From: an uncultured Bdellovibrionales bacterium
Lineage (GTDB): Bacteria; Patescibacteriota; Minisyncoccia; Moranbacterales; DUUL01
DNA length: 64,000 bases
NCBI GenBank assembly: GCA_964421125.1
Contig: CAYQVD010000005.1
Span: 867-64,866, forward strand
Direction of reading: 5' to 3'
Both the position numbers and the translations under genes were made by a program. Positions within the stretch are counted from its first letter, which is position 1; each line of letters opens with the position of its first letter. Positions 1-64,000 of this stretch are shown here, piece after piece. The notes below the pieces were generated by a model. The model worked only from the letters and a program-made list of their open reading frames with translations, was not told the origin of the DNA and did not search any database.

Positions 1-76
1 TGGCGGACATCGTTGTCCTGAATGTGGGGAAAAGTCCTAAAAGAAAACAGGACAAATAGTTACAATTTAAAGAAGG

Positions 77-117
77 CACCGCAATTGCAGAATCTTGCAA
101 TTTGCGGTGTTTTTTTA
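77..117 (+). terminator. Rho-independent terminator-like hairpin (CACCGCAATTGCA..TGCAATTTGCGGTG) followed by a T7 run
   Basis: 13-bp GC-containing stem with one bulge at 77-109, then TTTTTTT at 110-117. Probably terminates a + strand gene lying upstream of the window. Confidence 0.55.
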
Positions 118-360
118 TACAAAAACCACCTTCCTCAAAAAAATAACCATTTAAATATATATTTAAATAGTTATTTCCAATCTCATTCCCAGTCTTTGAT
201 AATCAGCTCCTTCCCTCTTTTCCTGATTTCAACTTTTTGACCTTCTCGCCATCCCAATTCCCTCACCATCTCAATTGGCAAAGTAATTGAATAACTAACG
301 TCCCTTTTCCCAATTTTCCTAATATTCCTATCATCTAATTTCCTCCTCATTTTTTCTTGA

Positions 361-397
361 CCCGTTAAATTGTGGTACTCCGCACCATTTAACTAGG
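361..397. repeat. Palindromic hairpin element, copy A (CCCGTTAAAT-N16-ATTTAACTAGG)
   Basis: GTTAAAT at 364-370 is the inverted complement of ATTTAAC at 387-393. It is ~88% identical to copy B at 1524-1556 and lies 10 bp past the stop of the minus-strand peptidase gene. Confidence 0.6.
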
Positions 398-412
398 TTG
401 TTTTTAATTTAT

Positions 413-1429
413 TTATTCTGATAAATTTTTAGAAACTAAATCAATTATTGATCTTGGATTAATAATATGTAACCCGTCTTTATTAGTTGTATAACCCTTA
501 TTGATATATTCAAAAATTTCCTCATTTTTTAACGATGAGTCAATTTGTAACATCAAACAAATTATTCCTACTAAATATGGAACTGACCAACTCAATCCTC
601 CTTCGGCCCTATATTCATATTCATTATTTCCTTCGCTTGAAGCATATGTTCTGTAATCACTCGGAACTCTTAATGCTTTACTATTTTCTTCTCCAGACCA
701 AATATGGTCATCATACTCCAAAACGTCTTCCTTGCTTTGCCCTCCACAACCCGTGAAGTCGATATCTTTCATTGAACAATGAATAACTATAATGCCTTCC
801 TTTTTTGCTTGTTCCAGAGTATTCATCCAATCATCAACTCCATCTTCTTTTTTTTCTTCATTATAACCGAAAGAACAACTCACCACCCTGATTTTCTCTG
901 ATGAATTTTTATTATATTCAATAACATCCTTCAATGCCTTAGCATTATAATTAAAATAGTCAGAATTTCTCACTGAAGTTCTCGCTCGATAAAAGACTTT
1001 TGCATCAGGCGCAACACCACACTGCTTTCCGGATAATAGACTTGTGACTGCAGAGCCATGCATCTCCGGACCATGTTTTATTTCTCCAACCTCCTCATAA
1101 TCAATCAATGAATCCTCATACTCTTCATGATCCGTCAAAAGCTTTTGATCAATAATCGCCACGTTTATTCCTTTCCCCGTTATCCCTTCTGCATGAAGTT
1201 CTCTTATTCCCAATCCTGGATTCTTTCCATCTTCTAAAATCAATTCTGAGTCAAATCCAGCAGGAAGTTTTTCTTTCGGTGGCCATTTAGTCTGAGTATC
1301 AAAAGTAGTGGAGATTAAATTTTCAACGGGAATTTTTACTAAATCCAAAGCAGACATATCCAATCCTCTCAGATCTTGATACTTTTTTATTATAGTCTCG
1401 AATTTTCTTTCTTTTTCAAAATTCTCCAT
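413..1429 (-). CDS. Subtilisin-like (S8-like) serine peptidase, probably secreted/processing
   Basis: 338 aa ORF with candidate catalytic-triad contexts VAIIDQ (Asp), HGSAVTSLL (His) and GGLSWSVPYLVG (Ser). Family assignment is from motif resemblance only. Confidence 0.45.
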   Translation of the reverse strand: MENFEKERKFETIIKKYQDLRGLDMSALDLVKIPVENLISTTFDTQTKWPPKEKLPAGFDSELILEDGKNPGLGIRELHAEGITGKGINVAIIDQKLLTDHEEYEDSLIDYEEVGEIKHGPEMHGSAVTSLLSGKQCGVAPDAKVFYRARTSVRNSDYFNYNAKALKDVIEYNKNSSEKIRVVSCSFGYNEEKKEDGVDDWMNTLEQAKKEGIIVIHCSMKDIDFTGCGGQSKEDVLEYDDHIWSGEENSKALRVPSDYRTYASSEGNNEYEYRAEGGLSWSVPYLVGIICLMLQIDSSLKNEEIFEYINKGYTTNKDGLHIINPRSIIDLVSKNLSE

Positions 1430-1523
1430 ATAAAATTAATTGTATAATTAAAATAATTCGATATTTTTTAATTTTTATATAACTCTACCCCGCCCGCCTA
1501 GACCTAACGTCTAGTCGAGACTG

Positions 1524-1556
1524 GTTAAATTGTGCCATTCCGCACCCTTTAACTAG
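1524..1556. repeat. Palindromic hairpin element, copy B (GTTAAATTGTGCCATTCCGCACCCTTTAACTAG)
   Basis: Near-identical to copy A. GTTAAAT at 1524-1530 pairs with the ATTTAAC-like arm CTTTAAC at 1547-1553 (one mismatch), and there is an inner GTG/CAC, GG/CC stem. It sits between two minus-strand genes. Confidence 0.6.
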
Positions 1557-1613
1557 ATTATTTATTTTTTAATTTTTACCTAACATTCTCTTTAATAACT
1601 ATTCCTTCAAAAT

Positions 1614-2150
1614 TTAATCACATATTCCTTGAAGCATTTTTTGAGGATAATTATATTTTTGCTTAAGTTTGTTACAATCTGCAACCCCATTCCCCTCATA
1701 AACAATTTCCCACTCCCCGTTTATCCTAACTGCTAAAAACATTCCAGCATTTCCTTGTCCTCCGGGAGCAAATTCTACTCCTCCACGAGCAAAGTCCCCT
1801 TCTTCCTGACTGATTATTATTGTAACTTCGCTTAAATCTTTTTTATATTTTTCTACCATCGCTTCCGCAATTCCATCATTGGAAGATTTCACACATTCTT
1901 CTTCCCAGGCTTTCAAACATTTTTGTTTTTCTTCACACCAACTATAGCCGGCTCCAATAAGACATCCATGATCATCCTTGTCTCCACCTATTATTTTTTT
2001 ATCAATTCCTACTTCCTCAAAATTATTCTGAGTTTCAGGAACAACACTTTCTTGCACAGGAGTATTTTGCAAATCACTTTGTTGATAGAAAATATACCCT
2101 ATCGCACCAATCAGAAAAATCACTAGCGCACCAATAATAAAGTTTTTCAT
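1614..2150 (-). CDS. Hypothetical membrane-anchored/secreted Cys-containing protein
   Basis: 178 aa ORF with an N-terminal hydrophobic segment (IIGALVIFLIGAIGYIF) and several Cys in the extracytoplasmic part. It has its own sigma70-like promoter upstream. Confidence 0.5.
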   Translation of the reverse strand: MKNFIIGALVIFLIGAIGYIFYQQSDLQNTPVQESVVPETQNNFEEVGIDKKIIGGDKDDHGCLIGAGYSWCEEKQKCLKAWEEECVKSSNDGIAEAMVEKYKKDLSEVTIIISQEEGDFARGGVEFAPGGQGNAGMFLAVRINGEWEIVYEGNGVADCNKLKQKYNYPQKMLQGICD

Positions 2151-2179
2151 TTTTTTTATTTAAGTAAATTATTACTTAT

Positions 2180-2208
2180 ATTTTAACTCTATTTCCCCAA
2201 TAAATCAA
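2180..2208 (-). promoter_or_regulatory. Sigma70-like promoter TTGATT-N17-TAAAAT for the 1614-2150 gene
   Basis: On the minus strand the sequence reads TTTTGATTTATTGGGGAAATAGAGTTAAAAT. The -35-containing 16-mer TTTTGATTTATTGGGG is shared with the helicase promoter at 4968-4995. Confidence 0.5.
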
Positions 2209-2322
2209 AAATTTTAGGGAACTAGAATAAGATAAAATTTCAATAAAAAAAGCCGGTTTGTAATTAATAAACACAAACCGACTTTCCTTTTAAAAGGTTT
2301 TTAGAAATTCGATGAATTTCAA

Positions 2323-3447
2323 TTAATTTTGAATCAAGGACTCTTTTTCTCCGCGTAATTTTTGAATTTCTCTTCGCACAACACTAAGAGAAGAAGCGAC
2401 GTAATTTCTTGTAGTGCCCAGTTTCTGAGCAATTTCCTTAACGGTAAGTCGCTCCCCGCTTCCCTTAAAGCCGAAATGAAACAATGCACCTTCTTGTTTT
2501 TTTGTTCCAATGTTTGTGACGCTTTCTATTTCTGCTTGCGTCACATTAGACAGCTCAGTCTTATTTTTTGGAACAGAGACAAATTTCTTTCCATTATTGA
2601 AACCAATCAGTTTCTTTTTTATTGCTTTTTCGATTTGTCTTACCCTTTCATGAGTAATACTAAAACGATCCCCAATCTCTTTAAGCTTCATGGGTTCTTC
2701 AGCACACATCCTACTATTCAATATGTACAATTCTCTTTCAGAGAGAGTCTTTCGGAATTGACTGATCATTTTTTTCCATTTTACTTGTTGATCTTTTTCC
2801 GCAACAATTGCTTCGGTGTCAAAATCGAAAGGTATTCTGCCCCCAAAAGTTTCTGTGCCAGTTTCATATACTGGCGTGTTAAGAGAAAGATCATACTGAG
2901 AAAGACGACTGTTCATATTGATAACCTCTCTCTTTTCAACACCTAGTCGCTCAGCAATCATTTCAGCGGTTGGATCAACGCCCTCTTCTTCTAGTTTTTT
3001 CTTTTCCTTGTTTAACTGCCAAAAAAGTTTTCGCTGAGCATTGCTAGTGCCAATTTTGACTAAGCGCCAGTTTTCCATTATGAACTTTAAGATATAAGCT
3101 TTGATCCAAAATGAAGCATAATAATAAAACTTAACTCCTTTAAAGTGGTCGAATTTAATAACTGCTCGCATAAGACCCAAATTTCCTTCTTGAATCAAAT
3201 CCAGCAAGTTATCCATCCAAATTCTTTGAGAATCCAAGGCAATCTTAACCACTAAGCGCAAATTGCACTGCACCAGCTTTTTTTTAGCCTCCTCATCACC
3301 ATTCTCATTAAACCGGATGGCTAGATCTATTTGTTGAGTATGCGTTAACAGTTTATACTTCCCAATCTCAGCTAAGTATTGATTAAGAGAATCACGATGC
3401 TCTTTTTCCCCTGCTACCATTTTTTCTTCTCTTGTATTAGTAATCAC
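2323..3447 (-). CDS. RpoH-like (sigma-32 group) RNA polymerase sigma factor with an extra C-terminal HTH-like extension
   Basis: Region 2 (NLGLMRAVIKFD, YYYASFWIKAYI), an RpoH-box-like QRKLFWQLNKEKKK, and region 4 (ITHERVRQIEKAIKKKL) are present. An additional ~95 aa tail carries a second HTH-like stretch, LTVKEIAQKLGTTRNYVASSL. Confidence 0.7.
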   Translation of the reverse strand: MITNTREEKMVAGEKEHRDSLNQYLAEIGKYKLLTHTQQIDLAIRFNENGDEEAKKKLVQCNLRLVVKIALDSQRIWMDNLLDLIQEGNLGLMRAVIKFDHFKGVKFYYYASFWIKAYILKFIMENWRLVKIGTSNAQRKLFWQLNKEKKKLEEEGVDPTAEMIAERLGVEKREVINMNSRLSQYDLSLNTPVYETGTETFGGRIPFDFDTEAIVAEKDQQVKWKKMISQFRKTLSERELYILNSRMCAEEPMKLKEIGDRFSITHERVRQIEKAIKKKLIGFNNGKKFVSVPKNKTELSNVTQAEIESVTNIGTKKQEGALFHFGFKGSGERLTVKEIAQKLGTTRNYVASSLSVVRREIQKLRGEKESLIQN

Positions 3448-3558
3448 CGTTCCCCCCTTCTTAGTTGAATTTTCAATGTTCTATGTACTATTTTCTAATT
3501 AGTTTAATAGAATATTTTAACGTAAAGCCTTCCATAAGTCAAAGAATCAACACTAAAT

Positions 3559-4890
3559 TCAGTCAAGCTCCTTTTTTTCAATATTATTCTCCACAAACTC
3601 TTTTTGCTTCTTTTTCTTTTCCAACCGACCCATACTAATCACTTTTTTTGAATTAAAATCTGAAAATTTCTCTAATTCCTTATCCAAATCACAAACAGCT
3701 GGATTAACTTCCAGTGCTGTCTTATTGATGCCGAGAAGTTTTATCCCGTCTAGCGAACGTACTCGAGAAAGAGCCACATAGCCCATTCCATATTCAAATG
3801 ACTTACTCAGGTCCATTTCCACTGCATCCAAGGTCATCCCCTGACTTTTGTGCACAGTGATTGCCCAAGCCAGCCTGAGTGGAACTTGCGTCACCGATGC
3901 CAGTATTTCACCATCTTCATCAATAGACCATTTTTCTGGAACCGCTGTGATTATTTTGCCTTTAATGGTTTTCACAATCGGCAATCCCTCTTTTTCAAAA
4001 CCAACAACACTCCCAAGTGTGCCGTTCACAAAACCTTTCTCAAAATTATTTTTCACAAACATCACTACCGCTCCTTTTTTAAGCACCAGCGTTTCCGGAG
4101 CAAGACAACCTCTTTTTATTGTGTTGACTAAGTTAGCTATTCCAGTAGAAGTCATTTGGAATGTTTTTGGCTCTTCTTCTATTTTTCCCAATTCAAAATT
4201 ATTTATTTCATCCGCATTAGCATTATGAGTGAAGAGCTTGGTTGGGGTAATTTTGCTTTTAATGTTTTTATTTTCTCTGGAAAGAATAAGTCCTGATGTC
4301 TCTGTGTCACAAGTTCTGCTTCTGATGTCACTAAGAATTTTCAACATTTGACCTTCTTCTTGGCGATGCTGTTCTTCAAGATAGCAAGTCGTGGGATTCA
4401 TTTCTTGCCAAACTCTGGATTCATTCACAAAGCGAGCTTTGGTTCCATATCTTGCCACTGGTGGTAATTGAAAAAAATCTCCGCAAAGAATTACCTGCAA
4501 ACCGCCAAAAGGCAGGAACGGGTCTTTGAATCTTTTGCAGATGCTATCAACAATGTCTAGCTGATGAGCATGAAGCATCGAAACTTCATCTATTATCAAT
4601 ACTCTAGTTTTTTTAATTTTTCGACTATAGAAACCTCTCTTTTTAAGTTTAGAAAAATCCGCTTCAGTAAAAACGTCTCTGATTCCCATTCCCGACCAAC
4701 TGTGAATAGTTTGCCCGTTCATATGAGTCGAAGCAATCCCAGTGGAAGCTGTGACGGCTACTCCTATTTTTTTATTTTTAAGATATTTAATGTATTGATT
4801 TAGAAGATATGTCTTTCCGCTTCCCGCAGGACCTGTCAAAAAAACGTTATGCCCCAATTTCAAAATATCCAAAGCTGTCGATTGTTTCAT
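3559..4890 (-). CDS. Pif1-family (RecD-like SF1B) ATP-dependent DNA helicase
   Basis: Walker A LTGPAGSGKT, motif Ia VTASTGIAS, Walker B IIDEVSM, and the Pif1 signature ILCGDFFQLPPV are all present. Confidence 0.75.
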   Translation of the reverse strand: MKQSTALDILKLGHNVFLTGPAGSGKTYLLNQYIKYLKNKKIGVAVTASTGIASTHMNGQTIHSWSGMGIRDVFTEADFSKLKKRGFYSRKIKKTRVLIIDEVSMLHAHQLDIVDSICKRFKDPFLPFGGLQVILCGDFFQLPPVARYGTKARFVNESRVWQEMNPTTCYLEEQHRQEEGQMLKILSDIRSRTCDTETSGLILSRENKNIKSKITPTKLFTHNANADEINNFELGKIEEEPKTFQMTSTGIANLVNTIKRGCLAPETLVLKKGAVVMFVKNNFEKGFVNGTLGSVVGFEKEGLPIVKTIKGKIITAVPEKWSIDEDGEILASVTQVPLRLAWAITVHKSQGMTLDAVEMDLSKSFEYGMGYVALSRVRSLDGIKLLGINKTALEVNPAVCDLDKELEKFSDFNSKKVISMGRLEKKKKQKEFVENNIEKKELD

Positions 4891-4921
4891 TGTTTCCTTC
4901 CTTATTTTCTATATAAGTTTA

Positions 4922-4952
4922 CCCCGTTAAATTTCTTTCTATTTAACCAGGG
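4922..4952. repeat. Palindromic hairpin element, copy C (CCCCGTTAAAT-N8-ATTTAACCAGGG)
   Basis: Same GTTAAAT/ATTTAAC arms, at 4926-4932 and 4941-4947. It lies between the predicted promoter and the start codon of the helicase gene, i.e. in its 5' UTR. Confidence 0.55.
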
Positions 4953-4967
4953 TAATACATTACTTAC

Positions 4968-4995
4968 ATTCTACCCCCATCCCCCAATAAATCAA
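4968..4995 (-). promoter_or_regulatory. Sigma70-like promoter TTGATT-N16-TAGAAT for the Pif1 helicase gene
   Basis: On the minus strand the sequence reads TTTTGATTTATTGGGGGATGGGGGTAGAAT. It shares the 16-mer TTTTGATTTATTGGGG with the promoter at 2180-2208. Confidence 0.5.
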
Positions 4996-5113
4996 AACCC
5001 GTCATGTGTTTATAGGTATTAAAATAGTTGAATTTTTTATTTAAATAGGCTATTATGGAAAGTGCATTGAGGTGCAACCTTGATGTGTTTAAAACTAACC
5101 CTAAACTAATTTA

Positions 5114-6118
5114 ATGAAACTTATTGTTAATATCCCTGCATTTAACGAAGAAGAAAAAATTGCAGAAACTATTGGGAGAATTAAAAAGAGCTTTCAGTCT
5201 GATTTTTATGTAAATGGACTTGGAAAAGTTTTTAATTCCAAGATTATTCAGGTAATTGATGATGGATCAAAAGACAAAACAGCTCAAGTTGCCAAAGAGG
5301 CTGGAGCTGAAATTATTGTTTCATACAAACCAAATCGAAGACTAGCTTATTCTTTTAAAATGGCAGTAGAAAGTGCTCTTGAAAACAATGTTGATTTAAT
5401 GGTCAACATTGATGCTGATGGTCAATTCGATCCAGAAGATATTCCAAAACTTCTTAAGCCAATTCTTGAAGGTGAAAAAGATATGGTGATTGCAAACAGG
5501 TTTGGTAACAAAAAAGCTCAAGATATTCCTTGGATAAAAAGCTTCTTAAATCAATTCGCTGCCAAGATTATTAGTTTTTTCTTGAATTACAAAATTGAAG
5601 ACCTGACTTGCGGTTTTAGAGCTCACAACAAAGAAACTCTCCTTCGATTAAATCTAACAAATGTTCATTTCACTTATACCCAAGAAACTATCATTGATGC
5701 GATTGGTAAAAACTTGAAACTTGTTTGGATTCCAGTTCATGTTACCTATTTTACTAATCGAAAATCAAGAATTGTGAGTTCAATTTGGAAATTTATTAAT
5801 AATTCATCAAAAATTATTATAAAAGCAGTAAGGGATGTTCGACCACTCAAGTTTTTTGGTTGGCCCGCTCTTTTCTTTATTACTCTTTCTATTTTAGGTT
5901 TTGTTGTTTTCTTTTATAACTATTTCCAAGAATTCAAAATCACCCCATACATTAATTATATTATTTTCGCTTCTATTTCCCTACTCCTGGGAATTCAATT
6001 ACTCGTTTTCTCTTTCATTGCTGATATGATCAAAGCCAATCGACAACTCACTGAAGAATCAATGTACCAACAAAAGAAGGAACGCTACCGTAAAAATAAT
6101 TTTCCTATCAATCAATAA
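5114..6118 (+). CDS. GT2 glycosyltransferase (DPM1-like polyprenol-phosphate sugar transferase) with C-terminal TM helices
   Basis: The N-terminal GT-A signature NIPAFNEE...IDDGSKDKT...DADGQ(DxD) is present. The ORF track translation predicts two C-terminal hydrophobic helices. Confidence 0.7.
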   Translation: MKLIVNIPAFNEEEKIAETIGRIKKSFQSDFYVNGLGKVFNSKIIQVIDDGSKDKTAQVAKEAGAEIIVSYKPNRRLAYSFKMAVESALENNVDLMVNIDADGQFDPEDIPKLLKPILEGEKDMVIANRFGNKKAQDIPWIKSFLNQFAAKIISFFLNYKIEDLTCGFRAHNKETLLRLNLTNVHFTYTQETIIDAIGKNLKLVWIPVHVTYFTNRKSRIVSSIWKFINNSSKIIIKAVRDVRPLKFFGWPALFFITLSILGFVVFFYNYFQEFKITPYINYIIFASISLLLGIQLLVFSFIADMIKANRQLTEESMYQQKKERYRKNNFPINQ

Positions 6119-7227
6119 TGAAAATATTATTTATTTCACATTCTTATCCACCAATTAAAGGGGGAGTAGAAAATCAGAACTATAATCTTGCTAGTAAGTT
6201 GCAAGAAAAAACTGAAACTAAAATTATTGCTAACGGAAGAGGAAAGAAATTCCTTCCCATCTTCCTTCCTTGGACCTTACTAAAGGCTTTTTTCTTAATG
6301 ACAAAATATGATGCCTGTCTTCTTGGCAATGGAGTCTTGGCACCAATTGGAGTAATTCTCAGATTTTTTCATCCAAAAAAGAAATTCTTTTGCATTGTTC
6401 ACGGACTCGACATAACATTTGCCAATCGAGAAGAGCTCCTTTCAAAGATATATCGAAATATCAATGTTCCTTCAATGAAAAAATTTCACAAACTCTTTAT
6501 GGTTGGAAACGCCACAATCGAAGAAGCTGTTTCTGCAGGAATTGATCGAAAGCTTTGTCAATTCATTCCAAATGGTGTAAACGAAGAAGATTTCAAGGAA
6601 AGCCATACCCGAAAAGAACTTTCTCAAATTTATGGAAAAAATATAGATGACAAAAAAGTTATCCTCCGCCTCGGAAGATTCGTTCCTCATAAAGGAGCAA
6701 GTTGGTTTATTGAAAATATCATGCCAAAACTTCCTGAGAATGTCGTAATGATTATAGCTGGTGGTCGAGTTAATCGAAAAACTGCTGGGGACCAAGACGC
6801 CTTTATTGACTGTGAACAAGCGATTATCAAAAACCATCTTGAAGATCGAGTCAGATTAATACCCTCCATTCCGCAAGATCAATTAAAGATTATTCTTAAT
6901 ACGGTTGATATTGTTGTTTCACCAAATATCAAGATTCCTGGATCAATGGAAGGATTTGGAATCAACGTAATTGAAGCTGGAATATGCAATAGAGTGGTTC
7001 TGGCCTCAGACATGGAAGGATTGGCAGACGCAATTAAAAATGGGAAAAACGGAATTCTAATTGAATCAGAAAATGAAGAACAATGGATCAAAAAAATTAA
7101 TGGCATTATCGACGCAGGTGATGAATTCATAGAGAACTTTGGAAAAAGAGCTGGAGAATATGTAAAAGAAAACTATAGCTGGGATAAAATTTCCAAAGAA
7201 TATATTAACGAAATGAAAAAGTTTTAA
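6118..7227 (+). CDS. GT4-family glycosyltransferase (GT-B, retaining)
   Basis: C-terminal EGFGINVIEAGICNRVVLASDMEGLADAI matches the GT4 E-x7-E region. The start codon overlaps the stop of the upstream GT2 (ATGA). Confidence 0.7.
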   Translation: MKILFISHSYPPIKGGVENQNYNLASKLQEKTETKIIANGRGKKFLPIFLPWTLLKAFFLMTKYDACLLGNGVLAPIGVILRFFHPKKKFFCIVHGLDITFANREELLSKIYRNINVPSMKKFHKLFMVGNATIEEAVSAGIDRKLCQFIPNGVNEEDFKESHTRKELSQIYGKNIDDKKVILRLGRFVPHKGASWFIENIMPKLPENVVMIIAGGRVNRKTAGDQDAFIDCEQAIIKNHLEDRVRLIPSIPQDQLKIILNTVDIVVSPNIKIPGSMEGFGINVIEAGICNRVVLASDMEGLADAIKNGKNGILIESENEEQWIKKINGIIDAGDEFIENFGKRAGEYVKENYSWDKISKEYINEMKKF

Positions 7228-7239
7228 ATAAAATTAAAA

Positions 7240-9186
7240 ATGATTGAATTGATATTGTTAAATTTATCTATTATTTTCATCCTGTTTTTACCAGGATATT
7301 TTTTGATTAAGGCGCTTAGAAACAAAAATGATGACTTACTAGGAATTGAAACACTCACCCTGTCCCTTGCTATTAGCATTGCACTGATTGATTTTATTTT
7401 CATCTTTATCAACAAACTTCAGATACCAATCAATTTATTTACCGTAATTCTGTTTCCCGGAATACTTATTATTGGACTAGCTGTTATTTATTTTATCAAA
7501 AAAAGTCCACTAGAAGAAAAAATTAATACCGACAAAAAAGATTATAAATTTATTAAAATATTTTTAATATTAATCCTATTTGCAGTTGTCATCAAAGGAG
7601 GATTTTTGCTTTCAAAAACAGTTCCAAGCTCGACTGACCTTGGACACCACATGTATTGGGCAAAATATATTCAAACATTTAATCATCTCCCTGATTACGG
7701 AATGCCCGACTTCATTATTGGAGAACACATCATCTTTGGAGTCATTGCAATTGCTTCTGGAGTGACACTCGTCAGTACCATGCCAATGATAATTCTTTTT
7801 CTAATAAACTTCTGCTCACTTTTTGCTCTAACACTATTAGGCTATGAAGTGGCTATCAATTTTACAAACAAAAAAAATGCTAAAATTATCGCGCTATTAG
7901 TCTTTATTACCATTGGAATTCTTTATGCAATCGCTTCCCCACAAACAAAATATGTTTCTGGTGGAGTCATTGGAAATCTAATTGGAAATCTTTTTATTCC
8001 ACTTTTGATTTTTTCATTTTTAAAAGCATTAAGAACCAAACAAAAAGTTTATTCGATCATTTTTGCAATTCTTCTTTTTGGTCTTATTTTCACCCATCAT
8101 CTCTCCAGTTTTGTTTTTCTTTTTATTTCATTGGGTTTTATTATTCTAACCTTAATTGTTTTAACTGCGAAGACCCTCCTTAACAAAAACAAACTCGAAA
8201 CATTAAAAAAATACTATTCTGAATTAAAAGTTTTTTTGAATATTAAATATATTATCGGTGTAATCTTTTTGGGAATTATTCTTTTAATTTCAAGAATTCC
8301 ATCTTATCTTAATCCTTCCGCCGTGGACACTGCAGTAGGAGTTCCATCCAAAGCTACTCGAACAGGACTTAGCTTGATGTCCATTCTTGAGACAGCTGGT
8401 CCTTGGAGATTTTTCTATGCAGCAATCGGAGTAATTTTTTTTACTATAATCATCTGGGGACTTTTCATTAATTCTAAAAAAATTGCAGAAAGATTAGAGT
8501 TAACCGAGAAATTTAATTTAAAAACTACTGTAGTAATATTATTCCCTATTGTCTGGCTTGGAATGCTTTTTATCATGAGCTACAAACCAGGGCTCTTGAA
8601 GATTGACATTCCATCAAACAGAATTGGAAGTTACATTTCATATCCAGCAGCACTTCTTAGTGGATTCGGTATTTTTTATTTATTGAAATTAATCACTGGA
8701 GCATCAGCCGGATTTAAAAAACTTTTTCCGATTGTCTTCATAATCGTTCTTGGGACAGGAATTATTTCTGGACTTAGTGATATTTCAAATTTCTACGAAG
8801 AAAATTCCGAGAATAAAACCATTAGCCAAGTTTTTGCAGGCTCTGAGTTTCTAGCAGAAAAAACCGAAGACTCCGATATCATCATCAAGGACCATATCTA
8901 CATGCCAGCTGACACTTGGATGAAATTATTCCTCATGAGAGAATACAAAAATCCGCTTTCAAGGTCTTTCTTGAAGCGTTACAATGACCCAACGAAAAAC
9001 AGAGAAACTTGCACTCGAGACATGATTGCTATTCCAGACTCACCAGTCGGACAAAGCTGTTTTAAAGAATATGAAACTAATTATGTTTTCCTTAAGAAAG
9101 GATACGACAATCAACAATTTGAAAACTCTTCGAATTTTTCTAAAATTTTCTCAAGTGAAGATGTCGTAATATTTCAAAGAAATTAA
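7240..9186 (+). CDS. Large polytopic membrane protein (648 aa), possibly a GT-C-type glycosyltransferase or polymerase of the glycosylation locus
   Basis: More than 12 predicted hydrophobic helices followed by a soluble C-terminal domain. It is embedded between GT genes. I recognise no specific motif. Confidence 0.45.
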   Translation: MIELILLNLSIIFILFLPGYFLIKALRNKNDDLLGIETLTLSLAISIALIDFIFIFINKLQIPINLFTVILFPGILIIGLAVIYFIKKSPLEEKINTDKKDYKFIKIFLILILFAVVIKGGFLLSKTVPSSTDLGHHMYWAKYIQTFNHLPDYGMPDFIIGEHIIFGVIAIASGVTLVSTMPMIILFLINFCSLFALTLLGYEVAINFTNKKNAKIIALLVFITIGILYAIASPQTKYVSGGVIGNLIGNLFIPLLIFSFLKALRTKQKVYSIIFAILLFGLIFTHHLSSFVFLFISLGFIILTLIVLTAKTLLNKNKLETLKKYYSELKVFLNIKYIIGVIFLGIILLISRIPSYLNPSAVDTAVGVPSKATRTGLSLMSILETAGPWRFFYAAIGVIFFTIIIWGLFINSKKIAERLELTEKFNLKTTVVILFPIVWLGMLFIMSYKPGLLKIDIPSNRIGSYISYPAALLSGFGIFYLLKLITGASAGFKKLFPIVFIIVLGTGIISGLSDISNFYEENSENKTISQVFAGSEFLAEKTEDSDIIIKDHIYMPADTWMKLFLMREYKNPLSRSFLKRYNDPTKNRETCTRDMIAIPDSPVGQSCFKEYETNYVFLKKGYDNQQFENSSNFSKIFSSEDVVIFQRN

Positions 9187-9192
9187 AATATC

Positions 9193-9597
9193 ATGAAAAA
9201 ATATATTCCTGTTATAGTTTTAGTCCTCCTTCTACTAACTTCCTCCCTTTTGTTTTGGAAAGGAGAAGATTCTCTTAGAAAATCTTCCCAAAACTATACT
9301 CTTTTCTATTTTGAAAATACTCAATCGACAACCAATAATATCAAGGAAAACCTTTCCTTTTTAATTGAGAATAACAAACTAGAAACTATTAATTACAAGC
9401 TAACTCACCTCATCAACAATCAAGAAGTTTTCACAGAGACAATTGAAGTCAAAGGAAATACAATCAAGAAAATTGCACCATCTGATAAATTATTTTCTGA
9501 AATTAAAAAAATTGAAGGAGATTCTTTTATGTACCAAATAAAAACTAATAGAAACAGTAATAATTTCAAGTTAACTAAAAAAATATCTATTGAATAA
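9193..9597 (+). CDS. Small hypothetical protein with an N-terminal signal/anchor
   Basis: 134 aa, with N-terminal IPVIVLVLLLLTSSLLFW. It is translationally coupled to the next gene (ATAATGA overlap). Confidence 0.4.
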   Translation: MKKYIPVIVLVLLLLTSSLLFWKGEDSLRKSSQNYTLFYFENTQSTTNNIKENLSFLIENNKLETINYKLTHLINNQEVFTETIEVKGNTIKKIAPSDKLFSEIKKIEGDSFMYQIKTNRNSNNFKLTKKISIE

Positions 9598-10748
9598 TGA
9601 AAAAAAAAACAAAAAATAAAAAGGTTCTTTTTTATACTCGGCCACTTTCGCCCCCGTGGGACGAAGCATCAAAAAATCTGGCATTTGAAATAATCAAAAA
9701 TTCAACAGGGAGGATTAGGTGCCTTCCATTGACAACAAGTGACACTGCCCATTTTAACAATCTTTCTCAAGCCAAAGTCAGCCCAGAAGAAATCTACACT
9801 TCAAATTCAATGAAGTTTAATTTTATTGAGAAAATGCAATTGTTAAAAAGGTTGTATAGATTCTCTCTAAAAACAGATATTATTCACTTTATGTTCACCC
9901 CAAGATCTCTTACTTCATTCTTAATTAGATTTCGCTTATTCTTTTCAAAAGTTAAAACTATTCAAACAGTTGCCACCATCAGCGATGAATTAATCGCCAA
10001 GAAAAGAAAATTGAAGAAGACTCTTTTTGCAAACACTGTTGTAGTGCAATCTGAAAACACCAAAAAAAAGCTTGAGAAAAACGGCTTCAAAAATGTAAAA
10101 CTAATTTACCCAGGAATTGATTTGGAAAAATATCAACCAACCGAAAAAGATCCAAAACTTCTTAAATATTTTAACCTAACTACTAATGATTTTATTGTTT
10201 TATTCGCTGGAGAGTACACTCGTCTCAAAGCGATAGATGACATCATTAAATCCTTTGAGAAAATTTACCAAAAAGATGATCAAATAAAACTTATTCTTGC
10301 CTGCCGAATTAAATCGAAAGAAGATACTCAAAAGAAAAAAGAAGTTCAATCTAGATTAAAAGAAAAAGACTTAACCGATCGAGTAATCCTTATAGACACC
10401 TTTGAAAATATGCCAGCCCTTTTCAATCTTTCCGATATCAATATTTTTCCTGTTCGAGAGATGATTGGAAAATTTGATATTCCTCTCGCCGTTGCTGAAC
10501 CCATGGCTTGTAAAAAACCAGTAATTGTCTCAAATATTCCAGTACTAGAAGAATTTGTTAAAAACAATGAAACAGGAATTGTTATTGAAAAACAAAATCC
10601 AGATCAACTTTCCAACGCAATTCTCGATCTCAAAAATAATCCAGAAAAAATGAATATGCTCGGTGAAAAAGCCATGAAGTTTACAAGAGAAAATCTTGAT
10701 ATCCATCAAATCGCCAAAAAATATGAAGATATTTATTTATCTTTGTGA
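9597..10748 (+). CDS. GT4/GT1-family glycosyltransferase
   Basis: The C-terminal GT-B nucleotide-sugar-binding region AEPMACKKPVIVSNIPVLEEFVKNNETGIVIE is present. Confidence 0.6.
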   Translation: MKKKTKNKKVLFYTRPLSPPWDEASKNLAFEIIKNSTGRIRCLPLTTSDTAHFNNLSQAKVSPEEIYTSNSMKFNFIEKMQLLKRLYRFSLKTDIIHFMFTPRSLTSFLIRFRLFFSKVKTIQTVATISDELIAKKRKLKKTLFANTVVVQSENTKKKLEKNGFKNVKLIYPGIDLEKYQPTEKDPKLLKYFNLTTNDFIVLFAGEYTRLKAIDDIIKSFEKIYQKDDQIKLILACRIKSKEDTQKKKEVQSRLKEKDLTDRVILIDTFENMPALFNLSDINIFPVREMIGKFDIPLAVAEPMACKKPVIVSNIPVLEEFVKNNETGIVIEKQNPDQLSNAILDLKNNPEKMNMLGEKAMKFTRENLDIHQIAKKYEDIYLSL

Positions 10749-10839
10749 TATAATGAATACGAAAAATAAAAAAGTTAGGAGAAAACATATTACCTAAAAC
10801 TTCACTCACAGCTCTAAATTAAAAAATAAACAAATTAAT

Positions 10840-12330
10840 ATGCTAAAAATTACAAAAGAAAATGAATACAAGCAAGTGGTTAATCCAACTGGAAAGCAAA
10901 AAGCCCCAGTAGTTTTTCATGTGTCAGATGAGCTAATGCCTAATGAATCCACTATTGAAAAACTTGTTAAAGTTGCATCAAATGAACATATCTTTCATCA
11001 TACTGCTGCCCTAGCTGATGTTCATCAAAAACCAGGAAGAAAGAATCCTTCTGGAACAGTAGTTGCCACAGAAAAATATTTTCTACCACAGCTCCTTGAT
11101 ACTGCTCCAAACTGCGGAATGAGATTAATTAAAACTCCTTTCAGTGAAGAAGATTTAAATAAAAAGCAAATCGATGAAATGTTCAAAAAATTTGTTGAAG
11201 TCGTGCCAACTAAAAAATATATTGGTAACTACATTCCATTAAAAACAGTTTTAGATATTTGCCAACGTGGGTCATCTGCAGTTCTTGAACATTTAGGCAA
11301 AGACGCTTCTGACGCAGAAAACATGCTAATGAATGGAAATATGTTTGAAGATGAGAAAATTAGTAAGAAAGATCTCTATACTGCCCTCCCACCAATGTTT
11401 TATCGCTTTGGGCAATTCCGACTTGGAATTCTTGGAGCTGCTGGAAATCACTTTCTAGATTTAATGAAAATTACTGACATTCTTGATGAATCAATGGCTA
11501 AAAAATTTGGAGTCAAAAAAGGTCAATATGTTTTTTTAGTTCATACTGGATCGGGACTAATTGGTCAATATGCAAGTTATTTTTATACTCCCAAAAGAAA
11601 AGAACATTTGAGTCAAAAAATAATTTCGGGACTTGGAAGAATATCATTTCTTGGAAACAAAAAAGATTGGCACAAAAAATTAAAAACGGACCTTCCCATC
11701 TACAAAGACAAAGATGAATTTTATGCCATTGATAGTCAATCAGAATTAGGAAAAAATTACTATACTGCCCACAGAGCTGCCGGAAATTTTGGCTTTGCCA
11801 ATCGAGACTTCATTCAACACAACATGGAAAAAGCGATTAAGAAGGTTATCGGAAAAGAAAACGTTCTCGAATTACTCTATGACATGTCTCATGTTTACGT
11901 AAATAAAGAGAACCACTATGGAAAGGATGTTTTAGTTCATCGTTCAAACACCACTCGAGCCTTTGGCCCTTCCAAAATGCAAGGGACAAAATTCGCCGAA
12001 ACTGGAGAGCCAATTTTCATGCCATCTTCAATGAGCACCTCTGCTTATTTTGGAGTAGCTACTGAAGAAAACGAGTCAACTTTCCGATCAGCTGCTCACG
12101 GAACCGGAAAAGCAAAAGAGAAAACTTCCAATGTTCCTCAAAATAAAGAAGAATTATTCAAGAAAATGGAAGAGCGCAATGTAAAACTTTATAATGCCGC
12201 ATCAAAAGAAGTAATCAATCAAGACGCCTCCAACTACAAAGATCCTGATAAGGCCCTTGCTGGTATGGAAGCCAATAAAATAATTAAAACAGTGGCAAAA
12301 ATGCAACCAGTAGCAGTTTTAATGTATTAA
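10840..12330 (+). CDS. rtcB: RtcB-family RNA 3'-phosphate ligase
   Basis: ALADVHQKPGRKNPSGTVVAT...TAPNCGMRL corresponds to the RtcB PDVHxGxG...GxDIGCGM metal site. HTGSGLIG and AAHGTGK motifs are also present. Confidence 0.7.
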   Translation: MLKITKENEYKQVVNPTGKQKAPVVFHVSDELMPNESTIEKLVKVASNEHIFHHTAALADVHQKPGRKNPSGTVVATEKYFLPQLLDTAPNCGMRLIKTPFSEEDLNKKQIDEMFKKFVEVVPTKKYIGNYIPLKTVLDICQRGSSAVLEHLGKDASDAENMLMNGNMFEDEKISKKDLYTALPPMFYRFGQFRLGILGAAGNHFLDLMKITDILDESMAKKFGVKKGQYVFLVHTGSGLIGQYASYFYTPKRKEHLSQKIISGLGRISFLGNKKDWHKKLKTDLPIYKDKDEFYAIDSQSELGKNYYTAHRAAGNFGFANRDFIQHNMEKAIKKVIGKENVLELLYDMSHVYVNKENHYGKDVLVHRSNTTRAFGPSKMQGTKFAETGEPIFMPSSMSTSAYFGVATEENESTFRSAAHGTGKAKEKTSNVPQNKEELFKKMEERNVKLYNAASKEVINQDASNYKDPDKALAGMEANKIIKTVAKMQPVAVLMY

Positions 12331-12366
12331 ATCCCCCCCCCACAGCCCTAATTAATACACACCTTT

Positions 12367-12448
12367 AAATTTGAAGTAATGTATTTTCAAGTGTCAGGCC
12401 ATTCCTATGGAATTTTGGGAGAAAATATGTTATTCCAAATTTAAAAAA
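12367..12448 (+). repeat. ~80-bp inverted-repeat (MITE-like) element, copy 1
   Basis: ~85% identical to 13099-13180. Terminal inverted repeats are AAATTTGAAGTAA ... TTATTCCAAATTT. It is intergenic between rtcB and the kinase gene. Confidence 0.7.
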
Positions 12449-12471
12449 GTTCAGTACAATAAAAAAATAAT

Positions 12472-13089
12472 ATGAAGATAATCACAATATCTGGATTAGA
12501 TGGATCTGGAAAATCGACTCAATTAAAAATACTTAAAGAAAATTTAACCCAAAAAGGTTATCAAGTTTTTGATTTTCACATGATTGACTTTTCAATTGCC
12601 AATAAACTTCTTGGCAAAAAGCAAGAAAAAGATGAGAATGAAATAAAAAAACCTAAAGCAAAAATTAAAACAGGCTTTTTTGGAATCGCCTTCAGAAAAA
12701 TTGCCTTACTAATTGATCTTAAAAGATTTAAAAAATTAATTCAAAAAATGAGCCAGGAAAACAAGATTGATTTCCTGATCACTGATAGATATTTCTACGA
12801 TCAAATCATTAATATTATATATCTAGAAAAGTCATTACCAGAAGGAAACAAATACTGGAAAAAATGGTCTGAAAAATTAATCACGAATCCAGATCACAAA
12901 ATATACCTAGAATTAGCTCCATCAATCATTATTGAAAGAAATAAAGATATTGAACAAGGTTTTGATTATTTTAATGATAAAAACAATCTCTATAAACAAC
13001 TGAGTAAAAAATGGGAATTAAATATTATCAATGCAGACGACACTATTGAAAATATTCAAGAAAAAATTAATGATTTAATTTCAAGCTAA
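12472..13089 (+). CDS. P-loop nucleoside/nucleotide kinase (thymidylate-kinase-like fold)
   Basis: The N-terminal motif ITISGLDGSGKSTQ resembles dTMP-kinase/deoxynucleoside-kinase P-loops. 205 aa. The gene is flanked on both sides by the 80-bp repeat. Confidence 0.5.
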   Translation: MKIITISGLDGSGKSTQLKILKENLTQKGYQVFDFHMIDFSIANKLLGKKQEKDENEIKKPKAKIKTGFFGIAFRKIALLIDLKRFKKLIQKMSQENKIDFLITDRYFYDQIINIIYLEKSLPEGNKYWKKWSEKLITNPDHKIYLELAPSIIIERNKDIEQGFDYFNDKNNLYKQLSKKWELNIINADDTIENIQEKINDLISS

Positions 13090-13098
13090 CTTTAATTT

Positions 13099-13180
13099 AA
13101 ATTTGGAATAATGTATTTTCGAGTGTCAGACCATTCCTATGGGATTTTGGGAAAAAATATGTCATTCCAAATTTAAAAAA
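13099..13180 (+). repeat. ~80-bp inverted-repeat (MITE-like) element, copy 2
   Basis: Direct repeat of 12367-12448, with terminal inverted repeats AAATTTGGAATAA ... TCATTCCAAATTT. Confidence 0.7.
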
Positions 13181-13218
13181 TCTCTCAAATATAATAATCC
13201 CAAATAAATTTACTGAAC

Positions 13219-14715
13219 ATGTCTAGTCTAATTAAAATCTCGCTTTGGCTTTCCCTTTCTGAATTAGCCTTCAATTTCTCAGGATACATAATCCATGCTC
13301 TTCTTGGGCGAACCTTGGGACCAGCTGACTATGGACGCTTCAGTCTTGTTATTGTATTTGCTACCATGATTGTTATTCTTATTGGAAGAGGAGTTCCCAT
13401 CGCAATGAATAAATATCTTAGTGAAATCAAAATTGATCAAAAAAACCCAGAAAGCAAAACGAGATTTTTTGAAATAAAACAAGCCTCAATGATCCTGCAA
13501 CTTGTTATTATTGCGACTTTTACTTCAGTTTACTTTTTTGCCTCTCCATATATTGCCATCTTATTAAAAGATGAAAGCTTAACTCCCCTTTTCCAGCTTT
13601 CATCCTTGATTATCCCAGCCTTTGGCCTAGCAAGTTTTTACGTTTATTATTACACTGGGATTCAACACTTCAATAAACAAGCTTTTCTGAAATTCTTTAG
13701 AGCCTCAGCAAAAATCTTACTAATTGTTGGACTTGCTTGCTTATTCAACGTCAAAGGAGCAATTATTGGACAAGCAACTGCTCCATTTCTAGTTTTCTTA
13801 ATTGCGATTTTCATGGATCCATTTAAAATGTTTAAAGAAAAACAAATTAAAGTTTCATCCAATAAAAAAACTTACAAAAAACTATTTGATTTTGCTTGGG
13901 TTATCATCTTCTTCCTGATTTTTTATGAATTGATGATTTCAATCGACTTGTATTTAGTCAAAGCAATCCTCCAAGATGATGCCTTGACTGGAGTATATAA
14001 CGCTGCTTTAACTGTTGGAAGAATTCCTTATTACGCATTTTATTTCCTAACCATTATCCTATTACCAAAAACATCTCAGTTAATTACTGAGGGATCTAAA
14101 GATAAAATTCAAAAGCTTTTACAAAGCTCCTTTAAATTTCTCTTTATGTTCATTTTTCCCGTTGTAACAATAACAGCTCTTTTTGCCGACCCAGCTATCA
14201 GATTCTTCTATGGCAACCAATACCGACTTGGAGCTCCTTCTCTGGAAATTTTAATATTTGGATTTGGATTCCTAACCGTTTTCTATGTTCTTACTTTTGT
14301 TCTCAATGGTGCTGGCAAAAACAAAATTCCATTATTCATCTCAATTTTAGGAGCAACTCTAAATGCTATACTAAACTATATATTCATTCAAAAATATGGT
14401 CTGATTGGATCAGCTATTGCAACAACAATAACTTCATTTATTGTTATGATAATTGCACTTATCTATACCAACAAAACAATCACAAGATTCATTCAGCCAA
14501 TCTCTCTCTTGAAATATTTCGTTGCTAGTATTGCAATCTATCTCATTGGTCAATTAGATTTTTTTACTCAAGGAAAATATATATTTATTCTCTGGTCTTT
14601 TATTCTTCTTGTAATTTATCTTTTAATTCTATTCCTTCTCGGAGAAATCAAGAAGGATGATTTACAATTTATAATAAAAGCTTTCAGAAAAAATAAAATA
14701 ATAAATGAAAGCTAA
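13219..14715 (+). CDS. Polysaccharide-biosynthesis/MOP-superfamily flippase (Wzx/MurJ-like)
   Basis: 498 aa with ~12-14 predicted hydrophobic helices. The N-terminus is typical of PF01943-like oligosaccharide flippases. Confidence 0.6.
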   Translation: MSSLIKISLWLSLSELAFNFSGYIIHALLGRTLGPADYGRFSLVIVFATMIVILIGRGVPIAMNKYLSEIKIDQKNPESKTRFFEIKQASMILQLVIIATFTSVYFFASPYIAILLKDESLTPLFQLSSLIIPAFGLASFYVYYYTGIQHFNKQAFLKFFRASAKILLIVGLACLFNVKGAIIGQATAPFLVFLIAIFMDPFKMFKEKQIKVSSNKKTYKKLFDFAWVIIFFLIFYELMISIDLYLVKAILQDDALTGVYNAALTVGRIPYYAFYFLTIILLPKTSQLITEGSKDKIQKLLQSSFKFLFMFIFPVVTITALFADPAIRFFYGNQYRLGAPSLEILIFGFGFLTVFYVLTFVLNGAGKNKIPLFISILGATLNAILNYIFIQKYGLIGSAIATTITSFIVMIIALIYTNKTITRFIQPISLLKYFVASIAIYLIGQLDFFTQGKYIFILWSFILLVIYLLILFLLGEIKKDDLQFIIKAFRKNKIINES

Positions 14716-14742
14716 TTAATAAATAATAATTAAATTAAAACA

Positions 14743-15810
14743 ATGAAAAGCAATCTCAATGTATTATTCCTATTCGTAACCATCGTTCTTGTTGGAACTT
14801 TGACTTATTTTATCTTGAAACCATTTCTAATGCCCCTATTTCTAGCATTCGTTATTTACCAACTTTTTAAAAAGTGGTACAAAAAACTTAATAAAAAACT
14901 CAACGGAAAACCAGTTATTGCATCAATTTTGATGTGTTTCTTTCTGTTTTTTATCTTAGCGATTCCATTCCTGATAACAACAGGCTTAGTAGCCAAAGAA
15001 GCCTCCGATCTTTATCAAAAAATTCAAATTACAGACTGGCAACCGTACATAACATCAATTTCAAATATTCCTTTAATAGATAATCTTGGAGTGAATCTAG
15101 AAAATTTTGATCTTAAAAATATATCATTAGATAATTCTCAAAAAATTGCTCAAGGAACACAAAATATTGGTGGATTTATTTTTACCGTAGTAAAATCAAT
15201 CTATCAAGAAACTTCGCATACATTATTCATGATTTTTGTTTTATTTTTTACTCTGTACTACTTATTCAAAGATGGAGAGAAGATTATTAAAAAAATAATG
15301 GATCTCAGCCCTCTTAAGAATAAAGAAGAATACAAACTACTTGATAATTTCGTTAGAATTTCGAAAGCCACGCTAAAAGGATCTCTTGTCATTGCAATTA
15401 TTCAGGGAATTCTAATGACATTAATTTTCTGGATCGCTGGAGTTTCGTCGCCAGTTCTTTGGGGAGCAATAACAGTTCTGGTCTCCCTTATTCCAGTCAT
15501 TGGCGCTATTCTTGTTTGGCTTCCAGTCGGAATCATCATGTTCTTCATGGGTTTCCTCTGGCAGGCAATTGTTATTTTCATCTTCGGTGCTGTTGTCATC
15601 AGTAGCGTCGATAACATCCTAAGACCAAAACTTGTTGGGGATGAATCAAGTCTTCACCCAGTCCTAGTCTTCTTCTCAACAATAGGAGGACTTGCCCTTT
15701 TTGGAATTTCAGGTTTTCTGCTTGGACCAGTAATTATTGTCTTATTTTTATCCTTATTAGATATATACAAAGGTGAGTTCAAGGGAGAACTTAAAAAATT
15801 TAATCAATAA
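14743..15810 (+). CDS. AI-2E family (PerM/UPF0118) transporter
   Basis: 355 aa membrane protein. The C-terminal conserved stretch NILRPKLVGDESSLHPVLVFFSTIGGLALFGISGFLLGPVI is present. Confidence 0.6.
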   Translation: MKSNLNVLFLFVTIVLVGTLTYFILKPFLMPLFLAFVIYQLFKKWYKKLNKKLNGKPVIASILMCFFLFFILAIPFLITTGLVAKEASDLYQKIQITDWQPYITSISNIPLIDNLGVNLENFDLKNISLDNSQKIAQGTQNIGGFIFTVVKSIYQETSHTLFMIFVLFFTLYYLFKDGEKIIKKIMDLSPLKNKEEYKLLDNFVRISKATLKGSLVIAIIQGILMTLIFWIAGVSSPVLWGAITVLVSLIPVIGAILVWLPVGIIMFFMGFLWQAIVIFIFGAVVISSVDNILRPKLVGDESSLHPVLVFFSTIGGLALFGISGFLLGPVIIVLFLSLLDIYKGEFKGELKKFNQ

Positions 15811-15831
15811 ATCAATAATTCCTTTGGTATA

Positions 15832-15866
15832 AAAAAAACAAAAGCGCCTCTAGAGAGGCGTTTTTG
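15832..15866. terminator. Bidirectional rho-independent terminator (CGCCTC-TAGA-GAGGCG) between convergent genes
   Basis: A-run, a 6-7 bp GC stem at 15844-15860, and a T-run. Confidence 0.65.
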
Positions 15867-15889
15867 TTGAAAAACTAAGATTATAAATA

Positions 15890-16411
15890 TTAATTAAAAA
15901 GTTCTTCAATCACTCGGTCTTTACAATTTTCTCTTAAGCGACTGTCTAATATGCTATTGCATATTCCAGAATTTTTTTCACTTATTGCTTGATTCTTATA
16001 GCAGACGTCCTTTAAAAAATTATTAGTTAGGTTTTCACAATCTGATGACTGAGATTCTCCACCATTAAGACCACAAATTTCCAGACAATAATTATAATCA
16101 TCGGTGTTCTTTTTGTCTTCGCATTTATTATCACAATGATTCTGCAAAATATCTAGCAATTCTTGATTTCTTTCTCCTCCTGCAACGTCTTCAATGGTTT
16201 TATTGTCATCTTCATCTTCGCTTAACTGATCTCCATCAGTATCACCTCTCTCTATCAAATTACCACCATTCTCCTCTTGATTCTCACTATTATCATTGTA
16301 TATCTCATAAAGATCATCTCCCTGGAAAAAATAATCATGCCTATTTTGCCAAAGATAAAAACCCCCTCCAATCAAAATCAGTATTATAATTAAATAAATA
16401 AGCTTTTTCAT
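15890..16411 (-). CDS. Hypothetical secreted protein with an N-terminal anchor, an acidic linker and a Cys-rich C-terminal domain
   Basis: 173 aa. The N-terminus LIYLIIILILIGGGFYLW is hydrophobic. The C-terminal half contains 10 Cys. Confidence 0.45.
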   Translation of the reverse strand: MKKLIYLIIILILIGGGFYLWQNRHDYFFQGDDLYEIYNDNSENQEENGGNLIERGDTDGDQLSEDEDDNKTIEDVAGGERNQELLDILQNHCDNKCEDKKNTDDYNYCLEICGLNGGESQSSDCENLTNNFLKDVCYKNQAISEKNSGICNSILDSRLRENCKDRVIEELFN

Positions 16412-16496
16412 GTTATTTTTAATTTAATATTCTTTTCTATATTATAACAAAAAACATAAAATTCGTCACTATTTAAAATTATTCACAACACAAGGC

Positions 16497-16524
16497 TTGT
16501 TTAAATTTCAAAATAATCTATAAT
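16497..16524 (+). promoter_or_regulatory. Sigma70-like promoter TTGTTT-N16-TATAAT upstream of the PAP2-like gene
   Basis: -35 at 16497-16502 and a perfect -10 TATAAT at 16519-16524, 32 nt upstream of the ATG. Confidence 0.5.
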
Positions 16525-16555
16525 TTAAATAAGCTTAATAAATATTGATATAAAA

Positions 16556-16987
16556 ATGGAAAACTTAATTATAATTCTAATTCCAGCTTTCGTAGCAATA
16601 ATAACACAAACAACGAAGTTTATTATTTTCAGCTTCAAAAATGGATTCAAATGGGAATATGCCTTTACTCATGGTCATATGCCGTCATCTCATAGTGCTT
16701 TTGCAATATCGCTAGTTATCATAATTGGCTATCTGGAAACAATTTCCTCTGGGTCTTTTGCTATTGCTATGGCCCTAGCAATAATCATCATTGATGATGC
16801 CCTAAGACTTCGAATGTATCTTGGAGATCAAGGACGTTATTTGAACATGCTTGTAGAAAACTTAAACCTAGACATCAGCAAATATCCTCGACTAAAAGAA
16901 AGAGTTGGTCATAGAACTTCCGAAGTAATTGTCGGTTTAATCTACGGAGCAGTACTTTCCTTTATCTTTCTCTATCTTTTTAGTTAA
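16556..16987 (+). CDS. Divergent PAP2 family membrane protein (PF02681-like)
   Basis: The GHMPSSHSAF motif is characteristic of the divergent PAP2 family. 143 aa with 3-4 predicted hydrophobic helices. Confidence 0.65.
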   Translation: MENLIIILIPAFVAIITQTTKFIIFSFKNGFKWEYAFTHGHMPSSHSAFAISLVIIIGYLETISSGSFAIAMALAIIIIDDALRLRMYLGDQGRYLNMLVENLNLDISKYPRLKERVGHRTSEVIVGLIYGAVLSFIFLYLFS

Positions 16988-17001
16988 AAATAATTTTTGC
17001 T

Positions 17002-17040
17002 TAAAAAACAGAGGTGAGACAATCTAGCTCTGTTTTTTTG
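17002..17040. terminator. Bidirectional terminator hairpin (CAGAGG...CTCTG) between convergent genes
   Basis: AAAAAA, then a stem at 17009-17032, then TTTTTTT. Confidence 0.55.
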
Positions 17041-17099
17041 CTAGAGTGAGTTTGTAACCTATTCTTTGTTGAATTTTAATTATAAAAAAGATCTCTATT

Positions 17100-17621
17100 T
17101 TATCTCAAAGGAAAATCTGCCTTTTTTATTTTTTTCTCAAAAAAATCAAGGTGCCCACAACCAGTTAAAATCAAAACTACCCCATCAGGTATAATCTTTT
17201 TTTTGATATTATTCAACATTTCTTCTTCTCTTATAAAATTAGCCGCGGAATCAATGAATTTCTTCTCTGCTAAACTATTTATTTTATTAAAAATTTCTTT
17301 CTTATTAAAATCTTTCCAATTAAATTTATTTAAAACAGGCTTCTGCTGGTCGATAATTTTTTGATTTTTACTCGCAGAAAAGCCTCCTTTAAATATATCT
17401 ATTTCAGAATCAAATCCACTTAACTCAACTTTTTTACTTCTAGCCCAGTTTAAAGCAAAAATCATTTCTTGAGGATATTTCTCTAGATAGTTTTTATTTA
17501 TATCACCTTGATAAATTTCAACAAAAATTTGATTGGGGCTATAAAAATTTAGAATTTCCTCTAATTCTTTTTTCGGCGTATATTCTCCATGCAAAGTTCC
17601 AATAATTACAATTTTTTGCAT
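17100..17621 (-). CDS. Hypothetical protein
   Basis: 173 aa ORF with consistent codon usage. I recognise no family. Confidence 0.4.
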   Translation of the reverse strand: MQKIVIIGTLHGEYTPKKELEEILNFYSPNQIFVEIYQGDINKNYLEKYPQEMIFALNWARSKKVELSGFDSEIDIFKGGFSASKNQKIIDQQKPVLNKFNWKDFNKKEIFNKINSLAEKKFIDSAANFIREEEMLNNIKKKIIPDGVVLILTGCGHLDFFEKKIKKADFPLR

Positions 17622-17671
17622 TTAATTTTCTTGCTAAAACAAGCTTACATTCCAATTCATTGATTTAATAA

Positions 17672-18994
17672 CTATAAAATCCTCAAAATTTCCTCAATAA
17701 CTTTCTTATCATTCCATGGAATTTTTTTATCACCAACCATCATTGACTCTTCTGCTCCTTTCCCTGTCACTAAAACAATATCACCAAATTTTGCCATTTT
17801 CAAAGCTTTTTTAATTGCTTCTTTTCTGTCCATAATAATCCAAAAATTTTCATCTTTTATTCTATTCTCAATCCCCCTAGAAATTTCTTCAATAATTTGA
17901 TTCGGATCTTCATGATAAGGATCTTCGTTAGTTAAAATAATGAAGTCTGCATAATTAGAAGCAATCTTCCCCATAATTGGTCTTTTTCCTCGATCACGAT
18001 CTCCACAACTTCCAAAAACCCAAAAAACTTTAGACTCATTTTTATCTGCTAAATCTCTAACTATTTCTCCAACTTTTTCCATTGAGTCAGGTGTTAAAGC
18101 ATAATCAACAATCACTGAAATCCCAGCATCATTTTTCACATATTCCATTCTTCCAGGAATTTGTTTAATCTTAAATAATCCATTTTTAATTTTATCAAGT
18201 TCTATTCCCTGCGACAAACCAACACAAATTGCTGCTAAAGCATTTTCTATATTAAATTTACCAGCTAAATTTAAATCAATCTTATTTTTATTAACAATAA
18301 AACTAGTGCTTGATATTTTTTCTTCGATATCGCATGCAACTATATTAGTAGCACTCCCCACCTCTCCCTTAGGGATTTCCATCGAATAACTATATTTCAA
18401 ATCAACTTTGTGCCTTAAAAAATTTTCAAAAAATTCATTTTCCAAGTTAACCACTGAAACTTTAGGAATTTTCCTGCTAGACATTTTATTAAACCAAAAA
18501 CGTTTTTCATTAAGAATTGCAAATAATTTTTCTTTTGCCACGCTATAATTTTTCATATCTTTATGATAGTCAAGATGTTCTCGTGTCACATTCGTCAATA
18601 CTGCCACATCGAAATCAATTCCCCAAGTTCTATTTTGATCAAGAGCATGCGAAGAAGTTTCTAAAATAATATATTCACAACCAGCCCGAACCGCTTTATG
18701 TATAAATTTTTGTACTTGCCAAGAAGAAAGCGTGGTAAATTTTGTTTTATTTACTTGTTCCTTATCTCCGATACGAAAATTGATAGTAGAGCTAACTGCT
18801 ACTTTTGATCCATCTTCTTCTAAGACCTTTCCAATCATTTGAGTTGTAGTAGTTTTTCCATTTGTTCCCGTTACTCCAACTACAATTAAATTCCGAGAAG
18901 AAAAACCAAAGTAAAAATTAGCAACAACCGCTTTGCATAAATGAAATATATTTTTAAATCCCTGCGGAATCATTTTTTTAAATTTATGTAACAT
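17672..18994 (-). CDS. murE: Mur ligase family protein, MurE-like
   Basis: P-loop VGVTGTNGKTTTT, central VDYALTPDS (cf. the MurE DYAHTPDAL motif), and C-terminal DPNQ (cf. DNPR). The N-terminal domain is shorter than in canonical MurE. Confidence 0.6.
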   Translation of the reverse strand: MLHKFKKMIPQGFKNIFHLCKAVVANFYFGFSSRNLIVVGVTGTNGKTTTTQMIGKVLEEDGSKVAVSSTINFRIGDKEQVNKTKFTTLSSWQVQKFIHKAVRAGCEYIILETSSHALDQNRTWGIDFDVAVLTNVTREHLDYHKDMKNYSVAKEKLFAILNEKRFWFNKMSSRKIPKVSVVNLENEFFENFLRHKVDLKYSYSMEIPKGEVGSATNIVACDIEEKISSTSFIVNKNKIDLNLAGKFNIENALAAICVGLSQGIELDKIKNGLFKIKQIPGRMEYVKNDAGISVIVDYALTPDSMEKVGEIVRDLADKNESKVFWVFGSCGDRDRGKRPIMGKIASNYADFIILTNEDPYHEDPNQIIEEISRGIENRIKDENFWIIMDRKEAIKKALKMAKFGDIVLVTGKGAEESMMVGDKKIPWNDKKVIEEILRIL

Positions 18995-19002
18995 TTTTAA
19001 GA

Positions 19003-19992
19003 TTAATTAAATAAATCCTTCACTCCCTGTAAAATTCGATAAGTAAAATACCTTCTCTTATTAATTACAATATCCCAGCACCCTGGAAAGTCAACGATTT
19101 TTTCTTTTGGTGCAAAGCTGATTTTGAAACGAGTTATTCCTTTCCATAAATTCTTATCACTTTCATCAATTTTTAATCCACCAAAATCATATTTTTCACA
19201 CCCAAGCTTTTTAGCATATTTAATCGCCTCCCACTGGAGTACGTAGTTTGCCATAACATTTCGATGAATATTAGAAGATGCTCCATGTAAATAAGTCGCT
19301 ACTCCACCAAAAAAACTGACAACAATAGCTCCAATAACTTTCTCGTCATATTTTGCAAGATAGAGTTTTATTTTTTCATTATTAATTTCAGTTACCATTT
19401 TTTGATAATACTTAAACGGATGAATTGAAATCTTATCACGTTCTGCAGTTTTTTTTGAAATTTCATAAAAAATATTAATATCCTTTTCTGGATTTTCAGA
19501 TTCCTCAATTTGTACTCCCTTTTTTTCCGCTAAGCGAATATTATAACGAGTTTTTTGCTTCATTTCAGCTAAAAGTTTCTCTTCTGATTTTTCTAAATCA
19601 AGTATTAATGTTTGAGCTGGCTCATGGTTTTTCTTTGATTTTTTTATACAAAAATCTCCCCCTAAAACATTTTCAATTCCTTCTAAGTCACTTTGAGATT
19701 GTGGTTCAATTCGCAACCATCCCGCTTTCTTATTTTCACACTCTGAAATAACTTTTTTCATCACCTCGCCCAATTGCTCATCAGAAATATTTTTCAAAAA
19801 AATCGGCCCCCTTGGAACAAAAAAGTAATCCCCAACAACTGAAAGTGAATGCTTAAAGGCTCGCAAAGAAAAATTTTCCTGTTCAAAAACTAGTACTTTT
19901 TTTCCAGCACTTTCTTGAAATTTCCGCCAATGATCAGACTGTAAAAATCCACCATCGACACTATTTTCTTGATAAAATTTTTCTGAATTCAT
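19003..19992 (-). CDS. FemAB-family peptidyl/aminoacyl transferase (FemX-like lipid II branch transferase)
   Basis: The N-terminus MNSEKFYQENSVDGGFLQSDHWRKFQ matches the FemX FLQSxxW start. The track ORF begins at 20046, but those extra 18 codons run into a repeat element, so the start is placed at the ATG at 19992. Confidence 0.6.
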   Translation of the reverse strand: MNSEKFYQENSVDGGFLQSDHWRKFQESAGKKVLVFEQENFSLRAFKHSLSVVGDYFFVPRGPIFLKNISDEQLGEVMKKVISECENKKAGWLRIEPQSQSDLEGIENVLGGDFCIKKSKKNHEPAQTLILDLEKSEEKLLAEMKQKTRYNIRLAEKKGVQIEESENPEKDINIFYEISKKTAERDKISIHPFKYYQKMVTEINNEKIKLYLAKYDEKVIGAIVVSFFGGVATYLHGASSNIHRNVMANYVLQWEAIKYAKKLGCEKYDFGGLKIDESDKNLWKGITRFKISFAPKEKIVDFPGCWDIVINKRRYFTYRILQGVKDLFN

Positions 19993-20013
19993 AATTAAAA
20001 TTAATATTGAGCT

Positions 20014-20085
20014 TTTTGGATAACATATTTTCTCCCAAAATCCCATCGGAACGGCCTGACACTCGAAAATATATCATCCAAAAAG
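20014..20085 (-). repeat. Third, inverted and partly divergent copy of the 80-bp MITE-like element
   Basis: The reverse complement aligns with 12367-12448 (GGAAyGGyCTGACACTyGAAAATA core). Confidence 0.55.
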
Positions 20086-20139
20086 CTCCGTGAGTAAATA
20101 GTTAAAATATAAAAAATAATCGATTTAAAAATATTTTAT

Positions 20140-20280
20140 GGGAATAAAATTTTCTACAAAAATTTTGTCTGAAAGCCCAAATTTTATCTGGAAATCGTCT
20201 AAGGTAGTGTTGAATGTGGGTAAGATTTTCAGTAATAAAATTTAGGGCTTGAGTTTATTTTTGTAGAAAATTTTATTCCC
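20140..20280 (+). repeat. 141-bp palindromic TIR element (MITE-like or structured RNA), copy 1, downstream of ruvA
   Basis: 24-bp perfect terminal inverted repeats GGGAATAAAATTTTCTACAAAAAT / ATTTTTGTAGAAAATTTTATTCCC, with nested inner inverted repeats (AAGCCCAAATTTTA / TAAAATTTAGGGCTT). ~90% identical to 20968-21106. Confidence 0.75.
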
Positions 20281-20341
20281 AGAAAAGATTATGCTCAAAC
20301 AAAAAACACTCTTAAAAACTGTCATATTTCAGTTATTCTAA

Positions 20342-20914
20342 CTACTTTTTCATTGCCCTTAAAGCGATGGTAATTCTTTCTGATAAATCGTCAGATTCTT
20401 TTGCTGAAATTTTAGCTGCTTCTCGTGCCTCCGAAACTGAATATCCCATACTCACCAGCGCTTCAATGACTTCCTGGTCAGTCTGAGCATTTTCTTGATC
20501 ACTTTCCGATGGAAGCATGTCGACCTTGTTCTGAAGCTCTAAAATCACTCTCTCTGCGATCTTTTTCCCTACTCCTGACACTTTGGTTAGAATAGATGAG
20601 TCCTCATTAACAATGGCAGTTTTAATTGTTTTTGGAGGAGCAATGGTCAGAAGCCCAAGTCCTGCCTTCGGTCCAATACCAGAAACTCCAATCAACAATT
20701 CAAACATCTCAAGCTCTTCCTGACTAATAAAACCATAAAGAGCCAAAATATCCTCTCGAACGTGAGTGTGGATAAAAACTTCTGCCTCTTCCATAGAAAC
20801 AATTTTCCCTAAAGTCACTTCGGTCATGTGAACTTGATAGCCAACTCCACTGACATTTATAATAGCAGTATTCCCACGAACTTGATCAACTTTTCCAATC
20901 AACTTCCCTATCAT
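20342..20914 (-). CDS. ruvA: Holliday junction branch-migration protein RuvA
   Basis: 190 aa. N-terminal OB domain IGKLIGKV...GVGYQVHMT, HhH motifs GVSGIGPKAG / VSGVGKKIAERV, and a C-terminal domain III. Confidence 0.85.
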   Translation of the reverse strand: MIGKLIGKVDQVRGNTAIINVSGVGYQVHMTEVTLGKIVSMEEAEVFIHTHVREDILALYGFISQEELEMFELLIGVSGIGPKAGLGLLTIAPPKTIKTAIVNEDSSILTKVSGVGKKIAERVILELQNKVDMLPSESDQENAQTDQEVIEALVSMGYSVSEAREAAKISAKESDDLSERITIALRAMKK

Positions 20915-20967
20915 TTATTTTATACTTAATATTAAAACTTACACTGAAATATTCAAAGGTTTTTTCT

Positions 20968-21106
20968 GAGAATAAAATTTTCTACAAAAATTTTGCCTGA
21001 AAGTCCAAATTTTACCTGGAAATCGTCCAAGGTGGTGTTGAATGTGGGTAAGATTTTCAGTAGTAAAATTTAGGGCTTGAGTTCATTTTTTAGAAAATTT
21101 TATTCT
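20968..21106 (+). repeat. 139-bp palindromic TIR element, copy 2, upstream of ruvA
   Basis: Direct copy of 20140-20280, with TIRs GAGAATAAAATTTTCTACAAAAA / TTTTTTAGAAAATTTTATTCTC. Confidence 0.75.
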
Positions 21107-21248
21107 CAGAAAAAAGCACGCCTATATTTTTTAAAATATATCACCTCAATCTTAAAGACTCTACTTATAATAGCATCTCTTTACAAATTTTCCAATCTAT
21201 GTTAGGATTTGTTCATTATATTAATAAATTTATTAAATTTTCCAAGTT

Positions 21249-21512
21249 ATGCCAATCAAAGATTCTGCCAAGAAATACATGAAGGTTACTGAGAAAAAAA
21301 CTGCTTTAAACAGAAAAAGAAAGCTGAATCTCAGAGCTGCTGTAAAAGAAGTCATTGAACTTACAAAAGAAGGCAAAAAAGACGATGCTCGAAAAGCTCT
21401 TGTAAAAGCTCAAAAAGCTCTTGATAAAGCTGTGAAAACAGGTGTCATCAAAAAAAACACTGCCTCAAGAAAAAAATCACGACTTTCAGTATCAATTAAA
21501 AAAATTGCTTAA
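21249..21512 (+). CDS. rpsT: 30S ribosomal protein bS20
   Basis: 87 aa, Lys/Ala-rich, with MPIKDSAKKYMKVTEKKTALNRKRK...KKNTASRKKSRLSVSIKKI. Typical S20 length and composition. Confidence 0.8.
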   Translation: MPIKDSAKKYMKVTEKKTALNRKRKLNLRAAVKEVIELTKEGKKDDARKALVKAQKALDKAVKTGVIKKNTASRKKSRLSVSIKKIA

Positions 21513-21523
21513 ATTTCTTTGGA

Positions 21524-21560
21524 TAAATAAAATACCTCCTTATAGGAGGTATTTTATTAT
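21524..21560. terminator. Bidirectional terminator (TACCTCC-TTATA-GGAGGTA) between rpsT and the convergent GH130 gene
   Basis: A-rich run, a 7-bp stem, then ATTTTATTATT. Confidence 0.6.
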
Positions 21561-21574
21561 TAAAAAGCTTTGAT

Positions 21575-23496
21575 TTACTCTTCCATTGATCTCTTTATTT
21601 CTTTTATCAATTTCGCCAGAGAACAAGTAGCTACGCCTAAGACCTTATCTGCTGCTCCATAATAAACAAAAAGTGTTTTTCCTATTAAGACGTTCCCACA
21701 GGAAAAAACTACATTTGGAACATTGCCATTTTTCTCATAAGTAGTTATTGGTTCAAAAATCGGATTTTCAGTACGAGCAATTATCTTCTCTGGGGTTTTT
21801 AAATCAGTAAGCATTGCTCCAAGCCGATAAGCAGAATCTATTTCTGAAATACCATGATACAGAATCAACCAACTATCCTTTGTCTTTATCGGTGGTCCAT
21901 TTAATCCCACCTTCTCACTATCCCATTTTCCTTTACGAGGAATAATCCAATTGTTCTCACTGTTCATTTTTTCTTTCGAAAAATTTAGATCTTTTGAGTA
22001 CAACAGGTCCATACCATAATTATTGATTCTATGGATAGCTAAATATTTCCCTTTGATTTTTTCAGGAAAAATACAGGCATCTTTATTTGAAATAGGAGAA
22101 TCAGAAACCAAATAAGGCTTACTCCATTTCCATTTTTTCTGAATAAAATCTTTTTTTTCAATACTCGTAAGAGCCACGCGAGGTTCTTGCAATCCATTAA
22201 AAGCTGTATAAAACATATATATTTTTGATCCAATTTTAACTAGACGCGGATCCTCACAACCATAATATTGCCCTCGATCATTTTTTTCAAAATCATATTG
22301 AGGAACATACACTGGATGGTTCAATCTCTCATCGATATCAAAACCATTCTTAGATGAAGCATATCCTAAAGCAGAAATAAAATTGGGAGATTCAGCACGA
22401 TAAAGCAAATGAACCTTCCCATTTTCATATATAGCTCCCGCATTGATAGTTGATCTTGCTTCCCATTCATTTTCAGCTTTTGGCTCTAATATTGGATTTT
22501 TATTAAATCTCTTCAAAGAAAAAACGTTAGAATTTTTTTCCAAAATATTACTTATTACGTCTTTCAAATTATAAGTTGTAGCACAACAAACACTATCAGC
22601 TCCAACATAAAAAAGATGAAGTTTTTCTTTTTCAATAAAAGCACCTGAAGGGAAAACTATGTTAGGCATTTTCCCATAAAGTTCATATTCTTTTTCTGGC
22701 ACAAGCAGAGGGGTCTTGCTAACATCAATAATTTTAGATGGGTCATTTTTATCCAATAATGCAGCATGCACTTCAAATAAAGTCTCTTTTTCAGGATTGT
22801 AATAATTTCTGACGTAGGAATAAATAACCAACCTTCTTTAGTTTTGATTGGAGGAGCACCAACCTCAAAATGATCAAATTCATTCTTTGGCAACCGAAGA
22901 AGATTATTATCTGCAGATTGATACCAGTCATCCCAAAATTCTGGCGACCAAATATCTTTTTCTTTATCAAAAAAAGCTATACCAATTTTTGTAGCCGGTG
23001 GACGATCTGTGTCAATTGACAAAAGCGCCACATATTTTCCTTTAATTTTTTCAGGAAATAATATCATTGCCTTAGAATTGAAAGTGGTTACTGGATGTTT
23101 TTCAATTTTTTTAAAATCTTTCGTAATAGCTAATCCAGTCTTTATTCCATCAGGACCAAAAGGAAAACTTGAAAGTGCAGTATAAAAAATATAATACTTT
23201 TTTCCAATCTTTGTTATACGAGGATCCTCACAACCAAATTTTTTCCAATCATATTCAGGTCTAATAAAAAGTTCTCGGTTTTTAAAATTCTTCCCGTCTC
23301 GACTAGTAGCATGACCAATAGTAGAAATTTATAATTTAGCACCATCAACATCTTATGGAGCAGAAATTGCTCGATAAAAAAGATGTGTTATGCCCTTCTC
23401 TTTCAAAGGACAACCATTAAAAGTAGCCTCACTCTCCCAGCTATTTAATTCTGATGGAAGAAGAATCGGATTACATTTGTAACGCTTTGTAATCAT
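21575..23496 (-). pseudogene. Disrupted tandem GH130-like glycosidase/glycoside phosphorylase gene (two GH130 domains; two in-frame TAA stops and a frameshift)
   Basis: The C-terminal 418-aa ORF (21575-22831) contains GCEDPRL and LYRAESPNFISALGYASSKNG. The upstream frame continues through ...FPEKIKGKYVALLS...APPIKTKEGWL, then shifts frame at the GGTTGGTT repeat near 22836-22845. The N-terminal domain (from the ATG at 23496) has in-frame TAA codons near 23331 and 23355, inside the conserved YRA...IGHATSRDG block. Confidence 0.55.
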
Positions 23497-23528
23497 GTTT
23501 TATTTTTATTCAAAATTATTTATAGTAG

Positions 23529-25349
23529 TTAGACTAAAACAACCTTTTTCATAGAAACCACTTTAGGCGATTTAATCATAGATGATAAAAATTCTTTTAT
23601 TGGAGCAACAGCCACACAAACTACTGTGTCTGCCCCACCATAATAAACAAAAAGTTTTTCATCTTTAATAACAGTCCCACAAACATAAACTACTCCAGCT
23701 TTAAATCCTTCATTTTCGTAATGAAGCAATGGTTCTAGTATAGGCTGACTAGCACGGTATAATATTTTTTCCGGATTCTCGTAATCCAAAATCATTGCTC
23801 CAACTTTATATTTATTGGGATCCCGTCTATCCATGGCATGATAAAGTACTAGCCATCCAGAATCAATCTTAATTGGAGGAGCAGCCACTCCTCTTAAAAT
23901 ATTATCCCATCTGCGATCATCTGATTGATTATTCCTATAACTATCAATAACAACATTAGGTTTTTCTATTAAATCAAAATAATCAATCATTATATTAGGA
24001 GCAATACTATGTAAAATCGCAAATTTTCCTTTAATCTTTTCTGGAAAAACCACCCAATTTTTTTGAATTTCTCCTGGGCGAGAAATAAGACTTGGAGTTT
24101 TCCAATTCCACTTTTTATTTAAAAAATCAGAAACTTTTATAGAAGTTATCGCTACTCCAGGAGGACAATTTCCATTAAAAGCTACATAAGTCATATAAAT
24201 TCTTTTTCCAACAACGGTCAAACGAGGATCTTCGCACCCTCCCCATCCCCCACCTGACATATAAGGAAAAGTAAATGTTTCTTTTTGATTATTTTTTCTA
24301 AATTCAAAATATTGCGATGGAACATAGACTGGTCCCGCTAGTCTTTCATCAATTTTAATTCCATCTTTACTCGAGGCATATCCAAGAACAGAAATTCCAT
24401 CTTTCCCAATTGCCCGATAAATTAAATGTACCCTTCCATCTAAAAAAATAGATGCGGGATTAAAAACAGCTTCTGATTCCCAATAGTTCTTGCTTACTGG
24501 TGAAAGAATGGGATTGTTTTCCGTTCTTTGAAGTTGCGGTTGCAAAATAAAATCTTGCTGTTTTTTGTTTAAGGTCTTGATTTTAGAAAAAATGACTGGC
24601 GGAAGATCTGTAGCATGAAAGTTTTCTTTTTCATCTTTTCCGAAAAAAGTATATTTTCCTCGAAATTTTGTAATACCGACAGGAATAAAAGTTTGATTAT
24701 CTGGCTCCCTCCAAAAAGGCAAAGCTGCTCTCCAAATAATTTTCTTTGGATTTTTTTTATCTAAAAGAACTGCTCCAATTGAAAGTTTTTTATTATTATC
24801 TTTCGCATAATAAAAAAGCAAAATTCCTTCTGAATGATAAAAAATACTTGCTGGCATAAGACTTTTTTCGTCAAAATATCCTTTGCGAGCAGATAAAATA
24901 ATTGAAGTTTCTTTCTTATTAAAAAATCCTAATTTAATTTTTTTATCTCCAAAAAGAAACTGTCTTGATTCTCCTTTTTTTCTACTAGAAATAAACAAGC
25001 ATCCTCCATTAATCTTTGGCATTGACTGATCTTTCTTCCAGTGAATTAAGTCTGAAGAAAAAAATAAATTGGTTTTATTTTTTTTCTTAAAAACCGTCTC
25101 ATAAGAAAAAAAGTATTGCTTTTTAGAAATTTTTGAAAAACGGATATTTTTCCAACGAGCAGAATAATTTAAAGGAGTTTTTCCTTTTCCTAAAAAAAGT
25201 TTTTTTACACTTCTTTTGTTGTCCCAGTTAACCAGTTCTATTTGATTAGACTTAACTGTAGTTCGAATAAAAAATCTTTTTTTATCTTCACTAAAAGCAT
25301 TCAAATAATTGAATTTTTTTATTTTATTTTGAAAATTTTTCATTTTCAA
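23529..25349 (-). CDS. GH130-like glycosidase/phosphorylase with an N-terminal accessory beta-rich domain
   Basis: 606 aa. The C-terminal domain carries VHLIYRAIGKDGISVLGYASSKDG and GGCEDPRLTVVG (the EDPR motif of PF04041/GH130). It is a paralog of the adjacent decayed gene. Confidence 0.6.
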   Translation of the reverse strand: MKMKNFQNKIKKFNYLNAFSEDKKRFFIRTTVKSNQIELVNWDNKRSVKKLFLGKGKTPLNYSARWKNIRFSKISKKQYFFSYETVFKKKNKTNLFFSSDLIHWKKDQSMPKINGGCLFISSRKKGESRQFLFGDKKIKLGFFNKKETSIILSARKGYFDEKSLMPASIFYHSEGILLFYYAKDNNKKLSIGAVLLDKKNPKKIIWRAALPFWREPDNQTFIPVGITKFRGKYTFFGKDEKENFHATDLPPVIFSKIKTLNKKQQDFILQPQLQRTENNPILSPVSKNYWESEAVFNPASIFLDGRVHLIYRAIGKDGISVLGYASSKDGIKIDERLAGPVYVPSQYFEFRKNNQKETFTFPYMSGGGWGGCEDPRLTVVGKRIYMTYVAFNGNCPPGVAITSIKVSDFLNKKWNWKTPSLISRPGEIQKNWVVFPEKIKGKFAILHSIAPNIMIDYFDLIEKPNVVIDSYRNNQSDDRRWDNILRGVAAPPIKIDSGWLVLYHAMDRRDPNKYKVGAMILDYENPEKILYRASQPILEPLLHYENEGFKAGVVYVCGTVIKDEKLFVYYGGADTVVCVAVAPIKEFLSSMIKSPKVVSMKKVVLV

Positions 25350-25477
25350 CTAAGACTAATATAAATATTATTATATCATAAATTAAAAAAGATACAATAG
25401 TTTTCAAAAGCCATAAACACAACAAATAAGATTAAAAACAAATTAAAAAAATAATCAGACAAGCTCTTTTAAAAACT

Positions 25478-25512
25478 TTTTATTCACAAAACACCCCATG
25501 CGGGGTATTTTG
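25478..25512 (-). terminator. rpoC terminator hairpin (ACCCC-GCAT-GGGGT) followed by a U-rich tract
   Basis: ~35 nt downstream of the rpoC stop on the minus strand. 5-bp GC stem followed by GTTTTGTG. Confidence 0.55.
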
Positions 25513-25540
25513 CTTTGTCTAAACCAAGTAAATAGATCTT

Positions 25541-28500
25541 TTATTTCTTCACAAATCCGGTTCCGGCTGGAATTAATTTACCGATAATGATATTTTCTTT
25601 CATTCCTTTTAGTCGATCATATTTTCCTTGAATCGCAGCATTAATCAAAACCTTAGCAGTTTCCTGAAAGGATGCAGCTGATAAGAAACTGTCCGTTGAA
25701 AGGGCTACCTTGGAAATTCCAAGTACTAACCTCTCTCCGTCTGATTCTTCTTTTCCAGCTTTTTTCGCTTCCTTGTTTGCTTTAATAAAAGTATCGTACT
25801 CAACAATATCACCTGTTAGAAGATCTGTTGATCCAGGATTAATGACTTTCACTCTTGAAAGCATTTGTCGGATAACAATCTCGAGATGCTTATCATTAAT
25901 TCCTTCACCTTGAGTTTGATAAATTTCTTGAACTTCTTGGACAATGTATCGATGAAATGCGTCTCTTCCACTAACCTTAAAGTATTTCTTGAGGTCAAGA
26001 TGTCCTTCGGAAAGTATTTGTCCTTGAGTTACAAGATCACCCTTAGAAACTTTCAAGTTCATTACGCCTGGAACTGCATATTCCTTGGTAACTTCATCCT
26101 TTTTAGTCTTTGCTCCAGTTTTTTCAATTTTGATAATCTTTTGCTTCTTTGTATCTTTAATTTCAGTTACCTGTCCATCAAATTCAGCAATTGCAGCTTC
26201 AGTTTTTGGAGGTCGACTTTCGAAAATTTCATCTACACGAGGAAGACCTTGAGTAATGTCAGTCCCAGCTACACCACCAATATGGAAGGTACGCATAGTC
26301 AATTGAGTTCCAGGCTCACCAATTGCTTGAGCAGCCACAGTTCCAACAGCTTCACCAATTGCAACTAGTCGATTTCTTCCAAGATCTTTTCCGTAACATT
26401 TTTGACAAATTCCTTCGGAAGTTTGACAAGTTACAAGACTCCTAATTTTGACCTTATCAACTGTGCTTTCTCCAATTGCAATAGCTTGATCCAATGTGAT
26501 CATCTCACCTTTTTTGGCAAGAACTTTTTTGGTTTTTGGATCAGTGATATTTCCAATCAGAACTCGTCCTTCAATTCGATCTGCAAAATTTTGTCCAATC
26601 TTTTCTGCATCTTCTCGATAAAGAAATGTTCCTTCAGTAGTTCCACAGTCTTCCTCAATAATTACTAAATCCCGAGAAACATCAACCAGTCTTCGAGTCA
26701 AATAACCAGCAGTTGCTGTTCGAAGAGCGGTGTCAGCCATACCTTTTCGAGCACCATGAGTAGAAATAAAATATTCCAATACATTAAATCCCTCTTTAAA
26801 AGAACCTTTTATTGGAAGTTCAATTGTTTCACCAGTTGGTCCAGCCACTAATCCTTTCATTCCAGCCATCTGAACAACTACCGCTTCGGATCCTCGAGCT
26901 TTTGAATAAACCATATCAGCGATTGGTCCTTTTGGATCAATACCATTTCGAACTTCGATAGCAAGTTTGTTCTTAGTATCATTCCAAACTTCAACGACCT
27001 TAGTTTTTCTTTCGTCATCAGTTAAAAGACCAGTTTCAAATTGTTCGTTAACTCCTTCGATTTCCTTATCCGCTGCATCAATTAAACCTTTCTTTGTATC
27101 AGGCACAGTCAAATCATCCATTCCAAGGCTAATTCCAGATTGAGTTACAAAACTAAACCCAAGATTCTTAATTCGGTCAACAAAATCAACGGTGATATCA
27201 TTTCCTTCCGACTTCAAGAAATTTTTAATCAATTTCTTCAACTCACCTTTATCCATGAGCATATTAATATATCTCATATTCTCAGGAAGAATATCATTGA
27301 GAAGAGCTCGTCCTGCAGAAGTTTCCAACTTTTCTCCTTCATAATACAAAGTAACCTTAGATCTCAATTCAACAATATCGGCTTGGTAAGCTCTAATCAG
27401 ATCCTCAATAGAACCAAAGGCCTTCCCTTCTCCTTTCAAATTATCTTTAATTTTTGTCATATAATAAATTCCAAGTACGATGTCCTGTGAAGGAATTGTA
27501 ATTGGATCTCCATTAGAAGGTTTCAAAAGATTTCTACTTGAAAGTAAAATGTTTTCACATTCTTCTCGTGCTTTTTCAGTTAATGGAACATGAACAGCCA
27601 TCTGGTCACCATCAAAATCAGCATTAAAGGCTGCACAAACAAGTGGGTGAATTCGAATAGCTTTTCCCTCAATTAATTTTGGCTTGAAAGCTTGAATTGA
27701 AAGCCTATGAAGAGTTGGAGCTCGATTCAACATTACATATTGATTATCGATAATGTCATCCAACATTTCATACGCCTCTTCTGCTTCAGCATCAACCATT
27801 CTTCCAGCAGTTCTAACATTATGAGCGTGCTCTTTCTCAATTAATTTATTAATAATAAAAGGCTTGAAAAGTTCAAGTGCCATCTTCTTTGGAATTCCAC
27901 ATTCAAAAAGACGAAGACTTGGACCAATCACAATCACACTTCGTCCAGAATAATCAACTCGCTTTCCAAGTAAATTTTGTCGAAATCGTCCTTGTTTTCC
28001 TTTTAGCATGTCTGCCACTGATTTCAAAGCTCTTCTTTGACCAGTTGAAGCAGCAACTTTTGTTTGATTTCTTCGAGAACTGTTATCCAATAAGGCGTCA
28101 ACGGCTTCTTGAAGCATTCGCTTTTCATTTCTTTGAATAACTTCAGGCGCACCAAGATCAATCAACTTTCGAAGTCGATTATTTCGATTAATAATTCTTC
28201 GATAAAGATCATTTAGATCAGATGTTGCAAATCGTCCTCCGTCCAATTGAACCATTGGTCGTAAATCTGGAGGAATAATTGGAATAACTTTCAACATCAT
28301 CCATTCTGGTCGCAAACTAGCCTTCTCAAATCCCTTTAAAACCATCAATCGTTTCATCTGTTTCTTATAGTCACTTCCTTTTTTCTTGGCAACTTTTTCA
28401 TTAATAGCTTTAATTTCATCAGCAATAACAACTTCCTTTAAAAGTCTATCAATCGCTTCTGCTCCAATTGAAGCCTCAAAGACCTGACCAAATTTTCGAG

Positions 28501-29113
28501 CCAGACTATAATATTCTGCCTCAGTTAAAATTTGCTTTAACTGAAGACCTCTTAACTCATCCTTGGCTTGCTGAAAAGACTCCTTTAACTCATCTTTTTC
28601 TTCACTAGTTTTCGCCTCCTTAGTCTTAGCTTTGAATTCATTTTCAAGGCTCTTCCTAGCTTCAGATCGAGCATTTTCATCAACAGAAGCAACAATATAA
28701 CCGGCAAAATAAATAACTCTTTCTAACTCTTGTGGAGAAAGATTCAAAACAAGCCCAATTTTTGATGGCACTCCTCGCAAAAACCAAATATGAGAAACTG
28801 GTGCAGCCAACTTAATATGCCCCATTCGCTCTCGTCTCACAATAGATTTTGTAACTTCAACTCCACATTTATCACAAATAATTCCTTTGTAACGAATCCT
28901 TTTATATTTCCCACAATAGCACTCCCAGTCTTTTGATGGACCAAAAATTTTCTCACAGAAAAGACCATCTTTCTCAAAACGTTGTGTTCGATAGTTAATA
29001 GTTTCTGGACGAGTCACTTCACCATGTGACCAACTTAAAATATCATCAGGGGAAGCCAGTTTCAATTGAATAATATCGAAATCGGAAATTTTAGTTACTT
29101 TATTTTCTGCCAT
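25541..29113 (-). CDS. rpoC: DNA-directed RNA polymerase subunit beta'
   Basis: 1190 aa. N-terminal zinc-binding CxxC...CxxC and the catalytic NADFDGDQM motif. Confidence 0.95.
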   Translation of the reverse strand: MAENKVTKISDFDIIQLKLASPDDILSWSHGEVTRPETINYRTQRFEKDGLFCEKIFGPSKDWECYCGKYKRIRYKGIICDKCGVEVTKSIVRRERMGHIKLAAPVSHIWFLRGVPSKIGLVLNLSPQELERVIYFAGYIVASVDENARSEARKSLENEFKAKTKEAKTSEEKDELKESFQQAKDELRGLQLKQILTEAEYYSLARKFGQVFEASIGAEAIDRLLKEVVIADEIKAINEKVAKKKGSDYKKQMKRLMVLKGFEKASLRPEWMMLKVIPIIPPDLRPMVQLDGGRFATSDLNDLYRRIINRNNRLRKLIDLGAPEVIQRNEKRMLQEAVDALLDNSSRRNQTKVAASTGQRRALKSVADMLKGKQGRFRQNLLGKRVDYSGRSVIVIGPSLRLFECGIPKKMALELFKPFIINKLIEKEHAHNVRTAGRMVDAEAEEAYEMLDDIIDNQYVMLNRAPTLHRLSIQAFKPKLIEGKAIRIHPLVCAAFNADFDGDQMAVHVPLTEKAREECENILLSSRNLLKPSNGDPITIPSQDIVLGIYYMTKIKDNLKGEGKAFGSIEDLIRAYQADIVELRSKVTLYYEGEKLETSAGRALLNDILPENMRYINMLMDKGELKKLIKNFLKSEGNDITVDFVDRIKNLGFSFVTQSGISLGMDDLTVPDTKKGLIDAADKEIEGVNEQFETGLLTDDERKTKVVEVWNDTKNKLAIEVRNGIDPKGPIADMVYSKARGSEAVVVQMAGMKGLVAGPTGETIELPIKGSFKEGFNVLEYFISTHGARKGMADTALRTATAGYLTRRLVDVSRDLVIIEEDCGTTEGTFLYREDAEKIGQNFADRIEGRVLIGNITDPKTKKVLAKKGEMITLDQAIAIGESTVDKVKIRSLVTCQTSEGICQKCYGKDLGRNRLVAIGEAVGTVAAQAIGEPGTQLTMRTFHIGGVAGTDITQGLPRVDEIFESRPPKTEAAIAEFDGQVTEIKDTKKQKIIKIEKTGAKTKKDEVTKEYAVPGVMNLKVSKGDLVTQGQILSEGHLDLKKYFKVSGRDAFHRYIVQEVQEIYQTQGEGINDKHLEIVIRQMLSRVKVINPGSTDLLTGDIVEYDTFIKANKEAKKAGKEESDGERLVLGISKVALSTDSFLSAASFQETAKVLINAAIQGKYDRLKGMKENIIIGKLIPAGTGFVKK

Positions 29114-29153
29114 TTTTTTACCTTTAGGTTATTAAAAAGAAGTAATGAAATGT

Positions 29154-32100
29154 TTATTCTTCCAAAGAATTATCCTTTTTAGAAAAGTCTTTAATTTCCT
29201 CAGAAACACTTGTCTTTGTTTCAACGTTTCTGTCTTTTTTAATCAAACGGATATCAAGCGCGAGTGCCTTTAGTTCGTTAACAAGAACATGAAATGAAGC
29301 AGGAACATTCGGAGCCTTAATTGGCTCTCCTTTAATAATTGACTCGTAAGCACTTGATCGCCCAAGCACATCATCAGATTTAATAGTCAACATTTCCTGT
29401 AAAGTGTGAGCTGCACCATATCCTTCCAATGCCCAAACTTCCATTTCTCCAAATCTCTGTCCTCCAAATTGAGCTTTTCCACCCAAAGGCTGTTGAGTAA
29501 TCAATGAGTAAGGACCAATTGACCTCATATGAATCTTGTCTTCCACAAGATGATTCAGCTTCATAAAATACATAAAACCAACAGTAGTTGTTTCAGCAAA
29601 AGGTACACCATTCTTTCCGTTAACCAATTGCATTTTACCATTAGTATTTAATCCAGCTTTCTTAAGTTCTCCCTTAATCTCTTCTTCAGTCACTCCACTA
29701 AGAGATGGAGATGCTACCTTATATCCCAATACTCCAGTTGCCCAACCAAGATGAATTTCAAAAATCTGTCCAAGATTCATACGAGAAGGAACACCAAGTG
29801 GAGTTAGAATAATATCAACTGGAGTTCCATCTGGTAAGAAAGGCATATCTTCAACAGGAGCAATCTTTGAAATTACACCCTTGTTTCCATGACGTCCTGC
29901 TAATTTATCTCCAACGGAAACCTTTCGGAACTGAGCTATTGAAATTTGAATTTGTTGAATTACTCCAGCTGGAAGTTTATCTCCCTGCTCTCGTGAAAAC
30001 ACTTTAATATCAACCACCTTTCCACTTTCTCCATGAGGCAGATATAAAGAAGTGTCTTTAACATCTCGAGATTTTTCACCAAAAATTGCTCGAAGAAGTC
30101 TTTCTTCTGGGGTTAAATCTCCCTCTCCCTTTAATGTAACTTTTCCAATCAAAATATCTCCAGAATTTATTTCTGCTCCAATTCGAATCACACCAGTTTC
30201 ATCAAGATTTTTCAATCGATCTTCTCCAATATTTGGAATGTCTCTTGTTACTACCTCAGGTCCAAGCTTAGTATCTCGAACATCAACTTTAAGATCTTCA
30301 ATATGGATTGAACTATATCGATCATCATGTAAAAGTTTTTCAGAAATAATAATTGCATCCTCAAAATTAAATCCTTCCCATGGCATAAATGCCATTAAAA
30401 CATTCTGCCCAAGAGCAAGTTCTCCATTTTCAGTTGAAGCTCCATCAGCCAATAAATCTCCTCTTTTAACTTTTTGTCCTCTTGAAACTCGAGGCACTTG
30501 ATTCATACAAGTAAAAGCATTTGATTTAGCAAAATTATGAAGTGGATAATTTCTTTTTCCAGCCTTCTTTTTTCCCTCAGCAGCTTCTTTGACAACTATG
30601 TGACTTGCATCAACTTCAATAATTTCTCCATCAGCTCGAGCAAGAACAACTTGCCCAGAATCAGCTGCAGCTTTATCTTCTAATCCAGTCCCAACAATTG
30701 GAGATTGTGGCTTTACACAAGAAACAGCCTGTCGTTGCATATTTGATCCCATCAATGCTCGATTAGCATCATCATGTTCCAAAAAAGGAATCAAGGAAGT
30801 TGCCACTGAAATACATTGCTTAGAAGAAACGTCAATATACTCAAGATTCTCTTTTTCAACAGTTTGTGGTTCTCCTTCGTATCGAACTGCCACATGTTCC
30901 CCGAGAATATTCCCAATATCATCTTGGCTCACTCCTTCGTGAGCAATTTTATATTTTTCTTCAGCACTTGCATTCATATATTCAATTTTGTCACCAATAA
31001 ATGTAACAACTTTAATTTTGTCCTTAGCAGATTTCTTTATTTTTGCTATATTTTCAATTGTAATATGCTCACCTTTCTTCAAGATGACTTCACCTTTTTT
31101 ATCCTTAACATTCTCATCTAAAATTCTTCCTTCCCAATTCTTTGCATTAAGAGAAAGCTCTCTTTTAATCTTTCTATAAGGAGTTTCAATAAATCCATAT
31201 TCATTTATTCGAGCATAACAAGCTAAATGTCCAACCAAGCCAATATTCGGTCCCTCAGGCGTTTGCACTGGACAAATTCTTCCATAATGAGACGAGTGAA
31301 CGTCTCGAACCTCAAACCCTGCTCTTTCACGAGTTAATCCTCCAGGTCCCATCGCACTTAATCGTCTTTTATGCTCAAGTTCCGCTAATGGATTTACTTG
31401 ATCCATAAATTGAGAAAGCTGAGAAGAAGCAAAAAACTCCTTAATAATAGCAGCGACTGGTCGAGGATTTATTAAAAGTCCTGGAACAACAGTTGCACTA
31501 TCACAAGTACTCATACGATCTTTAATATTTCGACTCATTCGAGCCAATCCAATTCTAATTCTATTTTGAACTAATTCTCCAACTCCTCGTAACCTTCTTG
31601 ACCCAAGATGATCAATATCATCAGGTTTTCCTTGAGGATCATTGTTAAGATTGATTGCTTCTTTAATAATAGCAGAAAGTTCATCAAGTCCAAGAACCCT
31701 ATTTTCTTCTTTTCCTTCTTCTTTATTCATATTAAGTCTCATATTCAATCGATATCGTCCTACTCGACTGAAATCATATCGATCAAAACTAAAGAAAATA
31801 CTATCAACCATTTGTTTAGCATTCTCTTTAGTTGCTAGATCTCCCGGTCGAAGTCTTTTATAAATCTCCTTATATGCATCTCCAAGATTTTTCACTGGAT
31901 CCTTATTAAGTGTTTCCTGGATATAAGAAATTTCTCCATTATCAGTTTCTTTAAATGTCTTTAAAATCTTCTCATCAGTCTCCAAACCAAAAATTCTCAA
32001 AATTGAGGTTACTGGAATTTTTCTCTTTCTATCAATCTTAGCCCAAATTACTCCATCGAAGTCAGTTTCAAGTTCAAGCCAAGCACCTCGATTTGGAATA

Positions 32101-32606
32101 ATTTTTGCTCCAAAAAGCTTTCTTCCCTTATTATATTCCATTGTAAAGAAAACTCCTGGACTTCTGATAAGCTGAGAAACAACAACACGCTCAACTCCAT
32201 TAATAATAAAAGTTCCTCTATCAGTCATCAATGGAAAATCAGCTAAAAAAATTTCCTGCTCTCGAACTTCTCCAGTCTTTTTTAAAAGCAATGATGCCTT
32301 AATTCGAAGTGGTGCATCAAATGAAACATTTTTGTCTCGTGATGTAGCTTCATCATATTTTGACTCATCTAAGTAATACTCACCAAAAGACAGTTCCATT
32401 TCCTTATTAGTAAAGTCACCAATTGGAGAAACCTCATCCAACACTTCTCTTAATCCTCCTTCAAGCAACCAATCATAAGAAGCAGTTTGAGGTTCAATTA
32501 AGTTTGGCAATGAAACCATTGCACGCTTCTGGAAGAATTTTCTTTTCGAAAGACTTGAATGTGCGCTGAAACGTGATTTTACAGCAAGTTTTTTTTCTGT
32601 TGGCAT
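29154..32606 (-). CDS. rpoB: DNA-directed RNA polymerase subunit beta
   Basis: 1150 aa with conserved beta-subunit blocks (PNLIEPQ..., GPGGLTRERAGFEVRDVH..., GRHGNKGVISKI...). The start could alternatively be the internal Met at MVSLPNLIE. Confidence 0.95.
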   Translation of the reverse strand: MPTEKKLAVKSRFSAHSSLSKRKFFQKRAMVSLPNLIEPQTASYDWLLEGGLREVLDEVSPIGDFTNKEMELSFGEYYLDESKYDEATSRDKNVSFDAPLRIKASLLLKKTGEVREQEIFLADFPLMTDRGTFIINGVERVVVSQLIRSPGVFFTMEYNKGRKLFGAKIIPNRGAWLELETDFDGVIWAKIDRKRKIPVTSILRIFGLETDEKILKTFKETDNGEISYIQETLNKDPVKNLGDAYKEIYKRLRPGDLATKENAKQMVDSIFFSFDRYDFSRVGRYRLNMRLNMNKEEGKEENRVLGLDELSAIIKEAINLNNDPQGKPDDIDHLGSRRLRGVGELVQNRIRIGLARMSRNIKDRMSTCDSATVVPGLLINPRPVAAIIKEFFASSQLSQFMDQVNPLAELEHKRRLSAMGPGGLTRERAGFEVRDVHSSHYGRICPVQTPEGPNIGLVGHLACYARINEYGFIETPYRKIKRELSLNAKNWEGRILDENVKDKKGEVILKKGEHITIENIAKIKKSAKDKIKVVTFIGDKIEYMNASAEEKYKIAHEGVSQDDIGNILGEHVAVRYEGEPQTVEKENLEYIDVSSKQCISVATSLIPFLEHDDANRALMGSNMQRQAVSCVKPQSPIVGTGLEDKAAADSGQVVLARADGEIIEVDASHIVVKEAAEGKKKAGKRNYPLHNFAKSNAFTCMNQVPRVSRGQKVKRGDLLADGASTENGELALGQNVLMAFMPWEGFNFEDAIIISEKLLHDDRYSSIHIEDLKVDVRDTKLGPEVVTRDIPNIGEDRLKNLDETGVIRIGAEINSGDILIGKVTLKGEGDLTPEERLLRAIFGEKSRDVKDTSLYLPHGESGKVVDIKVFSREQGDKLPAGVIQQIQISIAQFRKVSVGDKLAGRHGNKGVISKIAPVEDMPFLPDGTPVDIILTPLGVPSRMNLGQIFEIHLGWATGVLGYKVASPSLSGVTEEEIKGELKKAGLNTNGKMQLVNGKNGVPFAETTTVGFMYFMKLNHLVEDKIHMRSIGPYSLITQQPLGGKAQFGGQRFGEMEVWALEGYGAAHTLQEMLTIKSDDVLGRSSAYESIIKGEPIKAPNVPASFHVLVNELKALALDIRLIKKDRNVETKTSVSEEIKDFSKKDNSLEE

Positions 32607-32951
32607 GAATGTATTTCGTTATTTGCTAAAAAATTCTATAAGAGTTTATTTGGAAATCCTTTTTTATTGCAATATATTAAACTTACAAAAAATATGGGAT
32701 TTTCAAATAAGCTCTAGAGCATATACGCTTACAATCTTTAAAAATAAGATATTAAACATATAAGACTTAAATTCTGCAACGATCTCTAGTGGAAGACAAA
32801 AAAGCAACCAGCGTAACTGATCCTTTCTGTGAATTGGATTTTAATAGACGACAATTTTATTCATTTGTACTCCCCTAATTAGAGCTTGGCTCCTTTTTTA
32901 CTAGCTTTAACTAGTATTGTTAGCGTGTAAAATTTATTCTACACACTTTAT

Positions 32952-33233
32952 TTAGTTTGTCAAACAATAACACCCCGCCTCTGCGACGGTTTTGGCAATT
33001 CTTGTTGAACTGTATGTCGTTTCATCTGAATCGACTTCTATATTGTTCAATTGTTCTTTCTTTATTCTATTCTTTTCTAAAATCTTGTCAATATTCACTA
33101 AAAGCTTTAGCGAAAGATTATTCTCCTCTTGCCAACTCATCTTATCAATAATATTAAATTCCTTTTCTCGCAAAAGTTGTAATTCAATTTGTTGACCCTT
33201 AATCAAAATTTTAATCAAAAATTCTTTTTTCAT
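32952..33233 (-). CDS. Small hypothetical ORF upstream of rpoB (uncertain)
   Basis: 93 aa with no recognisable family. It lies in a ~650-bp leader between tRNA-Gly and rpoB and could be non-coding. Confidence 0.25.
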   Translation of the reverse strand: MKKEFLIKILIKGQQIELQLLREKEFNIIDKMSWQEENNLSLKLLVNIDKILEKNRIKKEQLNNIEVDSDETTYSSTRIAKTVAEAGCYCLTN

Positions 33234-33271
33234 TTTTCAATTAGATCACCAAGAATTAATAAAATTATCTG

Positions 33272-33343
<72 letters not shown>

Positions 33344-33724
33344 AAATATTTGAACTTCAAAGCAATTTTGATTATATATGAATTTTAAAAAAATTCAAGT
33401 CTTGAATTATATCATCAAGATTATCAATTGAAAATACTTCTATTTTCATGCGTATTAGTTAAATATAGAAAAATGTAATTTTAATAATAAAACAAAGATT
33501 GACATTTTATTCTTACTACAGTACCATGAAAAATCAACTTGAATAAATAACAATCAAAACAATAACTAATATTCTGGTTTTTTATTAAAAATTTCTACAA
33601 AGCAGTTAATCTGTAAAAATATAAAAATTTACATTTTAGACTTGCATGAAATAATTTTTTAGTTTATTATTAAGTTAAAGAATTTACAGAAAACAAAAAT
33701 AAATAACCAAAATAAAAAAAGTAT

Positions 33725-34591
33725 ATGAACGATACAAAGGGGAAAGATTCTTCTAATGAAGATGCTTTACAGCAAGAAAAAGTAGAATCTTTACAAAAAA
33801 TGATAGATACTGCTGAACAGACAATTACATCTGCTAGACAAATGCTTGCTCAAATGCAAGGAGCCCCAAAGCAATCAAAGTATCAATCAACTAATTCAAA
33901 GGATGATGGAAAAGTTGTTTATGGAAACTTTGATGGACAAATCATGGTTGGAGATGACGGAAAACAATATCCCGTTCCAGCTAATTATGCTTCAAAATCG
34001 AAAATCGTTGAGGGTGACATGCTCAAACTTATCATCACTCCAGACGGAAGTTTTATTTACAAACAAGTCGGTCCAGTTGAAAGAAAATATTTGATTGGAA
34101 TTGTTGAAGCTGACGAAAGAGGAAATTACATCGTTAATGCTGAGGGAGAGAAATATAAAGTTCTTCTTGCAGCTGCCACTTATTTTAAGATAGAATTTGG
34201 AGATGAAGTAACACTCGTTGTCCCTCGTGACCACGCTCCAGTTTGGGGTGCAATTGAAAATATTCTAAGGAAAGCTGAAGATGTCAATGACCCTACTGAA
34301 ACCTATTCAAATATTCCAGAAGACGAGGAAAACATAGAGAATGATCAAAATGAAGAATTAGAAGAAAACTCCCCCGTTAATATTAAAGATGACGAAGAAA
34401 ACAATGAAACAAAAGCTGACGAAGAAGAACATATTTCAGCAATTGAAAGACTTCAAAAAGAAATTGAAGAAGAAAGAAAGAAAAAACATTCTGATACAGA
34501 TATAATAGATGAATGGATGCCAGACATCGAGCAAATTAAAAAAGAAGCTAGCCATCCAGCTGGCGCCAACTCTGATCAATTAGAAAAATAG
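33725..34591 (+). CDS. Hypothetical protein with a conserved central beta-rich domain and a highly acidic C-terminal tail
   Basis: 288 aa. The C-terminal third is Glu/Asp-rich (EDEENIENDQNEELEEN...). Confidence 0.45.
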   Translation: MNDTKGKDSSNEDALQQEKVESLQKMIDTAEQTITSARQMLAQMQGAPKQSKYQSTNSKDDGKVVYGNFDGQIMVGDDGKQYPVPANYASKSKIVEGDMLKLIITPDGSFIYKQVGPVERKYLIGIVEADERGNYIVNAEGEKYKVLLAAATYFKIEFGDEVTLVVPRDHAPVWGAIENILRKAEDVNDPTETYSNIPEDEENIENDQNEELEENSPVNIKDDEENNETKADEEEHISAIERLQKEIEEERKKKHSDTDIIDEWMPDIEQIKKEASHPAGANSDQLEK

Positions 34592-34606
34592 ATTTTTATA
34601 ATTCAC

Positions 34607-34660
34607 CCTGTTAAATCTCGCTTTGCGGGAAATTCGCAGGAACAAATTTATTTAACAGGG
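34607..34660. repeat. Palindromic hairpin element, copy D (CCCTGTTAAAT-N32-ATTTAACAGGG)
   Basis: Perfect 11-bp arms at 34607-34617 and 34650-34660, with an internal short stem TGCG..CGCA. It sits 15 bp after the upstream stop and 13 bp before the next ATG. Confidence 0.6.
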
Positions 34661-34673
34661 TAAAAAAACAAAA

Positions 34674-35297
34674 ATGAAAAATCTTAAAACCAACTTAATT
34701 CCAAAAGATTATTTTTTAGTATCTTTTATTGCTGTATCGTTTTCTATCTTTGTTATTCCCATTATTAAAAATGTTGTAGCAATAAAAATTACTTATGCAA
34801 TAATAATCGCTGAAATTATCCTCCTTCTAATATTAGCCAATCTGGCTCTCTGGGTTGCATCTTTATTAGCAAAAAAAATTCCAATCATTCTTCAATTAGC
34901 TAAGTTTGTTGCTGTTGGAGTCTTCAATACCTTCCTTAACTGGGGAGTTGTTAATCTACTTATGTTCCTAACTCAGGCATTTGAAGGATTACTATATACT
35001 GTCTATATCATTATTGCTTTCATAATCGCTAATTTCGCCAGCTTCTTCTGGAATAAATACTGGGTCTTTCCTAAAGACAAAAAAAATCAAGACAGTGCCG
35101 AAAAAGATTATTTACAGTTCCTTCTTGTTAGTGTAATTGGGCTCCTTATTCAAGCAGGAATTGCAACTGCTTGGGTTGGGCTTATTCCAACTACTTCCAG
35201 TGCTCCACTTTGGGCAAACATCGGCTTAATTCTCGGAACTGTCTTTTCAATGGTTTGGAACTTTCTTGGATATAAATTTATCGTTTTCAAGAAATAG
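34674..35297 (+). CDS. GtrA-like family membrane protein
   Basis: 207 aa with 4-5 predicted helices. The C-terminal half KFVAVGVFNTFLNWGVVNLLMFL...FFWNKYWVF matches the GtrA-like pattern. Confidence 0.5.
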   Translation: MKNLKTNLIPKDYFLVSFIAVSFSIFVIPIIKNVVAIKITYAIIIAEIILLLILANLALWVASLLAKKIPIILQLAKFVAVGVFNTFLNWGVVNLLMFLTQAFEGLLYTVYIIIAFIIANFASFFWNKYWVFPKDKKNQDSAEKDYLQFLLVSVIGLLIQAGIATAWVGLIPTTSSAPLWANIGLILGTVFSMVWNFLGYKFIVFKK

Positions 35298-35542
35298 TCT
35301 TTTTATATCTCGCAAAAGGGGCCTACAATGGCTTCTTTTTTATTTTAAATTTTTCCAAATTAAGATCCCTTTTTTACAAGACACAATATGTCATTTTTTG
35401 AACGTAATGGTATTAAAACAGAAAACTTATCCTTTGAGTAAATGTCTCTTTAGCTACTTAAATATTTGAAAGCAAAAATAAATTCAGTGAAAAAAATTAC
35501 ATATTGTGTCTTAACAATCCAATCCTTAAAAAATTTACCGAA

Positions 35543-35572
35543 TTGACTCTCAACACTGATTGCATGTATAAT
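35543..35572 (+). promoter_or_regulatory. Sigma70-like promoter TTGACT-N18-TATAAT for dnaX
   Basis: -35 TTGACT at 35543-35548 and -10 TATAAT at 35567-35572, 44 nt upstream of the dnaX ATG. Confidence 0.45.
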
Positions 35573-35615
35573 CAAAAAGAAGTTACACTTTAATCTCCTA
35601 TAATAACCGCTAATT

Positions 35616-37298
35616 ATGGCAACTCTTTACCGGAAATATCGTCCAACAAAATTTTCTGAAACAACTGGTCAACGTCACGTGGTACGAACACTTTCAGGCG
35701 CAATTAAAAATAATCGAATTGGTCATGCTTTCCTTCTTACTGGTCCTCGAGGAATTGGAAAAACAACTCTAGCTAGAATCTTTTCAAAGACCGTTAATTG
35801 TCTTGATCCACAAAAATCAGAAGAAGATACCATTGCAATTGAACCTTGTAACAAATGCGAGAATTGCAAAAAAATTATGGAGAATAAGGCAATTGATATG
35901 ATTGAGATTGATGCTGCTTCACATACGGGAGTTGATAATATTCGTCAATTAAAAGAAGGGATTAATCTCCCACCAACTGGATTGAAATACAAGATGTATA
36001 TTATCGATGAAGTTCACATGCTTTCAATCGGAGCATTCAATGCTCTCTTAAAAACACTGGAAGAGCCCCCAGCTCATGCAATCTTCATTCTTGCAACCAC
36101 TGAACTTCATAAGGTACCAGAAACGATTATATCAAGATGTCAGCGTTTCGATCTGCATCGACTCACTCAAAATCAAATCATTGAAAGACTGAAACAAATC
36201 TCAAAAAGTGAAAAAGTTGAAGTTGAAATTGAAGCCCTAGAGAACATCGCCCTTGAATCTGAAGGAGGAATGCGAGATGCTGAATCTCTCCTAGGACAAA
36301 TACTTTCATTTGAAGATAAAAAAATAACTGCTAAGGAGGTTAGTAAAATTCTTGGAACATCGTCTCGAAAAAATGTTCTTGATTTTCTAAAAACTATTAT
36401 CGAAAATGACACTGAATCCACAATAAATCTAATCAATAAACTTCAAGATGAGGGCTTTAATTTAAGAAACTTCAATAAGCAACTCCTTTCTCTATTAAGA
36501 AGCTGTCTAATTGCAAAAATAAATCCAGGATCTTTTTCAAAAATCATAACAAACCTCACAAAAGAACAATCTGAATTAATTAATTCCATTGCACAAAAAA
36601 CTGAACTCCCAACACTATTGAAGCTAACAGAGTTATTCCAAAAAAGTCTTCTTAAATTCAAAGAGACTTCAATTCCCCAACTCCCTCTTGAAATAGCTAT
36701 AATTGAACATCATATTTTAACTACAAAGCCTGCAGAAACTCAAACCAAAAGTAATCCTCAATCAACCCAGGAAAATCAAAAAAAAAATCCTTCTGAAATA
36801 AAAGAAGTAAAAACAGCTATTTCTAAGATAATTACGAGAGAAATAGAGCCTTCTATAGAAGCTTCTACAGAAGCCTCTACTAAAAAAACGAAAAACTCCA
36901 ATGAAAAAAATGAACAAAAAACACCCCTGTCTAATTCAAAACAAATAAAAACCTCCTTAGGAGACATTATTGAAAAATGGAGCGAACTTATTGAGATAGT
37001 TAAGCCAGCTAATCATTCTATTCATGCTTTCTTAAAAAACTGTGTTCCAGCTGGAATTTCAGATAATAAGCTATATATAAAAACCAAGTATGACTTCTAT
37101 AAAGACAAGCTTAATGAGGCTAGTAGTAAGTTGACAGTTCAAGAGGCTCTTGCTAAAATCACCAAAGAAAAAATATCAGTTATAGTAATAACGGAAAAAG
37201 AAGTAGTGGGAATGAAATTCAATGAAAAAGAAAGTGGACCAGGAGAAAAAAACGTCCTCCACGATGCAATGCAGATGATTGGAGGAAAATTAGTTTAG
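35616..37298 (+). CDS. dnaX: DNA polymerase III subunits tau/gamma
   Basis: N-terminal YRPTKFSETTGQRHVVRTLSGAIKNNRIGHAFLLTGPRGIGKTT, a zinc module CNKCENCKK, and Walker B IIDEVHMLS. Confidence 0.9.
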   Translation: MATLYRKYRPTKFSETTGQRHVVRTLSGAIKNNRIGHAFLLTGPRGIGKTTLARIFSKTVNCLDPQKSEEDTIAIEPCNKCENCKKIMENKAIDMIEIDAASHTGVDNIRQLKEGINLPPTGLKYKMYIIDEVHMLSIGAFNALLKTLEEPPAHAIFILATTELHKVPETIISRCQRFDLHRLTQNQIIERLKQISKSEKVEVEIEALENIALESEGGMRDAESLLGQILSFEDKKITAKEVSKILGTSSRKNVLDFLKTIIENDTESTINLINKLQDEGFNLRNFNKQLLSLLRSCLIAKINPGSFSKIITNLTKEQSELINSIAQKTELPTLLKLTELFQKSLLKFKETSIPQLPLEIAIIEHHILTTKPAETQTKSNPQSTQENQKKNPSEIKEVKTAISKIITREIEPSIEASTEASTKKTKNSNEKNEQKTPLSNSKQIKTSLGDIIEKWSELIEIVKPANHSIHAFLKNCVPAGISDNKLYIKTKYDFYKDKLNEASSKLTVQEALAKITKEKISVIVITEKEVVGMKFNEKESGPGEKNVLHDAMQMIGGKLV

Positions 37299-37375
37299 TT
37301 TTTAGATAGTAGTTAATAGTTTTTAGTTATCTTTTTTAATTACTCAATCTACCAACTAATAACTACAAACTAAAA

Positions 37376-37447
37376 TGGGGAGTAGCCAAGCGGTAAGGCA
37401 CACGGTTTTGATCCGTGTATGCGGGGGTTCGAATCCCTCCTCCCCAA
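37376..37447 (+). tRNA. tRNA-Gln (anticodon UUG)
   Basis: 72 nt. Acceptor UGGGGAG/CUCCCCA, D arm GCCAAGCGGUAAGGC (as in E. coli tRNA-Gln), anticodon loop UUUUGAU, and T loop UUCGAAU. Confidence 0.85.
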
Positions 37448-37538
37448 CATTCATATTAAGAAACATTCAATTCAGATTGGGTGTTTTTTAATATTCATTT
37501 TATGAGAAGCTTAAAACTATCTTATGTCAAGAAATAAC

Positions 37539-38726
37539 TTAATAACTATTAAAGATTCCATAAGGAGTATCAAGAACTACTTTATTTCCCTTATTTTCGT
37601 TAGATTCGCAAATTCCAAGATCAAATAATTCAACACCAGTTTCAGTTGATATTTCCTGAAGGATTTTTTCAAATTCAATATTGTCCTCACCAACAACATC
37701 AATTCCCACACCACAATTAAAATCCTCGAACATCTCTTCCCACGTAGTACCTGATTCATTTTGAATAAGTTGAAAAATTCCAGGCGGACTCAACATTTTC
37801 TTTTTGTATAAAATATCTTGACCAATATGACCAATTTTTGTGGCACCTCCTCCCGTATTCATGCTAATCCCATGAAGCATTTCAAGCATATTCTCTTCTT
37901 TGAGTTTCTTAACTATTCTTTTTATAACAATCGCCCACTGTCTAGTTGGAGAAAGAATGGCTTCACTTACGGTCATCCCTCCTAATGTCGCTGGTTTATC
38001 ATCGACAAGATATTTGCCTCTATAACCATGATTGCCACCACTTAAAAATGGATACTTTTCTGAATATTTTGAATTCATTAAATCAATTCTTGATAAAGAA
38101 ACTCCATTAGACATTAAACCAGAATTTTTCTCAGTTTCCCATTTAGCCTTCCCATCACTAGCAAACCCATATATTTTGTCTCCTGGTTTAATATTACCGG
38201 AAATTACATCCGACTTTTTTGTTCTAGCATATATAGACACATCAAAAATCATACTTTGAACTTGAGTCGGAAGATCTGCAGTTTCACCACCAAGAAAATA
38301 AGTCATATCAAACCCGTGTTTTTTATACATCTCCAATAATTCAGAAATACGCAATGCAATTTGTTCCATTATTAAATCCTTTGGCAGATTAATTGCATTA
38401 ATATTAATAACATCAGTTATAACCCATTTACCTGATAAAAATCCGCTAGCAGCAATGTCTCCCGTATTCATAGATATAGCATCATCTACTGCTCCCTGAA
38501 AAATAGTCTTGTCCCCAGTTTCAAAATAATGCAAAGCGCGTTGAACAATCTTACTTCCATCACCGTCCATATGTTGAGTAAAAACAGTTTCAGGAATTTC
38601 TGGATCATTAACAATATTCACAAATGCATTAGGATAATCATTCGCAATATGCTTTTTAAATATTTTTCTAACACTTGTCTTTCCAGCATCAATTCCAAGT
38701 TCTTGATATTTATTTGATTTATTCAT
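37539..38726 (-). CDS. purM: Phosphoribosylformylglycinamidine cyclo-ligase (AIR synthetase, PurM-like)
   Basis: DGDGSKIV (cf. DGVGTK), LSPTRQW (cf. LAPTRIY), NTGGG and FNCGVG motifs are present. 395 aa, longer than the typical PurM. Confidence 0.7.
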   Translation of the reverse strand: MNKSNKYQELGIDAGKTSVRKIFKKHIANDYPNAFVNIVNDPEIPETVFTQHMDGDGSKIVQRALHYFETGDKTIFQGAVDDAISMNTGDIAASGFLSGKWVITDVININAINLPKDLIMEQIALRISELLEMYKKHGFDMTYFLGGETADLPTQVQSMIFDVSIYARTKKSDVISGNIKPGDKIYGFASDGKAKWETEKNSGLMSNGVSLSRIDLMNSKYSEKYPFLSGGNHGYRGKYLVDDKPATLGGMTVSEAILSPTRQWAIVIKRIVKKLKEENMLEMLHGISMNTGGGATKIGHIGQDILYKKKMLSPPGIFQLIQNESGTTWEEMFEDFNCGVGIDVVGEDNIEFEKILQEISTETGVELFDLGICESNENKGNKVVLDTPYGIFNSY

Positions 38727-38743
38727 GAGAATTTTAAAATCAA

Positions 38744-41700
38744 TTATTTATTATTATCACACCATTTTCTGGCATTCTGAAACATTCGCAACCATGGCGA
38801 AAACTCATTACTTTTAATTTCTTCAGACATCCATGGCCATTGCCATTTCAGAAAAGATCTTTCTGGATGAGGCATTAATGCTAAATGTCTACCATCAGAA
38901 GAACAAAGTCCAGTGATTCCTTCTGGAGATCCATTAGGATTAAAAGGATATTTTTCAGTTTGGTTACCGGCATCATCAACAAAAGCAACTGCTACTGAAT
39001 TCCTCCCTTTAACATCAGAAAAAATCTTTTTATCTGGAAAATTAAGTCTTCCTTCGCCATGAGCTATCCACGTACCCAAAATTGACCCTGCCATTCCTTC
39101 TAGCATAATAGATGGGCTTTCTAAAATTTTCACATTAACCCATCTTGACTCAAAACGATTTGAAGTATTATGCACAAAACGTGGCTGAACTTCATCACTA
39201 ATTCCTCTCCAAGGAACCCAACCTAAAAGTCCCATCAACTGACAACCATTGCAAATACCCAGAGAAAAAGTATCTTTGCGATCATAGAATCTATCAAACA
39301 TTTCTCTAACTTCATTATTATAACGAATCGTACTAGCCCATCCTTTTGCTGAACTAAATACATCAGCATAAGAAAATCCACCCACAAAAACAATCCCCCT
39401 AAAATCGTCCAAGGCAACCTTTCCCTTCAAGAGATCCTCCATCACAACATCCCAGATATCAAATCCAACCGAATAAAAAGCACTGGTCATTTCTCTGTCA
39501 CCATTACTCCCCTCCTCACGAATAATGGCAACTTTTGGCTTATTTTCATTTTTCAAAACCTCTTCAGATGTTTGATTAGGCGTAAAAGTCAATTTATTAA
39601 TAGGATTTTCACGATCGAAAATATTCTCTTTTTCCTCCTCGGCATTTGCCGGATTTATTTGCAATCTTTCTAATTGATAACTAGTTTCCTCCCAGACTTG
39701 TCGAAGTATACGCATGTCTTCATCGAGGACAATTTTGTTATTAAATTTTATATTTACATTATTATCTTTTATAGTCTCCCCTAATCGAAATGAATTTTCT
39801 GAAATATTATATTTGCTCAAAACTTTTTTCAAATTATCGATCTGATTTTTCTTGATCTCCAAGACTAATCCAAGCTCTTCATTCAAAAAGTAAGAAAGAA
39901 CATCAACATCTGATAAGTCGTAATTGATCTTAAATCCGCAGTTACCAGAAAAAGCCATTTCCAGTAAAGTGGTAATCAAGCCTCCATCTGATTTATCATG
40001 TCCAGCCAATATAATATCTTTATCAATCATTTCTTGAACAGCTAGAAAAGAATTCTTTAAAATATCAACATCGACATCTGGTGATTCGTCACCAATTTGA
40101 TTTAAAGTTTGGGCAAAAGCTGATCCACCCATCCTAGTCTTTCCTTTCCCTAAATCAATGAACCATAAATCGCTTTCTCCGGCCTTTTTTATATCAGGAG
40201 TAATCACCTTTTCTATGTCAGGAACTGTTACATAAGCTGAAATAGCTAACTCCCCTGGTGATTTTACAATCTCTTCTCCAACCTTAGCAGCCATTGACAA
40301 ACTGTCCTTGCCACCATCAATTGCAATTCCTAAATCAATCATTAAATCACGCATAGCCGTAGCTGCATCATAAAGCCTACTAGCTTCACCAGGAAGCTTA
40401 GCTGCCCACATCCAATTTCCAGAACATTTTATATGCTCTAAATCGCTTATTTTTGCCCATATTATATTTGTTAAAGCTTCTCCAACGGCCATTCTTGCTC
40501 CAGCTCTGGGGTCAACAATCATTTTAATCGGTTGTTCTCCTATGGAAATAGCAGCTCCAGATTTACCAAAATGGCTTTGGGCAATAACGGCTACATCAGA
40601 AACAGGCAACTGCAACGGACCACAGCATTGCTGTTGTGCAATTAACCCAGTAACACTACGATCAACTTTATTAGTAAGGAATCTTTTTGATCCAACAGAT
40701 AAAAGCCTGAGAACATTACTTAAAACATCTTTTAACAATAAATCTTTTGAGAAATCAAAGGGCTTTAATTCTCTTTTTTCTTTTTTATCTTTAAATACTT
40801 TCTGTGGCATCTCTCCTAATATTTTTTTAAGCTCGAGATCAACAACAATTGAATCATCCTTACTATCTACCAATTCTATCTTACCATTTCCTGTAACTTC
40901 TCCAAGAATCTCACAATTAGTTCTTTCTCTCTTGCAAATCGCTTTAAATTCATCAATTCTTTCAGGAGAAATTAATAAGGCATTTCTCTCTTGAAATTCA
41001 GCTCCCCAAATTTCAAGAACCGAAAGTGTGTTATCTCCAATCTTAACTTTCCTTATATCCACTTTGCCTCCCACAGGCTCTACAATTTCCGTGACAACAT
41101 TGCAAGGTCCACCAGCACCTTGATCATGAATACTGATAATTGGATTTTTATCTCCGAGCTCAACACATGTTCTCACTACTCTGTTCATCTTTTGTTCCAT
41201 TTCAGCATCTCCTCTTTGAACTGCGTTAAAATCAAGATTAGAAGCATTCTCTCCCTGAATCATACTAGAAGCAGATCCTCCTCCCATTCCAATTCTATAT
41301 GCTGGACCTCCGATTTGAATAATAACCATGCCCTTTTTCGGCTCATCCTTTTCAATATGTCTATTGTCCATTTGCCCAACTCCACCTGAAAACATAATTG
41401 GCTTTAAATATTCTTGACGTTCACCACCAGGCAATTCCATACCAAATGAACGAGTATACCCCTGAATAACAGGTTCACCAAATTTATTCCCATAATCAGA
41501 AGCTCCATTGCTGGCCTCTATCTCTATCTTTAATGGAGACGCTAAGTTTGCGGGATACTTAAAATCTTTATTCTCCCAGGGTAAATTATAATTTGGAATA
41601 TTAAGATTTCCAACGCAATACCCAGTAGTTCCTGCAACAACTAATCCTCCCTTCCCAATCCCCTCTACATCTCGAATTCTTCCACCACCACCAGTTTCTG

Positions 41701-42559
41701 CTCCGGGAAACGGAGCTACTCCTGTTGGGAAATTGTGAGTCTCGGCTGTAAATATGACATGATAAGTTAATTTCTTCTCCTTAAAAGATGAAGAATGCCC
41801 TGGTTTATCTGGAATTATTGTTAAAATTTCATAACCCTTAATTGCACTGGAATTATCCTTAAAAGCAATCAAACTATTTTTAGAATTAGCATCAAGAGTA
41901 GAAAAAACAACCTGTAATAATGTTTCAGGCATTTCTTTTCCATCAATAACTATTTTGCCCTTAAAAAACCAATGCCTTGAATGCTCACTATTGGCTTGTC
42001 CAAGCTGAAAACATTCCACATTAGTTGGGTTTCTTCTTATATCCTCAACAAATAGTTTGTAATAAAAATTTTCATCCCACTCATCCATTCCAAGACCCAT
42101 GTCTTTGTTAATTTTTCCCAAAGCTTTTATTCCCTCTTCTATTAACGGAATTTCAAAAATTTTCTCAGACTCAATTCCTGTTTCAAAACTTTCTAATTTT
42201 TGAGAATAAACACATTCTGTCATCGGATCTTGATTTTTTTCTATAAACTCTTTTTCGTTCACACCGCCTGAGAGCAAATAACGTTTTGATCTCTCAATTC
42301 TTTCCACGTTTTTCAATCCACAAGCATGACAAACAGAAACCGCATTTGTAGAGAACGCAGTAGCAAAATTAAGTCTCGGTCCAATTTCAATAACATCCTC
42401 ATCTTTAAAAATCGATCCAGTCTTAACTTCATCTACTAAAAAACCGTTAGCCAGTATATTCTTCAAAATTAGAACCTCATCTTCAGATAATTGAGCTGCT
42501 GTTTGAACATTAAAACAATATTCTAATTCCTCCTTCTTCTGACAAAAAAAATGATACAT
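38744..42559 (-). CDS. purL: Phosphoribosylformylglycinamidine synthase, large single-chain form with fused glutaminase domain
   Basis: 1271 aa with PurM-like repeats (GAETGGGGRIRD), a C-terminal class I glutamine amidotransferase domain (GICNGCQ...HGEG), and an N-terminal PurS-like region. Confidence 0.9.
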   Translation of the reverse strand: MYHFFCQKKEELEYCFNVQTAAQLSEDEVLILKNILANGFLVDEVKTGSIFKDEDVIEIGPRLNFATAFSTNAVSVCHACGLKNVERIERSKRYLLSGGVNEKEFIEKNQDPMTECVYSQKLESFETGIESEKIFEIPLIEEGIKALGKINKDMGLGMDEWDENFYYKLFVEDIRRNPTNVECFQLGQANSEHSRHWFFKGKIVIDGKEMPETLLQVVFSTLDANSKNSLIAFKDNSSAIKGYEILTIIPDKPGHSSSFKEKKLTYHVIFTAETHNFPTGVAPFPGAETGGGGRIRDVEGIGKGGLVVAGTTGYCVGNLNIPNYNLPWENKDFKYPANLASPLKIEIEASNGASDYGNKFGEPVIQGYTRSFGMELPGGERQEYLKPIMFSGGVGQMDNRHIEKDEPKKGMVIIQIGGPAYRIGMGGGSASSMIQGENASNLDFNAVQRGDAEMEQKMNRVVRTCVELGDKNPIISIHDQGAGGPCNVVTEIVEPVGGKVDIRKVKIGDNTLSVLEIWGAEFQERNALLISPERIDEFKAICKRERTNCEILGEVTGNGKIELVDSKDDSIVVDLELKKILGEMPQKVFKDKKEKRELKPFDFSKDLLLKDVLSNVLRLLSVGSKRFLTNKVDRSVTGLIAQQQCCGPLQLPVSDVAVIAQSHFGKSGAAISIGEQPIKMIVDPRAGARMAVGEALTNIIWAKISDLEHIKCSGNWMWAAKLPGEASRLYDAATAMRDLMIDLGIAIDGGKDSLSMAAKVGEEIVKSPGELAISAYVTVPDIEKVITPDIKKAGESDLWFIDLGKGKTRMGGSAFAQTLNQIGDESPDVDVDILKNSFLAVQEMIDKDIILAGHDKSDGGLITTLLEMAFSGNCGFKINYDLSDVDVLSYFLNEELGLVLEIKKNQIDNLKKVLSKYNISENSFRLGETIKDNNVNIKFNNKIVLDEDMRILRQVWEETSYQLERLQINPANAEEEKENIFDRENPINKLTFTPNQTSEEVLKNENKPKVAIIREEGSNGDREMTSAFYSVGFDIWDVVMEDLLKGKVALDDFRGIVFVGGFSYADVFSSAKGWASTIRYNNEVREMFDRFYDRKDTFSLGICNGCQLMGLLGWVPWRGISDEVQPRFVHNTSNRFESRWVNVKILESPSIMLEGMAGSILGTWIAHGEGRLNFPDKKIFSDVKGRNSVAVAFVDDAGNQTEKYPFNPNGSPEGITGLCSSDGRHLALMPHPERSFLKWQWPWMSEEIKSNEFSPWLRMFQNARKWCDNNK

Positions 42560-42565
42560 CTTTTT

Positions 42566-43102
42566 TTATGTTATATTTTTTAAAACAAACTCTAACCGCT
42601 CCTCTTTTGAACTCATTCTTGGAACTTTAATTAACGGGCAATTAAGTTTCTTGTAAATTTTTTCTAATAATTTCTGAAGTTTTTTCTGCTCCTTTTCGCT
42701 TTCCGTTCGGGCATAATCTTTTTTATAAGGCAAGATATCAAACAAGAAAACTTTTCTATATTCACATTTTTTTATTATTTCTTTCAAATATTCATCACTC
42801 ATAAGACCACACAACTCATAGTATGCATCGCTATCTGGTACTGCTCTATCGAAAAAAATTATCTCATCTTTCGACAGATTGTTTTCAATGTCAATTTTTA
42901 AATCCAAAATTCCTTTTTGAAATTTTAATTCATCCTTTCTAATCTCTTCTAGTGTACGCCCCTTACTAATTTCCTGATCAATATAAATCCTAGCAGTTTC
43001 ATAAATCACTTTATATCCTTTTTTTTCTAACAATTCCAATACAGAAGTTTTTCCCGAGTGAGGCGCTCCTGTCACTACATACCAATTATTCACTTTTGTC
43101 AT
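42566..43102 (-). CDS. AAA_28-family P-loop ATPase/kinase
   Basis: VVTGAPHSGKTSVLELLEKKGYKVIYETAR...FFDRAVPDSDAYYE matches the PF13521-like pattern. It is inserted between purCE and purL. Confidence 0.55.
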   Translation of the reverse strand: MTKVNNWYVVTGAPHSGKTSVLELLEKKGYKVIYETARIYIDQEISKGRTLEEIRKDELKFQKGILDLKIDIENNLSKDEIIFFDRAVPDSDAYYELCGLMSDEYLKEIIKKCEYRKVFLFDILPYKKDYARTESEKEQKKLQKLLEKIYKKLNCPLIKVPRMSSKEERLEFVLKNIT

Positions 43103-43117
43103 TTTAAAAATAACTAC

Positions 43118-44443
43118 TTATTCATCTTGCGCCTCAATCATTATTTGTCTCTTCTGATATAATGCTGGATTTTTCTGTGCAAGAATTTCTGAAGCTAATA
43201 ATATAGCATTAGATTCCGGCCACACCGTAGCCAAAGGCACCTTGGATGGCATCCTAACGCTACTCCAAACATCCTCTGGAAAATCATCAATTGTTGCTGG
43301 AACTGCGATAACTGGCCATGATGTTCGAGCTGCTACAATTGGACCTAATCCATTACTTCTTCCCACCTTCGCTAAAACAACTCCGCCATCTGGATATTTG
43401 CCCAAAATTTCCTCTAACTTATTAAGAGCAATTTGTGTTGATTTGTGACCAGAAATTGTCACCTCCTCTACTGTCACTCCATTAACATTCTCTAATAATC
43501 CCAGTTCAGGCCAAGAGTCACTATCTGACCCTCTCCATAAAACTAACGTTTGCTTTGGCATCCGGAAATTTTTCGCAAGACTTGCAACAAAACCATATTT
43601 CTTCTCAACCTCATCCAGTTCCTCTCCCTGTCTAAAAGCTTCTTTGCTCAGCTCTTGCCAATCCGCATCTCGCAAACGCCAACTATCATTATCAATAACA
43701 TCAGCAACCAATAAATTTCCTTCATGATCAATCCCAAGTTCAATTTTCATGTCAATTAATCTATACCCGATAACACCCCACGCCCCTTCAAGTGTAAGAA
43801 AAACTTTTCTTGCAATTTCATCAATCTTGTCTACCATCTCTTTTGAATCACCTGGCAACACCCGTCCTGCATCAACCTGCCTTCCCAATTCCGCGCCTTC
43901 TTCCCAGGAAGGTTTTTTAGGATGACAAAGTTGCCAATTACTTTCAAGCGGATTTGAAATAAAAGGATCTTCTTCTCCTTTTTTAGGATCAAGCCCATCA
44001 ACTAATTTTTCACCTTTCTCTCCGATTAACTCCCCTTTTGTTGTTTTAAGAAATAGCTCTGTCACTAATCTATGAAACCTAAGGGGATTTTTTTCATTCT
44101 CCTGAGTAAGCTCTGGATGTCTCTTTAAAAAACTACCTACTGCAAATCTCCGAGAAATAACTTCCAATGGAATCATTTTGCAACTTGGAGCAACAAATTC
44201 ATTTAAAGAAATTTGAGAATGATAAGCAACTGGAATACCAGCCTTTTTTAATATTTCAAAAACCTGACACGTAACAGTAGTTGCGTGCTCAGCTTTTGTC
44301 TTAAATTGTTTAGTAAAAGAAGGATCGTCAAAAGCAGTAATATCATTTTTGTTTTCAATGATTACATTCTGATCATTGTTCTTGTCTTTCCAAACAATCT
44401 TAGTTTTACCCTCAATTATTTTTTCACCTTTTTGTTGTTCCAT
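43118..44443 (-). CDS. purCE: Bifunctional SAICAR synthetase / AIR carboxylase (PurC-PurE fusion, PAICS-like architecture)
   Basis: The N-terminal ~290 aa are PurC (EGKTKIVW..., AGIPVAYH, VISRRFAVGSFLKR). The C-terminal ~150 aa are PurE (LVLWRGSDSDSWP, SGHKS, VGRSNGLGPIVAARTSWPVIAVP, RMPSKVP). Confidence 0.7.
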   Translation of the reverse strand: MEQQKGEKIIEGKTKIVWKDKNNDQNVIIENKNDITAFDDPSFTKQFKTKAEHATTVTCQVFEILKKAGIPVAYHSQISLNEFVAPSCKMIPLEVISRRFAVGSFLKRHPELTQENEKNPLRFHRLVTELFLKTTKGELIGEKGEKLVDGLDPKKGEEDPFISNPLESNWQLCHPKKPSWEEGAELGRQVDAGRVLPGDSKEMVDKIDEIARKVFLTLEGAWGVIGYRLIDMKIELGIDHEGNLLVADVIDNDSWRLRDADWQELSKEAFRQGEELDEVEKKYGFVASLAKNFRMPKQTLVLWRGSDSDSWPELGLLENVNGVTVEEVTISGHKSTQIALNKLEEILGKYPDGGVVLAKVGRSNGLGPIVAARTSWPVIAVPATIDDFPEDVWSSVRMPSKVPLATVWPESNAILLASEILAQKNPALYQKRQIMIEAQDE

Positions 44444-45884
44444 CTTTTTTAATTTTATTTATTATTAATCTTGAGTAATCAACTATCTCCAATGATTTTT
44501 CCCTAGCATCTCCAATGTATTTTTCTGGCTCTTTTAATAATTTTAGAATTTCCATAGGAATATTATCTAGCACTTTCCTCAATTCATCATCCTCTTTTGC
44601 TAGATCCTCAAAAACATCTATTAAAAGCTTCTTACTTTCTTGTGCCTTAGGTACAATCTTATGATTAACCAATTCATGAGCATCCCCCTTGAATCCTGCC
44701 ATTTGAATAGCGATGTATAATGGTTCTGCTAGAATAACATTAGAATTTTTAGAAAAATTCTTACGACATGCTTCATCACTAACAAATATTCTTTCTAAAA
44801 ATGTTACACCTTCATTATTTTTCCTCAATAATGTATTCAGTTGGCATTGAAGATTTATAGGAATTATTGGATAATCACGAGAAACTGAACTTCCAACTAA
44901 ATCCCTTTGATGCTCACATATAAAACTGTCAAAAACTTTTCCAAATTCATTTTTTGTTTTTATCCACATCCCTTCTAGGTTTTCAAAATTAACCGGATTT
45001 CTTTTATGCGCCATCGTGGAAGATCCAACCTGTCCCTTTTCAAATGATTCCATAATTTCACCAATTTCACTTCTCATAAGATGTCTGCAATCTCTACCGA
45101 ATTGCCCCAAAACAGAAGACAGACAAACAGAAGAAAAAAGAAAGAAACCCAAAGGCTCAGGTGGAAGAATCTGCGTACTAATCCTAGATGATTTAAGTTG
45201 AAGCCTCTTTAAAACTTTTTCTTCAAATGATTCTTTGTCTTGAATCTTAGTGAACTGCAATCCAAATTGAGCATTATGTGCACCTACTGCCCCAGATATT
45301 TTGCCGACTAAATTATCACAATAAAGATCTATCTTCTCCCAATTATAGACAATCCGATTAAGTATTGTCGCTAACCAAAAACCCACAGTAATTGGCAATG
45401 CATGCTGACCGTGGGTTCTTCCAATTTGAATTTGTTTTGAATAATTTTCAACAAGTCCCATTAAAACTCCTGTTACTTCCACAAGCGACGGCCCTAGAGC
45501 CTCTTGATATGCATCCCTGAACTGCAAAATTCTTGCGGTATCAATTACATCGTAACTTGTCAATGGAATATGCAACCACTTAGCAATATCTTCATCTAAA
45601 ACCTCTTGTGCCTCTTTCACCCAAGCCCGAATATCATGTTTTGTTATCTCCCTCTCAGTTTTATCGACATTAGTAGTTTTAATTTCCAATAATCTTTGTT
45701 TTGCTTTTGCATCAAGCTTTTTAATCTCTTCCGTTGATATTACTCCAATCTCCGCCAATGTTTCTAATGTGGCAATTTCAACCAAGGCCACTTTCTTGTA
45801 AAGATTATCATAACCAAACATTGGTATCATCTCTTTCGGTTGATACCTTGGATTTCCTGGTAATGTCAAATTTAAGTTCTCCAT
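44424..45884 (-). CDS. purB: Adenylosuccinate lyase
   Basis: Fumarate-lyase-family signature GSSTMAHKRNP and typical PurB N-terminal blocks. It overlaps purCE by 20 nt. Confidence 0.85.
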   Translation of the reverse strand: MENLNLTLPGNPRYQPKEMIPMFGYDNLYKKVALVEIATLETLAEIGVISTEEIKKLDAKAKQRLLEIKTTNVDKTEREITKHDIRAWVKEAQEVLDEDIAKWLHIPLTSYDVIDTARILQFRDAYQEALGPSLVEVTGVLMGLVENYSKQIQIGRTHGQHALPITVGFWLATILNRIVYNWEKIDLYCDNLVGKISGAVGAHNAQFGLQFTKIQDKESFEEKVLKRLQLKSSRISTQILPPEPLGFFLFSSVCLSSVLGQFGRDCRHLMRSEIGEIMESFEKGQVGSSTMAHKRNPVNFENLEGMWIKTKNEFGKVFDSFICEHQRDLVGSSVSRDYPIIPINLQCQLNTLLRKNNEGVTFLERIFVSDEACRKNFSKNSNVILAEPLYIAIQMAGFKGDAHELVNHKIVPKAQESKKLLIDVFEDLAKEDDELRKVLDNIPMEILKLLKEPEKYIGDAREKSLEIVDYSRLIINKIKKDGTTKR

Positions 45885-46066
45885 ATCACTTTTTCATGAA
45901 GTATATCTTTAAATATATTCTAGCATAATTATTGCTAACAACAAAGTACTTTCGAAGTATTAACTCCTATTTCTTTATATAAACTCTAAATTAAATCATT
46001 AAGTAAATAAAAAAGAAGGCAATCTTACGTTTAAGATCGCCTTCTCTTCTAATACATAAATCTAAA

Positions 46067-47062
46067 TTAAAATGAAATAATTTCGTCAAAAGAACATCCT
46101 TTCTTAAAAAGTTCAATGCTTCTGCTTTCCAGGAAAAAATTCATTAACTCCGCCCAGTCTCCGAAAATGAAAGACTTTTCGCCAATTTTTTTTATTTCCG
46201 GAATACTTGGCTTAAAAAGCCCGAATGGGATTTCTGCATTTTCTGCCAAGACACCATCTTTTTTAGGATCATCACCAAACAAAATCATTCTTTTACGAGT
46301 TTTTCTCATAAGCTCGATATGTCTTGCATACTCGGAAAAGATTATCCCATCCCCTATCCATTTCGACTGAATTAAATCCAGCAAAAATGGAGACGGCTTA
46401 ACTCTCCCACTAACATTGCTTGGATACCGCCGGTTTCTCATATCATCATCCGTAACAGTGATTACCGGAAAATCAATGTCCCAAGCTTCGAATGTCTTCT
46501 TGATAAATTCATCATGCCCAGATGATAAAATAGCGAACTGAAACCGTTTGCCCGTTATTTTCTCAAGATGTGGTAGCAGCTCATAAAATGCTAAAAATCC
46601 TTTACATGGTCGTGGCCAAATCTGTCCACCATTTTGCATTTGCACTCCGACCTGTTTCATCAAAAAAGACAACTTAAACAGAACTAGCATCTCAGTTATT
46701 GTTCTCTTGATCAATTCTTCCTGATTCGACTTCCATTCCAATGAAAATCCTTTTCCCTGAGGTACCAATTGCTGAAGAGTTTTAGCTTCAGCATCAAAAC
46801 AAGCTTCAGCCCATTTAAACAAAGAACTCTTATTGTCACTTTTTTCGAAAATCAAATGGACAACTTCTTCTGGAGCCCTATTCTGGAGACCACCAACTTG
46901 GTTGAAAAGTTTCATTCCATAAGTACCAAGAACTTTTTCAATGGCCATTTCATATGCCTGACTTACACCAACACCATCAGGACATTTTTCAAAGGTGTTA
47001 GCCATTGTCCCGTCAAAATCACAAATAAATAAATATCCCAGATCTTTCATCATTTCAACCAC
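46067..47062 (-). CDS. HAD-superfamily hydrolase with a large cap insertion
   Basis: Motif I FICDFDGT, motif II ILSSGH, a Lys in KPSPF, and motif IV GDDPKKD. Confidence 0.55.
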   Translation of the reverse strand: MVEMMKDLGYLFICDFDGTMANTFEKCPDGVGVSQAYEMAIEKVLGTYGMKLFNQVGGLQNRAPEEVVHLIFEKSDNKSSLFKWAEACFDAEAKTLQQLVPQGKGFSLEWKSNQEELIKRTITEMLVLFKLSFLMKQVGVQMQNGGQIWPRPCKGFLAFYELLPHLEKITGKRFQFAILSSGHDEFIKKTFEAWDIDFPVITVTDDDMRNRRYPSNVSGRVKPSPFLLDLIQSKWIGDGIIFSEYARHIELMRKTRKRMILFGDDPKKDGVLAENAEIPFGLFKPSIPEIKKIGEKSFIFGDWAELMNFFLESRSIELFKKGCSFDEIISF

Positions 47063-47269
47063 CTCCCTCTTTTAGAATTTTAAAAAATTTAAATGATGTT
47101 TCATTTTATTTTTATTATTTTTCAAAAAACAAAGAGCCGAGCACGACGCTAGACTCCCTCCTATTTCCTAAATTTAATACTAAAGGGTTTATTATTTAAA
47201 AGCAAGAAAATATTGGTTTATATTATTTTAGATGCTATAATTCATTAAAATAATTCTATTAAAAAAATT

Positions 47270-47701
47270 ATGAAAAAAGGAATTGATTATACTGGAATAT
47301 CAGTTTGTTATTTTTGTCATGACGGCAAGGGAGAATTCGTAATGATGAAAAGGGGCAAAAATTGTCGAGATGAAAATGACACTTGGGACACTGGGGGTGG
47401 AGCACTTGAATTTGGTGACAGTGTAATTAAAACTTTAAAAAAAGAAATCAAAGAAGAATTTTGTGCTGATGTAAAAGAACATGAATTTCTTGGCTATCAA
47501 GATGTTCATCGAGAACATGCTGGACAAAAAACTCATTGGCTCTCCCTTAACTTCAAGGTTCTAGTCGAAAAAAATCAAGTTAAAAATGGAGAACCACACA
47601 AGTTTGATGAAGTAAAATGGTTCACACTTGAGAATCTTCATGATAATCTTCACTCTTTTCTCCCAACTTTCTTTAAAAAATATAAAGAAAAATTGAGCTA
47701 A
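47270..47701 (+). CDS. NUDIX hydrolase
   Basis: Nudix box GGGALEFGDSVIKTLKKEIKEEF (GX5EX7REUXEEXGU-like). Confidence 0.6.
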   Translation: MKKGIDYTGISVCYFCHDGKGEFVMMKRGKNCRDENDTWDTGGGALEFGDSVIKTLKKEIKEEFCADVKEHEFLGYQDVHREHAGQKTHWLSLNFKVLVEKNQVKNGEPHKFDEVKWFTLENLHDNLHSFLPTFFKKYKEKLS

Positions 47702-47741
47702 CAAAGCTCAATTTTTTTATAGAAATGAAATCAATATTTTA

Positions 47742-50276
47742 CTATTTATCATCCTTCAATTCTTCATTTCCTGAATTTTTTAAATCATCAAGACTTTTTG
47801 CACCTCCAAAAGAATTATATCTTTCAAGAATTTCCTGTTCAACAACCTCTTTGCTTCGTCCATACTTATATCTAGAAAGTTCTTTATAAGCCTCTCTTAA
47901 TTCCGCACTACCTTCTGTCGGCTTATAGGTCTTCATATCAAAAGCATTGGATGATTCATTATTAATCAAGAGCTTTGAGAAGCATTGATAGTTATCAACA
48001 TTGATTAGGTCATTCGCATCAAAAACTGGTGCGAATTGTTTTTCTAGAAAATCTGCATCCTCCGGACCAACTCGGAAAGAACAAATTGAACCAACATTTC
48101 CAAAAACCGCCTTAGAAATATCTTCAGAAAGTTGTCCAATAAATTGATGAGCAACTGTCAGACAAAGACGATATTTTCTTGCTTCAGAAAGAATCTGAGA
48201 AATTGAATCAGTAGTAAAATTTTGAAACTCATCAATATAAAGATAGAAATCTTTTCGCTTATCTTCATCCATATCTCCCCGAGAAAGAGCTGCCATCAAA
48301 AGCTTTCCAACAATAATCATTCCAAGTAAATGACTATTAATTTCTCCAAGCTTACCTTTTGAAAGATTCACAAGAAGAATTTTTCCATCATCCATTAATT
48401 CCCTAAAATCAATTGTACTTTTCTGTTGAGAAATAATCGGCCTCATCATGTCATTAGAAATGAAAGTAGCAAGTTTTGAATTAATGTATGGAGCAATATT
48501 TTCAAGCGCAGCATCCCCTCCGGCGTTCTCTGCTTCCTTTTCCCAAAATTCAACTACGGTAAAGTCTTTGCATCTTTTTAATTTCTCTTTCCGAAATTCA
48601 GGATCACGGAAGATTCTTGGAATTTCCAGAAGAGTCGATCCAATCTCAGGGCTATCAAGCACTAACAAAAGAGCGTTTCTCATGTACTGCTCAAACATTG
48701 GACCACCGGTTTGCTTAAGATCATAAAGCTTATCAAAAATCGCAATCAATTCATTGATTACAAAAGTTTTTTGTTCTGGACGACTTTCGTCATATTCAAT
48801 CAAATTAAAGCCAAAAGGTCTTTCTATATCAGAAGGATTAAAATAGATAATATCTTCAGCTCTCTCTTTCGGAATGCATTCCAGGACATGATCAATAAGA
48901 TCACCATGGGGATCAATGATGCACATTCCTTCTTTTTGGGCATCTTGTTTTGCCATTTCCTCAATGAAAGTTGATTTACCAGTTCCAGTTTGTCCAACCA
49001 TATAGAGATGTCTTCTTCGATCATTCTTTCCTATTTTTATTTCCGTTTCAGTTCCACGATAATCACTATAGCCAATTAATAATCCTTCTTTAGGAACACT
49101 GGCTGGCGGAGGAGCAGTTTTTGATTTAAGTAAATTAATCTTTGGTGTCTCAGTTGTCGAAATTGGAAAATGGAAGATACTAGCAATCTCCTCAATACCA
49201 AGATTAATACTTTTTGATAAATTAAAGTTTCTTAAAATATAGTGATAAGCAAGCTTATGAGCATTTCCAGATTTATCCCTAACTGCTATAAATTTATTCA
49301 AATTTGAATCTTCAAACTGAACAAAACAATTCTCAATTTGAGCCAAGATCATCTCTGCTCGCTCCTGTGTTTCAGCAGAAGCTAGAAGTCGAATGTTGAC
49401 ATCAAATTGTGCTTTATTAGCCTTAGCTTCTATTTGTTTAATTACTTCATTTTCCTCTGGAGTAAGATTCACAACCTCATCATCGTCTTTTTTAAATCCC
49501 TCATCTTCTTTTTTCGATAAAGTATTCAACATCTCTTTTCCAATGCCTTTTGCAATGTCCCCTGCAACGCTTGTGTCGGCATTATCAAGTCTTTTCCCTT
49601 GTTGCATTTTTTGCGAAATTTTCTCACCCTTAATTTTCCCCTTCTTATCTCCCTTCCTTAAGACTAATTGAATTGCCGCTCCTTCACTTTCGTTCTCAAG
49701 TTTTGAAAGTGCATTAGCAATACTATGCAAAGGATCAGTTTCGAGTTGCTGATAAGTTCTTACTGGATAAGCACTTTTCTTTTTAAGATTCAAGAAACTC
49801 CCTGCCGTACATGCCCCTGGACTAAAAATTGTGTAATCCTTCACTTGCTCAATATGGGCATCGGGATAAAAACTATGAATTTGTTTTTCAACCAATTCTC
49901 GAATTATTGATGGCATTGAAATATAGAAAGAAATTTGCTCCCCATTTGAAGGAACTGCCATCTCGAAAGTTATTTGTGGTGAACCATAAAGAGTCCGGGC
50001 AATAAAATTACGTCTATTATGAATATCCGAAAGTGTCGTCAATAAATGTTCCATTATTGCAATCTCTTCTTTTTCTAATTGACTCTTCTGTTCCTTGTCT
50101 TGAACCCCATCAGCCTTATGAGACTTAATGACTCGAATAATATCCAAAGACGCATTCAAGGAGTTTGTGAGTTGAATTCTAAAAAGTAATAGCACCTCCA
50201 CCAAAATCCACACTCCACTAAAGAGCATGATAATTCCGCTAATAAAAAATAGTACTAAAAGTATAATCTCTAACAT
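47742..50276 (-). CDS. Membrane-anchored P-loop ATPase of the TraG/VirD4/VirB4/HerA superfamily (type IV secretion/coupling-protein-like)
   Basis: 844 aa with an N-terminal ~30-aa hydrophobic anchor. Walker A HLYMVGQTGTGKST, Walker B YLYIDEFQNF, and a Q-rich CLTVAHQFIGQL motif as in T4SS coupling/VirB4 ATPases. It is the last gene of a four-gene minus-strand unit. Confidence 0.5.
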   Translation of the reverse strand: MLEIILLVLFFISGIIMLFSGVWILVEVLLLFRIQLTNSLNASLDIIRVIKSHKADGVQDKEQKSQLEKEEIAIMEHLLTTLSDIHNRRNFIARTLYGSPQITFEMAVPSNGEQISFYISMPSIIRELVEKQIHSFYPDAHIEQVKDYTIFSPGACTAGSFLNLKKKSAYPVRTYQQLETDPLHSIANALSKLENESEGAAIQLVLRKGDKKGKIKGEKISQKMQQGKRLDNADTSVAGDIAKGIGKEMLNTLSKKEDEGFKKDDDEVVNLTPEENEVIKQIEAKANKAQFDVNIRLLASAETQERAEMILAQIENCFVQFEDSNLNKFIAVRDKSGNAHKLAYHYILRNFNLSKSINLGIEEIASIFHFPISTTETPKINLLKSKTAPPPASVPKEGLLIGYSDYRGTETEIKIGKNDRRRHLYMVGQTGTGKSTFIEEMAKQDAQKEGMCIIDPHGDLIDHVLECIPKERAEDIIYFNPSDIERPFGFNLIEYDESRPEQKTFVINELIAIFDKLYDLKQTGGPMFEQYMRNALLLVLDSPEIGSTLLEIPRIFRDPEFRKEKLKRCKDFTVVEFWEKEAENAGGDAALENIAPYINSKLATFISNDMMRPIISQQKSTIDFRELMDDGKILLVNLSKGKLGEINSHLLGMIIVGKLLMAALSRGDMDEDKRKDFYLYIDEFQNFTTDSISQILSEARKYRLCLTVAHQFIGQLSEDISKAVFGNVGSICSFRVGPEDADFLEKQFAPVFDANDLINVDNYQCFSKLLINNESSNAFDMKTYKPTEGSAELREAYKELSRYKYGRSKEVVEQEILERYNSFGGAKSLDDLKNSGNEELKDDK

Positions 50277-50434
50277 TTTTATTTATTTTTATTTTCTATT
50301 ACTATTAAACTAGAAATTAAATGTTTGAGTGCAGTTCGAGGCAAAAATGAGCATTTGAGTAAAGCTGTATCAAATATACAGCGAACGAAAAGCGCAGTTT
50401 TTAACAAAGAAATGTGCCAAACATAAAATTTCTA

Positions 50435-50896
50435 CTAAAATTCCTTTAGTAATCCTTTTTCAATCAATGCTTTTCGGGTTTCATCTTCAACTAACTTATC
50501 ATGCACTTGATCAAGAACATAATTCTCATCCAAATGTCTCGCAACCTTAATTGCAGTATAAGGATCTTTTTGAATAGCTAATTTTACAAGCTTATCTATT
50601 TGCTGTTCAATGTCTTTTGTCTCAGCAATATCCTTTGCATGATTTTTAATTTCTCTATAATCATCGTCAGAAGAATCATCATCGTCGTCATTTCCTGATC
50701 CGCCTTTCTGTTGAATAGCTTCCATGACCTCCTTTTTCTTTTCTTGATCATTTTCTGATGAAGAAATCTTCTCTAGGCTATCTTCTTTTTTTAAACCTTC
50801 TTTATCTTTGTCCACTCCTAATTCAGAAACAGACTCAATGCCTCCCAATTCACTCCCTTCCAGTTTTTTCTCAATTGTCTTATCTTGATCTGCCAT
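50435..50896 (-). CDS. Hypothetical acidic protein
   Basis: 153 aa with a DDDDDSSDDD tract and a C-terminal helical domain. Its start codon at 50894-50896 lies immediately upstream of the adjacent ORF's stop at 50898-50900, so the two are tightly linked. Confidence 0.4.
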   Translation of the reverse strand: MADQDKTIEKKLEGSELGGIESVSELGVDKDKEGLKKEDSLEKISSSENDQEKKKEVMEAIQQKGGSGNDDDDDSSDDDYREIKNHAKDIAETKDIEQQIDKLVKLAIQKDPYTAIKVARHLDENYVLDQVHDKLVEDETRKALIEKGLLKEF

Positions 50897-50897
50897 A

Positions 50898-51239
50898 TTA
50901 TTTTTTTTCTAAGTTATTATTTTCATCCTCCTCATCTTCCTCATCTAACTGAGTTAATTCCTCCGCCTGCTCAAGCATAATTTTATCAAGCTCATCACCA
51001 GACTCTTTTTCAAGTTGATCTATCTCTTTAAATCCTTTTTCAATATCTTTCACTGATTCATTAAATTCAGATTCAACCTCCTCTGCTTTTCCCAATAACT
51101 CAGATCCAGTTTCTTTTATTTCACTATTTATTTTTTTTACTTTTTCAGTTAAAATCTCAATTTGTTCATCTATTTCATTCTCATTGATATTTTCATCAAT
51201 TTCTTTTTCTTCGTTATTGTCATTTGAATTTTGATTCAT
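50898..51239 (-). CDS. Hypothetical highly acidic coiled-coil protein
   Basis: 113 aa, more than 35% Glu/Asp, with a heptad-like pattern. Confidence 0.4.
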   Translation of the reverse strand: MNQNSNDNNEEKEIDENINENEIDEQIEILTEKVKKINSEIKETGSELLGKAEEVESEFNESVKDIEKGFKEIDQLEKESGDELDKIMLEQAEELTQLDEEDEEDENNNLEKK

Positions 51240-51258
51240 ATATTTTTAAGTTTATTAA

Positions 51259-54200
51259 TTATCTCTTCCAAGATTTCAATTTTCCTCTGAAATCTAATCC
51301 TTTTTTCTTATAATAATCCTCAAGATTTTTCATAAAAGACTTTCTGGTCATACCTGTATCACTTTTCAACTTAGTTATCTTTAAAAATTCCCTTGAGTTA
51401 ACAATAAATTCCCGTCCTATATCTTTGCCCTCGCTAGAATCTTTGGCAATTTTTTTATTAATCGTCTCTATGAACTGAGATACTGAAGCTGTATCTTTTC
51501 TTTCGGCTGAATTTTCAACTGAATTAGCTTCAGGACTCACATGACTTTGCATATTCTCCCTAGTCTTAAAATCACTCTTTCGTTCTTTTCTTCCAGTATC
51601 AACCCTCAAAGGACGATCCTCCTTGATGCTAATAAATTCATCCCTCTTATCTCGATAAGGATTTGCCTTTTTATTGACTCTTTTGATTTCCTTATCTACC
51701 TCCTTTAGTTTTTTATCAATCACTAATTGATTCTTTTCCATTTCCTTGAGACTATCTTTTATCATTTTATCTATACCTTTTATTGAACTCTCTTTTCTTA
51801 TTTTTCTATCAGAATCACCTGTAAGCCTCATAGCTTCTATGATGCTCTTTTTTGTTAACTCCAATTCTTCAATTTCCTTCTTTTTTTCATCATGCTTAGA
51901 CTTCAAGTCTTTCTCAATTGATTCAATTTCTTCTCTGCGTGACTTTAGTCCAGCCAACTCGTTCTCAATTGGATTGAGCTTTATTTCATAGCCATTAATT
52001 AATTTATCAGCAACTGCATCTCTTCTGTTAGAATGTTTAGCAATTATATTATCCCGATATTCAATTTTAGTTTGAATTTTATTTTTTTCATTATCCAACT
52101 TAGCATTCCTCTTGTCATAATCTTTTATTTTCAACATTAAAGATTCTCCGCCAGGAGCCCCTAATTGTTTTAATTTTTCAATAGTCCTTTTCATTTCTTC
52201 CTTAACTTTTTCATTAACAGCTTTCTTTCTATCAAAATTATCAGATTCTTTCTTAAGTTTGGCAAGTTCTTTTTCATTGTCTCTCATCCAAACCTGATTC
52301 CAACCAGCTCGAAATTTGCCAACAATCCTTCCTGCATCAGGAAATTTGCTTTTAACAAAATCCCAAGAATCACCAACGAGATCCTTAGCCTTGTCAGACA
52401 TCCTTTCCCAAATTCCTCTATTCTCCATACTTAACATTTCAAAACTCAATTTTGGCTCTTCTTTTTCTAGTTCAGAATAATCAATAAGAACCTCTGAACT
52501 AGATTCCCCTTCCTCTATTTTATTTTCCCCTTTTTCTTCTTCTAAGTCTGATAATTCAACTAGATCATCAATTCCCTCTTGATTTAAATTTTGTGAATCA
52601 ACAGTGTCATTGTTCTCATTTTCTATTTTTTCTACATCTGATATTAAATCTTCGCCTCTGTTCGGATCGTCCATTTTTAATTGATTCTTTTTTCGATTTT
52701 TTTCAAATTCATCATCTTTTAAGTTGCCCACTGCAACTCCACCCATATCTCTTCCTTGATTTTGGATTTGAGATTGACTTACTTTATCAGTAGCATTATC
52801 ATTATCATCTTCCTCAATTCCATCTTCATCTTGATCATTAAACATCTTTTGATGTCGTTTTTCCACATCCTCAAAACTATTAATATTAATTTTTTCCATT
52901 ATATTTTTTAAAGTATTATTATTTGAATTAAATTTAAAATTTTTAATTGTTTTTTCAAATTTTGAAAGAGATATTGATTCTTTCGTGACCTCAGGATTTT
53001 TGAACTTAATAATTTTATCTCCTCTTTCTTCTTGAGTTCGAGTTACCTCAACAATAACATGCCCTTCTCCTTCAGAAAGATAATCAATAACTTTTATTTT
53101 TTTGTTACTTTTTTTATCAACAAAAACAAGTTCTTTTTCGTCATCTACAAATTTATACCATTCAAAAAATTCTTTTATATTTTCAGGCATCTTAAAAAAC
53201 TTTTTTTCATCTTCAATTTCAAGTGCTGGTTCATATAGTTTTTCAAAATCACGAAACGACACTCTTCTGCCACTATTTTTTTTGCCATTCTTTTTTTCAA
53301 GAAAAACAGCTCCTTCACCTAAATCAAAATATTTAACCAATTCCATAACAATTTTTGATCCTTTCTTAACAAATCTATCACCATAATTATATTTTTCTTC
53401 AAATTCTTCTTGATCAGGCACATTAAGACCTTCTTGTTCTTTTTTCTTTCCATCTTGCACTTTTTCTTCTTGCTTATCTTCTTTTTTCTTAGAAGAAAAC
53501 CTCACTTCTTTCCCTGAATTTACTTTCACAAAACCATCATATTGATAATTTTTCATAAGGTCCTCAAATTCTGAATAATCCAACCACTTATACTTCAATT
53601 CATCAAATTTAACTTTTCCTAAATTATGTTGTTTATTGCCGTCATCTCCCATTTTCAAATCAAAACCTGGAGAAGTTGCAATTCTCACCCGACCATTTTT
53701 TTCATTATACTTCTCAATCAATACCACTTCTCCATTTTGATGAGACAAAAATTCTGGTTTTCGATTCTTGAATATTTTATATTTTTCACTGAATTCCTTG
53801 AAAGTTGGCCATTTCGTATTATTTTCTTTTTCAGTTTTATTTTTAATAATTTCCTCTCCTGGATTTTTGTTAACATTTTTTTCTTTTATGCCAAAATAAG
53901 AAGAAGATATTTTTATTTCATTTTTACTTTTAATTAGAATTTCTCTGAGAACTTTAGGAATTGTTTCTTGCTTATCAATCAATTTCCAAAGTTCTTCTTG
54001 GTATTTTGTTTCACTCCAATCTTCTTGAGTGGCTATTGCATTCCCAAGTTTTTCAGATTCTCTTTTAATAACTTCTTCGGCTTTTTTATATCTTTTAGAA
54101 TATTCTTTAAGAATCTCCTTATTAAAAACAAGATTAGCAATATCATCTGGGCTTAAAGCAAACTCTTCTTTATCTTCTAATTTTTGCTCATCTTGTTTTA

Positions 54201-54327
54201 ATGTTTTTTTCTGTTCTTTTTTTTCACTGCCATTTTTGCCATTTTCAACAACCTTTTCTATATCAGAAAGATTATTCCTTAAAACTTCACTTAAATTTCC
54301 TCTTTTTGGCTCTTTTTGTTCTCCCAT
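51259..54327 (-). CDS. Giant Lys/Glu-rich low-complexity protein with internal repeated small beta-like modules and a long C-terminal coiled coil
   Basis: 1022 aa with no TM or signal peptide. Repeated blocks (GEVVLIEKYNEKNGRVRI.., GSKIVMELVKYFDLGEGAVFLEK.., GHVIVEVTRTQEERGDKIIKF..) and a coiled coil over roughly residues 650-900. It is the first gene of the unit that ends with the T4SS-like ATPase. Confidence 0.5.
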   Translation of the reverse strand: MGEQKEPKRGNLSEVLRNNLSDIEKVVENGKNGSEKKEQKKTLKQDEQKLEDKEEFALSPDDIANLVFNKEILKEYSKRYKKAEEVIKRESEKLGNAIATQEDWSETKYQEELWKLIDKQETIPKVLREILIKSKNEIKISSSYFGIKEKNVNKNPGEEIIKNKTEKENNTKWPTFKEFSEKYKIFKNRKPEFLSHQNGEVVLIEKYNEKNGRVRIATSPGFDLKMGDDGNKQHNLGKVKFDELKYKWLDYSEFEDLMKNYQYDGFVKVNSGKEVRFSSKKKEDKQEEKVQDGKKKEQEGLNVPDQEEFEEKYNYGDRFVKKGSKIVMELVKYFDLGEGAVFLEKKNGKKNSGRRVSFRDFEKLYEPALEIEDEKKFFKMPENIKEFFEWYKFVDDEKELVFVDKKSNKKIKVIDYLSEGEGHVIVEVTRTQEERGDKIIKFKNPEVTKESISLSKFEKTIKNFKFNSNNNTLKNIMEKININSFEDVEKRHQKMFNDQDEDGIEEDDNDNATDKVSQSQIQNQGRDMGGVAVGNLKDDEFEKNRKKNQLKMDDPNRGEDLISDVEKIENENNDTVDSQNLNQEGIDDLVELSDLEEEKGENKIEEGESSSEVLIDYSELEKEEPKLSFEMLSMENRGIWERMSDKAKDLVGDSWDFVKSKFPDAGRIVGKFRAGWNQVWMRDNEKELAKLKKESDNFDRKKAVNEKVKEEMKRTIEKLKQLGAPGGESLMLKIKDYDKRNAKLDNEKNKIQTKIEYRDNIIAKHSNRRDAVADKLINGYEIKLNPIENELAGLKSRREEIESIEKDLKSKHDEKKKEIEELELTKKSIIEAMRLTGDSDRKIRKESSIKGIDKMIKDSLKEMEKNQLVIDKKLKEVDKEIKRVNKKANPYRDKRDEFISIKEDRPLRVDTGRKERKSDFKTRENMQSHVSPEANSVENSAERKDTASVSQFIETINKKIAKDSSEGKDIGREFIVNSREFLKITKLKSDTGMTRKSFMKNLEDYYKKKGLDFRGKLKSWKR

Positions 54328-54580
54328 TTTATTTTCTTTTAAAAAAGTTTTTGTATTTTAATATTATACCACATCTTCATTTTACCAACAAATTTTTGTT
54401 TTACATAAATCAATAAAAATATTATAATAATAACACTATGAAGATTGAGAAATGATTATTTTTGAACATGGGAAAACTCACCTACAAAAATACAAAAGAT
54501 TGAAGTTTTACTTAGTGAAAAAATAATTATTTCTTAATCTCGAAAATACCAGAAAGGTAAAATAATATATAAAACAAAAA

Positions 54581-56224
54581 ATGAAAAAGGTAATCAATTT
54601 TATAAAAGAAGAATGGATTTTTATTATTATTCTCTTGGCAGTTTTTACTGCGGGTGGACTCCTACGATTTTGGCAATTAGACACGATTCCTCCAGGATTA
54701 CAATATGATGAAGCCTATAATGGCACCGATGCCATCAAAGCCCTAGAAAATGGAAAGTTTGAAATATTTTATCCTGATAATAATGGACGGGAAGGACTCT
54801 ACATCAATGTTATTGCTGTATTTTTCAATACTTTTGGTATTAATATGGTAGTCCTTCGAGCTGTTAGTGCTGTATTTGGACTCTTTGCTCTTTTTGGATT
54901 TGCACTGCTCGTTAAAGAACTAAAACTTTCACGCCTTTCAATGCTCCTAGGAATTTTCATGATGTCTTTCTCATTTTGGGCAATTAATTTTTCAAGAACT
55001 GCTTATCGAGGAATTATGGTTCCATTCTTGATTGTTTGGATATTTTATTTTTTCTATCTTGGCCTTCGGAGAAAAAATGGCTGGTTCATTGCTCTCTCTG
55101 GTCTTCTAACCGGAATTGGATTTCATACCTATATCTCATTTCGAGTTGTGCCATTGATTTTTTTTATTGTAGTTTTAGGAGGAATTATTTTTGAAAAAGG
55201 ATACATTAAAACCTACTGGAAAAAAGCTTTGATTTTCATCTTCGCTACAGTTATCACTCTTGCGCCAATTTTAATCTATTTCTATCAGCATCAAAGTGAT
55301 CTCATTGGTCGAAGCAATGCTGTTTCAGTTTTCAATTCTCCCGACATGAGCCTTCCAACAGCTCTTGGTAAAAGCCTTGCTTATCACGTTGGAGCATTTT
55401 TTATCCACGGAGACCCAAATCAAAGACATAACCACGGTGCACTTCCCTTACTTCCTGCCACTTGGTCAATTCTCTTTGGACTAGGATTAGTAATCAGTAT
55501 TAAAGAAATAATCGTAAATATTATCCAGCGAATAAAGAAAAAGAAGAAGTATAAACCAAGCCGACTACTTCAAGTTTCAATTTTCGCTCAAGCCTGTTTT
55601 TGGACAATGCTAATACCAGGAGTTTTGAGTATCGAAGGAATTCCACACGCTCTTCGAATTATTGGTGCAATTCCAGCCGTCTTCCTGATCGCTGTTTTGC
55701 CATTTGAATATGCAATAAATCTATATGAAAAAATCAGGAAATCAAAAAATTTGAAATTAAAACCTTGGCGATGGAATGTTTTACGAGGATCTTTGATTGG
55801 ATTAGTTATTTTAGTTTTAATAAGCGGAGGATTACAAGCCTATTTATATTTCGGAGTTTGGGCAAAAGATAATAAAACATTTGATTCCTTTGAAAGGAAA
55901 CTTTATGACCTAGGACTCGCAATTAAACAACAAGAACCAAAGGAAAATAACTTCATTATTGTTCCAGACCCAATCTATATTAGTGAGAACAAAAGAGATT
56001 CAAGTTATAAAACATCGGAACTTGTCGCCTATCCAGAATACAAGAGTTTTTTCTTTTGGCACCCGCTAGATGCGATCAGACATTCAACTTGTGAAAACGC
56101 TCTCTATGTTTTTGCTGAATCAGATGAATGGCTAATTGAAAGTTTCAAGATAAAATGTCCTGAACTTGAAGCACAGAAAGTAAAACCAGAAGGCGGTATT
56201 TATAATTTTTGGATACTTAGATAA
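54581..56224 (+). CDS. GT-C glycosyltransferase of the ArnT/PMT (GT39/GT83) type
   Basis: 547 aa polytopic protein. A DExY-type motif LQYDEAYNG sits in the first extracytoplasmic loop. Confidence 0.6.
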   Translation: MKKVINFIKEEWIFIIILLAVFTAGGLLRFWQLDTIPPGLQYDEAYNGTDAIKALENGKFEIFYPDNNGREGLYINVIAVFFNTFGINMVVLRAVSAVFGLFALFGFALLVKELKLSRLSMLLGIFMMSFSFWAINFSRTAYRGIMVPFLIVWIFYFFYLGLRRKNGWFIALSGLLTGIGFHTYISFRVVPLIFFIVVLGGIIFEKGYIKTYWKKALIFIFATVITLAPILIYFYQHQSDLIGRSNAVSVFNSPDMSLPTALGKSLAYHVGAFFIHGDPNQRHNHGALPLLPATWSILFGLGLVISIKEIIVNIIQRIKKKKKYKPSRLLQVSIFAQACFWTMLIPGVLSIEGIPHALRIIGAIPAVFLIAVLPFEYAINLYEKIRKSKNLKLKPWRWNVLRGSLIGLVILVLISGGLQAYLYFGVWAKDNKTFDSFERKLYDLGLAIKQQEPKENNFIIVPDPIYISENKRDSSYKTSELVAYPEYKSFFFWHPLDAIRHSTCENALYVFAESDEWLIESFKIKCPELEAQKVKPEGGIYNFWILR

Positions 56225-56246
56225 AATTGATTAAATAACAAATTTA

Positions 56247-56689
56247 AAATTACAAATTCCAAATAAATTACAATGACTAAAAATCAAAATTCAAAACAAT
56301 ATGATTTGGAAGATAGAACCTTGGAGTACGGAAAAAGGATAATTAGAATGTCGAAGGAATTACCTAAAAATACAGTAAATTTTAAATTAATTGATCAAGT
56401 CGTTCGTTCTGGCACCTCAATGGGAGCAAACTATAGAGAGGCTAATGAAACAGAAACGAAAAAAGATTTTCGTTATCGCATAAGAATTTGTAGAAAAGAA
56501 GGCAAGGAGACTATTTATTGGTTAAATTTAATAATAGAAGCTAATCCTGAATTTGAAGACAGAATTAAAAATTTATTGCAAGAAACTACAGAGTTAGTAA
56601 AAATATTTGCTACAATTCTAGTAAAGTGCAAGTAGGTGTTTTGAAAATTAGAATTTAATATTTTTAATTTATTTGGAATTTGTAATTTT
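56247..56689 (+). mobile_element. IVS-like cassette: a four-helix-bundle gene bounded by perfect 24-bp inverted repeats
   Basis: IR-L AAAATTACAAATTCCAAATAAATT (56247-56269) equals the reverse complement of IR-R AATTTATTTGGAATTTGTAATTTT (56666-56689). A 14-bp tandem duplication GAATTTGTAATTTT follows IR-R. This is the same architecture as 23S rRNA intervening sequences, but here it lies between protein-coding genes. Confidence 0.6.
56273..56635 (+). CDS. Four-helix-bundle protein (PF05635 / 23S rRNA intervening-sequence protein; DGR Avd family)
   Basis: 120 aa. LIDQVVRSGTSMGANYREANETETKKDFRYRIRICRKEGKETIYWLNLI matches the family core (LxDQLxRAxxSIxxNIAEG...DF...IAxxSxxEx). Confidence 0.75.
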   Translation: MTKNQNSKQYDLEDRTLEYGKRIIRMSKELPKNTVNFKLIDQVVRSGTSMGANYREANETETKKDFRYRIRICRKEGKETIYWLNLIIEANPEFEDRIKNLLQETTELVKIFATILVKCK

Positions 56690-56715
56690 GAATTTGTAAT
56701 TTTTTATTAAGTTAT

Positions 56716-56756
56716 ATAAAAAGTGTTACTTAACTTGTTAAGTAACACTTTTTTGT
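56716..56756. terminator. Bidirectional terminator: perfect 12-13 bp hairpin AGTGTTACTTAAC/GTTAAGTAACACT flanked by A- and T-runs
   Basis: AAAAAGTGTTACTTAACTTGTTAAGTAACACTTTTTTG lies between the convergent four-helix-bundle gene and the GT-C gene. Confidence 0.7.
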
Positions 56757-56776
56757 TGAATCCAGGTGAAAAATCT

Positions 56777-58312
56777 CTATTTAATCTTGCAAATTTGATA
56801 ATCCTCAAACTCTGCGACTTTTTCTAGTTCTGCGATTTCCCAATTGCAATCTCGATCAACTACAATCGAACTCTCTTTGTATTCCATCAATTCAGCTTCA
56901 TCTTCTATCCTGTTTTCATTCCCAACCACAACCCAACCTGAAAAATCTTCCATTGGATTAGCCTTGTTGTAATATCTCACCTTATCTTTTCCAAAGTAAT
57001 ATCTGGCTGATGTATATTCAAAAGGATTAGATGTAATTATATATTCCTTCTGAAATAAACCTTTCTCATAAGCCTTAAAGAACTGACTCCAACCCGTTTG
57101 ATACGTAATCTGATTTAAACCAAGTAATAATAAAGCATAAATAAATAACGTTATAAGCCAAGCCCATTTTTTCTTAAAAACTTCCGTAATAAGTCCCGCT
57201 CCAAGAAGATAAAACAAAACAGCTGATGGCATAAAATACCTTGAAACATAAAGCTTGATGTTCACATAGGAAAGTAGTATCAAAAAAGCCAATGTTCCAA
57301 TAGAGATCAAGGATAGAACTAGGAACTCCTTTCGTTTCTGATTTTTCTTCCAAGCAACCACAAATAAAACTGTTAATAATATCAAGACTAACAATCCAAC
57401 AGAAGACCCATTAAAAATTGATGACTTGTTAATAGCTAAGTCAGCAAATGAATTTGCTTCTGGAACTCCGCCTGTTCCTGGCAAATGTCCGAAAAGAAAT
57501 ATCTGCAATGTACTTGGGATATCACTTAAATATGAAACATCAATCCAACCCAAATTTCCTTTCAACATGTGCGTGATGAAGATTTTTATCCAACTCAAGA
57601 AAAATAAGGCAATCACTCCCACTCCAATCCAAAACCCCTTATCTCCGAAAAGAACAGCTCCTTTATTTTTTGCTTTTTTCGTAAAAGGAATATTAAATAT
57701 TTCTTTTTTATTAAAATTCTTTTGATACAAAACATACGCTACATAAAACATTACGAAGAAAAACAAGGAGAGATAGTGAGTCAAAAAGGCTAACCCTCCA
57801 AAAACTCCCCACAAAACCCAGTCTTTAATTTTATTTTTCTGAAGCGCCCGATAGAAAAACCAAACTGCCCACAACAACAAGAACCCAAACAAGCTATACA
57901 TTCGAGCTTCTTGTGAATATTGAATTGCAAATGGAGAAAACGTCGCAATAATAGCAGCTAACATTCCTGCTCTCTTATTAAACATTTTCCACCCAATCCA
58001 AAATAAAGAAATTACCGTCAAAACACCAAAAACAATAGAAAGGGATCGAATCCCAGCAGGAGAATAGTCAAACATAGCACTCCATGGCTTGGCTATCCAA
58101 TAATGAAGAGGTGGATGAACATCATCAAAAATCATTTGATTCATTTCAGGAAGAGGTTGCTTCAAAAGAATCCCGGTGAAAGCTTCGTCATACCAAAAAT
58201 CTCGATCTTCCAATACCGGAGAAAACCGAATTAACACAGCTAAAATAACAACCAAAATTGGTAGAACCCAGAAAAGATTCTTGATTATCTTTGTTTTCGT
58301 TTGTTTTTTCAT
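56777..58312 (-). CDS. GT-C glycosyltransferase of the ArnT/PMT (GT39/GT83) type, second paralog
   Basis: 511 aa polytopic protein. DExY-type motif FWYDEAFTG in the first loop. Confidence 0.6.
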   Translation of the reverse strand: MKKQTKTKIIKNLFWVLPILVVILAVLIRFSPVLEDRDFWYDEAFTGILLKQPLPEMNQMIFDDVHPPLHYWIAKPWSAMFDYSPAGIRSLSIVFGVLTVISLFWIGWKMFNKRAGMLAAIIATFSPFAIQYSQEARMYSLFGFLLLWAVWFFYRALQKNKIKDWVLWGVFGGLAFLTHYLSLFFFVMFYVAYVLYQKNFNKKEIFNIPFTKKAKNKGAVLFGDKGFWIGVGVIALFFLSWIKIFITHMLKGNLGWIDVSYLSDIPSTLQIFLFGHLPGTGGVPEANSFADLAINKSSIFNGSSVGLLVLILLTVLFVVAWKKNQKRKEFLVLSLISIGTLAFLILLSYVNIKLYVSRYFMPSAVLFYLLGAGLITEVFKKKWAWLITLFIYALLLLGLNQITYQTGWSQFFKAYEKGLFQKEYIITSNPFEYTSARYYFGKDKVRYYNKANPMEDFSGWVVVGNENRIEDEAELMEYKESSIVVDRDCNWEIAELEKVAEFEDYQICKIK

Positions 58313-58360
58313 TTTTGTTTAGATAAGAATTTATTTTTATTATTCAAAAGAATTATCTGG

Positions 58361-59260
58361 TCAATCATCATCTTGATTGTTCTCATTATTATCTTTATCG
58401 TCATTGTGCTCCTCTTCTTCACTATTTCTTAGTTTATATAATACTTTACCATCCAACCTTAAGTCAATATATTCAAGATTATTAATCTCTTCTTTAATAT
58501 TTTCAACTAAAACACTCTTAAGTAATCTCGATTGTTCATAAGCAGTGGAAAAAGAATTAAAATAAACAACAAATCCTTGCTCAGTTTTAACTCGAATTTC
58601 TCCTGACATGAAAGATGGTGTGTAATAGTTTCTTTCTAATTTAATATTAGCCTCTTCCTGTAGAGAATCATTAATCTCAGAACAAAAATTTGCCAACTTT
58701 GGCTTAATAACAACTATACCAGTTTCAAATTCAAGACTGCCTTTACTAAAAACAATTGGAAAATTATTCAAAAAATCTTCATTTCCACTGATTTGATAAA
58801 AAGCTTTTCCAGCTCCATCAATTAAAAAACAATCGTCAAGACTTCCATCCCTACACCAAATTATCACTTCCTTCCTTTCTCTAAAAAAAACTTCGATCGA
58901 ATTGGGGAAATTTTTATTAACCTTAATGTCCTGAGCCATAATTAATTCTTCCTGCAATTTCTTTTCTATTCTTGAAGAAGAAAGTAATAAAATATTATCC
59001 TGAGGAATTAACCCTAGATATTGAGAATTAAGAACGCTTAATACAATCTTCTCTGCAAAATCCTCTTGAAATCCAGTTATTTTAACATCCTTAACCCTAA
59101 TTAAAGAAGAAAAAAATAAAACCCAAAAAGTAACTCCCACAAAAATTACAAGTAAAATAAAGAATAAAATCTTTTTAAGCTGACCTATTTTTTCAGCAGA
59201 AGAAATTTCCTTTTTCATGACATTCTTTCTTGTTTTTTTGTTTTTCTTTTTTTTAAACAC
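58361..59260 (-). CDS. ftsQ: Cell division protein FtsQ/DivIB-like (POTRA domain)
   Basis: N-terminal basic cytoplasmic tail, a single TM (ILFFILLVIFVGVTFWVLFF), and a POTRA-like VKDVKITGFQ...ILLLSSSRIEKKLQE...IEVFFRERKEVIIW. An acidic C-terminal tail. Confidence 0.6.
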   Translation of the reverse strand: MFKKKKNKKTRKNVMKKEISSAEKIGQLKKILFFILLVIFVGVTFWVLFFSSLIRVKDVKITGFQEDFAEKIVLSVLNSQYLGLIPQDNILLLSSSRIEKKLQEELIMAQDIKVNKNFPNSIEVFFRERKEVIIWCRDGSLDDCFLIDGAGKAFYQISGNEDFLNNFPIVFSKGSLEFETGIVVIKPKLANFCSEINDSLQEEANIKLERNYYTPSFMSGEIRVKTEQGFVVYFNSFSTAYEQSRLLKSVLVENIKEEINNLEYIDLRLDGKVLYKLRNSEEEEHNDDKDNNENNQDDD

Positions 59261-59264
59261 TTTT

Positions 59265-60014
59265 CTATTTTTTCTTTTTTAAAATCTCTTTTGTGACAAT
59301 TTTAGTTACTGCAGTAGCACTAACATTATGATAACCAAATTTTCTAATTTCAATCATCTCTTCTCCTTTGTCACTTTTTAAAATAAAATTCTGACCAAGC
59401 TCTGTTTCTTTAATATTTAAAATCTTCACAACACAATCATTACATGCCCCCCAGGTTATAACTTTTACCTTACTATCTTTCGCCAAAGTCCTCACTCTCT
59501 CATCGTCACCATTCAAAAAGACTACTCCTTCTTTCTTAATGCTTTTCACTAACTGCCTCATCTCATCAACAACGTCATCAATTGAAGTATTATTGCCAGG
59601 GAAGCTTCTATCTATATTTGTTATAATTGCCATAACTGGCCTCACCATTGAAAGAAGATAATTCATGTCTCCCTTACAATCAACCCCCATTTCTAATACT
59701 AATACCTTAGGAAATTTACGAGAAAACAATGATACAAAAAATCCCTCAAAAATAATACATATCCACTTAAAAAATGAGGAACATCCTGATGGCAAAAAAA
59801 GCACTGCTAATGGTAGGCCAATTTCATTATTAAAACTTTTAGGATTTCCCCGAACATCCATTTCATCCCCAATCTCTTTTAATATTAAATCTTTAATAAA
59901 GGTCTTATTAGTCGTTCCTGTTATAGCAACTATCATAGGCTTATGACGCCACAAAACAATTTTTACTAATAATTTTAGATAATATTGAATAAAAAATTTT
60001 AATATTTTTTTCAT
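59265..60014 (-). CDS. Truncated/divergent MurF-like Mur ligase family protein (degenerate P-loop, no C-terminal domain)
   Basis: IVAITGTTNKTF (cf. ITGSNGKTTT), NNEIGLPL (cf. NNHIGVPL), VLEMGVDCKGDM...ITNIDRSF, and FGYHNVSATA (cf. GRHNIANALAA). It stops after the central domain, at 249 aa. Confidence 0.5.
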   Translation of the reverse strand: MKKILKFFIQYYLKLLVKIVLWRHKPMIVAITGTTNKTFIKDLILKEIGDEMDVRGNPKSFNNEIGLPLAVLFLPSGCSSFFKWICIIFEGFFVSLFSRKFPKVLVLEMGVDCKGDMNYLLSMVRPVMAIITNIDRSFPGNNTSIDDVVDEMRQLVKSIKKEGVVFLNGDDERVRTLAKDSKVKVITWGACNDCVVKILNIKETELGQNFILKSDKGEEMIEIRKFGYHNVSATAVTKIVTKEILKKKK

Positions 60015-61231
60015 AATTTTACATTATCAATTGTTTCCTTTAAATATTTTTTCAATCTTTTCATGGCGTCATCAATATGCTCATCTTCTCTACCAAAACA
60101 GAGACGAATATGATTTTCTCCTGAAGGACCAAATGCAACGCCTGGAACAACGGTTACTCCAGCCTCCTTAAGTATTTTTAAAGAAAATTTCCAAGAATTA
60201 GAATTCTTTTGGTCACTCCTAAGACTACTCTCTTCTATTTCAACTTTATCAAGCCATTTAATTAATTTTTCAGTAAATACTGGAAAAACAAAATAAGCGG
60301 AATCAGGCTTAACATAAGAAAACCATTCACTCATTTCATCGAGATGTTTACAAATTTTATTTTTCCTTTCAATAAATTTTTCCCTAAATTGAATAATTTC
60401 CTTATCAGCCATTTCTAACGCAGCCAAAGCTGCCCACTGAGAAACCACTGGCGCACAGGTTACCATTGCATCATGAACACCAATAATCTTCTGAGCTATT
60501 TTTGAATCAGTTGCTAAAAAAGCCACTCTCCATCCAGTCATCGCGTATGCCTTGGAAAAAGAAAAAATATAAACAATTCTCTCTCTAAAATTTGAAAATT
60601 TTCCAGTAGAAATAAACTCTACGTCATTATAAATAAAATCTCGATAAACCTCGTCAGAAATAACATATATATCATGATATTCAGCAAGTTGAAGAATTTC
60701 CAAAAGTTGCTCTTTATTATAAACTGTACTAGTTGGATTATTAGGATTACAAAAAAGAATCGCTTTTGTCTTTTTTGTTATCCTTGATTTCAACTCCTCA
60801 ATATTAAAAGACCACCCATCTGACTCATTTAATGGAGCAAAAACTGGCACTCCTCGAGCCGTCTTGATTGCAGACTGATATGATGTGTATGTCGGATCAG
60901 GTATAAGCACCTCATCCCCTGGCTCCAAAAGAGCTAAAAAACTTGCTGTAATTGCTTCAATCGAACCAGCAGTAACTATAATTTCATTTTCAAAATCATA
61001 ATTTATTTCACTTTTTGCAAGATCGTATTCAATTGCCTCTCTTAATTCTAAAAGACCTGGTGACAATGAATATCGAGCTGTTTTCCCTTCATTAATCGCT
61101 TCAATTGCTCTCCTTTTAATGCACTCAGGTGTATCAAAACTAGGAATTCCTTGGGCTAATGAAACAACGCCAGGTATTTTTGTAGAACGAATCTCCATCT
61201 CTTTTATTGGAGACATATTAACTAAATTCAT
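60011..61231 (-). CDS. Class I/II PLP-dependent aminotransferase
   Basis: SFSKAYAMTGWRVAF lysine-PLP motif, with NPNNPTS and an aspartate-aminotransferase-like fold. Confidence 0.7.
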   Translation of the reverse strand: MNLVNMSPIKEMEIRSTKIPGVVSLAQGIPSFDTPECIKRRAIEAINEGKTARYSLSPGLLELREAIEYDLAKSEINYDFENEIIVTAGSIEAITASFLALLEPGDEVLIPDPTYTSYQSAIKTARGVPVFAPLNESDGWSFNIEELKSRITKKTKAILFCNPNNPTSTVYNKEQLLEILQLAEYHDIYVISDEVYRDFIYNDVEFISTGKFSNFRERIVYIFSFSKAYAMTGWRVAFLATDSKIAQKIIGVHDAMVTCAPVVSQWAALAALEMADKEIIQFREKFIERKNKICKHLDEMSEWFSYVKPDSAYFVFPVFTEKLIKWLDKVEIEESSLRSDQKNSNSWKFSLKILKEAGVTVVPGVAFGPSGENHIRLCFGREDEHIDDAMKRLKKYLKETIDNVKL

Positions 61232-61253
61232 TATTGGATTGACTTAATGCTAT

Positions 61254-62498
61254 CTATTTATATCTTAACGCCTCAAGAGCATTTAGTCTAGCCGCACGTC
61301 TTGCAGGATAAAAGCCAGTAATTAAACCAACTACCGTAGCAAATATGATAATAAACAAAATAAGCCAAAGAGGGAAAGAGAATAATTGAACCTTATCTCC
61401 CCCAAAGGCTCCTGCCAACCAATTGACGCCAAAATTAAGAACCTGACTTATAATAAAACCTAAAACTAATCCTATGGTGCCACCTAAGAAACCAATCATC
61501 ATTGACTCAGTCAAAAACATTTTCCAAATATCAAAAGAAGAAGCCCCAATTGCTTTCATTATTCCAATCTCTTGAGTTCTTTCAAGTAACGCAATTGTCA
61601 TAGTATTGAACATTCCAATTGCACTAACGACAAGAGCAACTACTCCAAATAATGCCAATACTATCTGAGCAATAGTAAAAATCTGACGAGCTTGTTCAAC
61701 AGTCTCAGAAACTGAACTCACGTAAAAACCTTTTTCGATAATACTATCACGAACTTGTTCTATATTTTTTGTAGAATTCACTTTAATTTTCAGTTTATCA
61801 TAATCATTAAATTGAATTTCAGAAACTGATGAATCTGGAACATAAATATAAGAATTAGAAAGGTCATCAATAATCCCTCCAATTTTATAAGTTTTTTCTA
61901 CATATTGAGCCAGAGTCACAACCTTCTGACCAACCTTTTCTTTTGATAAACCACTTTCATTAGTTGTCACAACGGTCTCTTCTTGTTCTGCTTTTTCTTT
62001 AACTTGAACTGTTATATCAATATCCTTAAAAACTTCTGGGTTAATGTCTAATAATTGTAAAGCTGCTAATGATATAACAAGTTTGTCAGATTCCTCTTCT
62101 TGAAAAAATTCCCCCTTATTCACCGTCATCCCTTCAAGACTAAAAAAGTTTGAATTAACAATGTTAACTTTTGCAGAAGAAGTAAGTCCATTTCCATTAA
62201 TCTGTGTATCCTGACTTAACAAGGGATAAACCCCTACAATTTCTCCTATTTCTTTTATTGAAGAAACGCTGTCCTGATCTAACTTAACTGCTTCATTTTC
62301 CTGAGTAACATCTAAAGATAAAAGTGAGTCTTCTGTCGCAATTTTTTCCAAAATTAATTTCTGAAATCCATAACCAAGAGAAACAAGAAAGAAAATTGCC
62401 CCAATACCAATACTAATACCAAGTATTGTTAGTAATGTTCGAAGACGATTATTCTTAAATGATCGAGATGAAATTCTTATTACATCTAAAGAAAGCAT
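61254..62498 (-). CDS. ABC transporter permease, MacB/FtsX family
   Basis: 414 aa with an N-terminal TM, a large periplasmic domain, then the C-terminal FtsX 3-TM bundle. Confidence 0.7.
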   Translation of the reverse strand: MLSLDVIRISSRSFKNNRLRTLLTILGISIGIGAIFFLVSLGYGFQKLILEKIATEDSLLSLDVTQENEAVKLDQDSVSSIKEIGEIVGVYPLLSQDTQINGNGLTSSAKVNIVNSNFFSLEGMTVNKGEFFQEEESDKLVISLAALQLLDINPEVFKDIDITVQVKEKAEQEETVVTTNESGLSKEKVGQKVVTLAQYVEKTYKIGGIIDDLSNSYIYVPDSSVSEIQFNDYDKLKIKVNSTKNIEQVRDSIIEKGFYVSSVSETVEQARQIFTIAQIVLALFGVVALVVSAIGMFNTMTIALLERTQEIGIMKAIGASSFDIWKMFLTESMMIGFLGGTIGLVLGFIISQVLNFGVNWLAGAFGGDKVQLFSFPLWLILFIIIFATVVGLITGFYPARRAARLNALEALRYK

Positions 62499-62553
62499 AT
62501 TTTTAGTTTATTTTTTACCCAGTTCAATAAAATTGTTAAGTTTGCAAAGCAAA

Positions 62554-63909
62554 TTATTCAACTGGATGTTCTTTTATTAAGTTTGGCCGTTGTCTTGCTT
62601 CAAGCCCATAACCAACAATTAAGATTAAGTCTATTTGTCTTAAAATCTTTTGGACAACTCTTCTATCTAATCCAACTCCACCAGCATTTTTTGGAAGATC
62701 TAATAATTCACTAAATTCTGAATGAGAAATCTCTTCACTAATTCGTTTCTGAAGAAGATTTATAACTTTATCAAAATCTTCCTCACTTATATGAACAGAT
62801 TCTTGATTAATTAGATACTGAAATACAGCTTCTGCCTTCTCTCTTGGAGACACACTTCCAAAAATTATTTTAGCTGAATTAATTAGTTCGTCAATACCAA
62901 AACTAAACTTCTTAGCTGTTCTCACATCCAATCCTGCACCACCTTCTTCTTCATTTTTATCAAGCTGAGCCATTAATGCCATATTGTCATATACTCCAGC
63001 AAGACGAAGCTTAATGCTCTCTTCAATTATTTTAACTTGCTTATTATCATAAGGGATTAAAAATGACTCAGTAATAATTTTAGCCTTAAGTGGCTCCATA
63101 AGTATTCCAATTTGTTTTTCCGAAAGACCTCTGAATTTTTCCATAATTTTTTCAAATCCAGATTTACCAGCTTCTGATGAAGTTTCAATCTCTCGAGAAG
63201 CCCCTAATGTATCCTTCCATTCTTCTTTAACAATTTTTCCATCTTTCATATAAACAATATGAGTCCCCCAAATAGCATTTTCTGGATTATGAGTAACTAA
63301 TATAATAGTCCTTCCCTCTTCTTTATTAAGCTCACTCATTATCTGCATAACATTATTAGCAGATTCTGAATCAAGATTCCCAACTGGCTCATCAGCTAAA
63401 ATGATAGAAGGGTCATTAACAATAGATCTAGCGATTCCAATTCTTTGCTGTTGACCACCTGACAATTCACTTGGAATTTTTTTCCATTGTTCCTTAATAC
63501 CAAACCTCTCAAGTAATGCCATCACTTTTTTTTCCCTTTCCCGTTTTCTTTTGTTAACAAAAATTTGTGGCAAAGCCACATTATCTAAAACTGAAAGTGT
63601 AGATATCAGGTTATATGATTGAAAAACCATTCCCATTTTAGTTCGATGAAATGCCGTTCTATCAATGGCTTTCATTTTCAATATATCAACCTCATCAATC
63701 ATCACAGTTCCATTATCTGGAAGTTCAAGACTTGCCATAATATTCAAAAGAGATGATTTCCCACAACCAGAAGGCCCAAGAACAACAATAAATTCTCCTT
63801 TTTTAATATTGAGATCAACATTATGCAAAGCCTGAAAAGCATTTGACTTCCCTCTATTATAAGTAAGATTAACTTTTCTTAGCTCAACTAAATTTTCTTT
63901 TAATTCCAT
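62554..63909 (-). CDS. ABC transporter ATP-binding protein (MacB-type) with a ~220-aa C-terminal extension of unknown function
   Basis: Walker A GPSGCGKSS, signature LSGGQQQRIGIARS, and Walker B ILADEP. The extra C-terminal helical domain is not typical of ABC ATPases. Confidence 0.8.
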   Translation of the reverse strand: MELKENLVELRKVNLTYNRGKSNAFQALHNVDLNIKKGEFIVVLGPSGCGKSSLLNIMASLELPDNGTVMIDEVDILKMKAIDRTAFHRTKMGMVFQSYNLISTLSVLDNVALPQIFVNKRKREREKKVMALLERFGIKEQWKKIPSELSGGQQQRIGIARSIVNDPSIILADEPVGNLDSESANNVMQIMSELNKEEGRTIILVTHNPENAIWGTHIVYMKDGKIVKEEWKDTLGASREIETSSEAGKSGFEKIMEKFRGLSEKQIGILMEPLKAKIITESFLIPYDNKQVKIIEESIKLRLAGVYDNMALMAQLDKNEEEGGAGLDVRTAKKFSFGIDELINSAKIIFGSVSPREKAEAVFQYLINQESVHISEEDFDKVINLLQKRISEEISHSEFSELLDLPKNAGGVGLDRRVVQKILRQIDLILIVGYGLEARQRPNLIKEHPVE

Positions 63910-64000
63910 TTTTGTTTTATTTTTAGCCGATTTTTATCTTATATAAATAATATCACTATTTCATTTTTAGCACAACCTCCTCCCCCCCTACCGAATATTC

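Follow-up and report, generated by a model that had tools for sequence, protein, structure and literature searches.

Genes and hairpin elements at the locus

The stretch of DNA analysed here, 64,000 nucleotides long and referred to as 'the window' throughout, carries three copies (A, B and C) of a hairpin element of ∼82 nt, two of which bracket a gene for a dTMP-kinase-like protein while the third separates ruvA from femX. The genes and elements concerned are the following (scores are those of covariance model R1).

10840-12330, + strand: RtcB RNA ligase gene, upstream of copy A
12364-12445, + strand: copy A of the ∼82-nt hairpin element, 91.9 bits (5' stem 12364-12388, apical region 12389-12420, 3' stem 12421-12445)
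12472-13089, + strand: dTMP-kinase-like P-loop gene, 205 aa, between copies A and B (PF02223, under the NCBIfam equivalog cutoff)
13096-13177, + strand: copy B of the ∼82-nt hairpin element, 92.6 bits (5' stem 13096-13120, apical region 13121-13152, 3' stem 13153-13177)
13219-14715, + strand: MOP-superfamily flippase gene (MurJ/Wzx/SpoVB-like), downstream of copy B
17672-18994, - strand: murE, after femX
19003-19992, - strand: femX (FemAB family), true start 19992, downstream of copy C
20008-20089, - strand: copy C of the ∼82-nt hairpin element, 97.4 bits
20123-20273: first copy of a ∼151-nt hairpin family, adjoining copy C
20342-20914: ruvA, with copy C between it and femX
20951-21101: second copy of the ∼151-nt hairpin family, on the opposite side of ruvA

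Copy A ends 27 nt before the kinase start codon (ATG at 12472), copy B begins 7 nt downstream of the kinase stop codon, leaving 42 nt between its end and the flippase ATG (13219), and copy C ends 16 nt from the true femX ATG; these positions agree with the placement of the copies in an earlier reading made from the sequence alone (the sequence-only reading). Each copy is sense to both of its neighbours and lies 16-42 nt upstream of a start codon. The sequence-only reading was likewise right in describing the femX open reading frame as artificially extended into copy C, since the extended frame begins at a spurious ATG (20046) within this copy, the false extension amounts to 18 codons, and femX orthologues begin at the residue encoded at 19992. 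The terminal-inverted-repeat element that it placed directly beside copy C is the ∼151-nt hairpin element. One short-read contig terminates within copy C.

Copies A and B had been estimated to be ∼85% identical, which is a fair description: over the 85-nt element proper their identity is 91.8%, and a repeat search of the window aligns 12364-12492 with 13096-13224 as direct repeats (78% over 129 nt, ungapped), while copy C is recovered in inverted orientation against both copy B (13102-13171 / 20014-20083, 84%) and copy A (12379-12439 / 20014-20074, 89%). A 31-nt core pattern allowing ≤3 mismatches matches copies A, B and C and nothing else in the window, with no match expected from 100 shuffles.

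The gene order RtcB-kinase-flippase-AI-2E-DUF212...MurE-FemX-RuvA-S20-RpoC, in which the AI-2E transporter gene follows the flippase past copy B, is kept in three other Moranbacteria genomes, all of them repeat-free, where the syntenic block begins at glycosyltransferases upstream of RtcB; the host of the window is itself assigned to Candidatus Moranbacteria (Patescibacteria/CPR) by the homologues of its flippase (nearest 59% identical). The kinase gene is therefore resident and not a cassette, and the proposal of the sequence-only reading that it is mobile or prone to recombination is refuted. The two ORFs of 173 aa on either side of DUF212 are not paralogous to each other. The gaps in which the copies lie compare as follows.

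RtcB-kinase gap: 134, 25 and 69 nt in relatives, 141 nt in the window
Kinase-flippase gap: 13, 108 and 8 nt in relatives, 129 nt in the window
RuvA-FemX gap: 2 and 4 nt in relatives, 349 nt in the window

Model R1 returned no match in 11 loci of relatives. The longer gaps of the relatives are filled by palindromes unrelated to the element and, because other Moranbacteria thus have different palindromes in the same places, we conclude that these intergenic gaps are repeatedly colonised in Moranbacteria.

Further copies and their host genome

Beyond the three copies of the window, contigs of the JGI sample Ga0307992 contain 11 more copies and one old split copy, so that at least 14 full copies and 1 split copy of the ∼82-nt element are present in ∼133 kb of what is, as argued below, one genome; the dispersal of the repeat beyond the window, assumed in the sequence-only reading, is thereby established. 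A scan of JGI metagenomes gave seven true copies on five Ga0307992 contigs, together with a duplicate contig from Ga0307990, and the model searches contributed L009c, L012b, L029d and L029e. An exact-pattern scan of 185,579 GTDB species-representative genomes yielded 3 chance matches, all devoid of the stem, and searches of viral contigs and of phage and plasmid collections gave no match. The family is so far known from this single genome.

The Ga0307992 contigs and the window are almost certainly from one organism, because samples overlap, tetranucleotide usage agrees and both hairpin families are held in common. Specifically, (i) the RAYT protein (see below) of contig Ga0307992_1000060 is found with identical sequence in ENA ERZ27316679 and Logan SRR8862237, and these same samples contain the kinase locus of the window, (ii) the tetranucleotide usage of the Ga0307992 contigs correlates with that of the window at r=0.97, compared with 0.956 between the two halves of the window and 0.55-0.83 for relatives, and (iii) both repeat families occur on either side, with no overlapping genes. 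The notion of a family common to two organisms was withdrawn on the strength of the sample overlap and the tetranucleotide usage. Independent assemblies carry identical copies, so that no insertion polymorphism within the population was observed, nor was any transposition intermediate or excision footprint.

Architecture of the hairpin

In each copy of the window the two halves pair over ∼25 bp around an apical region of ∼32 nt. The sequence-only reading had assigned 13-bp terminal inverted repeats to the element; the ends are indeed inverted, but the pairing extends much further and the two halves form a single long hairpin. The minimum free energy of the sense strand is -23.4 kcal/mol for copy A (z-score -4.1), -23.2 kcal/mol for copy B (z-score -3.2) and -37.6 kcal/mol for copy C (z-score -7.2).

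Alignment of 13 copies reveals a layered architecture, in which an outer stem that is variable in sequence yet paired gives way to an inner stem with almost no variation (AATGTATTTTC...GAAAATATGTT) and to the closure CGAG...GAG. Conservation is lowest in the outer 12-15 nt of either arm, and copy C exemplifies this with outer arms unlike those of A and B (GAGCTTTTTGGAT / ATCCAAAAAGCTC) in which pairing is retained. Among the 13 distinct copies, 17 of 27 outer-stem pairs are changed on both sides, and 91.7% of cells are paired, compared with ∼52% when the partners are slid by one column; the observed values were reached in 0 of 500 shuffles, and compensatory changes were already evident in an alignment of 10 copies. 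The apical region (∼30 nt) differs among sub-families, variant apices being found in L009c and in the sub-family of L012b and L029e, and exhibits no covariation: in neither of two models of the apical helices does any pair change on both sides. An earlier view that the apical core is invariant was withdrawn, being partly an ascertainment artefact of the search with the core pattern, as the copies found with the model carry variant apices.

The sense strand of the window copies folds better than the antisense strand, and two G.U pairs are conserved. Selection on one particular strand is nonetheless rejected: with the two inherited wobble positions set aside, cells with G.T and with A.C number 9 and 8, and this balance marks neither strand as that of a functional RNA. 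The coding capacity of the element is limited to a non-conserved ORF of 5-8 codons; GGGAG-N5-ATG occurs in 6 of the first 10 copies, yet the ATG is not conserved, and the reading as a mini-ORF was discarded.

Two copies located 4.6 kb apart, L012a and L029d, have the whole hairpin in common while their flanks are unrelated, and they differ by a compensated change from A-T to C-G and by an A to G change that creates a G.T pair. Hence, the arms travel with the element. The converse idea, that a core became inserted into pre-existing host hairpins which supplied the arms, was rejected since no arm-like palindrome devoid of the core was found and since L012a and L029d share arms but not flanks. 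A further pair, L008 and L009p, has ∼155 nt in common, including some non-palindromic flank.

Insertion sites and nesting

The copies lie mostly between co-directional housekeeping genes, often within operons that are tight in relatives; outside the window, their neighbours are tig/clpP, pth/lytR, ygjP/eno, pgi/rnj, the pyruvate:ferredoxin oxidoreductase gene/rmuC, nusA and S15/uvrD. The orthologous gaps of relatives measure 2-25 nt or contain unrelated sequence, and the element is absent from them in loci L018, L019, L021 and L023-L027. The gap between pgi and rnj is illustrative: it comprises 157-177 nt and holds no copy in relatives whose RNase J is 87-90% identical, and 484 nt with two copies and an old remnant in this genome.

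Relative to the genes, 7 copies are sense and 5 antisense, and 5 of the 9 scorable copies outside the window are antisense to their neighbours. On the strand of the element, 4 copies have a positive and 8 a negative GC skew, and a single skew domain holds both orientations, for which reason the replication-strand bias expected of an IS200-like single-strand transposition was rejected. Inspection of the flanks of 13 copies revealed no consistent direct repeats that would indicate a target-site duplication, and no conserved termini were found across copies.

Two cases of nesting were encountered. Copy L012a, along with a 15-nt spacer, lies inside an older decayed copy that is split at GTGTC^AGGCC; when rejoined, the flanks align to the consensus with a score that was equalled in 0 of 2000 shuffles. 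In the second case, a GC-rich palindrome of ∼53 nt interrupts the apex of L012b, 4 nt from the GTGTC^AGGCC site, and L029e represents the intact relative of the interrupted copy.

The second family is of related design. The ∼151-nt hairpins have a conserved apex, GAAAATCGNCCAAGGTGGTGTTGAATGTGG, and arms that differ among copies with pairing kept, and occur in L017 in addition to the two positions around ruvA. Being built like the ∼82-nt element, this family suggests that we are dealing with a class and not with one oddity.

A RAYT gene in the same genome

Pfam scans of ∼90 ORFs of this genome gave no DDE transposase, IS or recombinase and a single Y1 HUH protein, a REP-associated tyrosine transposase (RAYT) of 169 aa encoded at 1566-2075 of L012 (NF047646, 86 bits with a cutoff of 80; PF01797). 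It contains the HUH motif NHIHLL and the tyrosine region YIHENPV..WYWSS, and its best PDB match is 4ER8 (TnpA-REP). Together with a 167-aa ORF it constitutes an insertion of ∼1.5 kb between NUDIX and rnj that close relatives do not have. Five hairpin copies are located 2.7-7.8 kb from the RAYT gene, the nearest at 2.7 kb, and four of the five copies beyond the index hits fall within 20.5 kb of sequence surrounding the gene, for which a p of roughly 0.03 was estimated post hoc.

According to the accepted criterion, the cognate REP of a RAYT flanks the RAYT gene (PMC3116915, PMC8266576), a REP being a palindrome of 20-50 nt that follows a conserved tetranucleotide, usually GTAG (PMC8266576). The immediate flanks of the RAYT gene do contain a REP, but it is a different, GC-rich one, GGCAGGAGCCACTGAACCCAC, present in four direct and one inverted copies. 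A second Moranbacterium has, at a different locus (L033), a RAYT that is 72% identical to this one and is likewise flanked by a REP of the GGCAGGAGCCACTGAACCCAC type, and no copies of the 78-nt hairpin were found in that organism. Because it flanks both homologues, the GGCAGGAGCCACTGAACCCAC REP, and not the hairpin, is the presumptive cognate substrate of the RAYT. Moreover, the bases before the inner stem of the hairpin vary (TGAA, TGGA, ACAG, TTAG, GTAG...) and no conserved tetranucleotide is found there. That the RAYT is the enzyme which mobilises the hairpin may therefore be entertained as a candidate link, circumstantial and rather doubtful: with another REP at its flanks and no tetranucleotide in the hairpin, it is a lead and not a result.

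Nature of the element

Based on the evidence collected so far, we consider the element to be, probably, a non-autonomous interspersed hairpin repeat confined to one lineage of Candidatus Moranbacteria: DNA that is, or was until recently, mobile in the manner of REPIN, MITE and Correia elements, and that is most likely selfish. The hairpin repeat family would itself be new. The unit that is copied would be the entire ∼82-nt hairpin, and its landing places would be permissive gaps, entered in either orientation, as well as the apex of existing copies. Propagation may require the folded hairpin, probably in single-stranded DNA, and the inner stem or the apex would be recognised by an enzyme acting in trans; a requirement for the fold combined with recognition of the inner stem would explain why pairing and inner stem are kept despite the drift of the outer sequence. 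If neighbouring genes are affected, for instance because RNase III cuts the long stem in read-through transcripts, this would then be a by-product. Pairing could also persist in palindromes free of any selection, through templated correction from arm to arm.

The alternative that survives best, although we regard it as unlikely, is a structural element retained by the host, which spread in ancient times and of which each copy is now functional under host selection, for example as a binding site for nucleoid or topology proteins or as an RNase III or stability determinant in operon transcripts; roles of this kind have been proposed for some copies of REP/BIME, ERIC and Correia elements. The high proportion of paired cells, the near-invariance of the inner stem in 13 copies and the small number of decayed copies are what one would expect from retention, and the position of copies within operons of essential genes, with no terminator, indicates that they are at least tolerated in transcripts. 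The conserved part is asymmetric, however, and occurs in both orientations with respect to transcription and to GC skew, and therefore one RNA or strand-specific function cannot account for every copy. In addition, the element is absent from relatives in which these operons are present, and decayed and interrupted copies are present.

A cis-regulatory or otherwise functional structured RNA (a riboswitch-like 5'-UTR element or a small RNA gene) serving envelope genes such as femX-murE and that of the flippase is less probable still, and this reading is largely refuted. It draws on the sense orientation and the short distance to a start codon of the three window copies, on the better folding of the sense strand with its two conserved G.U pairs and on the strong covariation of the stem. 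Against it, the majority of scorable copies outside the window are antisense, the neighbours are functionally unrelated, the orthologous loci of other Moranbacteria have no copy, and nested insertions interrupt copies. The balance of G.T and A.C cells and the missing covariation of the apical helices point in the same direction, as does a comparison with Rfam, which produced nothing at gathering thresholds and, at permissive thresholds, only generic hairpin noise in the form of plant miRNA-precursor models that match any long hairpin, and thus no curated family. A riboswitch or 5'-UTR motif for envelope genes was accordingly rejected, given mixed orientation, unrelated neighbours and absence in relatives.

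Highly improbable is the common promoter/terminator module which the sequence-only reading had offered, that is, a portable module serving several genes, and we found no support for it. The window copies do lie near gene starts, and a new promoter could help where copy C has split apart ruvA and femX, which in relatives are separated by 2-4 nt. Yet a consensus scan detected neither a sigma-70-like promoter nor an intrinsic terminator inside copies A-C, totals were not above those of shuffles, no U-tract follows the stem on either strand, and orientation is mixed among unrelated flanking genes. Finally, there is next to no chance that the copies are recombination sites (attC-like or Xer/dif-like) rendering the kinase gene exchangeable, as its bracketing by two direct copies of a hairpin-forming site might imply, since this reading is refuted by the synteny of the kinase gene, found at the identical place in three repeat-free relatives, and since the window encodes no integrase or recombinase and the element ends are devoid of RYYYAAC/GTTRRRY core sites. 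The inner stem, ATAATGTAT / TATGTTA, presumably resembles parts of E. coli dif, but this resemblance was set aside because the arm spacing is wrong (∼30 nt, compared with 6-8 nt in Xer sites).

Relation to known repeat families

The interspersed hairpin repeat that we favor is closest in design to the REPIN and REP-BIME elements of P. fluorescens SBW25 and E. coli (PMC3116915, PMC8266576). Both are short, non-coding and intergenic and consist of two inverted conserved units that form a hairpin, here with a variable spacer between the units, and they have in common frequent compensatory changes, the lack of a target-site duplication, mutual insertion and lineage specificity; for REPINs, compensatory hairpin changes as well as insertion into or beside one another have been described (PMC3116915). 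Orientation is random in those systems and mixed here, and the single RAYT of their hosts has a counterpart in the RAYT of this genome, which passes a curated threshold and has its own REPtron. There are, however, clear differences: (i) the REP flanking the RAYT gene is another, GC-rich sequence and the hairpin does not flank it, (ii) the hairpin is devoid of the conserved 5' tetranucleotide, (iii) pairing runs 12-15 bp past the conserved units into variable sequence, and (iv) the conserved units are not stable palindromes by themselves.

The Correia (CREE/NEMIS) elements of Neisseria and the ERIC/IRU elements of enterobacteria are imperfect palindromes of ∼100-150 nt found, in both orientations, within intergenic regions that are transcribed. 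The transcripts of their neighbours include them as long hairpins that are possible substrates of RNase III. Correia elements in particular possess terminal inverted repeats of 26 bp, which are conserved, and are accompanied by a TA duplication. The element described here resembles them as a long hairpin that is found in intergenic gaps in either orientation, and its stem of ∼25 bp would in principle be long enough for RNase III, but its termini are variable, it exhibits neither a duplication nor any sequence similarity, and its host belongs to a different phylum. Both families have been named alongside REPINs (PMC3116915).

The suggestion of the sequence-only reading that this is a second dispersed MITE-like family holds in part. 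Like a classical MITE, the element is small, non-coding and palindromic with inverted repeats, is present in at least 15 copies (the split one included) and is inserted relative to relatives; unlike in a classical MITE, the terminal inverted repeat is not conserved and no target-site duplication accompanies it, and 133 kb of the host genome yielded neither a parent IS nor a DDE transposase. With integron attC sites it has in common that hairpins conserved in structure and variable in sequence lie between co-directional genes, but it lacks the R''/R' core sites, is accompanied by no integrase and occurs in mixed orientation, and the gene that two of its copies bracket is syntenic.

Implications

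It is tempting to speculate, although we can grant the idea only a minor likelihood, that the ∼82-nt and ∼151-nt hairpins form a class of their own among the mobile DNA of CPR bacteria, one that depends on structure and is characterized by recognition of the inner stem or apex and not of the ends, by a paired outer stem that drifts freely and by preferential landing in the single-stranded apex of hairpins already present. Its mobilising agent would be a RAYT whose action reaches past its own flanking REPs, or else a hairpin-specific enzyme. If so, Patescibacteria would gain their first described REPIN-like replicator system; the literature searched yielded no description of such elements, or of RAYTs, in that phylum. 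If the RAYT indeed mobilises the hairpins, the REPIN-RAYT association would reach a new phylum and a differently laid-out substrate.

The genomes of CPR/Patescibacteria are highly streamlined and comprise ∼1 Mb. Given such streamlining, several selfish hairpin families in one genome would be unexpected, the more so as some copies have split essential-gene operons that used to be tight (ruvA-femX-murE, tig-clpP). On the practical side, the repeats could act as strain markers, and they break short-read assemblies and mislead gene callers, as the extension of femX illustrates.

A transposase gene and further palindromic repeats

One contig judged to belong to the same genome as the window (L012) encodes a genuine REP-associated tyrosine transposase (RAYT, of the Y1 HUH type) with its own REPtron, that is, a RAYT gene with its own flanking REPs:

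L012 1566-2075 (= L029 10001-10510, same genome): RAYT gene, matching NF047646 with 86 bits
L012 1391, 1416, 1441 and 2092 (+), and 1517 (-): flanking REP GGCAGGAGCCACTGAACCCAC

RAYT homologues are common across Patescibacteria (102 hits), and the literature searched yielded no mention of RAYTs in this group.

Besides the ~82-nt hairpin family, a second hairpin family of ~151 nt lies on either side of ruvA and recurs on L017, also a contig of this genome, and further GC-rich palindromes were found on L012 and on L008, a contig likewise assigned to this genome:

window 20123-20273 and 20951-21101: ~151-nt hairpin repeats flanking ruvA
L017 3725-3925 (-): third copy of the ~151-nt family
L012 2676-2699 and 2788-2811, L008 154-177: short GC-rich perfect palindrome family ACGTAAGGACGTACGTCCTTACGT
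L012 4801-4860: GC-rich palindrome TCGCCTTGCCGTC...GACGGGTCGAGGCAGGC, inside the apex of the ~82-nt hairpin copy L012b

The apex of the ~151-nt family, GAAAATCGNCCAAGGTGGTGTTGAATGTGG, is 90-92% conserved in the third copy, while the long arms vary in sequence among copies with their pairing kept. The ACGTAAGGACGTACGTCCTTACGT palindromes are close to the RAYT gene on L012 and adjoin the ~82-nt hairpin copy on L008, which is also adjoined by a fragment related to the TCGCCTTGCCGTC...GACGGGTCGAGGCAGGC palindrome (L008 about 388-401).

The Logan contig of the window locus, L002, terminates within the ~82-nt copy between ruvA and femX (L002 7774-7821), consistent with the hairpin repeat breaking short-read assemblies.

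In other Moranbacteria, the same intergenic gaps hold unrelated palindromic repeats. Those of L019 form a AGGAATTACGCG... family, and L018 and L033 share a GC-rich family of the type GTCATC...GGATGAC:

L019 9893-10000 and 16175-16469: palindromic repeats
L018 9236-9369: palindromic repeat
L033 2906-3291: palindromic repeat

Two other repeat pairs are present in the window:

window 56233-56298 and 56637-56702: two 66-nt stretches forming an inverted repeat with 82% complementarity
window 359-417 and 1519-1577: 59-nt direct repeat, 78% identical, with internal palindrome GTTAAATTGTGG...CCATTTAAC

The former enclose a gene (56273-56635) whose 120-aa product falls in the '23S rRNA intervening sequence protein' family, and are followed by a 17-bp perfect hairpin (56718-56753). 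The 59-nt repeats, each directly past the stop of a different minus-strand gene, may represent a common terminator or another small repeat.

Unusual genes and differences in gene content

L008 7539-9110 (+): 523-aa protein with LexA DNA-binding, Peptidase_S24 and full C-5 cytosine DNA methylase domains
window 15890-16411 and 17100-17621 (both -): 173-aa ORFs on either side of the DUF212 gene
window 21575-22831 and 23529-25349: adjacent GH130 (beta-mannoside phosphorylase-like) genes

The domain combination of the 523-aa protein is an unusual fusion; its gene adjoins an HTH/Peptidase_M78 pair. Both 173-aa ORFs lack Pfam matches, share no kinship with each other, and are missing at this site in L019, where DUF212 is directly followed by murE. 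The GH130 genes have 70-nt repeat blocks in common and, when compared with L019 and L021 (also from other Moranbacteria), constitute an insertion between S20 and rpoC.

What the first reader, a model, noticed from the sequence alone, without database searches (positions are those of the whole stretch)
20140..21106. ruvA is bracketed by two copies of a 140-bp palindromic element with 24-bp terminal inverted repeats (MITE-like or structured RNA)
Seen in sequence: 20140-20280 and 20968-21106 are ~90% identical direct repeats. Each begins GGGAATAAAATTTTCTACAAAAAT and ends with its reverse complement, and each contains nested inner inverted repeats, so the whole unit can fold into a long hairpin. 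One copy sits upstream and one downstream of ruvA. Inference: either they are non-autonomous transposable elements (MITEs), which would be noteworthy in a reduced genome with no visible transposase, or they are paired cis-regulatory or small-RNA structures controlling ruvA.
Basis: seen in the sequence. Interest (0 to 1): 0.6.

Follow-up and report, generated by a model that had tools for sequence, protein, structure and literature searches.

The report
Dispensable hairpin repeats flanking ruvA
Two copies of a 155-bp hairpin-forming repeat really do bracket ruvA in this small Patescibacteria (CPR) genome, but close relatives with the same gene order lack them or keep only a stump, so they look like a young, dispensable selfish-type intergenic repeat rather than a ruvA regulator.

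Summary
Copy A (20134-20286) and copy B (20960-21115) are about 93% identical direct repeats on either side of ruvA (20342-20914, minus strand). Each folds into one long hairpin of about 60 pairs (z = -8 to -12).

The element is not conserved. Three relatives with the same rpsT-ruvA-femAB-murE order (RuvA 81-90% identical) have no trace of it. The closest relative (RuvA 96%) has nothing at site B. At site A it keeps only the first ~50 nt, fused to the femAB start codon, which looks like a deletion.

The same spacers in relatives hold other, unrelated hairpin elements. One of these recurs elsewhere in the window, and another is a gene-less copy of an IVS-like hairpin that carries an S23p gene.

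The ten substitutions between the copies include two compensatory pairs and break only one pair (P about 0.01), so pairing is maintained.

There is no Rfam match, no terminator tail, no target-site duplication, and no transposase in the 64 kb. No third copy was found, but the rest of the genome could not be searched.

Verdict: a lineage-restricted MITE/REPIN/ERIC-like palindromic repeat, i.e. a new member of a known kind, of modest interest.

The parts
20134..20286 (.). Family-1 hairpin repeat, copy A. It lies between the ruvA stop codon and the femAB-like gene.
   Evidence: Direct repeat with copy B. Its 34-nt inverted arms are 20130-20163 and 20257-20290. Hairpin fold with z = -9.3 on the + strand and -12.4 on the - strand. 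The orthologous site in L129 keeps only the ~50 nt next to ruvA.
20960..21115 (.). Family-1 hairpin repeat, copy B. It has the same orientation as copy A and lies between the divergent ruvA and rpsT genes, about 65 nt upstream of the conserved rpsT promoter block.
   Evidence: Inverted arms 20960-20989 and 21086-21115, 97% complementary. Fold z = -8.1 and -8.0. Absent from the rpsT-ruvA spacer of L126, L127, L128 and L129.
20342..20914 (-). ruvA, the bracketed gene. It is not part of the element.
   Evidence: 190 aa with RuvA_N and HHH_5 domains. The rpsT-ruvA-femAB-murE order is the same in relatives that lack the repeat.
20009..20088 (-). Family-2 hairpin, copy 3. This is an unrelated 82-nt hairpin repeat that shares the ruvA-femAB spacer with copy A, just 5' of femAB.
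   Evidence: 24-nt arms, 92% complementary. It is 87-91% identical to 12364-12445 and 13096-13177. Covariation is shown. It is missing in L129 together with most of copy A.
21162..21248 (+). Conserved rpsT promoter and leader block. This marks the boundary of the variable part of the rpsT-ruvA spacer.
   Evidence: Aligned and conserved in the window, L126, L127, L128 and L129. Promoter-like site TTTACA-17-TAGGAT at 21180-21208.

Best explanation
The two units are copies of a young, lineage-restricted, non-coding palindromic repeat. It belongs to the same general kind as bacterial MITEs, REPINs and ERIC elements, and it has colonised the two intergenic spacers flanking ruvA in a Moranbacteria-like Patescibacteria (CPR) genome.

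Shown:
- The element is missing from the same locus in relatives.
- It is half-deleted in the closest relative.
- It is non-coding.
- It forms a hairpin of about 60 pairs whose pairing has been preserved since the copies diverged.
- In relatives, the same spacers are occupied by other, unrelated hairpin elements that also occur at other loci.

Inferred:
- The element was copied from one spacer to the other (or from a third copy elsewhere). This would have been done by a trans-acting enzyme that recognises the hairpin or inverted ends, or by recombination. The timing is after the split from the L126 lineage (RuvA 90%) and around the split from the L129 lineage (RuvA 96%).
- It persists because an intergenic hairpin is nearly harmless.
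- No terminator separates ruvA from femAB, so copy A is probably transcribed within a ruvA-femAB-murE mRNA. Its 29-bp near-perfect basal stem would be a natural RNase III substrate or 3' end stabiliser there, as in ERIC, Correia and IVS elements. Any effect on ruvA or femAB expression would be a side effect, not a conserved control.
- That the copies bracket ruvA is incidental. A second hairpin family brackets the tmk-like gene in the same way.
For: (1) Presence and absence. L126 (RuvA 90%), L127 (85%) and L128 (81%) share the rpsT/ruvA/femAB(/murE) order but give no BLAST or covariance-model hit to the element.

(2) The closest relative. L129 has 182/190 identical RuvA residues and genes 84-91% identical at the nucleotide level. 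Its rpsT-ruvA spacer is 124 nt (window 334) and its ruvA-femAB spacer is 92 nt (window about 350). It retains only about 57 nt, orthologous flank included, of the ruvA-proximal end of copy A at 91% identity. This stump is joined directly to the femAB ATG at a short AATTTTA(T/A)T microhomology.

(3) Other elements in the same spacers. L128 carries a family-3 hairpin upstream of ruvA that is 86% identical to window 54446-54534. L126, L127 and L128 carry a family-4 hairpin downstream of ruvA. Its arms match the 66-nt inverted repeats flanking the S23p/IVS-protein gene at window 56233-56702.

(4) Maintained pairing. Of 10 substitutions between the copies, 4 form two compensatory pairs (G:C to A:U and U:A to C:G), 2 give G:U, and 1 breaks a pair. 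99.2% of cells are paired. In simulation, P(at least 2 compensated pairs) is about 0.01 and the joint probability with at most 1 broken pair is about 0.002. The same pattern is reported for REPIN hairpins (PMC3116915).

(5) Not coding and not a known RNA. No frame stays open with a start codon in both copies. There is no Rfam hit at gathering score, and only noise at E up to 10.

(6) Real sequence. It is identical in four assemblies.
Against: - Only two adjacent copies are known. No third, dispersed copy was found in the 64-kb window, in about 160 kb of relatives' loci, in GTDB species representatives with a two-arm pattern, in IMG/VR, or in phage and plasmid collections.
- No target-site duplication flanks either copy.
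- No transposase, integrase or RAYT-like protein was found among about 40 window ORFs.
- No clean empty site could be reconstructed, because the spacers are too diverged.
- Mobility is therefore inferred from phylogenetic distribution, not demonstrated.
- Maintenance of pairing would also fit a functional RNA.
Confidence: 0.62

Rival explanations
1. A recently evolved but functional cis-acting RNA structure. The hairpins are transcribed with the neighbouring genes and act as RNase III processing sites, mRNA stabilisers or insulators. They would set ruvA, femAB or rpsT expression, and selection on the RNA maintains the pairing.
For: - There are compensatory substitutions and almost no broken pairs between the copies.
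- The + strand contains 3-4 G:U pairs that would be A:C mismatches on the other strand, and it folds 8-13 kcal/mol better.
- Both copies have the same orientation.
- No terminator-like site lies between ruvA and femAB, so copy A is probably inside an mRNA.
- The unrelated families 2 and 3 always lie upstream of, and in the sense of, a gene, and they show sense-strand G:U pairs and covariation.
- A long hairpin of some family sits between ruvA and femAB in the window, L126, L127 and L128.
Against: - The closest relative, L129, has no hairpin in either spacer; its ruvA-femAB spacer folds with z = 0.0. Its genes are intact, so the structure is dispensable.
- The strand favoured by G:U pairs is antisense to ruvA and femAB.
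- There is no own promoter or terminator and no Rfam family.
- Compensatory change is also typical of selfish hairpin repeats (PMC3116915).
Confidence: 0.22
2. A purely local duplication. One spacer hairpin was copied to the other side of ruvA by a local recombination or replication-slippage event, with no transposition machinery. It would be a two-copy, locus-specific repeat.
For: Only two copies are known. They are 828 bp apart and in direct orientation. There is no target-site duplication, no transposase in the window, and no other copy in any searched collection.
Against: - The duplicated segment is exactly the hairpin unit. Similarity starts and stops at the ends of the inverted arms, with no flanking DNA copied. 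That is not what segmental duplication gives.
- Other hairpin families in this lineage demonstrably sit at different loci in different genomes.
- The rest of the genome was not searchable, so a count of two is only a lower bound.
Confidence: 0.12
3. ruvA is a mobile cassette. The direct repeats would be recombination sites (attC-like or att-like) left by insertion of a ruvA-carrying circle.
For: A single gene is bracketed by about 150-bp imperfect palindromes in direct orientation. This geometry resembles cassette-attC arrays.
Against: - rpsT-ruvA-femAB-murE synteny is conserved in five genomes, four of which lack the repeats.
- RuvA phylogenetic similarity follows that of its neighbours: L129 genes are all 84-91% identical at the nucleotide level.
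- There is no integrase in the window.
- The tmk-like gene is bracketed in the same way by a different repeat, while in L128 the tmk flanks are only 22 and 40 nt.
Confidence: 0.02
4. A transcription terminator or attenuator hairpin.
For: Copy A lies just 3' of ruvA, and the hairpin is very stable.
Against: The stem is flanked by a T-run on the 5' side and an A-run on the 3' side on both strands. This is the opposite of a terminator and merely extends the stem. The terminator scan finds nothing at either copy. The true rpsT terminator-like hairpin at 21517-21567 looks quite different.
Confidence: 0.02

Closest known systems
ERIC / IRU elements of Enterobacteriaceae (about 127-bp imperfect palindromes classed as MITEs)
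   Same: Similar size. The whole unit, not only the termini, folds into one long imperfect hairpin. It is located in intergenic spacers that are probably co-transcribed. Presence varies between related genomes. ERIC elements are known to alter stability of the flanking mRNA (PMC3184786).
   Different: No sequence similarity. ERIC-type elements have TA-flanked termini and target duplications, which are not seen here. ERIC occurs in tens to hundreds of copies; only 2 copies are known here.
REPINs (REP doublets forming hairpins, mobilised by RAYT transposases)
   Same: Hairpin-forming, non-coding and extragenic, with no target-site duplication. Compensatory changes on the two sides of the hairpin are common in REPINs (PMC3116915), as is seen between copies A and B.
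   Different: REPs are short, G+C-rich and highly abundant, and they cluster next to a RAYT gene. This element is 27-31% G+C. It has no RAYT or IS200-like gene in the 64 kb, and only two copies are known.
Correia / NEMIS elements of Neisseria and classical bacterial MITEs
   Same: 100-160 bp long, with terminal inverted repeats of about 25 bp, no transposase gene, and intergenic locations that differ between close strains.
   Different: Correia elements duplicate a TA target and carry IHF sites and promoters. No duplication is seen here. Promoter-like hexamers at the element are no more frequent than in shuffles.
23S rRNA intervening sequences (IVS), e.g. the 428-nt Coxiella IVS with an S23p ORF
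   Same: A selfish hairpin whose terminal inverted repeats form a stem of about 28 bp that RNase III cleaves (PMC4990558). The window itself holds such an architecture outside rRNA: a PF05635 gene at 56273-56635 between 66-nt inverted arms. A gene-less derivative of it occupies the ruvA-femAB spacer in relatives, at the position of copy A.
   Different: Family 1 has no sequence similarity to that element. It carries no ORF, and neither copy found is in an rRNA gene (the window holds none). RNase III cleavage is untested.

Membership tests
MITE (miniature inverted-repeat transposable element) | Small (about 50-500 bp), non-coding, with terminal inverted repeats | tested here: met
   153-156 bp. 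Arms of 30-34 nt at 94-97% complementarity. No ORF with a start codon is shared by both copies.
MITE (miniature inverted-repeat transposable element) | Flanking target-site duplication (direct repeat) | tested here: not met
   The flanks are AAAAATA|...|GATTATG for copy A and TCAAAGG|...|GCACGCC for copy B. No direct repeat appears at any plausible boundary.
MITE (miniature inverted-repeat transposable element) | Multiple dispersed copies in the genome | tested here: inconclusive
   There are 2 copies in 64 kb, both at one locus. The window is nearly the whole 65,080-nt contig. The organism's genome is not in genome contigs, and the metagenome scan was wasted on chance matches.
MITE (miniature inverted-repeat transposable element) | Cognate transposase acting in trans, with matching inverted repeats | tested here: inconclusive
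   No transposase or integrase Pfam hit among about 40 window ORFs. The rest of the genome is unavailable.
MITE (miniature inverted-repeat transposable element) | Insertion polymorphism between related genomes | tested here: met
   Absent at both sites in L126, L127 and L128. In L129 it is absent at site B and truncated at site A.
REPIN / REP | Association with a RAYT (IS200-like Y1 transposase) gene, and high copy number | tested here: inconclusive
   No such gene in the window, and only 2 copies seen. A genome-wide test was not possible.
REPIN / REP | Hairpin maintained by compensatory change | tested here: met
   2 compensated pairs and 1 broken pair among 10 substitutions; P about 0.01.
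Conserved structured RNA (Rfam-type family) | Match to a curated covariance model | tested here: not met
   Only two tRNAs reach gathering score in the window. At E up to 10 the region gives only sub-threshold noise, e.g. plant miRNA precursor models and JA02.
Conserved structured RNA (Rfam-type family) | Conservation at the orthologous locus in relatives | tested here: not met
   Absent or truncated in all four relatives with the same synteny.
Intrinsic terminator | G+C-rich stem followed by a U-tract | tested here: not met
   AU-rich stem followed by an A-run. There is no hit in the terminator scan.
Integron attC / gene cassette | The bracketed gene is mobile, an integrase is nearby, and R''/R' core sites are present | tested here: not met
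   ruvA synteny is conserved without the repeats, and there is no integrase. By eye, no GTTRRRY-type core was noticed at the ends of either copy in the sequence read; no pattern search for it was run.
IVS-like hairpin element (RNase III-excised) | Long terminal stem cleaved by RNase III | not testable with these tools
   A 29-bp near-perfect basal stem is present. Cleavage needs experiment.

The most novel reading that the evidence does not exclude
Family 1 may be one of several families of an uncharacterised class of CPR hairpin elements that live at the RNA level. These would be IVS-like modules that insert into transcribed spacers (and perhaps rRNA) and are tolerated because RNase III cuts them out of the transcript. 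They would replace one another at the same intergenic sites, and some (family 2, with a conserved 32-nt loop and freely covarying stem, always sense-oriented just 5' of a gene) would have been recruited as portable cis-regulatory RNA modules. The ORF-bearing S23p element and its gene-less copy in the ruvA spacer of relatives would be the autonomous and non-autonomous pair of such a class.
Probability: 0.15. Interest if true: 0.6.

Novelty: new member of a known kind. Interest (0 to 1): 0.33.

Why it matters
Patescibacteria (CPR) genomes are small and streamlined and are usually described as poor in repeats and mobile DNA. I found no paper in the searchable library that describes MITE-, REP- or ERIC-like repeats in them.

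Here, at least four unrelated hairpin-repeat families turn over in the intergenic spacers of housekeeping operons. This happens on the time-scale of species divergence. It shows that even these genomes carry an active or recently active population of small palindromic elements.

Practical consequences:
- Direct repeats of 153 bp around ruvA could delete it by recombination.
- Such repeats may fragment metagenomic assemblies.
- They can be mistaken for riboswitches or sRNAs.

The specific ruvA pair is, on present evidence, an ordinary example of this known kind of element, not a regulator.

Tried and rejected
BLAST of the whole element against all of them showed only 20-30-nt chance arm matches.

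(2) The genome-contig scan with a two-arm pattern gave two hits, in Sulfurospirillum and Ilyobacter MAGs. Both are an unrelated, non-hairpin locus. It also showed that the window's own genome is not in that collection.

(3) Viral contig scans with the loop pattern and the two-arm pattern found nothing. Distant BLAST against phages and plasmids found nothing.

(4) I concatenated the three longest stop-free translations of the element and searched the 5.8-billion protein set, hoping for spurious ORF calls over other copies. Nothing was found.

(5) The covariance model R1 was run over the window and about 160 kb of relatives. It found only the two copies; weaker hits are generic hairpins of other families.

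(6) A coding reading was rejected. A 35-aa ATG ORF (20138-20245) exists in copy A only, and copy B has no start codon.

(7) A terminator reading was rejected because of the A-run rather than a U-run.

(8) A 6S RNA or other known long-hairpin RNA was rejected. There is no Rfam hit even at E up to 10, and the element is absent in relatives.

(9) The P0141 look-up, which could have given a 61-kb contig of a close relative, returned no record.

(10) A search for an exact empty site or excision footprint at site B failed, because the spacers are too diverged to align.

Full report
**1. The observation**

The repeat finder reports one 151-nt direct-repeat pair, 20123-20273 and 20951-21101, at 88% without gaps. 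BLAST aligns 20134-20286 with 20962-21113 at 92.8% over 153 nt.

Each copy is an imperfect palindrome.
- The outer arms are 34 nt at 94% complementarity in copy A (20130-20163 / 20257-20290).
- They are 30 nt at 97% in copy B (20960-20989 / 21086-21115).

The 22-nt arm motif is found four times in the window, against 0.04 expected.

Both strands of both copies fold into one long hairpin of about 60 pairs.
- RNA, + strand: -57.8 and -58.9 kcal/mol.
- RNA, - strand: -50.0 and -46.2 kcal/mol.
- z-scores are -8.0 to -12.4, and no shuffle folds as well.
- As ssDNA: -39.7 kcal/mol, z = -10.8.

ruvA (20342-20914, minus strand) lies between the copies. Four contigs from independent ENA and JGI assemblies are 100% identical to the window across both copies.

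**2. Context**

RuvA homologues carry the names Patescibacteria or Moranbacteria. The window is almost the whole of a 65,080-nt contig.

The local gene order on the minus strand is ruvA, a femAB-like gene (19003 to about 19992) and murE (17672-18994). rpsT (21249-21512) is divergent on the plus strand, followed by GH130 paralogues.

No transposase, integrase or RAYT-like domain was found in about 40 window ORFs. Rfam finds only two tRNAs at gathering score and only noise in a permissive scan of 19900-21400.

No intrinsic-terminator-like site lies at either copy. The hairpin is flanked by a T-run on the 5' side and an A-run on the 3' side, the reverse of a terminator. Promoter-like hexamers are no more frequent than in shuffles.

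**3. Relatives**

Four relatives with the same gene order were retrieved.

| Locus | RuvA identity |
|---|---|
| L126 | 90% |
| L127 | 85% |
| L128 | 81% |
| L129 | 182/190 = 96% |

L129 was found through the RuvA 90% cluster. Its genes are 84-91% identical to the window at the nucleotide level.

None of L126, L127 or L128 has any similarity to the element by word-7 BLAST or by a covariance model built from the two copies.

In the rpsT-ruvA spacer, the roughly 90 nt next to rpsT (promoter and leader) are conserved in all. The rest is not alignable and differs in length: window 334 nt, L126 159, L127 336, L128 280, L129 124.

L129 has no copy B. At site A it keeps about 57 nt, including 8 nt of orthologous flank and the first ~50 nt of the element on the ruvA side, at 91% identity to copy A. 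This is followed immediately by the femAB start codon. The junction lies in AATTTTAtT, which resembles the TAATTTTAATT that precedes the femAB ATG in the window. The simplest reading is a 231-nt deletion in L129 that removed the rest of copy A together with the neighbouring family-2 hairpin. The remaining L129 spacer has no structure (z = 0.0).

The element was therefore present at site A in the common ancestor of the window organism and L129. It was gained after the split from L126. It is dispensable.

**4. The spacers are a playground for other hairpin elements**

- **Family 3.** In L128 the position of copy B is taken by a 100-nt hairpin that is 86% identical to window 54446-54534, upstream of an unrelated 547-aa gene. 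The two carry compensatory differences at the stem base.
- **Family 4.** In L126, L127 and L128 the position of copy A is taken by a 135-190-nt AT-rich hairpin. Its two arms match the 66-nt inverted repeats that flank the PF05635 '23S rRNA intervening-sequence protein' gene in the window (56233-56298 / 56637-56702 around 56273-56635) and in L130-L132. Family 4 is thus a gene-less derivative of an IVS-like element. The Coxiella IVS for comparison is a selfish hairpin with a 28-bp inverted-repeat stem and an S23p ORF, excised by RNase III (PMC4990558).
- **Family 2.** This 82-nt hairpin has three copies in the window: 12364-12445, 13096-13177, and 20009-20088 on the minus strand. Two of them bracket the tmk-like gene exactly as family 1 brackets ruvA. 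In L128 the tmk flanks are only 22 and 40 nt, but a family-2 relative lies upstream of rtcB.

Bracketing of a gene is therefore a by-product of elements settling in successive spacers of an operon. It is not specific to ruvA.

**5. Is the hairpin under constraint?**

The copies differ by 10 substitutions and one 1-nt indel in the 153 aligned columns.
- Four substitutions form two fully compensated pairs. In alignment A4 these are columns 12/150 (G:C to A:U) and 58/106 (U:A to C:G).
- Two turn C:G into U:G.
- One breaks a pair in a 2-bp helix.
- Three are unpaired.

99.2% of cells are paired. With only two sequences the tool's own shuffle control is uninformative. I therefore simulated 10 random substitutions (90% transitions) on copy A. 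The probability of at least two compensated pairs is about 0.01, and jointly with at most one broken pair about 0.002.

Pairing has thus been preserved. This does not discriminate between an RNA function and a selfish hairpin, because compensatory changes are common in REPIN hairpins too (PMC3116915).

The + strand has 3-4 G:U pairs that are A:C on the - strand. That is a weak hint that the + strand, which is antisense to ruvA and sense to rpsT, is the structured one. With two robust sites I do not rely on it.

**6. What I could not establish**

The copy number in the whole genome is unknown.
- The organism is not in the GTDB-representative collection, where the two-arm pattern found only two chance hits.
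- My single metagenome scan used too unspecific an arm pattern and returned 119 chance matches.
- Viral contigs, phages and plasmids have nothing.
- A search for spurious ORF calls over the element in 5.8 billion proteins found nothing.
- Further contigs of close relatives (L130-L134, about 64 kb) have no copy.
- No target-site duplication is visible.
- No clean empty site could be reconstructed.

**7. Interpretation**

The best-supported reading (about 0.6) is a young, lineage-restricted palindromic intergenic repeat of the MITE/REPIN/ERIC kind. It was gained in the ancestor of the window+L129 clade, duplicated to or from the other side of ruvA, and is already decaying in L129. Its hairpin is maintained either because the mobilising machinery needs it or because the transcribed hairpin must stay tightly closed to be harmless.

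ruvA has no terminator, so copy A is probably part of a ruvA-femAB-murE transcript. Its 29-bp basal stem could then be cut by RNase III or could stabilise the upstream mRNA, as documented for ERIC and related repeats (PMC3184786) and for IVSs. This step is inference.

Rival readings:
- A recently evolved functional RNA structure is possible (about 0.2), but it is undercut by L129.
- A purely local two-copy duplication remains possible (about 0.1) until the genome is searched.
- Cassette, terminator, coding and known-RNA readings are rejected.

**8. Novelty and score**

The kind of element is well known. This family is undescribed, and I found no report of such repeats in Patescibacteria in the searchable literature. 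I rate it as a new member of a known kind, with interest about 0.33.

The more interesting lead is collateral. Several unrelated hairpin families, one tied to an S23p/IVS-like element and one (family 2) with a conserved loop, a covarying stem (10 of 34 pairs) and strict sense orientation upstream of genes, replace each other in the same spacers of a streamlined genome.

Noticed in passing
window 12364-12445 (+), 13096-13177 (+), 20009-20088 (-); L128 11800-11888 (-): Family 2 is an 82-nt hairpin with a conserved inner stem and loop (ATATTTTC GAGTGTCAGGCCATTCCTATGGGATTTTGGGA GAAAATAT) and a freely varying outer stem. Across 4 copies, 10 of 34 pairs show compensatory changes, and the G:U pairs occur only on the sense strand. 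All copies lie just 5' of a gene and in its sense (tmk-like, murJ/flippase-like, femAB-like; rtcB in L128). Two copies bracket the tmk-like gene. There is no Rfam hit. It looks like a portable structured RNA module.
   Followed up: partly
window 54442-54540; L128 1785-1872; L134 2840-2950: Family 3 is a 100-nt hairpin with 37-nt arms, upstream of an unannotated 547-aa gene in the window. An 86% identical copy sits upstream of ruvA in L128, exactly where the window has copy B. The two differ by compensatory changes at the stem base.
   Followed up: partly
window 56233-56702 (gene 56273-56635); L130 9423-9898; L126 10644-10796; L127 3758-3888; L128 2556-2700: A PF05635 '23S rRNA intervening-sequence protein' (S23p) gene sits between 66-nt inverted repeats (82% complementary) in an intergenic site, not in rRNA. 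The same arms without the gene (family 4) fill the ruvA-femAB spacer in three relatives. This looks like an autonomous and gene-less pair of an IVS-like hairpin element.
   Followed up: partly
window 35378-35512; L133 3224-3360: A 135-nt hairpin with 31-nt arms lies upstream of dnaX (35616-37298). Its inner motif TTTTTTGAAC...AGTGAAAAAAA resembles family 3. It is conserved at 87% in the L129-type relative (L133), unlike family 1.
   Followed up: partly
window 34593-34673: An 80-nt hairpin (24-nt arms TTTTTATAATTCACCCTGTTAAAT / ATTTAACAGGGTAAAAAAACAAAA) ends directly at the start codon of a GtrA-family gene (34674-35297). It could be a leader structure. There is no Rfam hit.
   Followed up: no
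window 20214-20252 and 21042-21080 (+ strand): The apical region of both family-1 copies holds, on the + strand, a Shine-Dalgarno-like AAGGTAGTG / AAGGTGGTG. Four nt further on is an ATG that opens a 12-codon ORF (MWVRFSV[I/V]KFRA). This is probably chance. By eye, the start regions of ruvA, femAB, rpsT and tmk show no Shine-Dalgarno sequence.
   Followed up: no
L127 2830-2925: In the relative L127, about 95 nt of G+C-rich palindromes (CCCCCTTTCTAAAAGGGGG; CCCTCCTTCGCAAAGGAGGG) are inserted in the otherwise conserved region just upstream of the rpsT start codon (start codon at ~2807-2809 on the minus strand). This is yet another kind of small palindromic insert in the same spacer.
   Followed up: no
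window 21575-25349: There are tandem GH130 (mannoside phosphorylase-like) paralogues: 21575-22831, fragments at 22657-23067 and 23353-23496, and 23529-25349. They share 70-nt similarity blocks (family D3), and the middle one appears disrupted. L126 has no GH130 genes here; rpoC abuts rpsT instead.
   Followed up: no
window 47742-54327 and 54581-56224: A TrwB/VirD4-like coupling ATPase (844 aa) is followed by small ORFs and a 1022-aa protein without Pfam hits. This may be a type IV secretion or DNA-uptake-like module. It is conserved in relatives L130-L132.
   Followed up: no
L133 5280-5403 vs window 47233-47355: In the L129-type relative, the region after tRNA-Gln (window ~37.4 kb) is joined to sequence that lies at ~47.2 kb (NUDIX gene) in the window. 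This indicates a ~10-kb indel or rearrangement, covering the purine-synthesis genes 37539-47062, between close relatives.
   Followed up: no

Follow-up and report, generated by a model that had tools for sequence, protein, structure and literature searches.

An orphan coupling-protein-type ATPase in one of two independently conserved gene pairs on a Patescibacteria chromosome

Why would a membrane-anchored ATPase of the translocating kind be encoded next to a giant charged protein and two small acidic ones, and do the four form one functional unit? The locus that raises this question belongs to a Moranbacteria-type Patescibacteria chromosome and lies within a stretch of 64 kb that was analyzed as a whole (the window). 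The ORF listing shows four ORFs on the minus strand at positions 47742-54327, encoding a charged protein of 1022 aa (hereafter the giant, 51259..54327), a very acidic helical protein of 113 aa (p113, 50898..51239), a small acidic protein of 153 aa (p153, 50435..50896), and the ATPase of 844 aa (47742..50276). The gaps between them are 19, 1, and 158 nt in this order, in exact agreement with the preliminary description of four co-directional, tightly spaced genes with one pair a single nucleotide apart. A promoter-like site could be read directly in the sequence ∼35 nt 5' of the ATG of the giant (54363..54391, minus strand; TTGTTG, 17 nt, TATAAT, and a TG at the extended -10), which is missing from the consensus scan because its -35 hexamer fits 3 of 6 positions only. 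The scan did return, as a pattern match only, a terminator-like hairpin with a T-run 26 nt past the stop codon of the ATPase (47688..47716, minus strand; 12-bp stem, AAAAATTGAGCTTTGTTAGCTCAATTTTT). In base composition, the locus is ordinary except for a Lys/Glu codon bias in the giant, and the two tRNA genes of the window are both >10 kb away.

The ATPase starts with a hydrophobic segment (residues 1-35, 50172..50276, minus strand) with a 19-residue Kyte-Doolittle mean of 2.84, and residues 2-42 form a single long helix in the predicted model, which together support the N-terminal membrane anchor noted earlier; the rest of the protein is probably cytoplasmic, as basic residues (R33, R48, K51) come after the anchor. 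The P-loop translocase domain (residues ∼401-790, 47907..49076, minus strand) contains all three motifs pointed out before, i.e., a Walker A GQTGTGKS at residues 428-435 (48972..48995, minus strand), a Walker B DEFQNF at residues 682-687 (48216..48233, minus strand), and AHQFIGQL at residue 709, each being invariant or nearly so among 40 homologues (invariant columns G428, Q429, T430, G431, G433, K434, and S435 for Walker A, and D682, E683, F684, Q685, and N686 for Walker B). Residues ∼500-606 form a helical insertion between the two Walker motifs in the model. The proposed membership in the VirD4/TraG/VirB4/HerA translocation class is upheld by Pfam matches to TrwB_AAD_bind (37 bits, cut-off 20.5), DUF87 (28.6 bits, cut-off 23.2), and TraG-D_C, and by a profile search against the PDB, in which TrwB ranked first (3e-7), followed by DotL and HerA; by fold, the domain resembles Cagbeta, DotL, and HerA. 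An NCBIfam VirD4-like family (CD1115) matches residues 412-735, and the NCBI annotation names the family as a VirD4-like coupling protein, while the ATPase scores far under the cut-off of the curated NCBIfam equivalog models (36.5 versus 250 bits). Judged from these sequence matches, the C-terminal domain is of the VirD4/TraD/TrwB coupling-protein type. The TrwB_AAD_bind and DUF87 matches, and the lack of any Pfam match to FtsK_SpoIIIE at E<=1, place the ATPase outside FtsK/SpoIIIE and housekeeping families.

Between the anchor and this domain lies an N-terminal alpha/beta domain (residues 36-400, 49077..50171, minus strand), which has a precomputed Pfam assignment to DUF8128 (PF26449). When its AlphaFold2 model (pLDDT 77.9, pTM 0.78) was compared to the PDB with Foldseek, TrwK/VirB4 chains filled the first 14 places (E 2e-6 to 2e-4, TMq 0.40-0.45), whatever came next reaching only E 1e-2; the predicted fold thus fits only the N-domain of VirB4. 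Against BFVD, it matched gp156 (E 4e-18) and gp155 (E 1e-7) of phage G. A model of the full-length ATPase, of moderate confidence (pLDDT 66), also retrieved TrwK/VirB4 first, collinear over ∼850-910 columns, with Cagbeta, DotL, and HerA thereafter.

The family of this ATPase is large, with >3,700 homologues, and spans at least 589 GTDB species, all Patescibacteria, at 45-87% identity, so that the gene is indeed, as had been supposed, that of a small-genome bacterium, where it is chromosomal. Housekeeping genes flank the ATPase loci and vary from one locus to the next. No relaxase or VirB gene (VirB3 and VirB8 included) was found near the ATPase within the 64-kb window, and a check for VirB6, pilin, or other type IV secretion system (T4SS) genes, as had been advised, returned none in the same window. 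The ATPase is therefore a chromosomal orphan in Patescibacteria. It is like type IV coupling proteins in having the anchor, the combination of TrwB_AAD_bind and TraG-D_C, and the helical insertion between Walker A and B. Unlike them, it is conserved over a phylum-level radiation on chromosomes, has no linked relaxase or mating-pair-formation gene, and is paired with a private small protein, p153. By description, it fits the orphan VirD4-like homologues covered by the accessible text of a recent survey, which counts 5,713 VirD4-type homologues in 2,918 genomes of Patescibacteria, only 148 of them near virB4, and suggests exaptation to other roles (Quinonero-Coronel et al. 2025, PMC12102498).

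Both small proteins are very acidic, as described before (pI 4.60 and 4.05, D+E 27% and 36%), and neither matches a Pfam family at E<=1, WXG100 included. p153 combines an acidic N-terminal half that is variable with a helical C-terminal domain that is conserved (residues ∼84-153, 50438..50647, minus strand; motif KDPYxAIKVARHLDxNYVLDxVHD), in which the invariant columns of the family alignment span A87 to L150, and it has no match in Pfam, NCBIfam, or the PDB. A member of its family lies immediately upstream of the ATPase gene in 49 of 74 species loci, and another, different small protein takes this position in 21 more. In one lineage (L102/L120), the ATPase bears a fused p153-like domain at its N-terminus in place of the membrane anchor, which argues for direct contact between the two. 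We therefore regard p153 as a probable dedicated partner of the ATPase.

The giant is highly charged and has no transmembrane segment, as reported (K+E 30%, pI 7.5, hydrophobicity maximum 0.94), but the finer features ascribed to it fared less well: a permissive BLASTP self-comparison gave no significant self-similarity that would correspond to repeated small beta-like modules, and the long coiled coil is suggested by a crude heptad-contrast measure, peaking at residues ∼750-900, and by nothing else. Instead, homologue spread and alignment divide the giant in two. Its N-terminal extension (residues 1-620, 52468..54327, minus strand) is lineage-specific, with homologues only in P0122 and P0135-P0137 / L011 and L012; close relatives alone cover the whole length, and a segment of ∼95 residues (∼375-470) is missing in the two closest. 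The C-terminal module (giantC, residues ∼625-1012, 51292..52455, minus strand) was matched in an exhaustive search by 242 cluster representatives that align only with this part, mostly as stand-alone proteins of 420-530 aa, elsewhere with N-terminal extensions of varying length (matches of 844 to 1029 aa). It is characterized by the motifs IAYNQxW, ANPYRDKR, and a C-terminal YYKxKK, and has no relative in Pfam or the PDB. In 47 of 47 metagenome loci, the next gene after giantC belongs to the p113 family of acidic helical proteins of ∼90-110 aa, the median distance being 13 nt; the p113 homologues in L011 and L012 show 41% identity. From this sequence record, giantC and p113 are a separately conserved pair, with p113 as an obligate downstream partner. 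p113 does not belong to DUF5663. That the partner proteins lack recognizable homology thus holds for Pfam, NCBIfam, and PDB entries, but each of them belongs to a populated, uncharacterized family.

Are the four genes then one co-conserved unit, as first described? Each of the two pairs is, p153 with the ATPase and giantC with p113, but both occur together only rarely: giantC and p113 stand beside p153/ATPase only in the small clade of the window itself (L011, L012) and in L102/L120, two lineages with ATPases that share only 44% identity, and beside the ATPase in 0 of the 74 ATPase-centered species loci with enough upstream sequence. In other genomes, they usually lie away from the ATPase gene, and their adjacency here could be neutral. 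So while the ATPase is not of the FtsK type, the four genes are not jointly kept in relatives, and the locus consists of two gene pairs, each conserved independently of the other, in head-to-tail arrangement. Different large proteins, together with a DUF5663 protein of ∼100 aa, occupy the slot upstream of p153/ATPase in other Moranbacteria, so that giantC/p113 and large-protein/DUF5663 cassettes sit in the same slot. These other large proteins fall into several BLAST clusters, and in 22 loci share a domain of ∼200 residues at the extreme C-terminus. The giantC module is unrelated to this domain, and two modes of recognition would thus be needed if both were cargo. Positive charge at the C-terminus is a common signal of T4SS substrates; it is not enriched here over the large proteins of these loci. 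Between the window and L012, identity falls from 85% for the ATPase to 74% for a flanking membrane protein, 65% for p153, 41% for p113, and 35-48% for the giant.

The reading that we tentatively favor is that of an orphan motor of the coupling-protein kind, served by its own adaptor and encoded beside swappable cassettes of a large protein and a small helical partner, which are possible cargo. The ATPase would form a hexamer at the cytoplasmic membrane, and p153 would bind its cytoplasmic N-terminal region as adaptor or regulator. This complex would recognize the conserved C-terminal modules of the neighboring large, fast-evolving proteins, held by their small helical partners, and would energize the delivery of these proteins to the membrane or through it, acting by itself or as a feeder of the Patescibacteria T4SS encoded elsewhere in the genome. 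Accordingly worded, the giant may be a substrate or scaffold of the ATPase, as initially suggested; sequence analysis detected neither a signal peptide nor a transmembrane segment in the giant, p113, or p153, and export is thus purely what we infer.

Small partners of motors or substrates are found in several secretion systems, such as IcmS/IcmW with DotL, TraM with TraD, and the WXG100/Lap helical partners of the T7SS EssC substrates, although EssC itself, a multi-domain ATPase of the FtsK type, differs from the one found here. p153 and p113 resemble such partners, in particular CagZ, the small regulatory partner of the coupling protein Cagbeta (PDB 8dol), in being small, acidic, helical, and encoded beside a motor or its substrates, but have no detectable homology to known ones. 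Recognition of conserved C-terminal effector domains by coupling proteins has a precedent in the Xanthomonas X-T4SS, where the XVIPCD binds the all-alpha domain of VirD4 (PMC8740702). The likeness is one of logic only, that is, of unrelated large proteins with a common C-terminal domain: there is no sequence relation, the modules here, at ∼200 and ∼390 residues, exceed the XVIPCD in size, each large protein has a partner gene of ∼100 aa, and secretion is conjectural.

Alternatively, the ATPase could have retained the ancestral activity of coupling proteins and be a motor that pumps DNA across the membrane for uptake, export, or chromosome handling at division, regulated by p153, with the giant and p113 as unrelated scaffold or cytoskeletal bystanders, an explanation we consider doubtful. 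By sequence, it is closest to families of coupling proteins that translocate DNA (TraD, TrwB, CedD), and a DUF87 protein of the conjugative B. subtilis plasmid NZ_OX419568, which aligns with residues 94-822 and thus includes the N-terminal domain, adjoins a relaxase and Tcp-type T4SS genes in the position of a coupling protein. Full-length homologues in phages (phrog_5156: Bacillus phage G gp156, SPO1 gp27.4, CP-51, SP-10, and others; residues ∼100-820, N-domain included, 22-24% identity) carry annotations as DNA helicase or translocase; they belong to large lytic Firmicutes phages, as opposed to a Patescibacteria chromosome, and have no p153, p113, or giantC genes annotated beside them. The usual distance of giantC and p113 from the ATPase would also fit a DNA motor, as would a POTRA_1/FtsQ-like gene, a Mur ligase, and FtsA, division and cell-wall genes that are found close to the locus both in the window and in L006. 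Yet relaxase, oriT-type accessory, and competence genes are missing within the 64 kb, and relaxases are rare in Patescibacteria according to the accessible survey text (109 in 103 genomes; PMC12102498). Moreover, a DNA motor leaves unexplained both the alternation of two large-protein/∼100-aa cassettes in the same slot and the recurrence of the giantC/p113 adjacency in a lineage with a 44%-identical ATPase.

It is more improbable that the ATPase is a second, divergent VirB4-type protein, energizing the assembly of a T4SS or pilus encoded elsewhere without recruiting substrates. It does resemble VirB4 (TrwK of R388; PDB 7o42, 7o43, 8rtd) in its size of ∼800 aa, its two domains, and its collinear full-length fold, TrwK being the sole fold match of the N-domain (E 2e-6, TMq ∼0.44); anchor and N-domain together recall VirB3-VirB4 fusions, and in phage G, gp156 adjoins gp155, which is annotated as 'VirB-like' and shares the N-domain fold. 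However, the ATPase lacks a sequence-level VirB4 signature (no match to CagE_TrbE_VirB or AAA_10 at E<=1), it is nearer to coupling proteins in its C-terminal domain, and no VirB3, VirB6, VirB8, or pilin genes were found nearby. In the accessible text of the survey, the Patescibacteria VirB4 clade groups with TrsD/VirB3/VirB6, often near dnaA, and VirB3-VirB4 fusions are absent (PMC12102498). On the Bacillus plasmid, the homologue of the ATPase is accompanied by another large protein, annotated as 'ATP-binding protein', which takes the VirB4 position. Finally, a decayed integrated conjugative element, a prophage, or a HerA-type anti-phage module is very unlikely indeed despite full-length relatives on plasmids (503 records) and Bacillus phages (53 records), the phrog_5156 match (E 6e-87), and weak PADLOC matches to mad8 and HerA models, as these PADLOC scores are low and cover the P-loop core only, the ATPase is kept across its many species with intact catalytic motifs, only the codon bias of the giant stands out from an ordinary base composition, and the window lacks integrase, relaxase, and phage genes as well as a tRNA gene next to the locus.

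Orphan coupling proteins of Patescibacteria have already been published, and a distant coupling-protein homologue is reported to be non-essential for epibiotic growth in the one genetically tested Patescibacterium (accessible text of PMC12102498), which counts against the favored reading. The partner families and the cassette logic have not; as far as that text extends, it mentions neither the DUF8128/VirB4-like N-domain, nor p153 and its fusion, nor the large-protein cassettes. If the favored reading of a motor with an adaptor and exchangeable cassettes holds, the layout of the two pairs would offer a testable lead on the role of orphan coupling-protein ATPases.

The four genes lie co-directionally on the minus strand and encode, in the order of transcription, a 1022-aa protein that we call giant (51259-54327), the 113-aa p113 (50898-51239), the 153-aa p153 (50435-50896) and an 844-aa ATPase (47742-50276), with intergenic gaps of 19, 1 and 158 nt. 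These ORFs agree exactly in strand and coordinates with the preliminary description. An extended -10-like site (TGgTATAAT) is found ~35 nt 5' of the ATG of giant, and a terminator-like hairpin (47716-47688) lies 3' of the ATPase stop codon. Both small proteins are acidic as claimed (pI 4.6 for p153 and 4.05 for p113), and giant is indeed highly charged (Lys+Glu 30%), with no hydrophobic segment that would indicate a transmembrane helix. The internal repeats that had also been read in giant did not appear in a permissive BLASTP self-comparison, and the sole basis of its putative coiled coil is a crude heptad measure. The window is an ordinary low-GC (~33%) piece of Patescibacterium chromosome, and the ATPase homologues bear the names Moranbacteria, Parcubacteria or Patescibacteria in their sources. 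Flanking genes include those for purine synthesis, a NUDIX hydrolase, PMT_2 glycosyltransferases, a POTRA_1 (FtsQ-like) protein, Mur ligases, a sigma-70 factor, RtcB, RuvA and similar functions. Just upstream of the locus, a plus-strand gene for a 120-aa protein of the 23S_rRNA_IVP family (56273-56635; PF05635, precomputed annotation) has as neighbours a 547-aa membrane protein without recorded Pfam match (54581-56224) and a PMT_2 glycosyltransferase (56777-58312). Elsewhere in the window, and unrelated to the finding, are a PIF1-type helicase (3559-4890, minus strand, E 9e-39) and the RtcB RNA ligase (10840-12330, plus strand, E 3e-68). An Rfam scan of the window returned two tRNAs, both encoded far from the locus, and nothing else.

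The ATPase bears the three motifs first noticed in it, GQTGTGKS (residue 428), DEFQNF (682) and AHQFIGQL (709), which are invariant or nearly so among 40 homologues of 55-85% identity, and its N-terminal anchor is borne out by a strongly hydrophobic stretch (residues 1-35, Kyte-Doolittle mean 2.84) modelled as a helix over residues 2-42. Pfam assigns to it TrwB_AAD_bind (PF10412; 37 bits versus a cut-off of 20.5) and DUF87 (28.6 versus 23.2), with TraG-D_C borderline (21.8 versus 22). The top NCBIfam match is "VirD4-like, CD1115 family" (residues 412-735), followed by TraD models and CedD; as the NCBIfam equivalog models all score far under their cut-offs, membership among the coupling proteins is assigned at the superfamily/family level only. 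A 40-homologue profile found TrwB (3e-7, the best match), DotL and HerA among PDB sequences. The ATPase does not group with FtsK/SpoIIIE, since FtsK_SpoIIIE is absent from its Pfam matches at E ≤ 1 and FtsK chains are absent from its PDB fold and sequence matches; in NCBIfam there is a marginal match to EccCb (E 0.12).

The N-terminal region corresponds to PF26449 (DUF8128) in precomputed annotation. For an AlphaFold2 model of the whole ATPase, of moderate confidence (pLDDT 66), the best PDB folds are TrwK/VirB4 (~850-910 aligned columns), and Cagbeta, DotL and HerA rank next, with alignments confined to the C-terminal half. Modelled alone, residues 36-400 gave a pLDDT of 78 and a pTM of 0.78; in a Foldseek search of the PDB the top 14 matches were all TrwK/VirB4 chains (E 2e-6 to 2e-4, TMq 0.40-0.45; one independent solved protein, TrwK, stands behind all 14), and the runner-up had an E-value of 1e-2. 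Residues 500-606, between Walker A and Walker B, are modelled as uninterrupted helices, at moderate confidence, and may correspond to the all-alpha domain that coupling proteins have at this place. Sequence and structure matches together thus point to a predicted architecture of membrane anchor, VirB4-like N-domain and coupling-protein-type motor. Because relaxase and mating-pair-formation genes are absent from both the window and the +/-10 kb flanks of relatives, we class the protein as "coupling-protein type, orphan", outside recognisable conjugation systems.

A word-indexed search returned 3,718 ATPase homologues, and a scan covering a single genome for each GTDB species at least 589 ATPase loci, the best 80 of which (45-68% identity) belong to Moran-, Uhr-, Falkow-, Magasanik-, Sung-, Yanofsky-, Komeili- and Kerfeldbacteria and to Paceibacterota. 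The Patescibacteria-type ATPase also occurs in many MAG records titled "uncultured Bdellovibrionales", "Gammaproteobacteria" or "Micavibrio" (L019, L021, L023, L025, L027, L051, L061 and others), titles that are probably those of mislabelled bins, as judged from 45-57% identity and a synteny shared with Moranbacteria loci. Beyond the radiation, plasmids (503 records; Bacillus, Streptomyces, Clostridium, haloarchaea, Sulfolobus) and phages (53 records; phage G, SPO1, SP-10, CP-51 and others; phrog_5156, E 6e-87) carry full-length relatives (residues ~90-820, 22-27% identity). Among predicted viral structures, the N-domain model matched gp156 of Bacillus phage G (E 4e-18), phage JL and phage Slash, and likewise phage G gp155, annotated "VirB-like"; gp155 sits upstream of gp156 and the N-domain fold is common to both. 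The large lytic Bacillus phages with full-length homologues include phage G (gp156; L093, JN638751.1 85006-99159), SPO1 (gp27.4; L094, FJ230960.1), SP-10, CP-51 and JL.

The most constant neighbour of the ATPase is p153. An HMM of its family was matched in 59 loci out of the first 92 retrieved. In 74 species loci the sequence extends at least 700 nt upstream of the ATPase, and in 49 of these a p153-family gene lies directly 5' of it. In 21 of the 74 another protein takes this place, ~160 aa long, disordered at its N-terminus and marked by the motif IPGVNKFFLEQEAKIKTD; in several cases a cysteinyl-tRNA synthetase gene precedes it. Only 4/74 have neither. In one other lineage, represented by two metagenome contigs (L102:3724-6456, Ga0209542_10034933; L120:2614-2958, Ga0209343_10075387), the N-domain of an ATPase 44% identical to ours is preceded, in an in-frame fusion, by a p153-like domain that replaces the hydrophobic membrane anchor. 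L060, a sequence with masked bases, may carry a similar fusion. Examples of the ~160-aa protein come from more distant lineages (a subset of L047-L092; e.g. L047:196-726 and L063:7402-7896). The related string IPGV[ND] occurs in 13% of proteins with the conserved C-terminal module of giant (P0139, P0143 and others) versus ~1% of background ORFs, with a degenerate version, KFPDAGR, in giant itself; a profile comparison between the ~160-aa family and this module aligned ~15 columns at 13% probability. A single origin for p113, DUF5663, the "IPGVNKFF" family and p153 was rejected (hhalign probabilities all <1%), as was the identity of p113 and p153 as WXG100/T7SS substrates: neither has a WXG100 Pfam match and the ATPase is not FtsK-type, which leaves an analogy only.

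By word-indexed search giant had one relative and looked like an orphan. Only an exhaustive search, which returned 242 cluster representatives (96 at E ≤ 1e-30), revealed the family of its conserved C-terminal module, giantC (residues ~625-1012). Apart from its closest relatives (P0122, P0135-P0137), the matches listed cover only residues ~514-1022, and mostly ~625-1012; most family members listed are proteins of 420-530 aa consisting of the module alone, and some have other N- or C-terminal extensions. The module has the conserved motifs IAYNQxW, ANPYRDKR and a C-terminal YYKxKK, and no relative in Pfam or the PDB. A metagenome search with the giantC alignment yielded 61 loci, and in all 47 of those with at least 330 nt downstream a p113-family gene follows directly 3' of the giantC gene (median gap 13 nt); the remaining neighbours of the pair differ between loci. 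The only metagenome loci with a DUF8128 ATPase near giantC are L102 and L120, where the distance downstream is 1.2 kb. A paralogue reduced to the motor domain is encoded in L122 (L122:9916-11835), 5.4 kb from giantC and past Mur ligase genes; this 639-aa protein begins at the P-loop domain, lacks both anchor and DUF8128, and is 40% identical to the C-terminal half of the window's ATPase, which fits the literature figure of about two homologues of coupling proteins in each Patescibacteria genome.

Giant has a lineage-specific N-terminal extension (residues 1-620). A segment of ~95 residues in it (~375-470, window 52918-53205; FFKMPENIKEFFEWYKF...FEKTIKNF) is lacking in L011 and L012, the two closest relatives of giant, so that the extension gains or loses modules between close relatives. 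Identity between the window and L012 is 85% for the ATPase, 74% for the flanking membrane protein and 65% for p153, as against 41% for p113 and 35-48% for giant.

The preliminary description had treated the four genes as one unit. What stands of this are two pairs, p153 with the ATPase (49/74 and the fusion) and giantC with p113 (47/47), which are conserved separately: the giantC module is absent from the ATPase-centred species loci, and segment-wise iterative searches of giant in the ATPase-centred loci found only L011 and L012. In other Moranbacteria, the slot upstream of p153 holds a ~100-aa DUF5663-like protein (33 loci) and one or two large proteins of 700-1,480 aa without Pfam match (L009, L015-L041; e.g. 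L019:10-2688, L022:10644-12533, L033:3293-7498). These large proteins split into many BLAST clusters, of which a 19-member one matched a 4-member one at 98.6% probability in profile comparison and a 3-member one at 94%, the latter at the C-termini. An iterated HMM, which stalled at 9 matches from a short motif seed and reached 22 loci from a longer one, defined a ~200-residue domain (core motif FG..P..ET...Y..R) at the extreme C-terminus of the large proteins, short ones included, which are otherwise unalike along most of their sequence; downstream of the L022 ATPase lie another protein of this type and a DUF5663 gene. Homology of giantC to these large proteins was rejected (hhalign probability ≤0.2%), and so was p113 as a member of DUF5663 (PF18908), which gave no Pfam match at E ≤ 1 and 0.3% hhalign probability against the DUF5663-like proteins of related loci, and is alike in position only. 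At the locus, p153 and the ATPase therefore form a conserved core, and upstream of it lies one of two or more alternative cassettes, in which a large protein is combined with an acidic helical protein of ~100 aa.

We tentatively favour a model in which the ATPase works with p153 as adaptor and the large proteins as cargo. The ATPase would form a hexamer with its bulk on the cytoplasmic side and would recognise the conserved C-terminal modules of the large proteins, by analogy with the recognition of XVIPCD by the all-alpha domain of VirD4 (PMC8740702), while p153 would act on the N-terminal region of the ATPase as an adaptor or regulator, in the manner of small regulators like CagZ, which acts on Cagbeta (PDB 8dol title). 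Against this model, the giantC and p113 pair is usually found elsewhere in the genome, and a secretion signal was not demonstrable in the large proteins; C-terminal positive charge as a T4SS signal was unconvincing (mean 1.4 in large proteins versus a background of 0.7), with giant at +5 over its last 20 residues. It is rather unlikely that the ATPase is instead a DNA motor with its neighbours as bystanders. In a B. subtilis plasmid (NZ_OX419568) the homologue is directly followed by a replication-relaxation (relaxase-type) gene and then by a "conjugal transfer protein", a TcpE-family protein and a further large ATP-binding protein, and so occupies the coupling-protein position of a monoderm conjugation system; at our locus the linked gene is p153. 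Still less probable is a VirB4-like role in assembly: the N-domain has the TrwK/VirB4 fold in models, the VirB4 sequence signature (CagE_TrbE_VirB) gave no Pfam or NCBIfam match at E ≤ 1, and VirB3, VirB6 and VirB8 homologues are not encoded alongside the ATPase in the window annotation. A mobile-element remnant or defence system is highly improbable, with plasmid and phage relatives on one side and, on the other, no relaxase, integrase, VirB-type or pilin gene in the 64-kb window, PADLOC matches to HerA and mad8 that are weak and restricted to the P-loop, and HerA membership rejected (equivalog model 15 versus 800 bits, nuclease neighbour absent in the window).

The cargo-and-adaptor model could be widened to a phylum-wide protein-delivery route not described before, which we consider unlikely though worth stating, in which the orphan ATPase and p153 would recognise the C-terminal modules, p113 or DUF5663 (~100-aa helical partners) would escort the large, rapidly diversifying proteins, and these would be exported or handed over to the essential T4SS. 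Patescibacteria are dependent on host cells. No T4SS other than theirs has been reported to be required for growth, and their orphan coupling-protein genes number roughly two per genome (PMC12102498; PMC10633639; PMC12857230). A published survey of Patescibacteria T4SS counts 5,713 VirD4-type homologues in 2,918 Patescibacteria genomes, only 148 of them near virB4, and its authors raise exaptation as possible (PMC12102498). For Southlakia epibionticum, the description of the essential T4SS locus states that coupling and relaxase proteins are not recognisable in it (PMC10633639). That Patescibacteria have orphan ATPases of this class is already published; the DUF8128/VirB4-like N-domain on a coupling-protein motor, p153 and its fusion, the giantC and p113 pair and the cassette alternation appear to be undescribed, and a full-text literature search for DUF8128, DUF5663 and their accessions retrieved no paper.

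The locus turns the question of what orphan coupling proteins do in Patescibacteria into specific interaction tests for which cultivation is unneeded. It offers as handles an ATPase subfamily (DUF8128 with a coupling-protein motor), a partner found next to it almost without exception and in some cases fused to it, and two families of large proteins that evolve fast, have conserved C-terminal modules and small escorts, and replace one another in one slot; the Bacillus plasmids and large Bacillus phages with the same ATPase architecture are tractable model systems. Should the large proteins not be cargo, the ATPase-p153 pair would still define a conserved membrane motor. If they are, they would provide this radiation with its first set of candidate effectors for epibiotic host interaction, and if the delivery route holds true, the function of thousands of orphan coupling proteins would be identified.

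Follow-up and report, generated by a model that had tools for sequence, protein, structure and literature searches.

The segment at positions 56229-56703 of the 64-kb stretch of DNA analysed here (referred to throughout as the window) is probably a member of a large family of palindromic hairpins composed of phased heptamers, for which we propose three states and a mechanism involving both RNase III and a protein that reads the arrays. The same hairpin is encountered in three places, namely within rRNA, empty between cistrons, and carrying a protein gene, and the rRNA "intervening sequences" (IVSs) appear to be just one of the habitats of a more widespread genomic element. The analysis itself shows the anatomy of the element, the family to which it belongs, the copy found in rRNA, selection acting on the protein as well as on the sequence of the arms, and co-evolution of the two arms. 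Bacterial rRNA intervening sequences have been known since 1990, and we are aware of no accepted origin for them. The literature that we searched, the coverage of which was incomplete, yielded no description of an extra-ribosomal hairpin family, nor of a link between PF05635 genes and heptamer arrays.

Anatomy of the element in the window

The features of the element and of its immediate surroundings are collected in Table 1. The contig on which they lie is patescibacterial (Moranbacteria-like).

Table 1. Features of the cassette and its flanks, in window coordinates.
Feature	Position	Strand	Basis
Upstream co-directional host gene, 547-aa membrane protein, distant GT-C homologue	54581-56224	+	ORF, similarity
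Left arm, A-rich array of about nine phased heptamers, AAAT every 7 nt	56229-56298	+	inverted repeat, TRF, HMM
Perfect 24-nt core of left arm, AAAATTACAAATTCCAAATAAATT	56246-56269	+	motif scan
Four-helix-bundle gene, PF05635 / TIGR02436 ("S23p" / 23S rRNA IVS protein family)	56273-56635	+	120-aa ORF, profiles and model
Right arm, T-rich array, reverse complement of left arm	56637-56703	+	inverted repeat, TRF, HMM
Perfect 24-nt core of right arm	56666-56689	-	motif scan
17-bp perfect hairpin with flanking A and T runs, in the gap separating the cassette from the convergent PMT_2 gene	56718-56753	.	repeat scan, sequence
Downstream convergent host gene, 511-aa PMT_2 glycosyltransferase	56777-58312	-	ORF, profile

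When the 24-nt repeat was searched against the 64 kb with up to three mismatches allowed, two matches were returned against an expectation of 0.01, and none of 100 shuffled sequences reached two. The perfect 24-bp inverted repeat described in an earlier note on this DNA is confirmed, with its left copy beginning at 56246 and not one base further on, and it constitutes the core of a longer inverted repeat (56233-56298 / 56637-56702) of 66 nt and 82% complementarity. That note had also placed the reading frame exactly between the repeats, which holds for the perfect cores; the full left arm, however, extends over the ATG and the first nine codons, the right arm begins one base past the stop codon, and codons 10-120 form the apical loop of the hairpin. 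Within the left arm TRF reports a period of 7 (4.6 copies, 56233-56264), mirrored on the right by periods of 7 (4.6 copies) and 14 at about 56671-56703. What had been taken for a 14-bp tandem duplication of the right end is a real repeat, but it amounts to two heptamers of the period-7 array (56671-56702, 4.6 copies). The stem envisaged between the repeats is borne out by the minimum-free-energy RNA fold of 56225-56760, in which the arms are paired (-118 kcal/mol, z -5.7). No Rfam family was found in 56100-56850, and phage, viral and defence libraries gave nothing relevant to the cassette. This cassette is the only copy of the heptamer hairpin in the 64-kb window, an observation that weighs against the model presented below.

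The stop codon of the upstream gene lies 4-8 nt before the left arm, depending on the arm boundary chosen. The two flanking genes had been described as paralogous GT-C genes, and their products are indeed homologous, but distantly so (25% identity over 170 aa, E 3e-7), and only the 511-aa protein passes the PMT_2 profile. As regards the 17-bp hairpin that follows the cassette, for which a strong bidirectional terminator had been claimed, the perfect stem with its A and T runs and the agreement of the folded structure favour that assignment, whereas a consensus terminator scan did not call it; on balance it is a probable bidirectional terminator lying outside the element. One orthologous contig (L085) stops within this 17-bp hairpin. 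The heptamer repeat itself breaks metagenome assemblies at such sites: the contig that encodes a 79%-identical PMT_2 orthologue (L084) is interrupted within the repeat, which it has at the position seen in the window.

The encoded protein

The PF05635 core recognized in the 120-aa reading frame by eye is upheld by the profile, with a score of 63.4 bits against a cutoff of 33.8, and TIGR02436 scores 81.2 bits against a cutoff of 24. An AlphaFold monomer model, built on an alignment of 36 homologues, has a pLDDT of 90 and adopts an up-down four-helix-bundle fold with helices at residues 12-29, 34-59, 63-90 and 92-119; residues 1-9, which are encoded by the left arm, are disordered in the model. 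The top Foldseek match is 2RLD, a Bacteroides protein annotated "S23 ribosomal protein family" (TM 0.78-0.86), to which the sequence is also related by phmmer (E 1e-17). It is followed by 2GSC (Xanthomonas Xcc0516) and then by the Avd structures 4DWL and 8UB7, the S23p-type structures ranking well above Avd. Structures have thus been solved for the S23p/PF05635 family, while we know of no function established for it.

Relatives of the protein number more than 900, and among the best 120 of those listed the identity to it is 76-91%. Across the cassette ORFs, dN/dS has a median of about 0.07. Synonymous sites are saturated, even in the comparison with a 93%-identical copy (L004), which gives a dN of 0.033 and a dS of 1.4; the cassette protein is under strong purifying selection. 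PF05635 is the sole profile match to the 120-aa protein, in which no transposase, nuclease, HUH/Y1 or DDE motif was found, and neither PADLOC nor PHROGs returned a match for it.

Arms and their conservation across the family

For a view of the wider family we fetched 80 genome loci of homologues, whose hosts include Patescibacteria classes, Omnitrophota, Scalindua, Nitrospirota and Chloroflexi. An inverted-repeat score of at least 35 was attained by 62% of the homologous genes (n=78 with usable flanks) and by 2% of other genes, the control being 444 other genes from the same loci (Mann-Whitney p 1e-38). Both arms display a lag-7 autocorrelation peak of 0.45-0.50, compared with 0.27 in control DNA, in a test that covered homologues above and below 65% identity. 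Upstream spacing falls in a cluster at 38-48 nt and downstream spacing in one at 65-85 nt, which marks out a compact unit of about 470 nt.

The left arm of a locus fits its own right arm better (mean score 42) than it fits the right arms of other loci (29.5; p 1e-9), and in one locus (L046) a 28-nt GC-rich segment of the left arm has its exact mirror in the right arm; from these two observations we conclude that the arms co-evolve. Across 21 cassettes, moreover, positions -30 to -1 before the ATG are 77% identical as opposed to 50% at third codon positions, with AAAT recurring every 7 nt in these 30 nt, which argues that the arm sequence itself is constrained and not its pairing alone. Such conservation is compatible with a DNA-level binding site as well. 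Stem mismatches offer no strand-specific excess of G:U over A:C (54 vs 62 and 77 vs 65), and as such selection for pairing in the transcript is not detectable; the parity of the two mismatch types speaks against the RNA part of the model.

In 72 of 81 related loci the cassette and the gene upstream of it point the same way (57 "++" and 0 "--"). Ordinary operon genes show this pattern of co-orientation too.

Hairpins without a reading frame

A 20-nt sub-core of the arm, ATTACAAATTCCAAATAAAT, occurs in at least 120 metagenome contigs, and 116 of the matches listed could be evaluated. A partner arm was present within 170 nt in 58 of these 116, which defines an ORF-less hairpin; an ORF-sized loop of 385-395 nt was present in 5, a partner arm at some other distance in 3, and no convincing partner arm in 50. 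Among the matches listed, the distinct ORF-less hairpins number 54, with a median length of 121 nt. They lie between co-directional genes in 37 of 39 cases and begin from -3 to +15 nt relative to the upstream stop codon. An HMM built from the ORF-less hairpins alone matches the window at 56229-56326 (E 3e-12) and 56633-56703 (E 8e-10), and nowhere else in it; elsewhere, the same model recovers the arms in the majority of cassettes, together with some 25 further hairpins in the DNA that flanks them.

Two further characters of these hairpins were considered and set aside. The apex motif CAAAAC...GTTTTG, which is found in the window, is exact in only 5 of the 54 hairpins and present with one mismatch per half in 33 of the 54, and it was rejected as a defining feature. 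The orientation of an ORF-less hairpin was likewise rejected as evidence, because a palindrome reads alike on both strands and its orientation is uninformative.

A copy within 23S rRNA and the relation to intervening sequences

On one contig (L251) the 20-mer falls within a gene for 23S rRNA, recognized by the Rfam model LSU_rRNA_bacteria with 1612 bits. When aligned to the model, this gene has 150 extra nucleotides in the apical loop of the helix formed by positions 573-600, which we take to be helix 25 of 23S rRNA, a classical IVS site; the insert folds with -90 kcal/mol (z -13), and a run of 23 identical nucleotides is common to it and to the left arm in the window. A second heptamer hairpin in the same 23S gene (6067-6190, approximately gene positions 155-280) is, by position and flanking sequence, consistent with an insertion at helix 9, and the contig has an intergenic hairpin as well (40-223). 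The rRNA copy on this contig is ORF-less.

IVSs with an S23p ORF have been described in helix 45 of Coxiella burnetii and also in Leptospira, Brucella and Xanthomonas (PMC4990558), and from the rRNA genes of CPR bacteria both 23S_rRNA_IVP ORFs and, at the classical sites, short inserts resembling IVSs have been reported (PMC11270868). In the Coxiella IVS, a 28-bp terminal stem has been shown experimentally to be cleaved by RNase III, and three tandem GACAGAT heptamers precede the ATG of S23p (PMC4990558). The cassette in the window shares with this type of IVS a long stem of terminal repeats, heptamers just before the ATG, a PF05635 ORF in the loop, and an overall length of about 430-470 nt, and with rRNA IVSs more generally it shares a hairpin of its own arm sequence, the one that forms the helix-25 insert of the L251 23S gene. 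The two differ in that the copy in the window has a protein-coding gene on either side and is not at helix 9, 25 or 45, in that its ORF is under strong purifying selection where that of Coxiella is decaying and probably untranslated, and in that RNase III cleavage is an experimental result for Coxiella and a prediction for the window cassette.

The earlier note had proposed a complete IVS-like unit situated outside rRNA, and this description has gained ground from the HMM of ORF-less hairpins that matches both arms, from the helix-25 hairpin and from the Coxiella layout. Its placement of the cassette outside rRNA likewise stands, there being no rRNA in the window and protein-coding genes on both sides; the element in the window is not itself an rRNA IVS. 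Support has also grown for the suggestion that the unit bears on the spread of IVSs, the hairpin family being dispersed between genes both with and without an ORF. No 16S or 23S motifs were found in the 80 genome loci with ORF-bearing cassettes, and on the contigs with the six exact proteins the cassette has called protein-coding genes on both sides, none of them being in rRNA. An ORF-bearing cassette of this clade was accordingly seen in rRNA in 0 of the 80 genome loci and in none of the exact-protein contigs, a count that runs against the model.

Mobility and competing explanations

The strongest competitor holds that the element is a mobile palindrome at the level of DNA, analogous to MITEs or REPINs, and that its pairing as RNA is incidental. 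We consider this unlikely, and doubt to a similar degree its more specific form, in which the ORF-less hairpins would be non-autonomous copies and the cassette their master, with the protein recruiting host enzymes in a RAYT-like manner. A REPIN/RAYT-like DNA mechanism is nonetheless a serious rival, because the mismatch spectrum is symmetric, G:U and A:C being about equally common, and because the 28-nt mirrored insert of L046 needs either arm-to-arm copying or insertion at the tip of a palindrome. For the one 20-mer, ORF-less hairpins exceed ORF-bearing ones by about 12:1 among the matches listed, several genomes have two or more copies of the cassette, and the synteny of the window, with its neighbours, recurs in 0 of 80 loci. 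Two loci (L090 and L094) have in common only a 412-nt segment (ATG-3 to stop+64), 99.76% identical, in unrelated contexts; in two homologous diversity-generating retroelements (DGRs; L004 and L094) the cassettes are at different positions; and in another locus (L008) the cassette splits ABC-transporter genes whose homologues adjoin in the window. The breakage of contigs inside the repeat would also be in keeping with a mobile palindrome. Hybrid contigs of the L091 type were left out as evidence of integration because the 412-nt repeat may have led the assembler to join unrelated sequences in them.

Against this stand the nature of the protein, a 120-aa helical bundle that has no transposase, nuclease or HUH motif, and the apparent stability of the cassette. 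An all-against-all screen of 270 loci revealed no filled/empty pair for either hairpin or cassette, only two unrelated indels, and in population samples the cassette is always kept; cassettes are saturated in dS relative to one another, the viral contigs of IMG/VR contain no member of the clade, and no target-site duplication was identified at arm ends that are too repetitive for one to be read. No empty site was found at the window locus, where the contigs with orthologues of the 511-aa neighbour (77-79% identity) stop at the cassette or the terminator and where its next relatives (58-60% identity) have a rearranged locus; for these reasons the locus provides no clean filled/empty pair. The description of the cassette as mobile can therefore be retained for long time scales, but the saturated dS, its constant retention in populations and the lack of polymorphism in the 270-locus screen do not favour recent movement. 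The mobility of the cassette is something that we still infer, as is its putative self-excision at the RNA level, to which the mismatch counts lend no support.

Comparison with REP/REPIN-RAYT systems and MITEs is instructive in both directions. As in those systems, copies with a gene inside are a small minority beside the palindromes dispersed between genes, a gene lies between inverted copies of a dispersed repeat, and the repeat is lineage-specific, the palindromes being multi-copy across metagenomes and other genomes and single-copy in the 64-kb window. The differences are that catalytic motifs of the HUH/Y1 or DDE kind are absent from the encoded protein, that the arms are heptamer arrays and not one fixed palindrome, and that no recent transposition is seen in the cassettes. 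The RNA-level model that we favour and a REPIN/RAYT-like DNA mechanism are not mutually exclusive.

We regard as improbable the reading in which the cassette is simply a resident gene whose paired 5' and 3' untranslated regions control translation or mRNA stability, its likeness to an IVS being convergent. The burial of the start codon in the stem would suit such a gene, as would the strong conservation and stable inheritance of the protein and the presence of the element at the same site in a relative (that with the 79%-identical PMT_2 protein, in which the repeat occupies the same site and the contig breaks there). On the other hand, the arm sequences are far commoner without an ORF than with one, they are found inside 23S rRNA, and it is the arm sequence, not pairing alone, that is conserved.

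An orphan Avd serving as accessory to a DGR elsewhere in the genome is a highly improbable identity for the protein. The earlier note had linked the cassette with Avd, which assembles as a pentamer and binds both nucleic acid and the reverse transcriptase. This link survives to the extent that the four-helix-bundle fold is related to that of bAvd and Avd (4DWL, 8UB7) and that cassettes sometimes occur in DGR loci, as do those of the P0094 group and of L004, which at 93% identity is the nearest relative among the genome loci. It fails in that cassette-bearing DGRs possess a separate avd-type gene: that of L094 has its own bAvd gene (PF22296) beside the cassette, and that of L004 has a second ORF of 112 aa which is Avd-like by eye only. 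The differing positions of the cassette in these two DGRs also tell against an accessory role, as does the closer relation of the window protein, in sequence and structure, to 2RLD and 2GSC. A reverse transcriptase was present within 6 kb in only 1 of the 80 genome loci (tblastn with a DGR reverse-transcriptase query), and template and variable repeats were seen in L004 and L094 only. The earlier note was right that no reverse transcriptase is nearby, since the same query had no match in the window, which has no template or variable repeat either; the element is not a DGR Avd.

A chance inverted repeat within AT-rich, low-complexity DNA, to which an AT-rich genome and A/T-rich arms might incline one, is refuted by the shuffles (0/100 with two matches) and by the specificity of the inverted repeat to this gene family as against neighbouring genes (p 1e-38), with the fold (z -5.7) also opposed to it.

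A proposed mechanism

Under the reading that we prefer, a phased-heptamer hairpin processed by RNase III and read by a protein, the family comprises (a) hairpins without an ORF, about 120 nt long and situated between genes of the same direction, (b) inserts in 23S rRNA at helix tips, which would be the classical intervening sequences, and (c) hairpins with a PF05635 gene in the apical loop, the start codon and first nine codons of which are borrowed from the arm. The cassette, which appears to have no clear promoter of its own, would be transcribed with the host operon, and its arms would pair over about 60 bp into a duplex rich in A-U, which by analogy with rRNA IVSs would be cut by RNase III. 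Removal of the duplex in this way would in turn make the insert tolerable between cistrons and at the tips of rRNA helices, and the model may as such explain why inserts are tolerated only where continuity of the RNA is dispensable. It is reasonable to postulate that the reader of the heptamer arrays is the encoded protein, a pentamer-type bundle and a relative of the nucleic-acid-binding Avd, which makes it a likely candidate for this role.

Heptamer arrays around PF05635 genes in other bacteria

Heptamer repeats are familiar from cyanobacteria as STRR sequences, such as CCCCAAT. Others have been described in Xanthomonas (GGGAATC) and Nostoc (GGGGAYT; PMC4692102) and in Beggiatoaceae (TAACTGA; PMC4679880), and terms for four-helix-bundle genes or rRNA IVSs are absent from both of these papers. 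The arms of the cassette resemble the known repeats in being intergenic 7-nt arrays, often situated by start codons and sometimes arranged as convergent inverted pairs, and PF05635 genes on plasmids of both Planktothrix and Nostoc are flanked by such arrays. It is possible, and we suggest it only tentatively, that PF05635 proteins are dedicated partners of heptamer palindromes across bacteria, putatively binding the arrays and helping to generate or maintain them. If this were true, the PF05635 family, a class of unexplained repeats (those of the STRR type in cyanobacteria and the intercistronic hairpins of Patescibacteria) and the origin of IVSs would become parts of one system.

The design of heptamer arrays around PF05635 genes recurs from Patescibacteria to cyanobacteria, homologues with such arms being present in Patescibacteria, Omnitrophota, Scalindua and Chloroflexi and on cyanobacterial plasmids. 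Among plasmid-borne homologues from cyanobacteria and Chloroflexota (35-42% identity), the gene is spanned by a significant inverted repeat in 7 of 9, and in most of them heptamers of their own abut the start and stop codons. Among the groups that carry arms, the heptamers are lineage-specific, being (AATTCAA)4 in Nostoc flagelliforme, (CAATTCG)4 / (TTGCGAA)4 in Nostoc punctiforme, (CCCCAAT)6 (CGTAAAT)4 in Planktothrix, TTTAGAT in Gloeocapsa and GAAGGAT / ATTCATA in Chlorohelix.

Genomic settings of the four-helix-bundle genes

In a Moranbacteria genome (UBA4824, L004), we observe a hairpin cassette to lie within a complete diversity-generating retroelement (DGR), the components of which are listed in the table below. 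An identical 114-aa four-helix-bundle (4HB) protein was furthermore found in three gene contexts across three JGI metagenome loci (L090, L091 and L094), namely BacA-4HB-S24 peptidase, BacA-4HB-RT-BroN, and KilA-N/template repeat-4HB-RT-BroN. The second of these matches the first as far as the cassette and the third beyond it, and is attributable either to recombination at a shared 412-nt segment or to an assembly chimera. Relative to L090 (6725-6741), the locus L093 (6325-7696) carries a 1370-nt insertion containing an oppositely oriented 408-aa gene; its flanks overlap by 17 nt, which may represent a target-site duplication, and it bears no relation to the heptamer hairpins.

Four-helix-bundle genes are also contained in defence operons on plasmids of cyanobacteria and Chloroflexota (L131, L271, L273, L274 and L275), where the settings comprise a position between cas2 and cas1, one 5' of cas1, and positions flanked by DISARM drmD and an MmeI-type enzyme, by a helicase and an N6-methylase, or by a DUF1156 gene and a Swt1-HEPN gene.

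Features of the hairpins and their surroundings

In L046, L101 and L251, the AT-rich arms or loops of the hairpins contain short GC-rich segments of 27-90 nt, some with GNRA-like loops. One such segment varies among samples of a single locus, being present in L101 and missing from L100 and L102. In L046 the two arms mirror each other exactly in one such segment.

Coordinates of hairpin-associated features in the fetched loci
Locus	Feature	Position	Remark
L004	Complete DGR enclosing cassette	4862-8664	
L004	Variable repeat of target gene	5640-5825	
L004	Hairpin cassette	about 5960-6440	
L004	Second ORF, 112 aa	6508-6846	Avd-like, judged by eye only
L004	Template repeat	7000-7183	
L004	Reverse transcriptase	7423-8664	
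L046	GC-rich segments	5950-5985 and 6385-6412	
L101	GC-rich segment	4361-4392	
L251	GC-rich segment	100-215	
L152	Heptamer arm/palindrome features in 499-aa gene	7255-7320 and 6940-7030	gene on minus strand

The 499-aa gene of L152 holds a solo heptamer arm in frame, such that its translation includes KITNSKLQIPNKFKIQNPNVQN, together with a GC-rich palindrome that occurs twice and is translated as RDEALPRL. In the metagenome contig L251, the 23S rRNA gene with two heptamer-hairpin inserts also houses a group I intron (8359-8555; Rfam, 53.7 bits).

The contigs carrying the closest orthologous loci stop short, L084 within the heptamer repeat (6540-6574) and L085 within the terminator hairpin (5550-5571); short-read assemblies are systematically broken by such elements.

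Directly upstream of the glycosyltransferase gene in the window lies a gene (51259-54327, minus strand) for a 1022-aa protein of very high lysine and glutamate content, for which Pfam gives no match.
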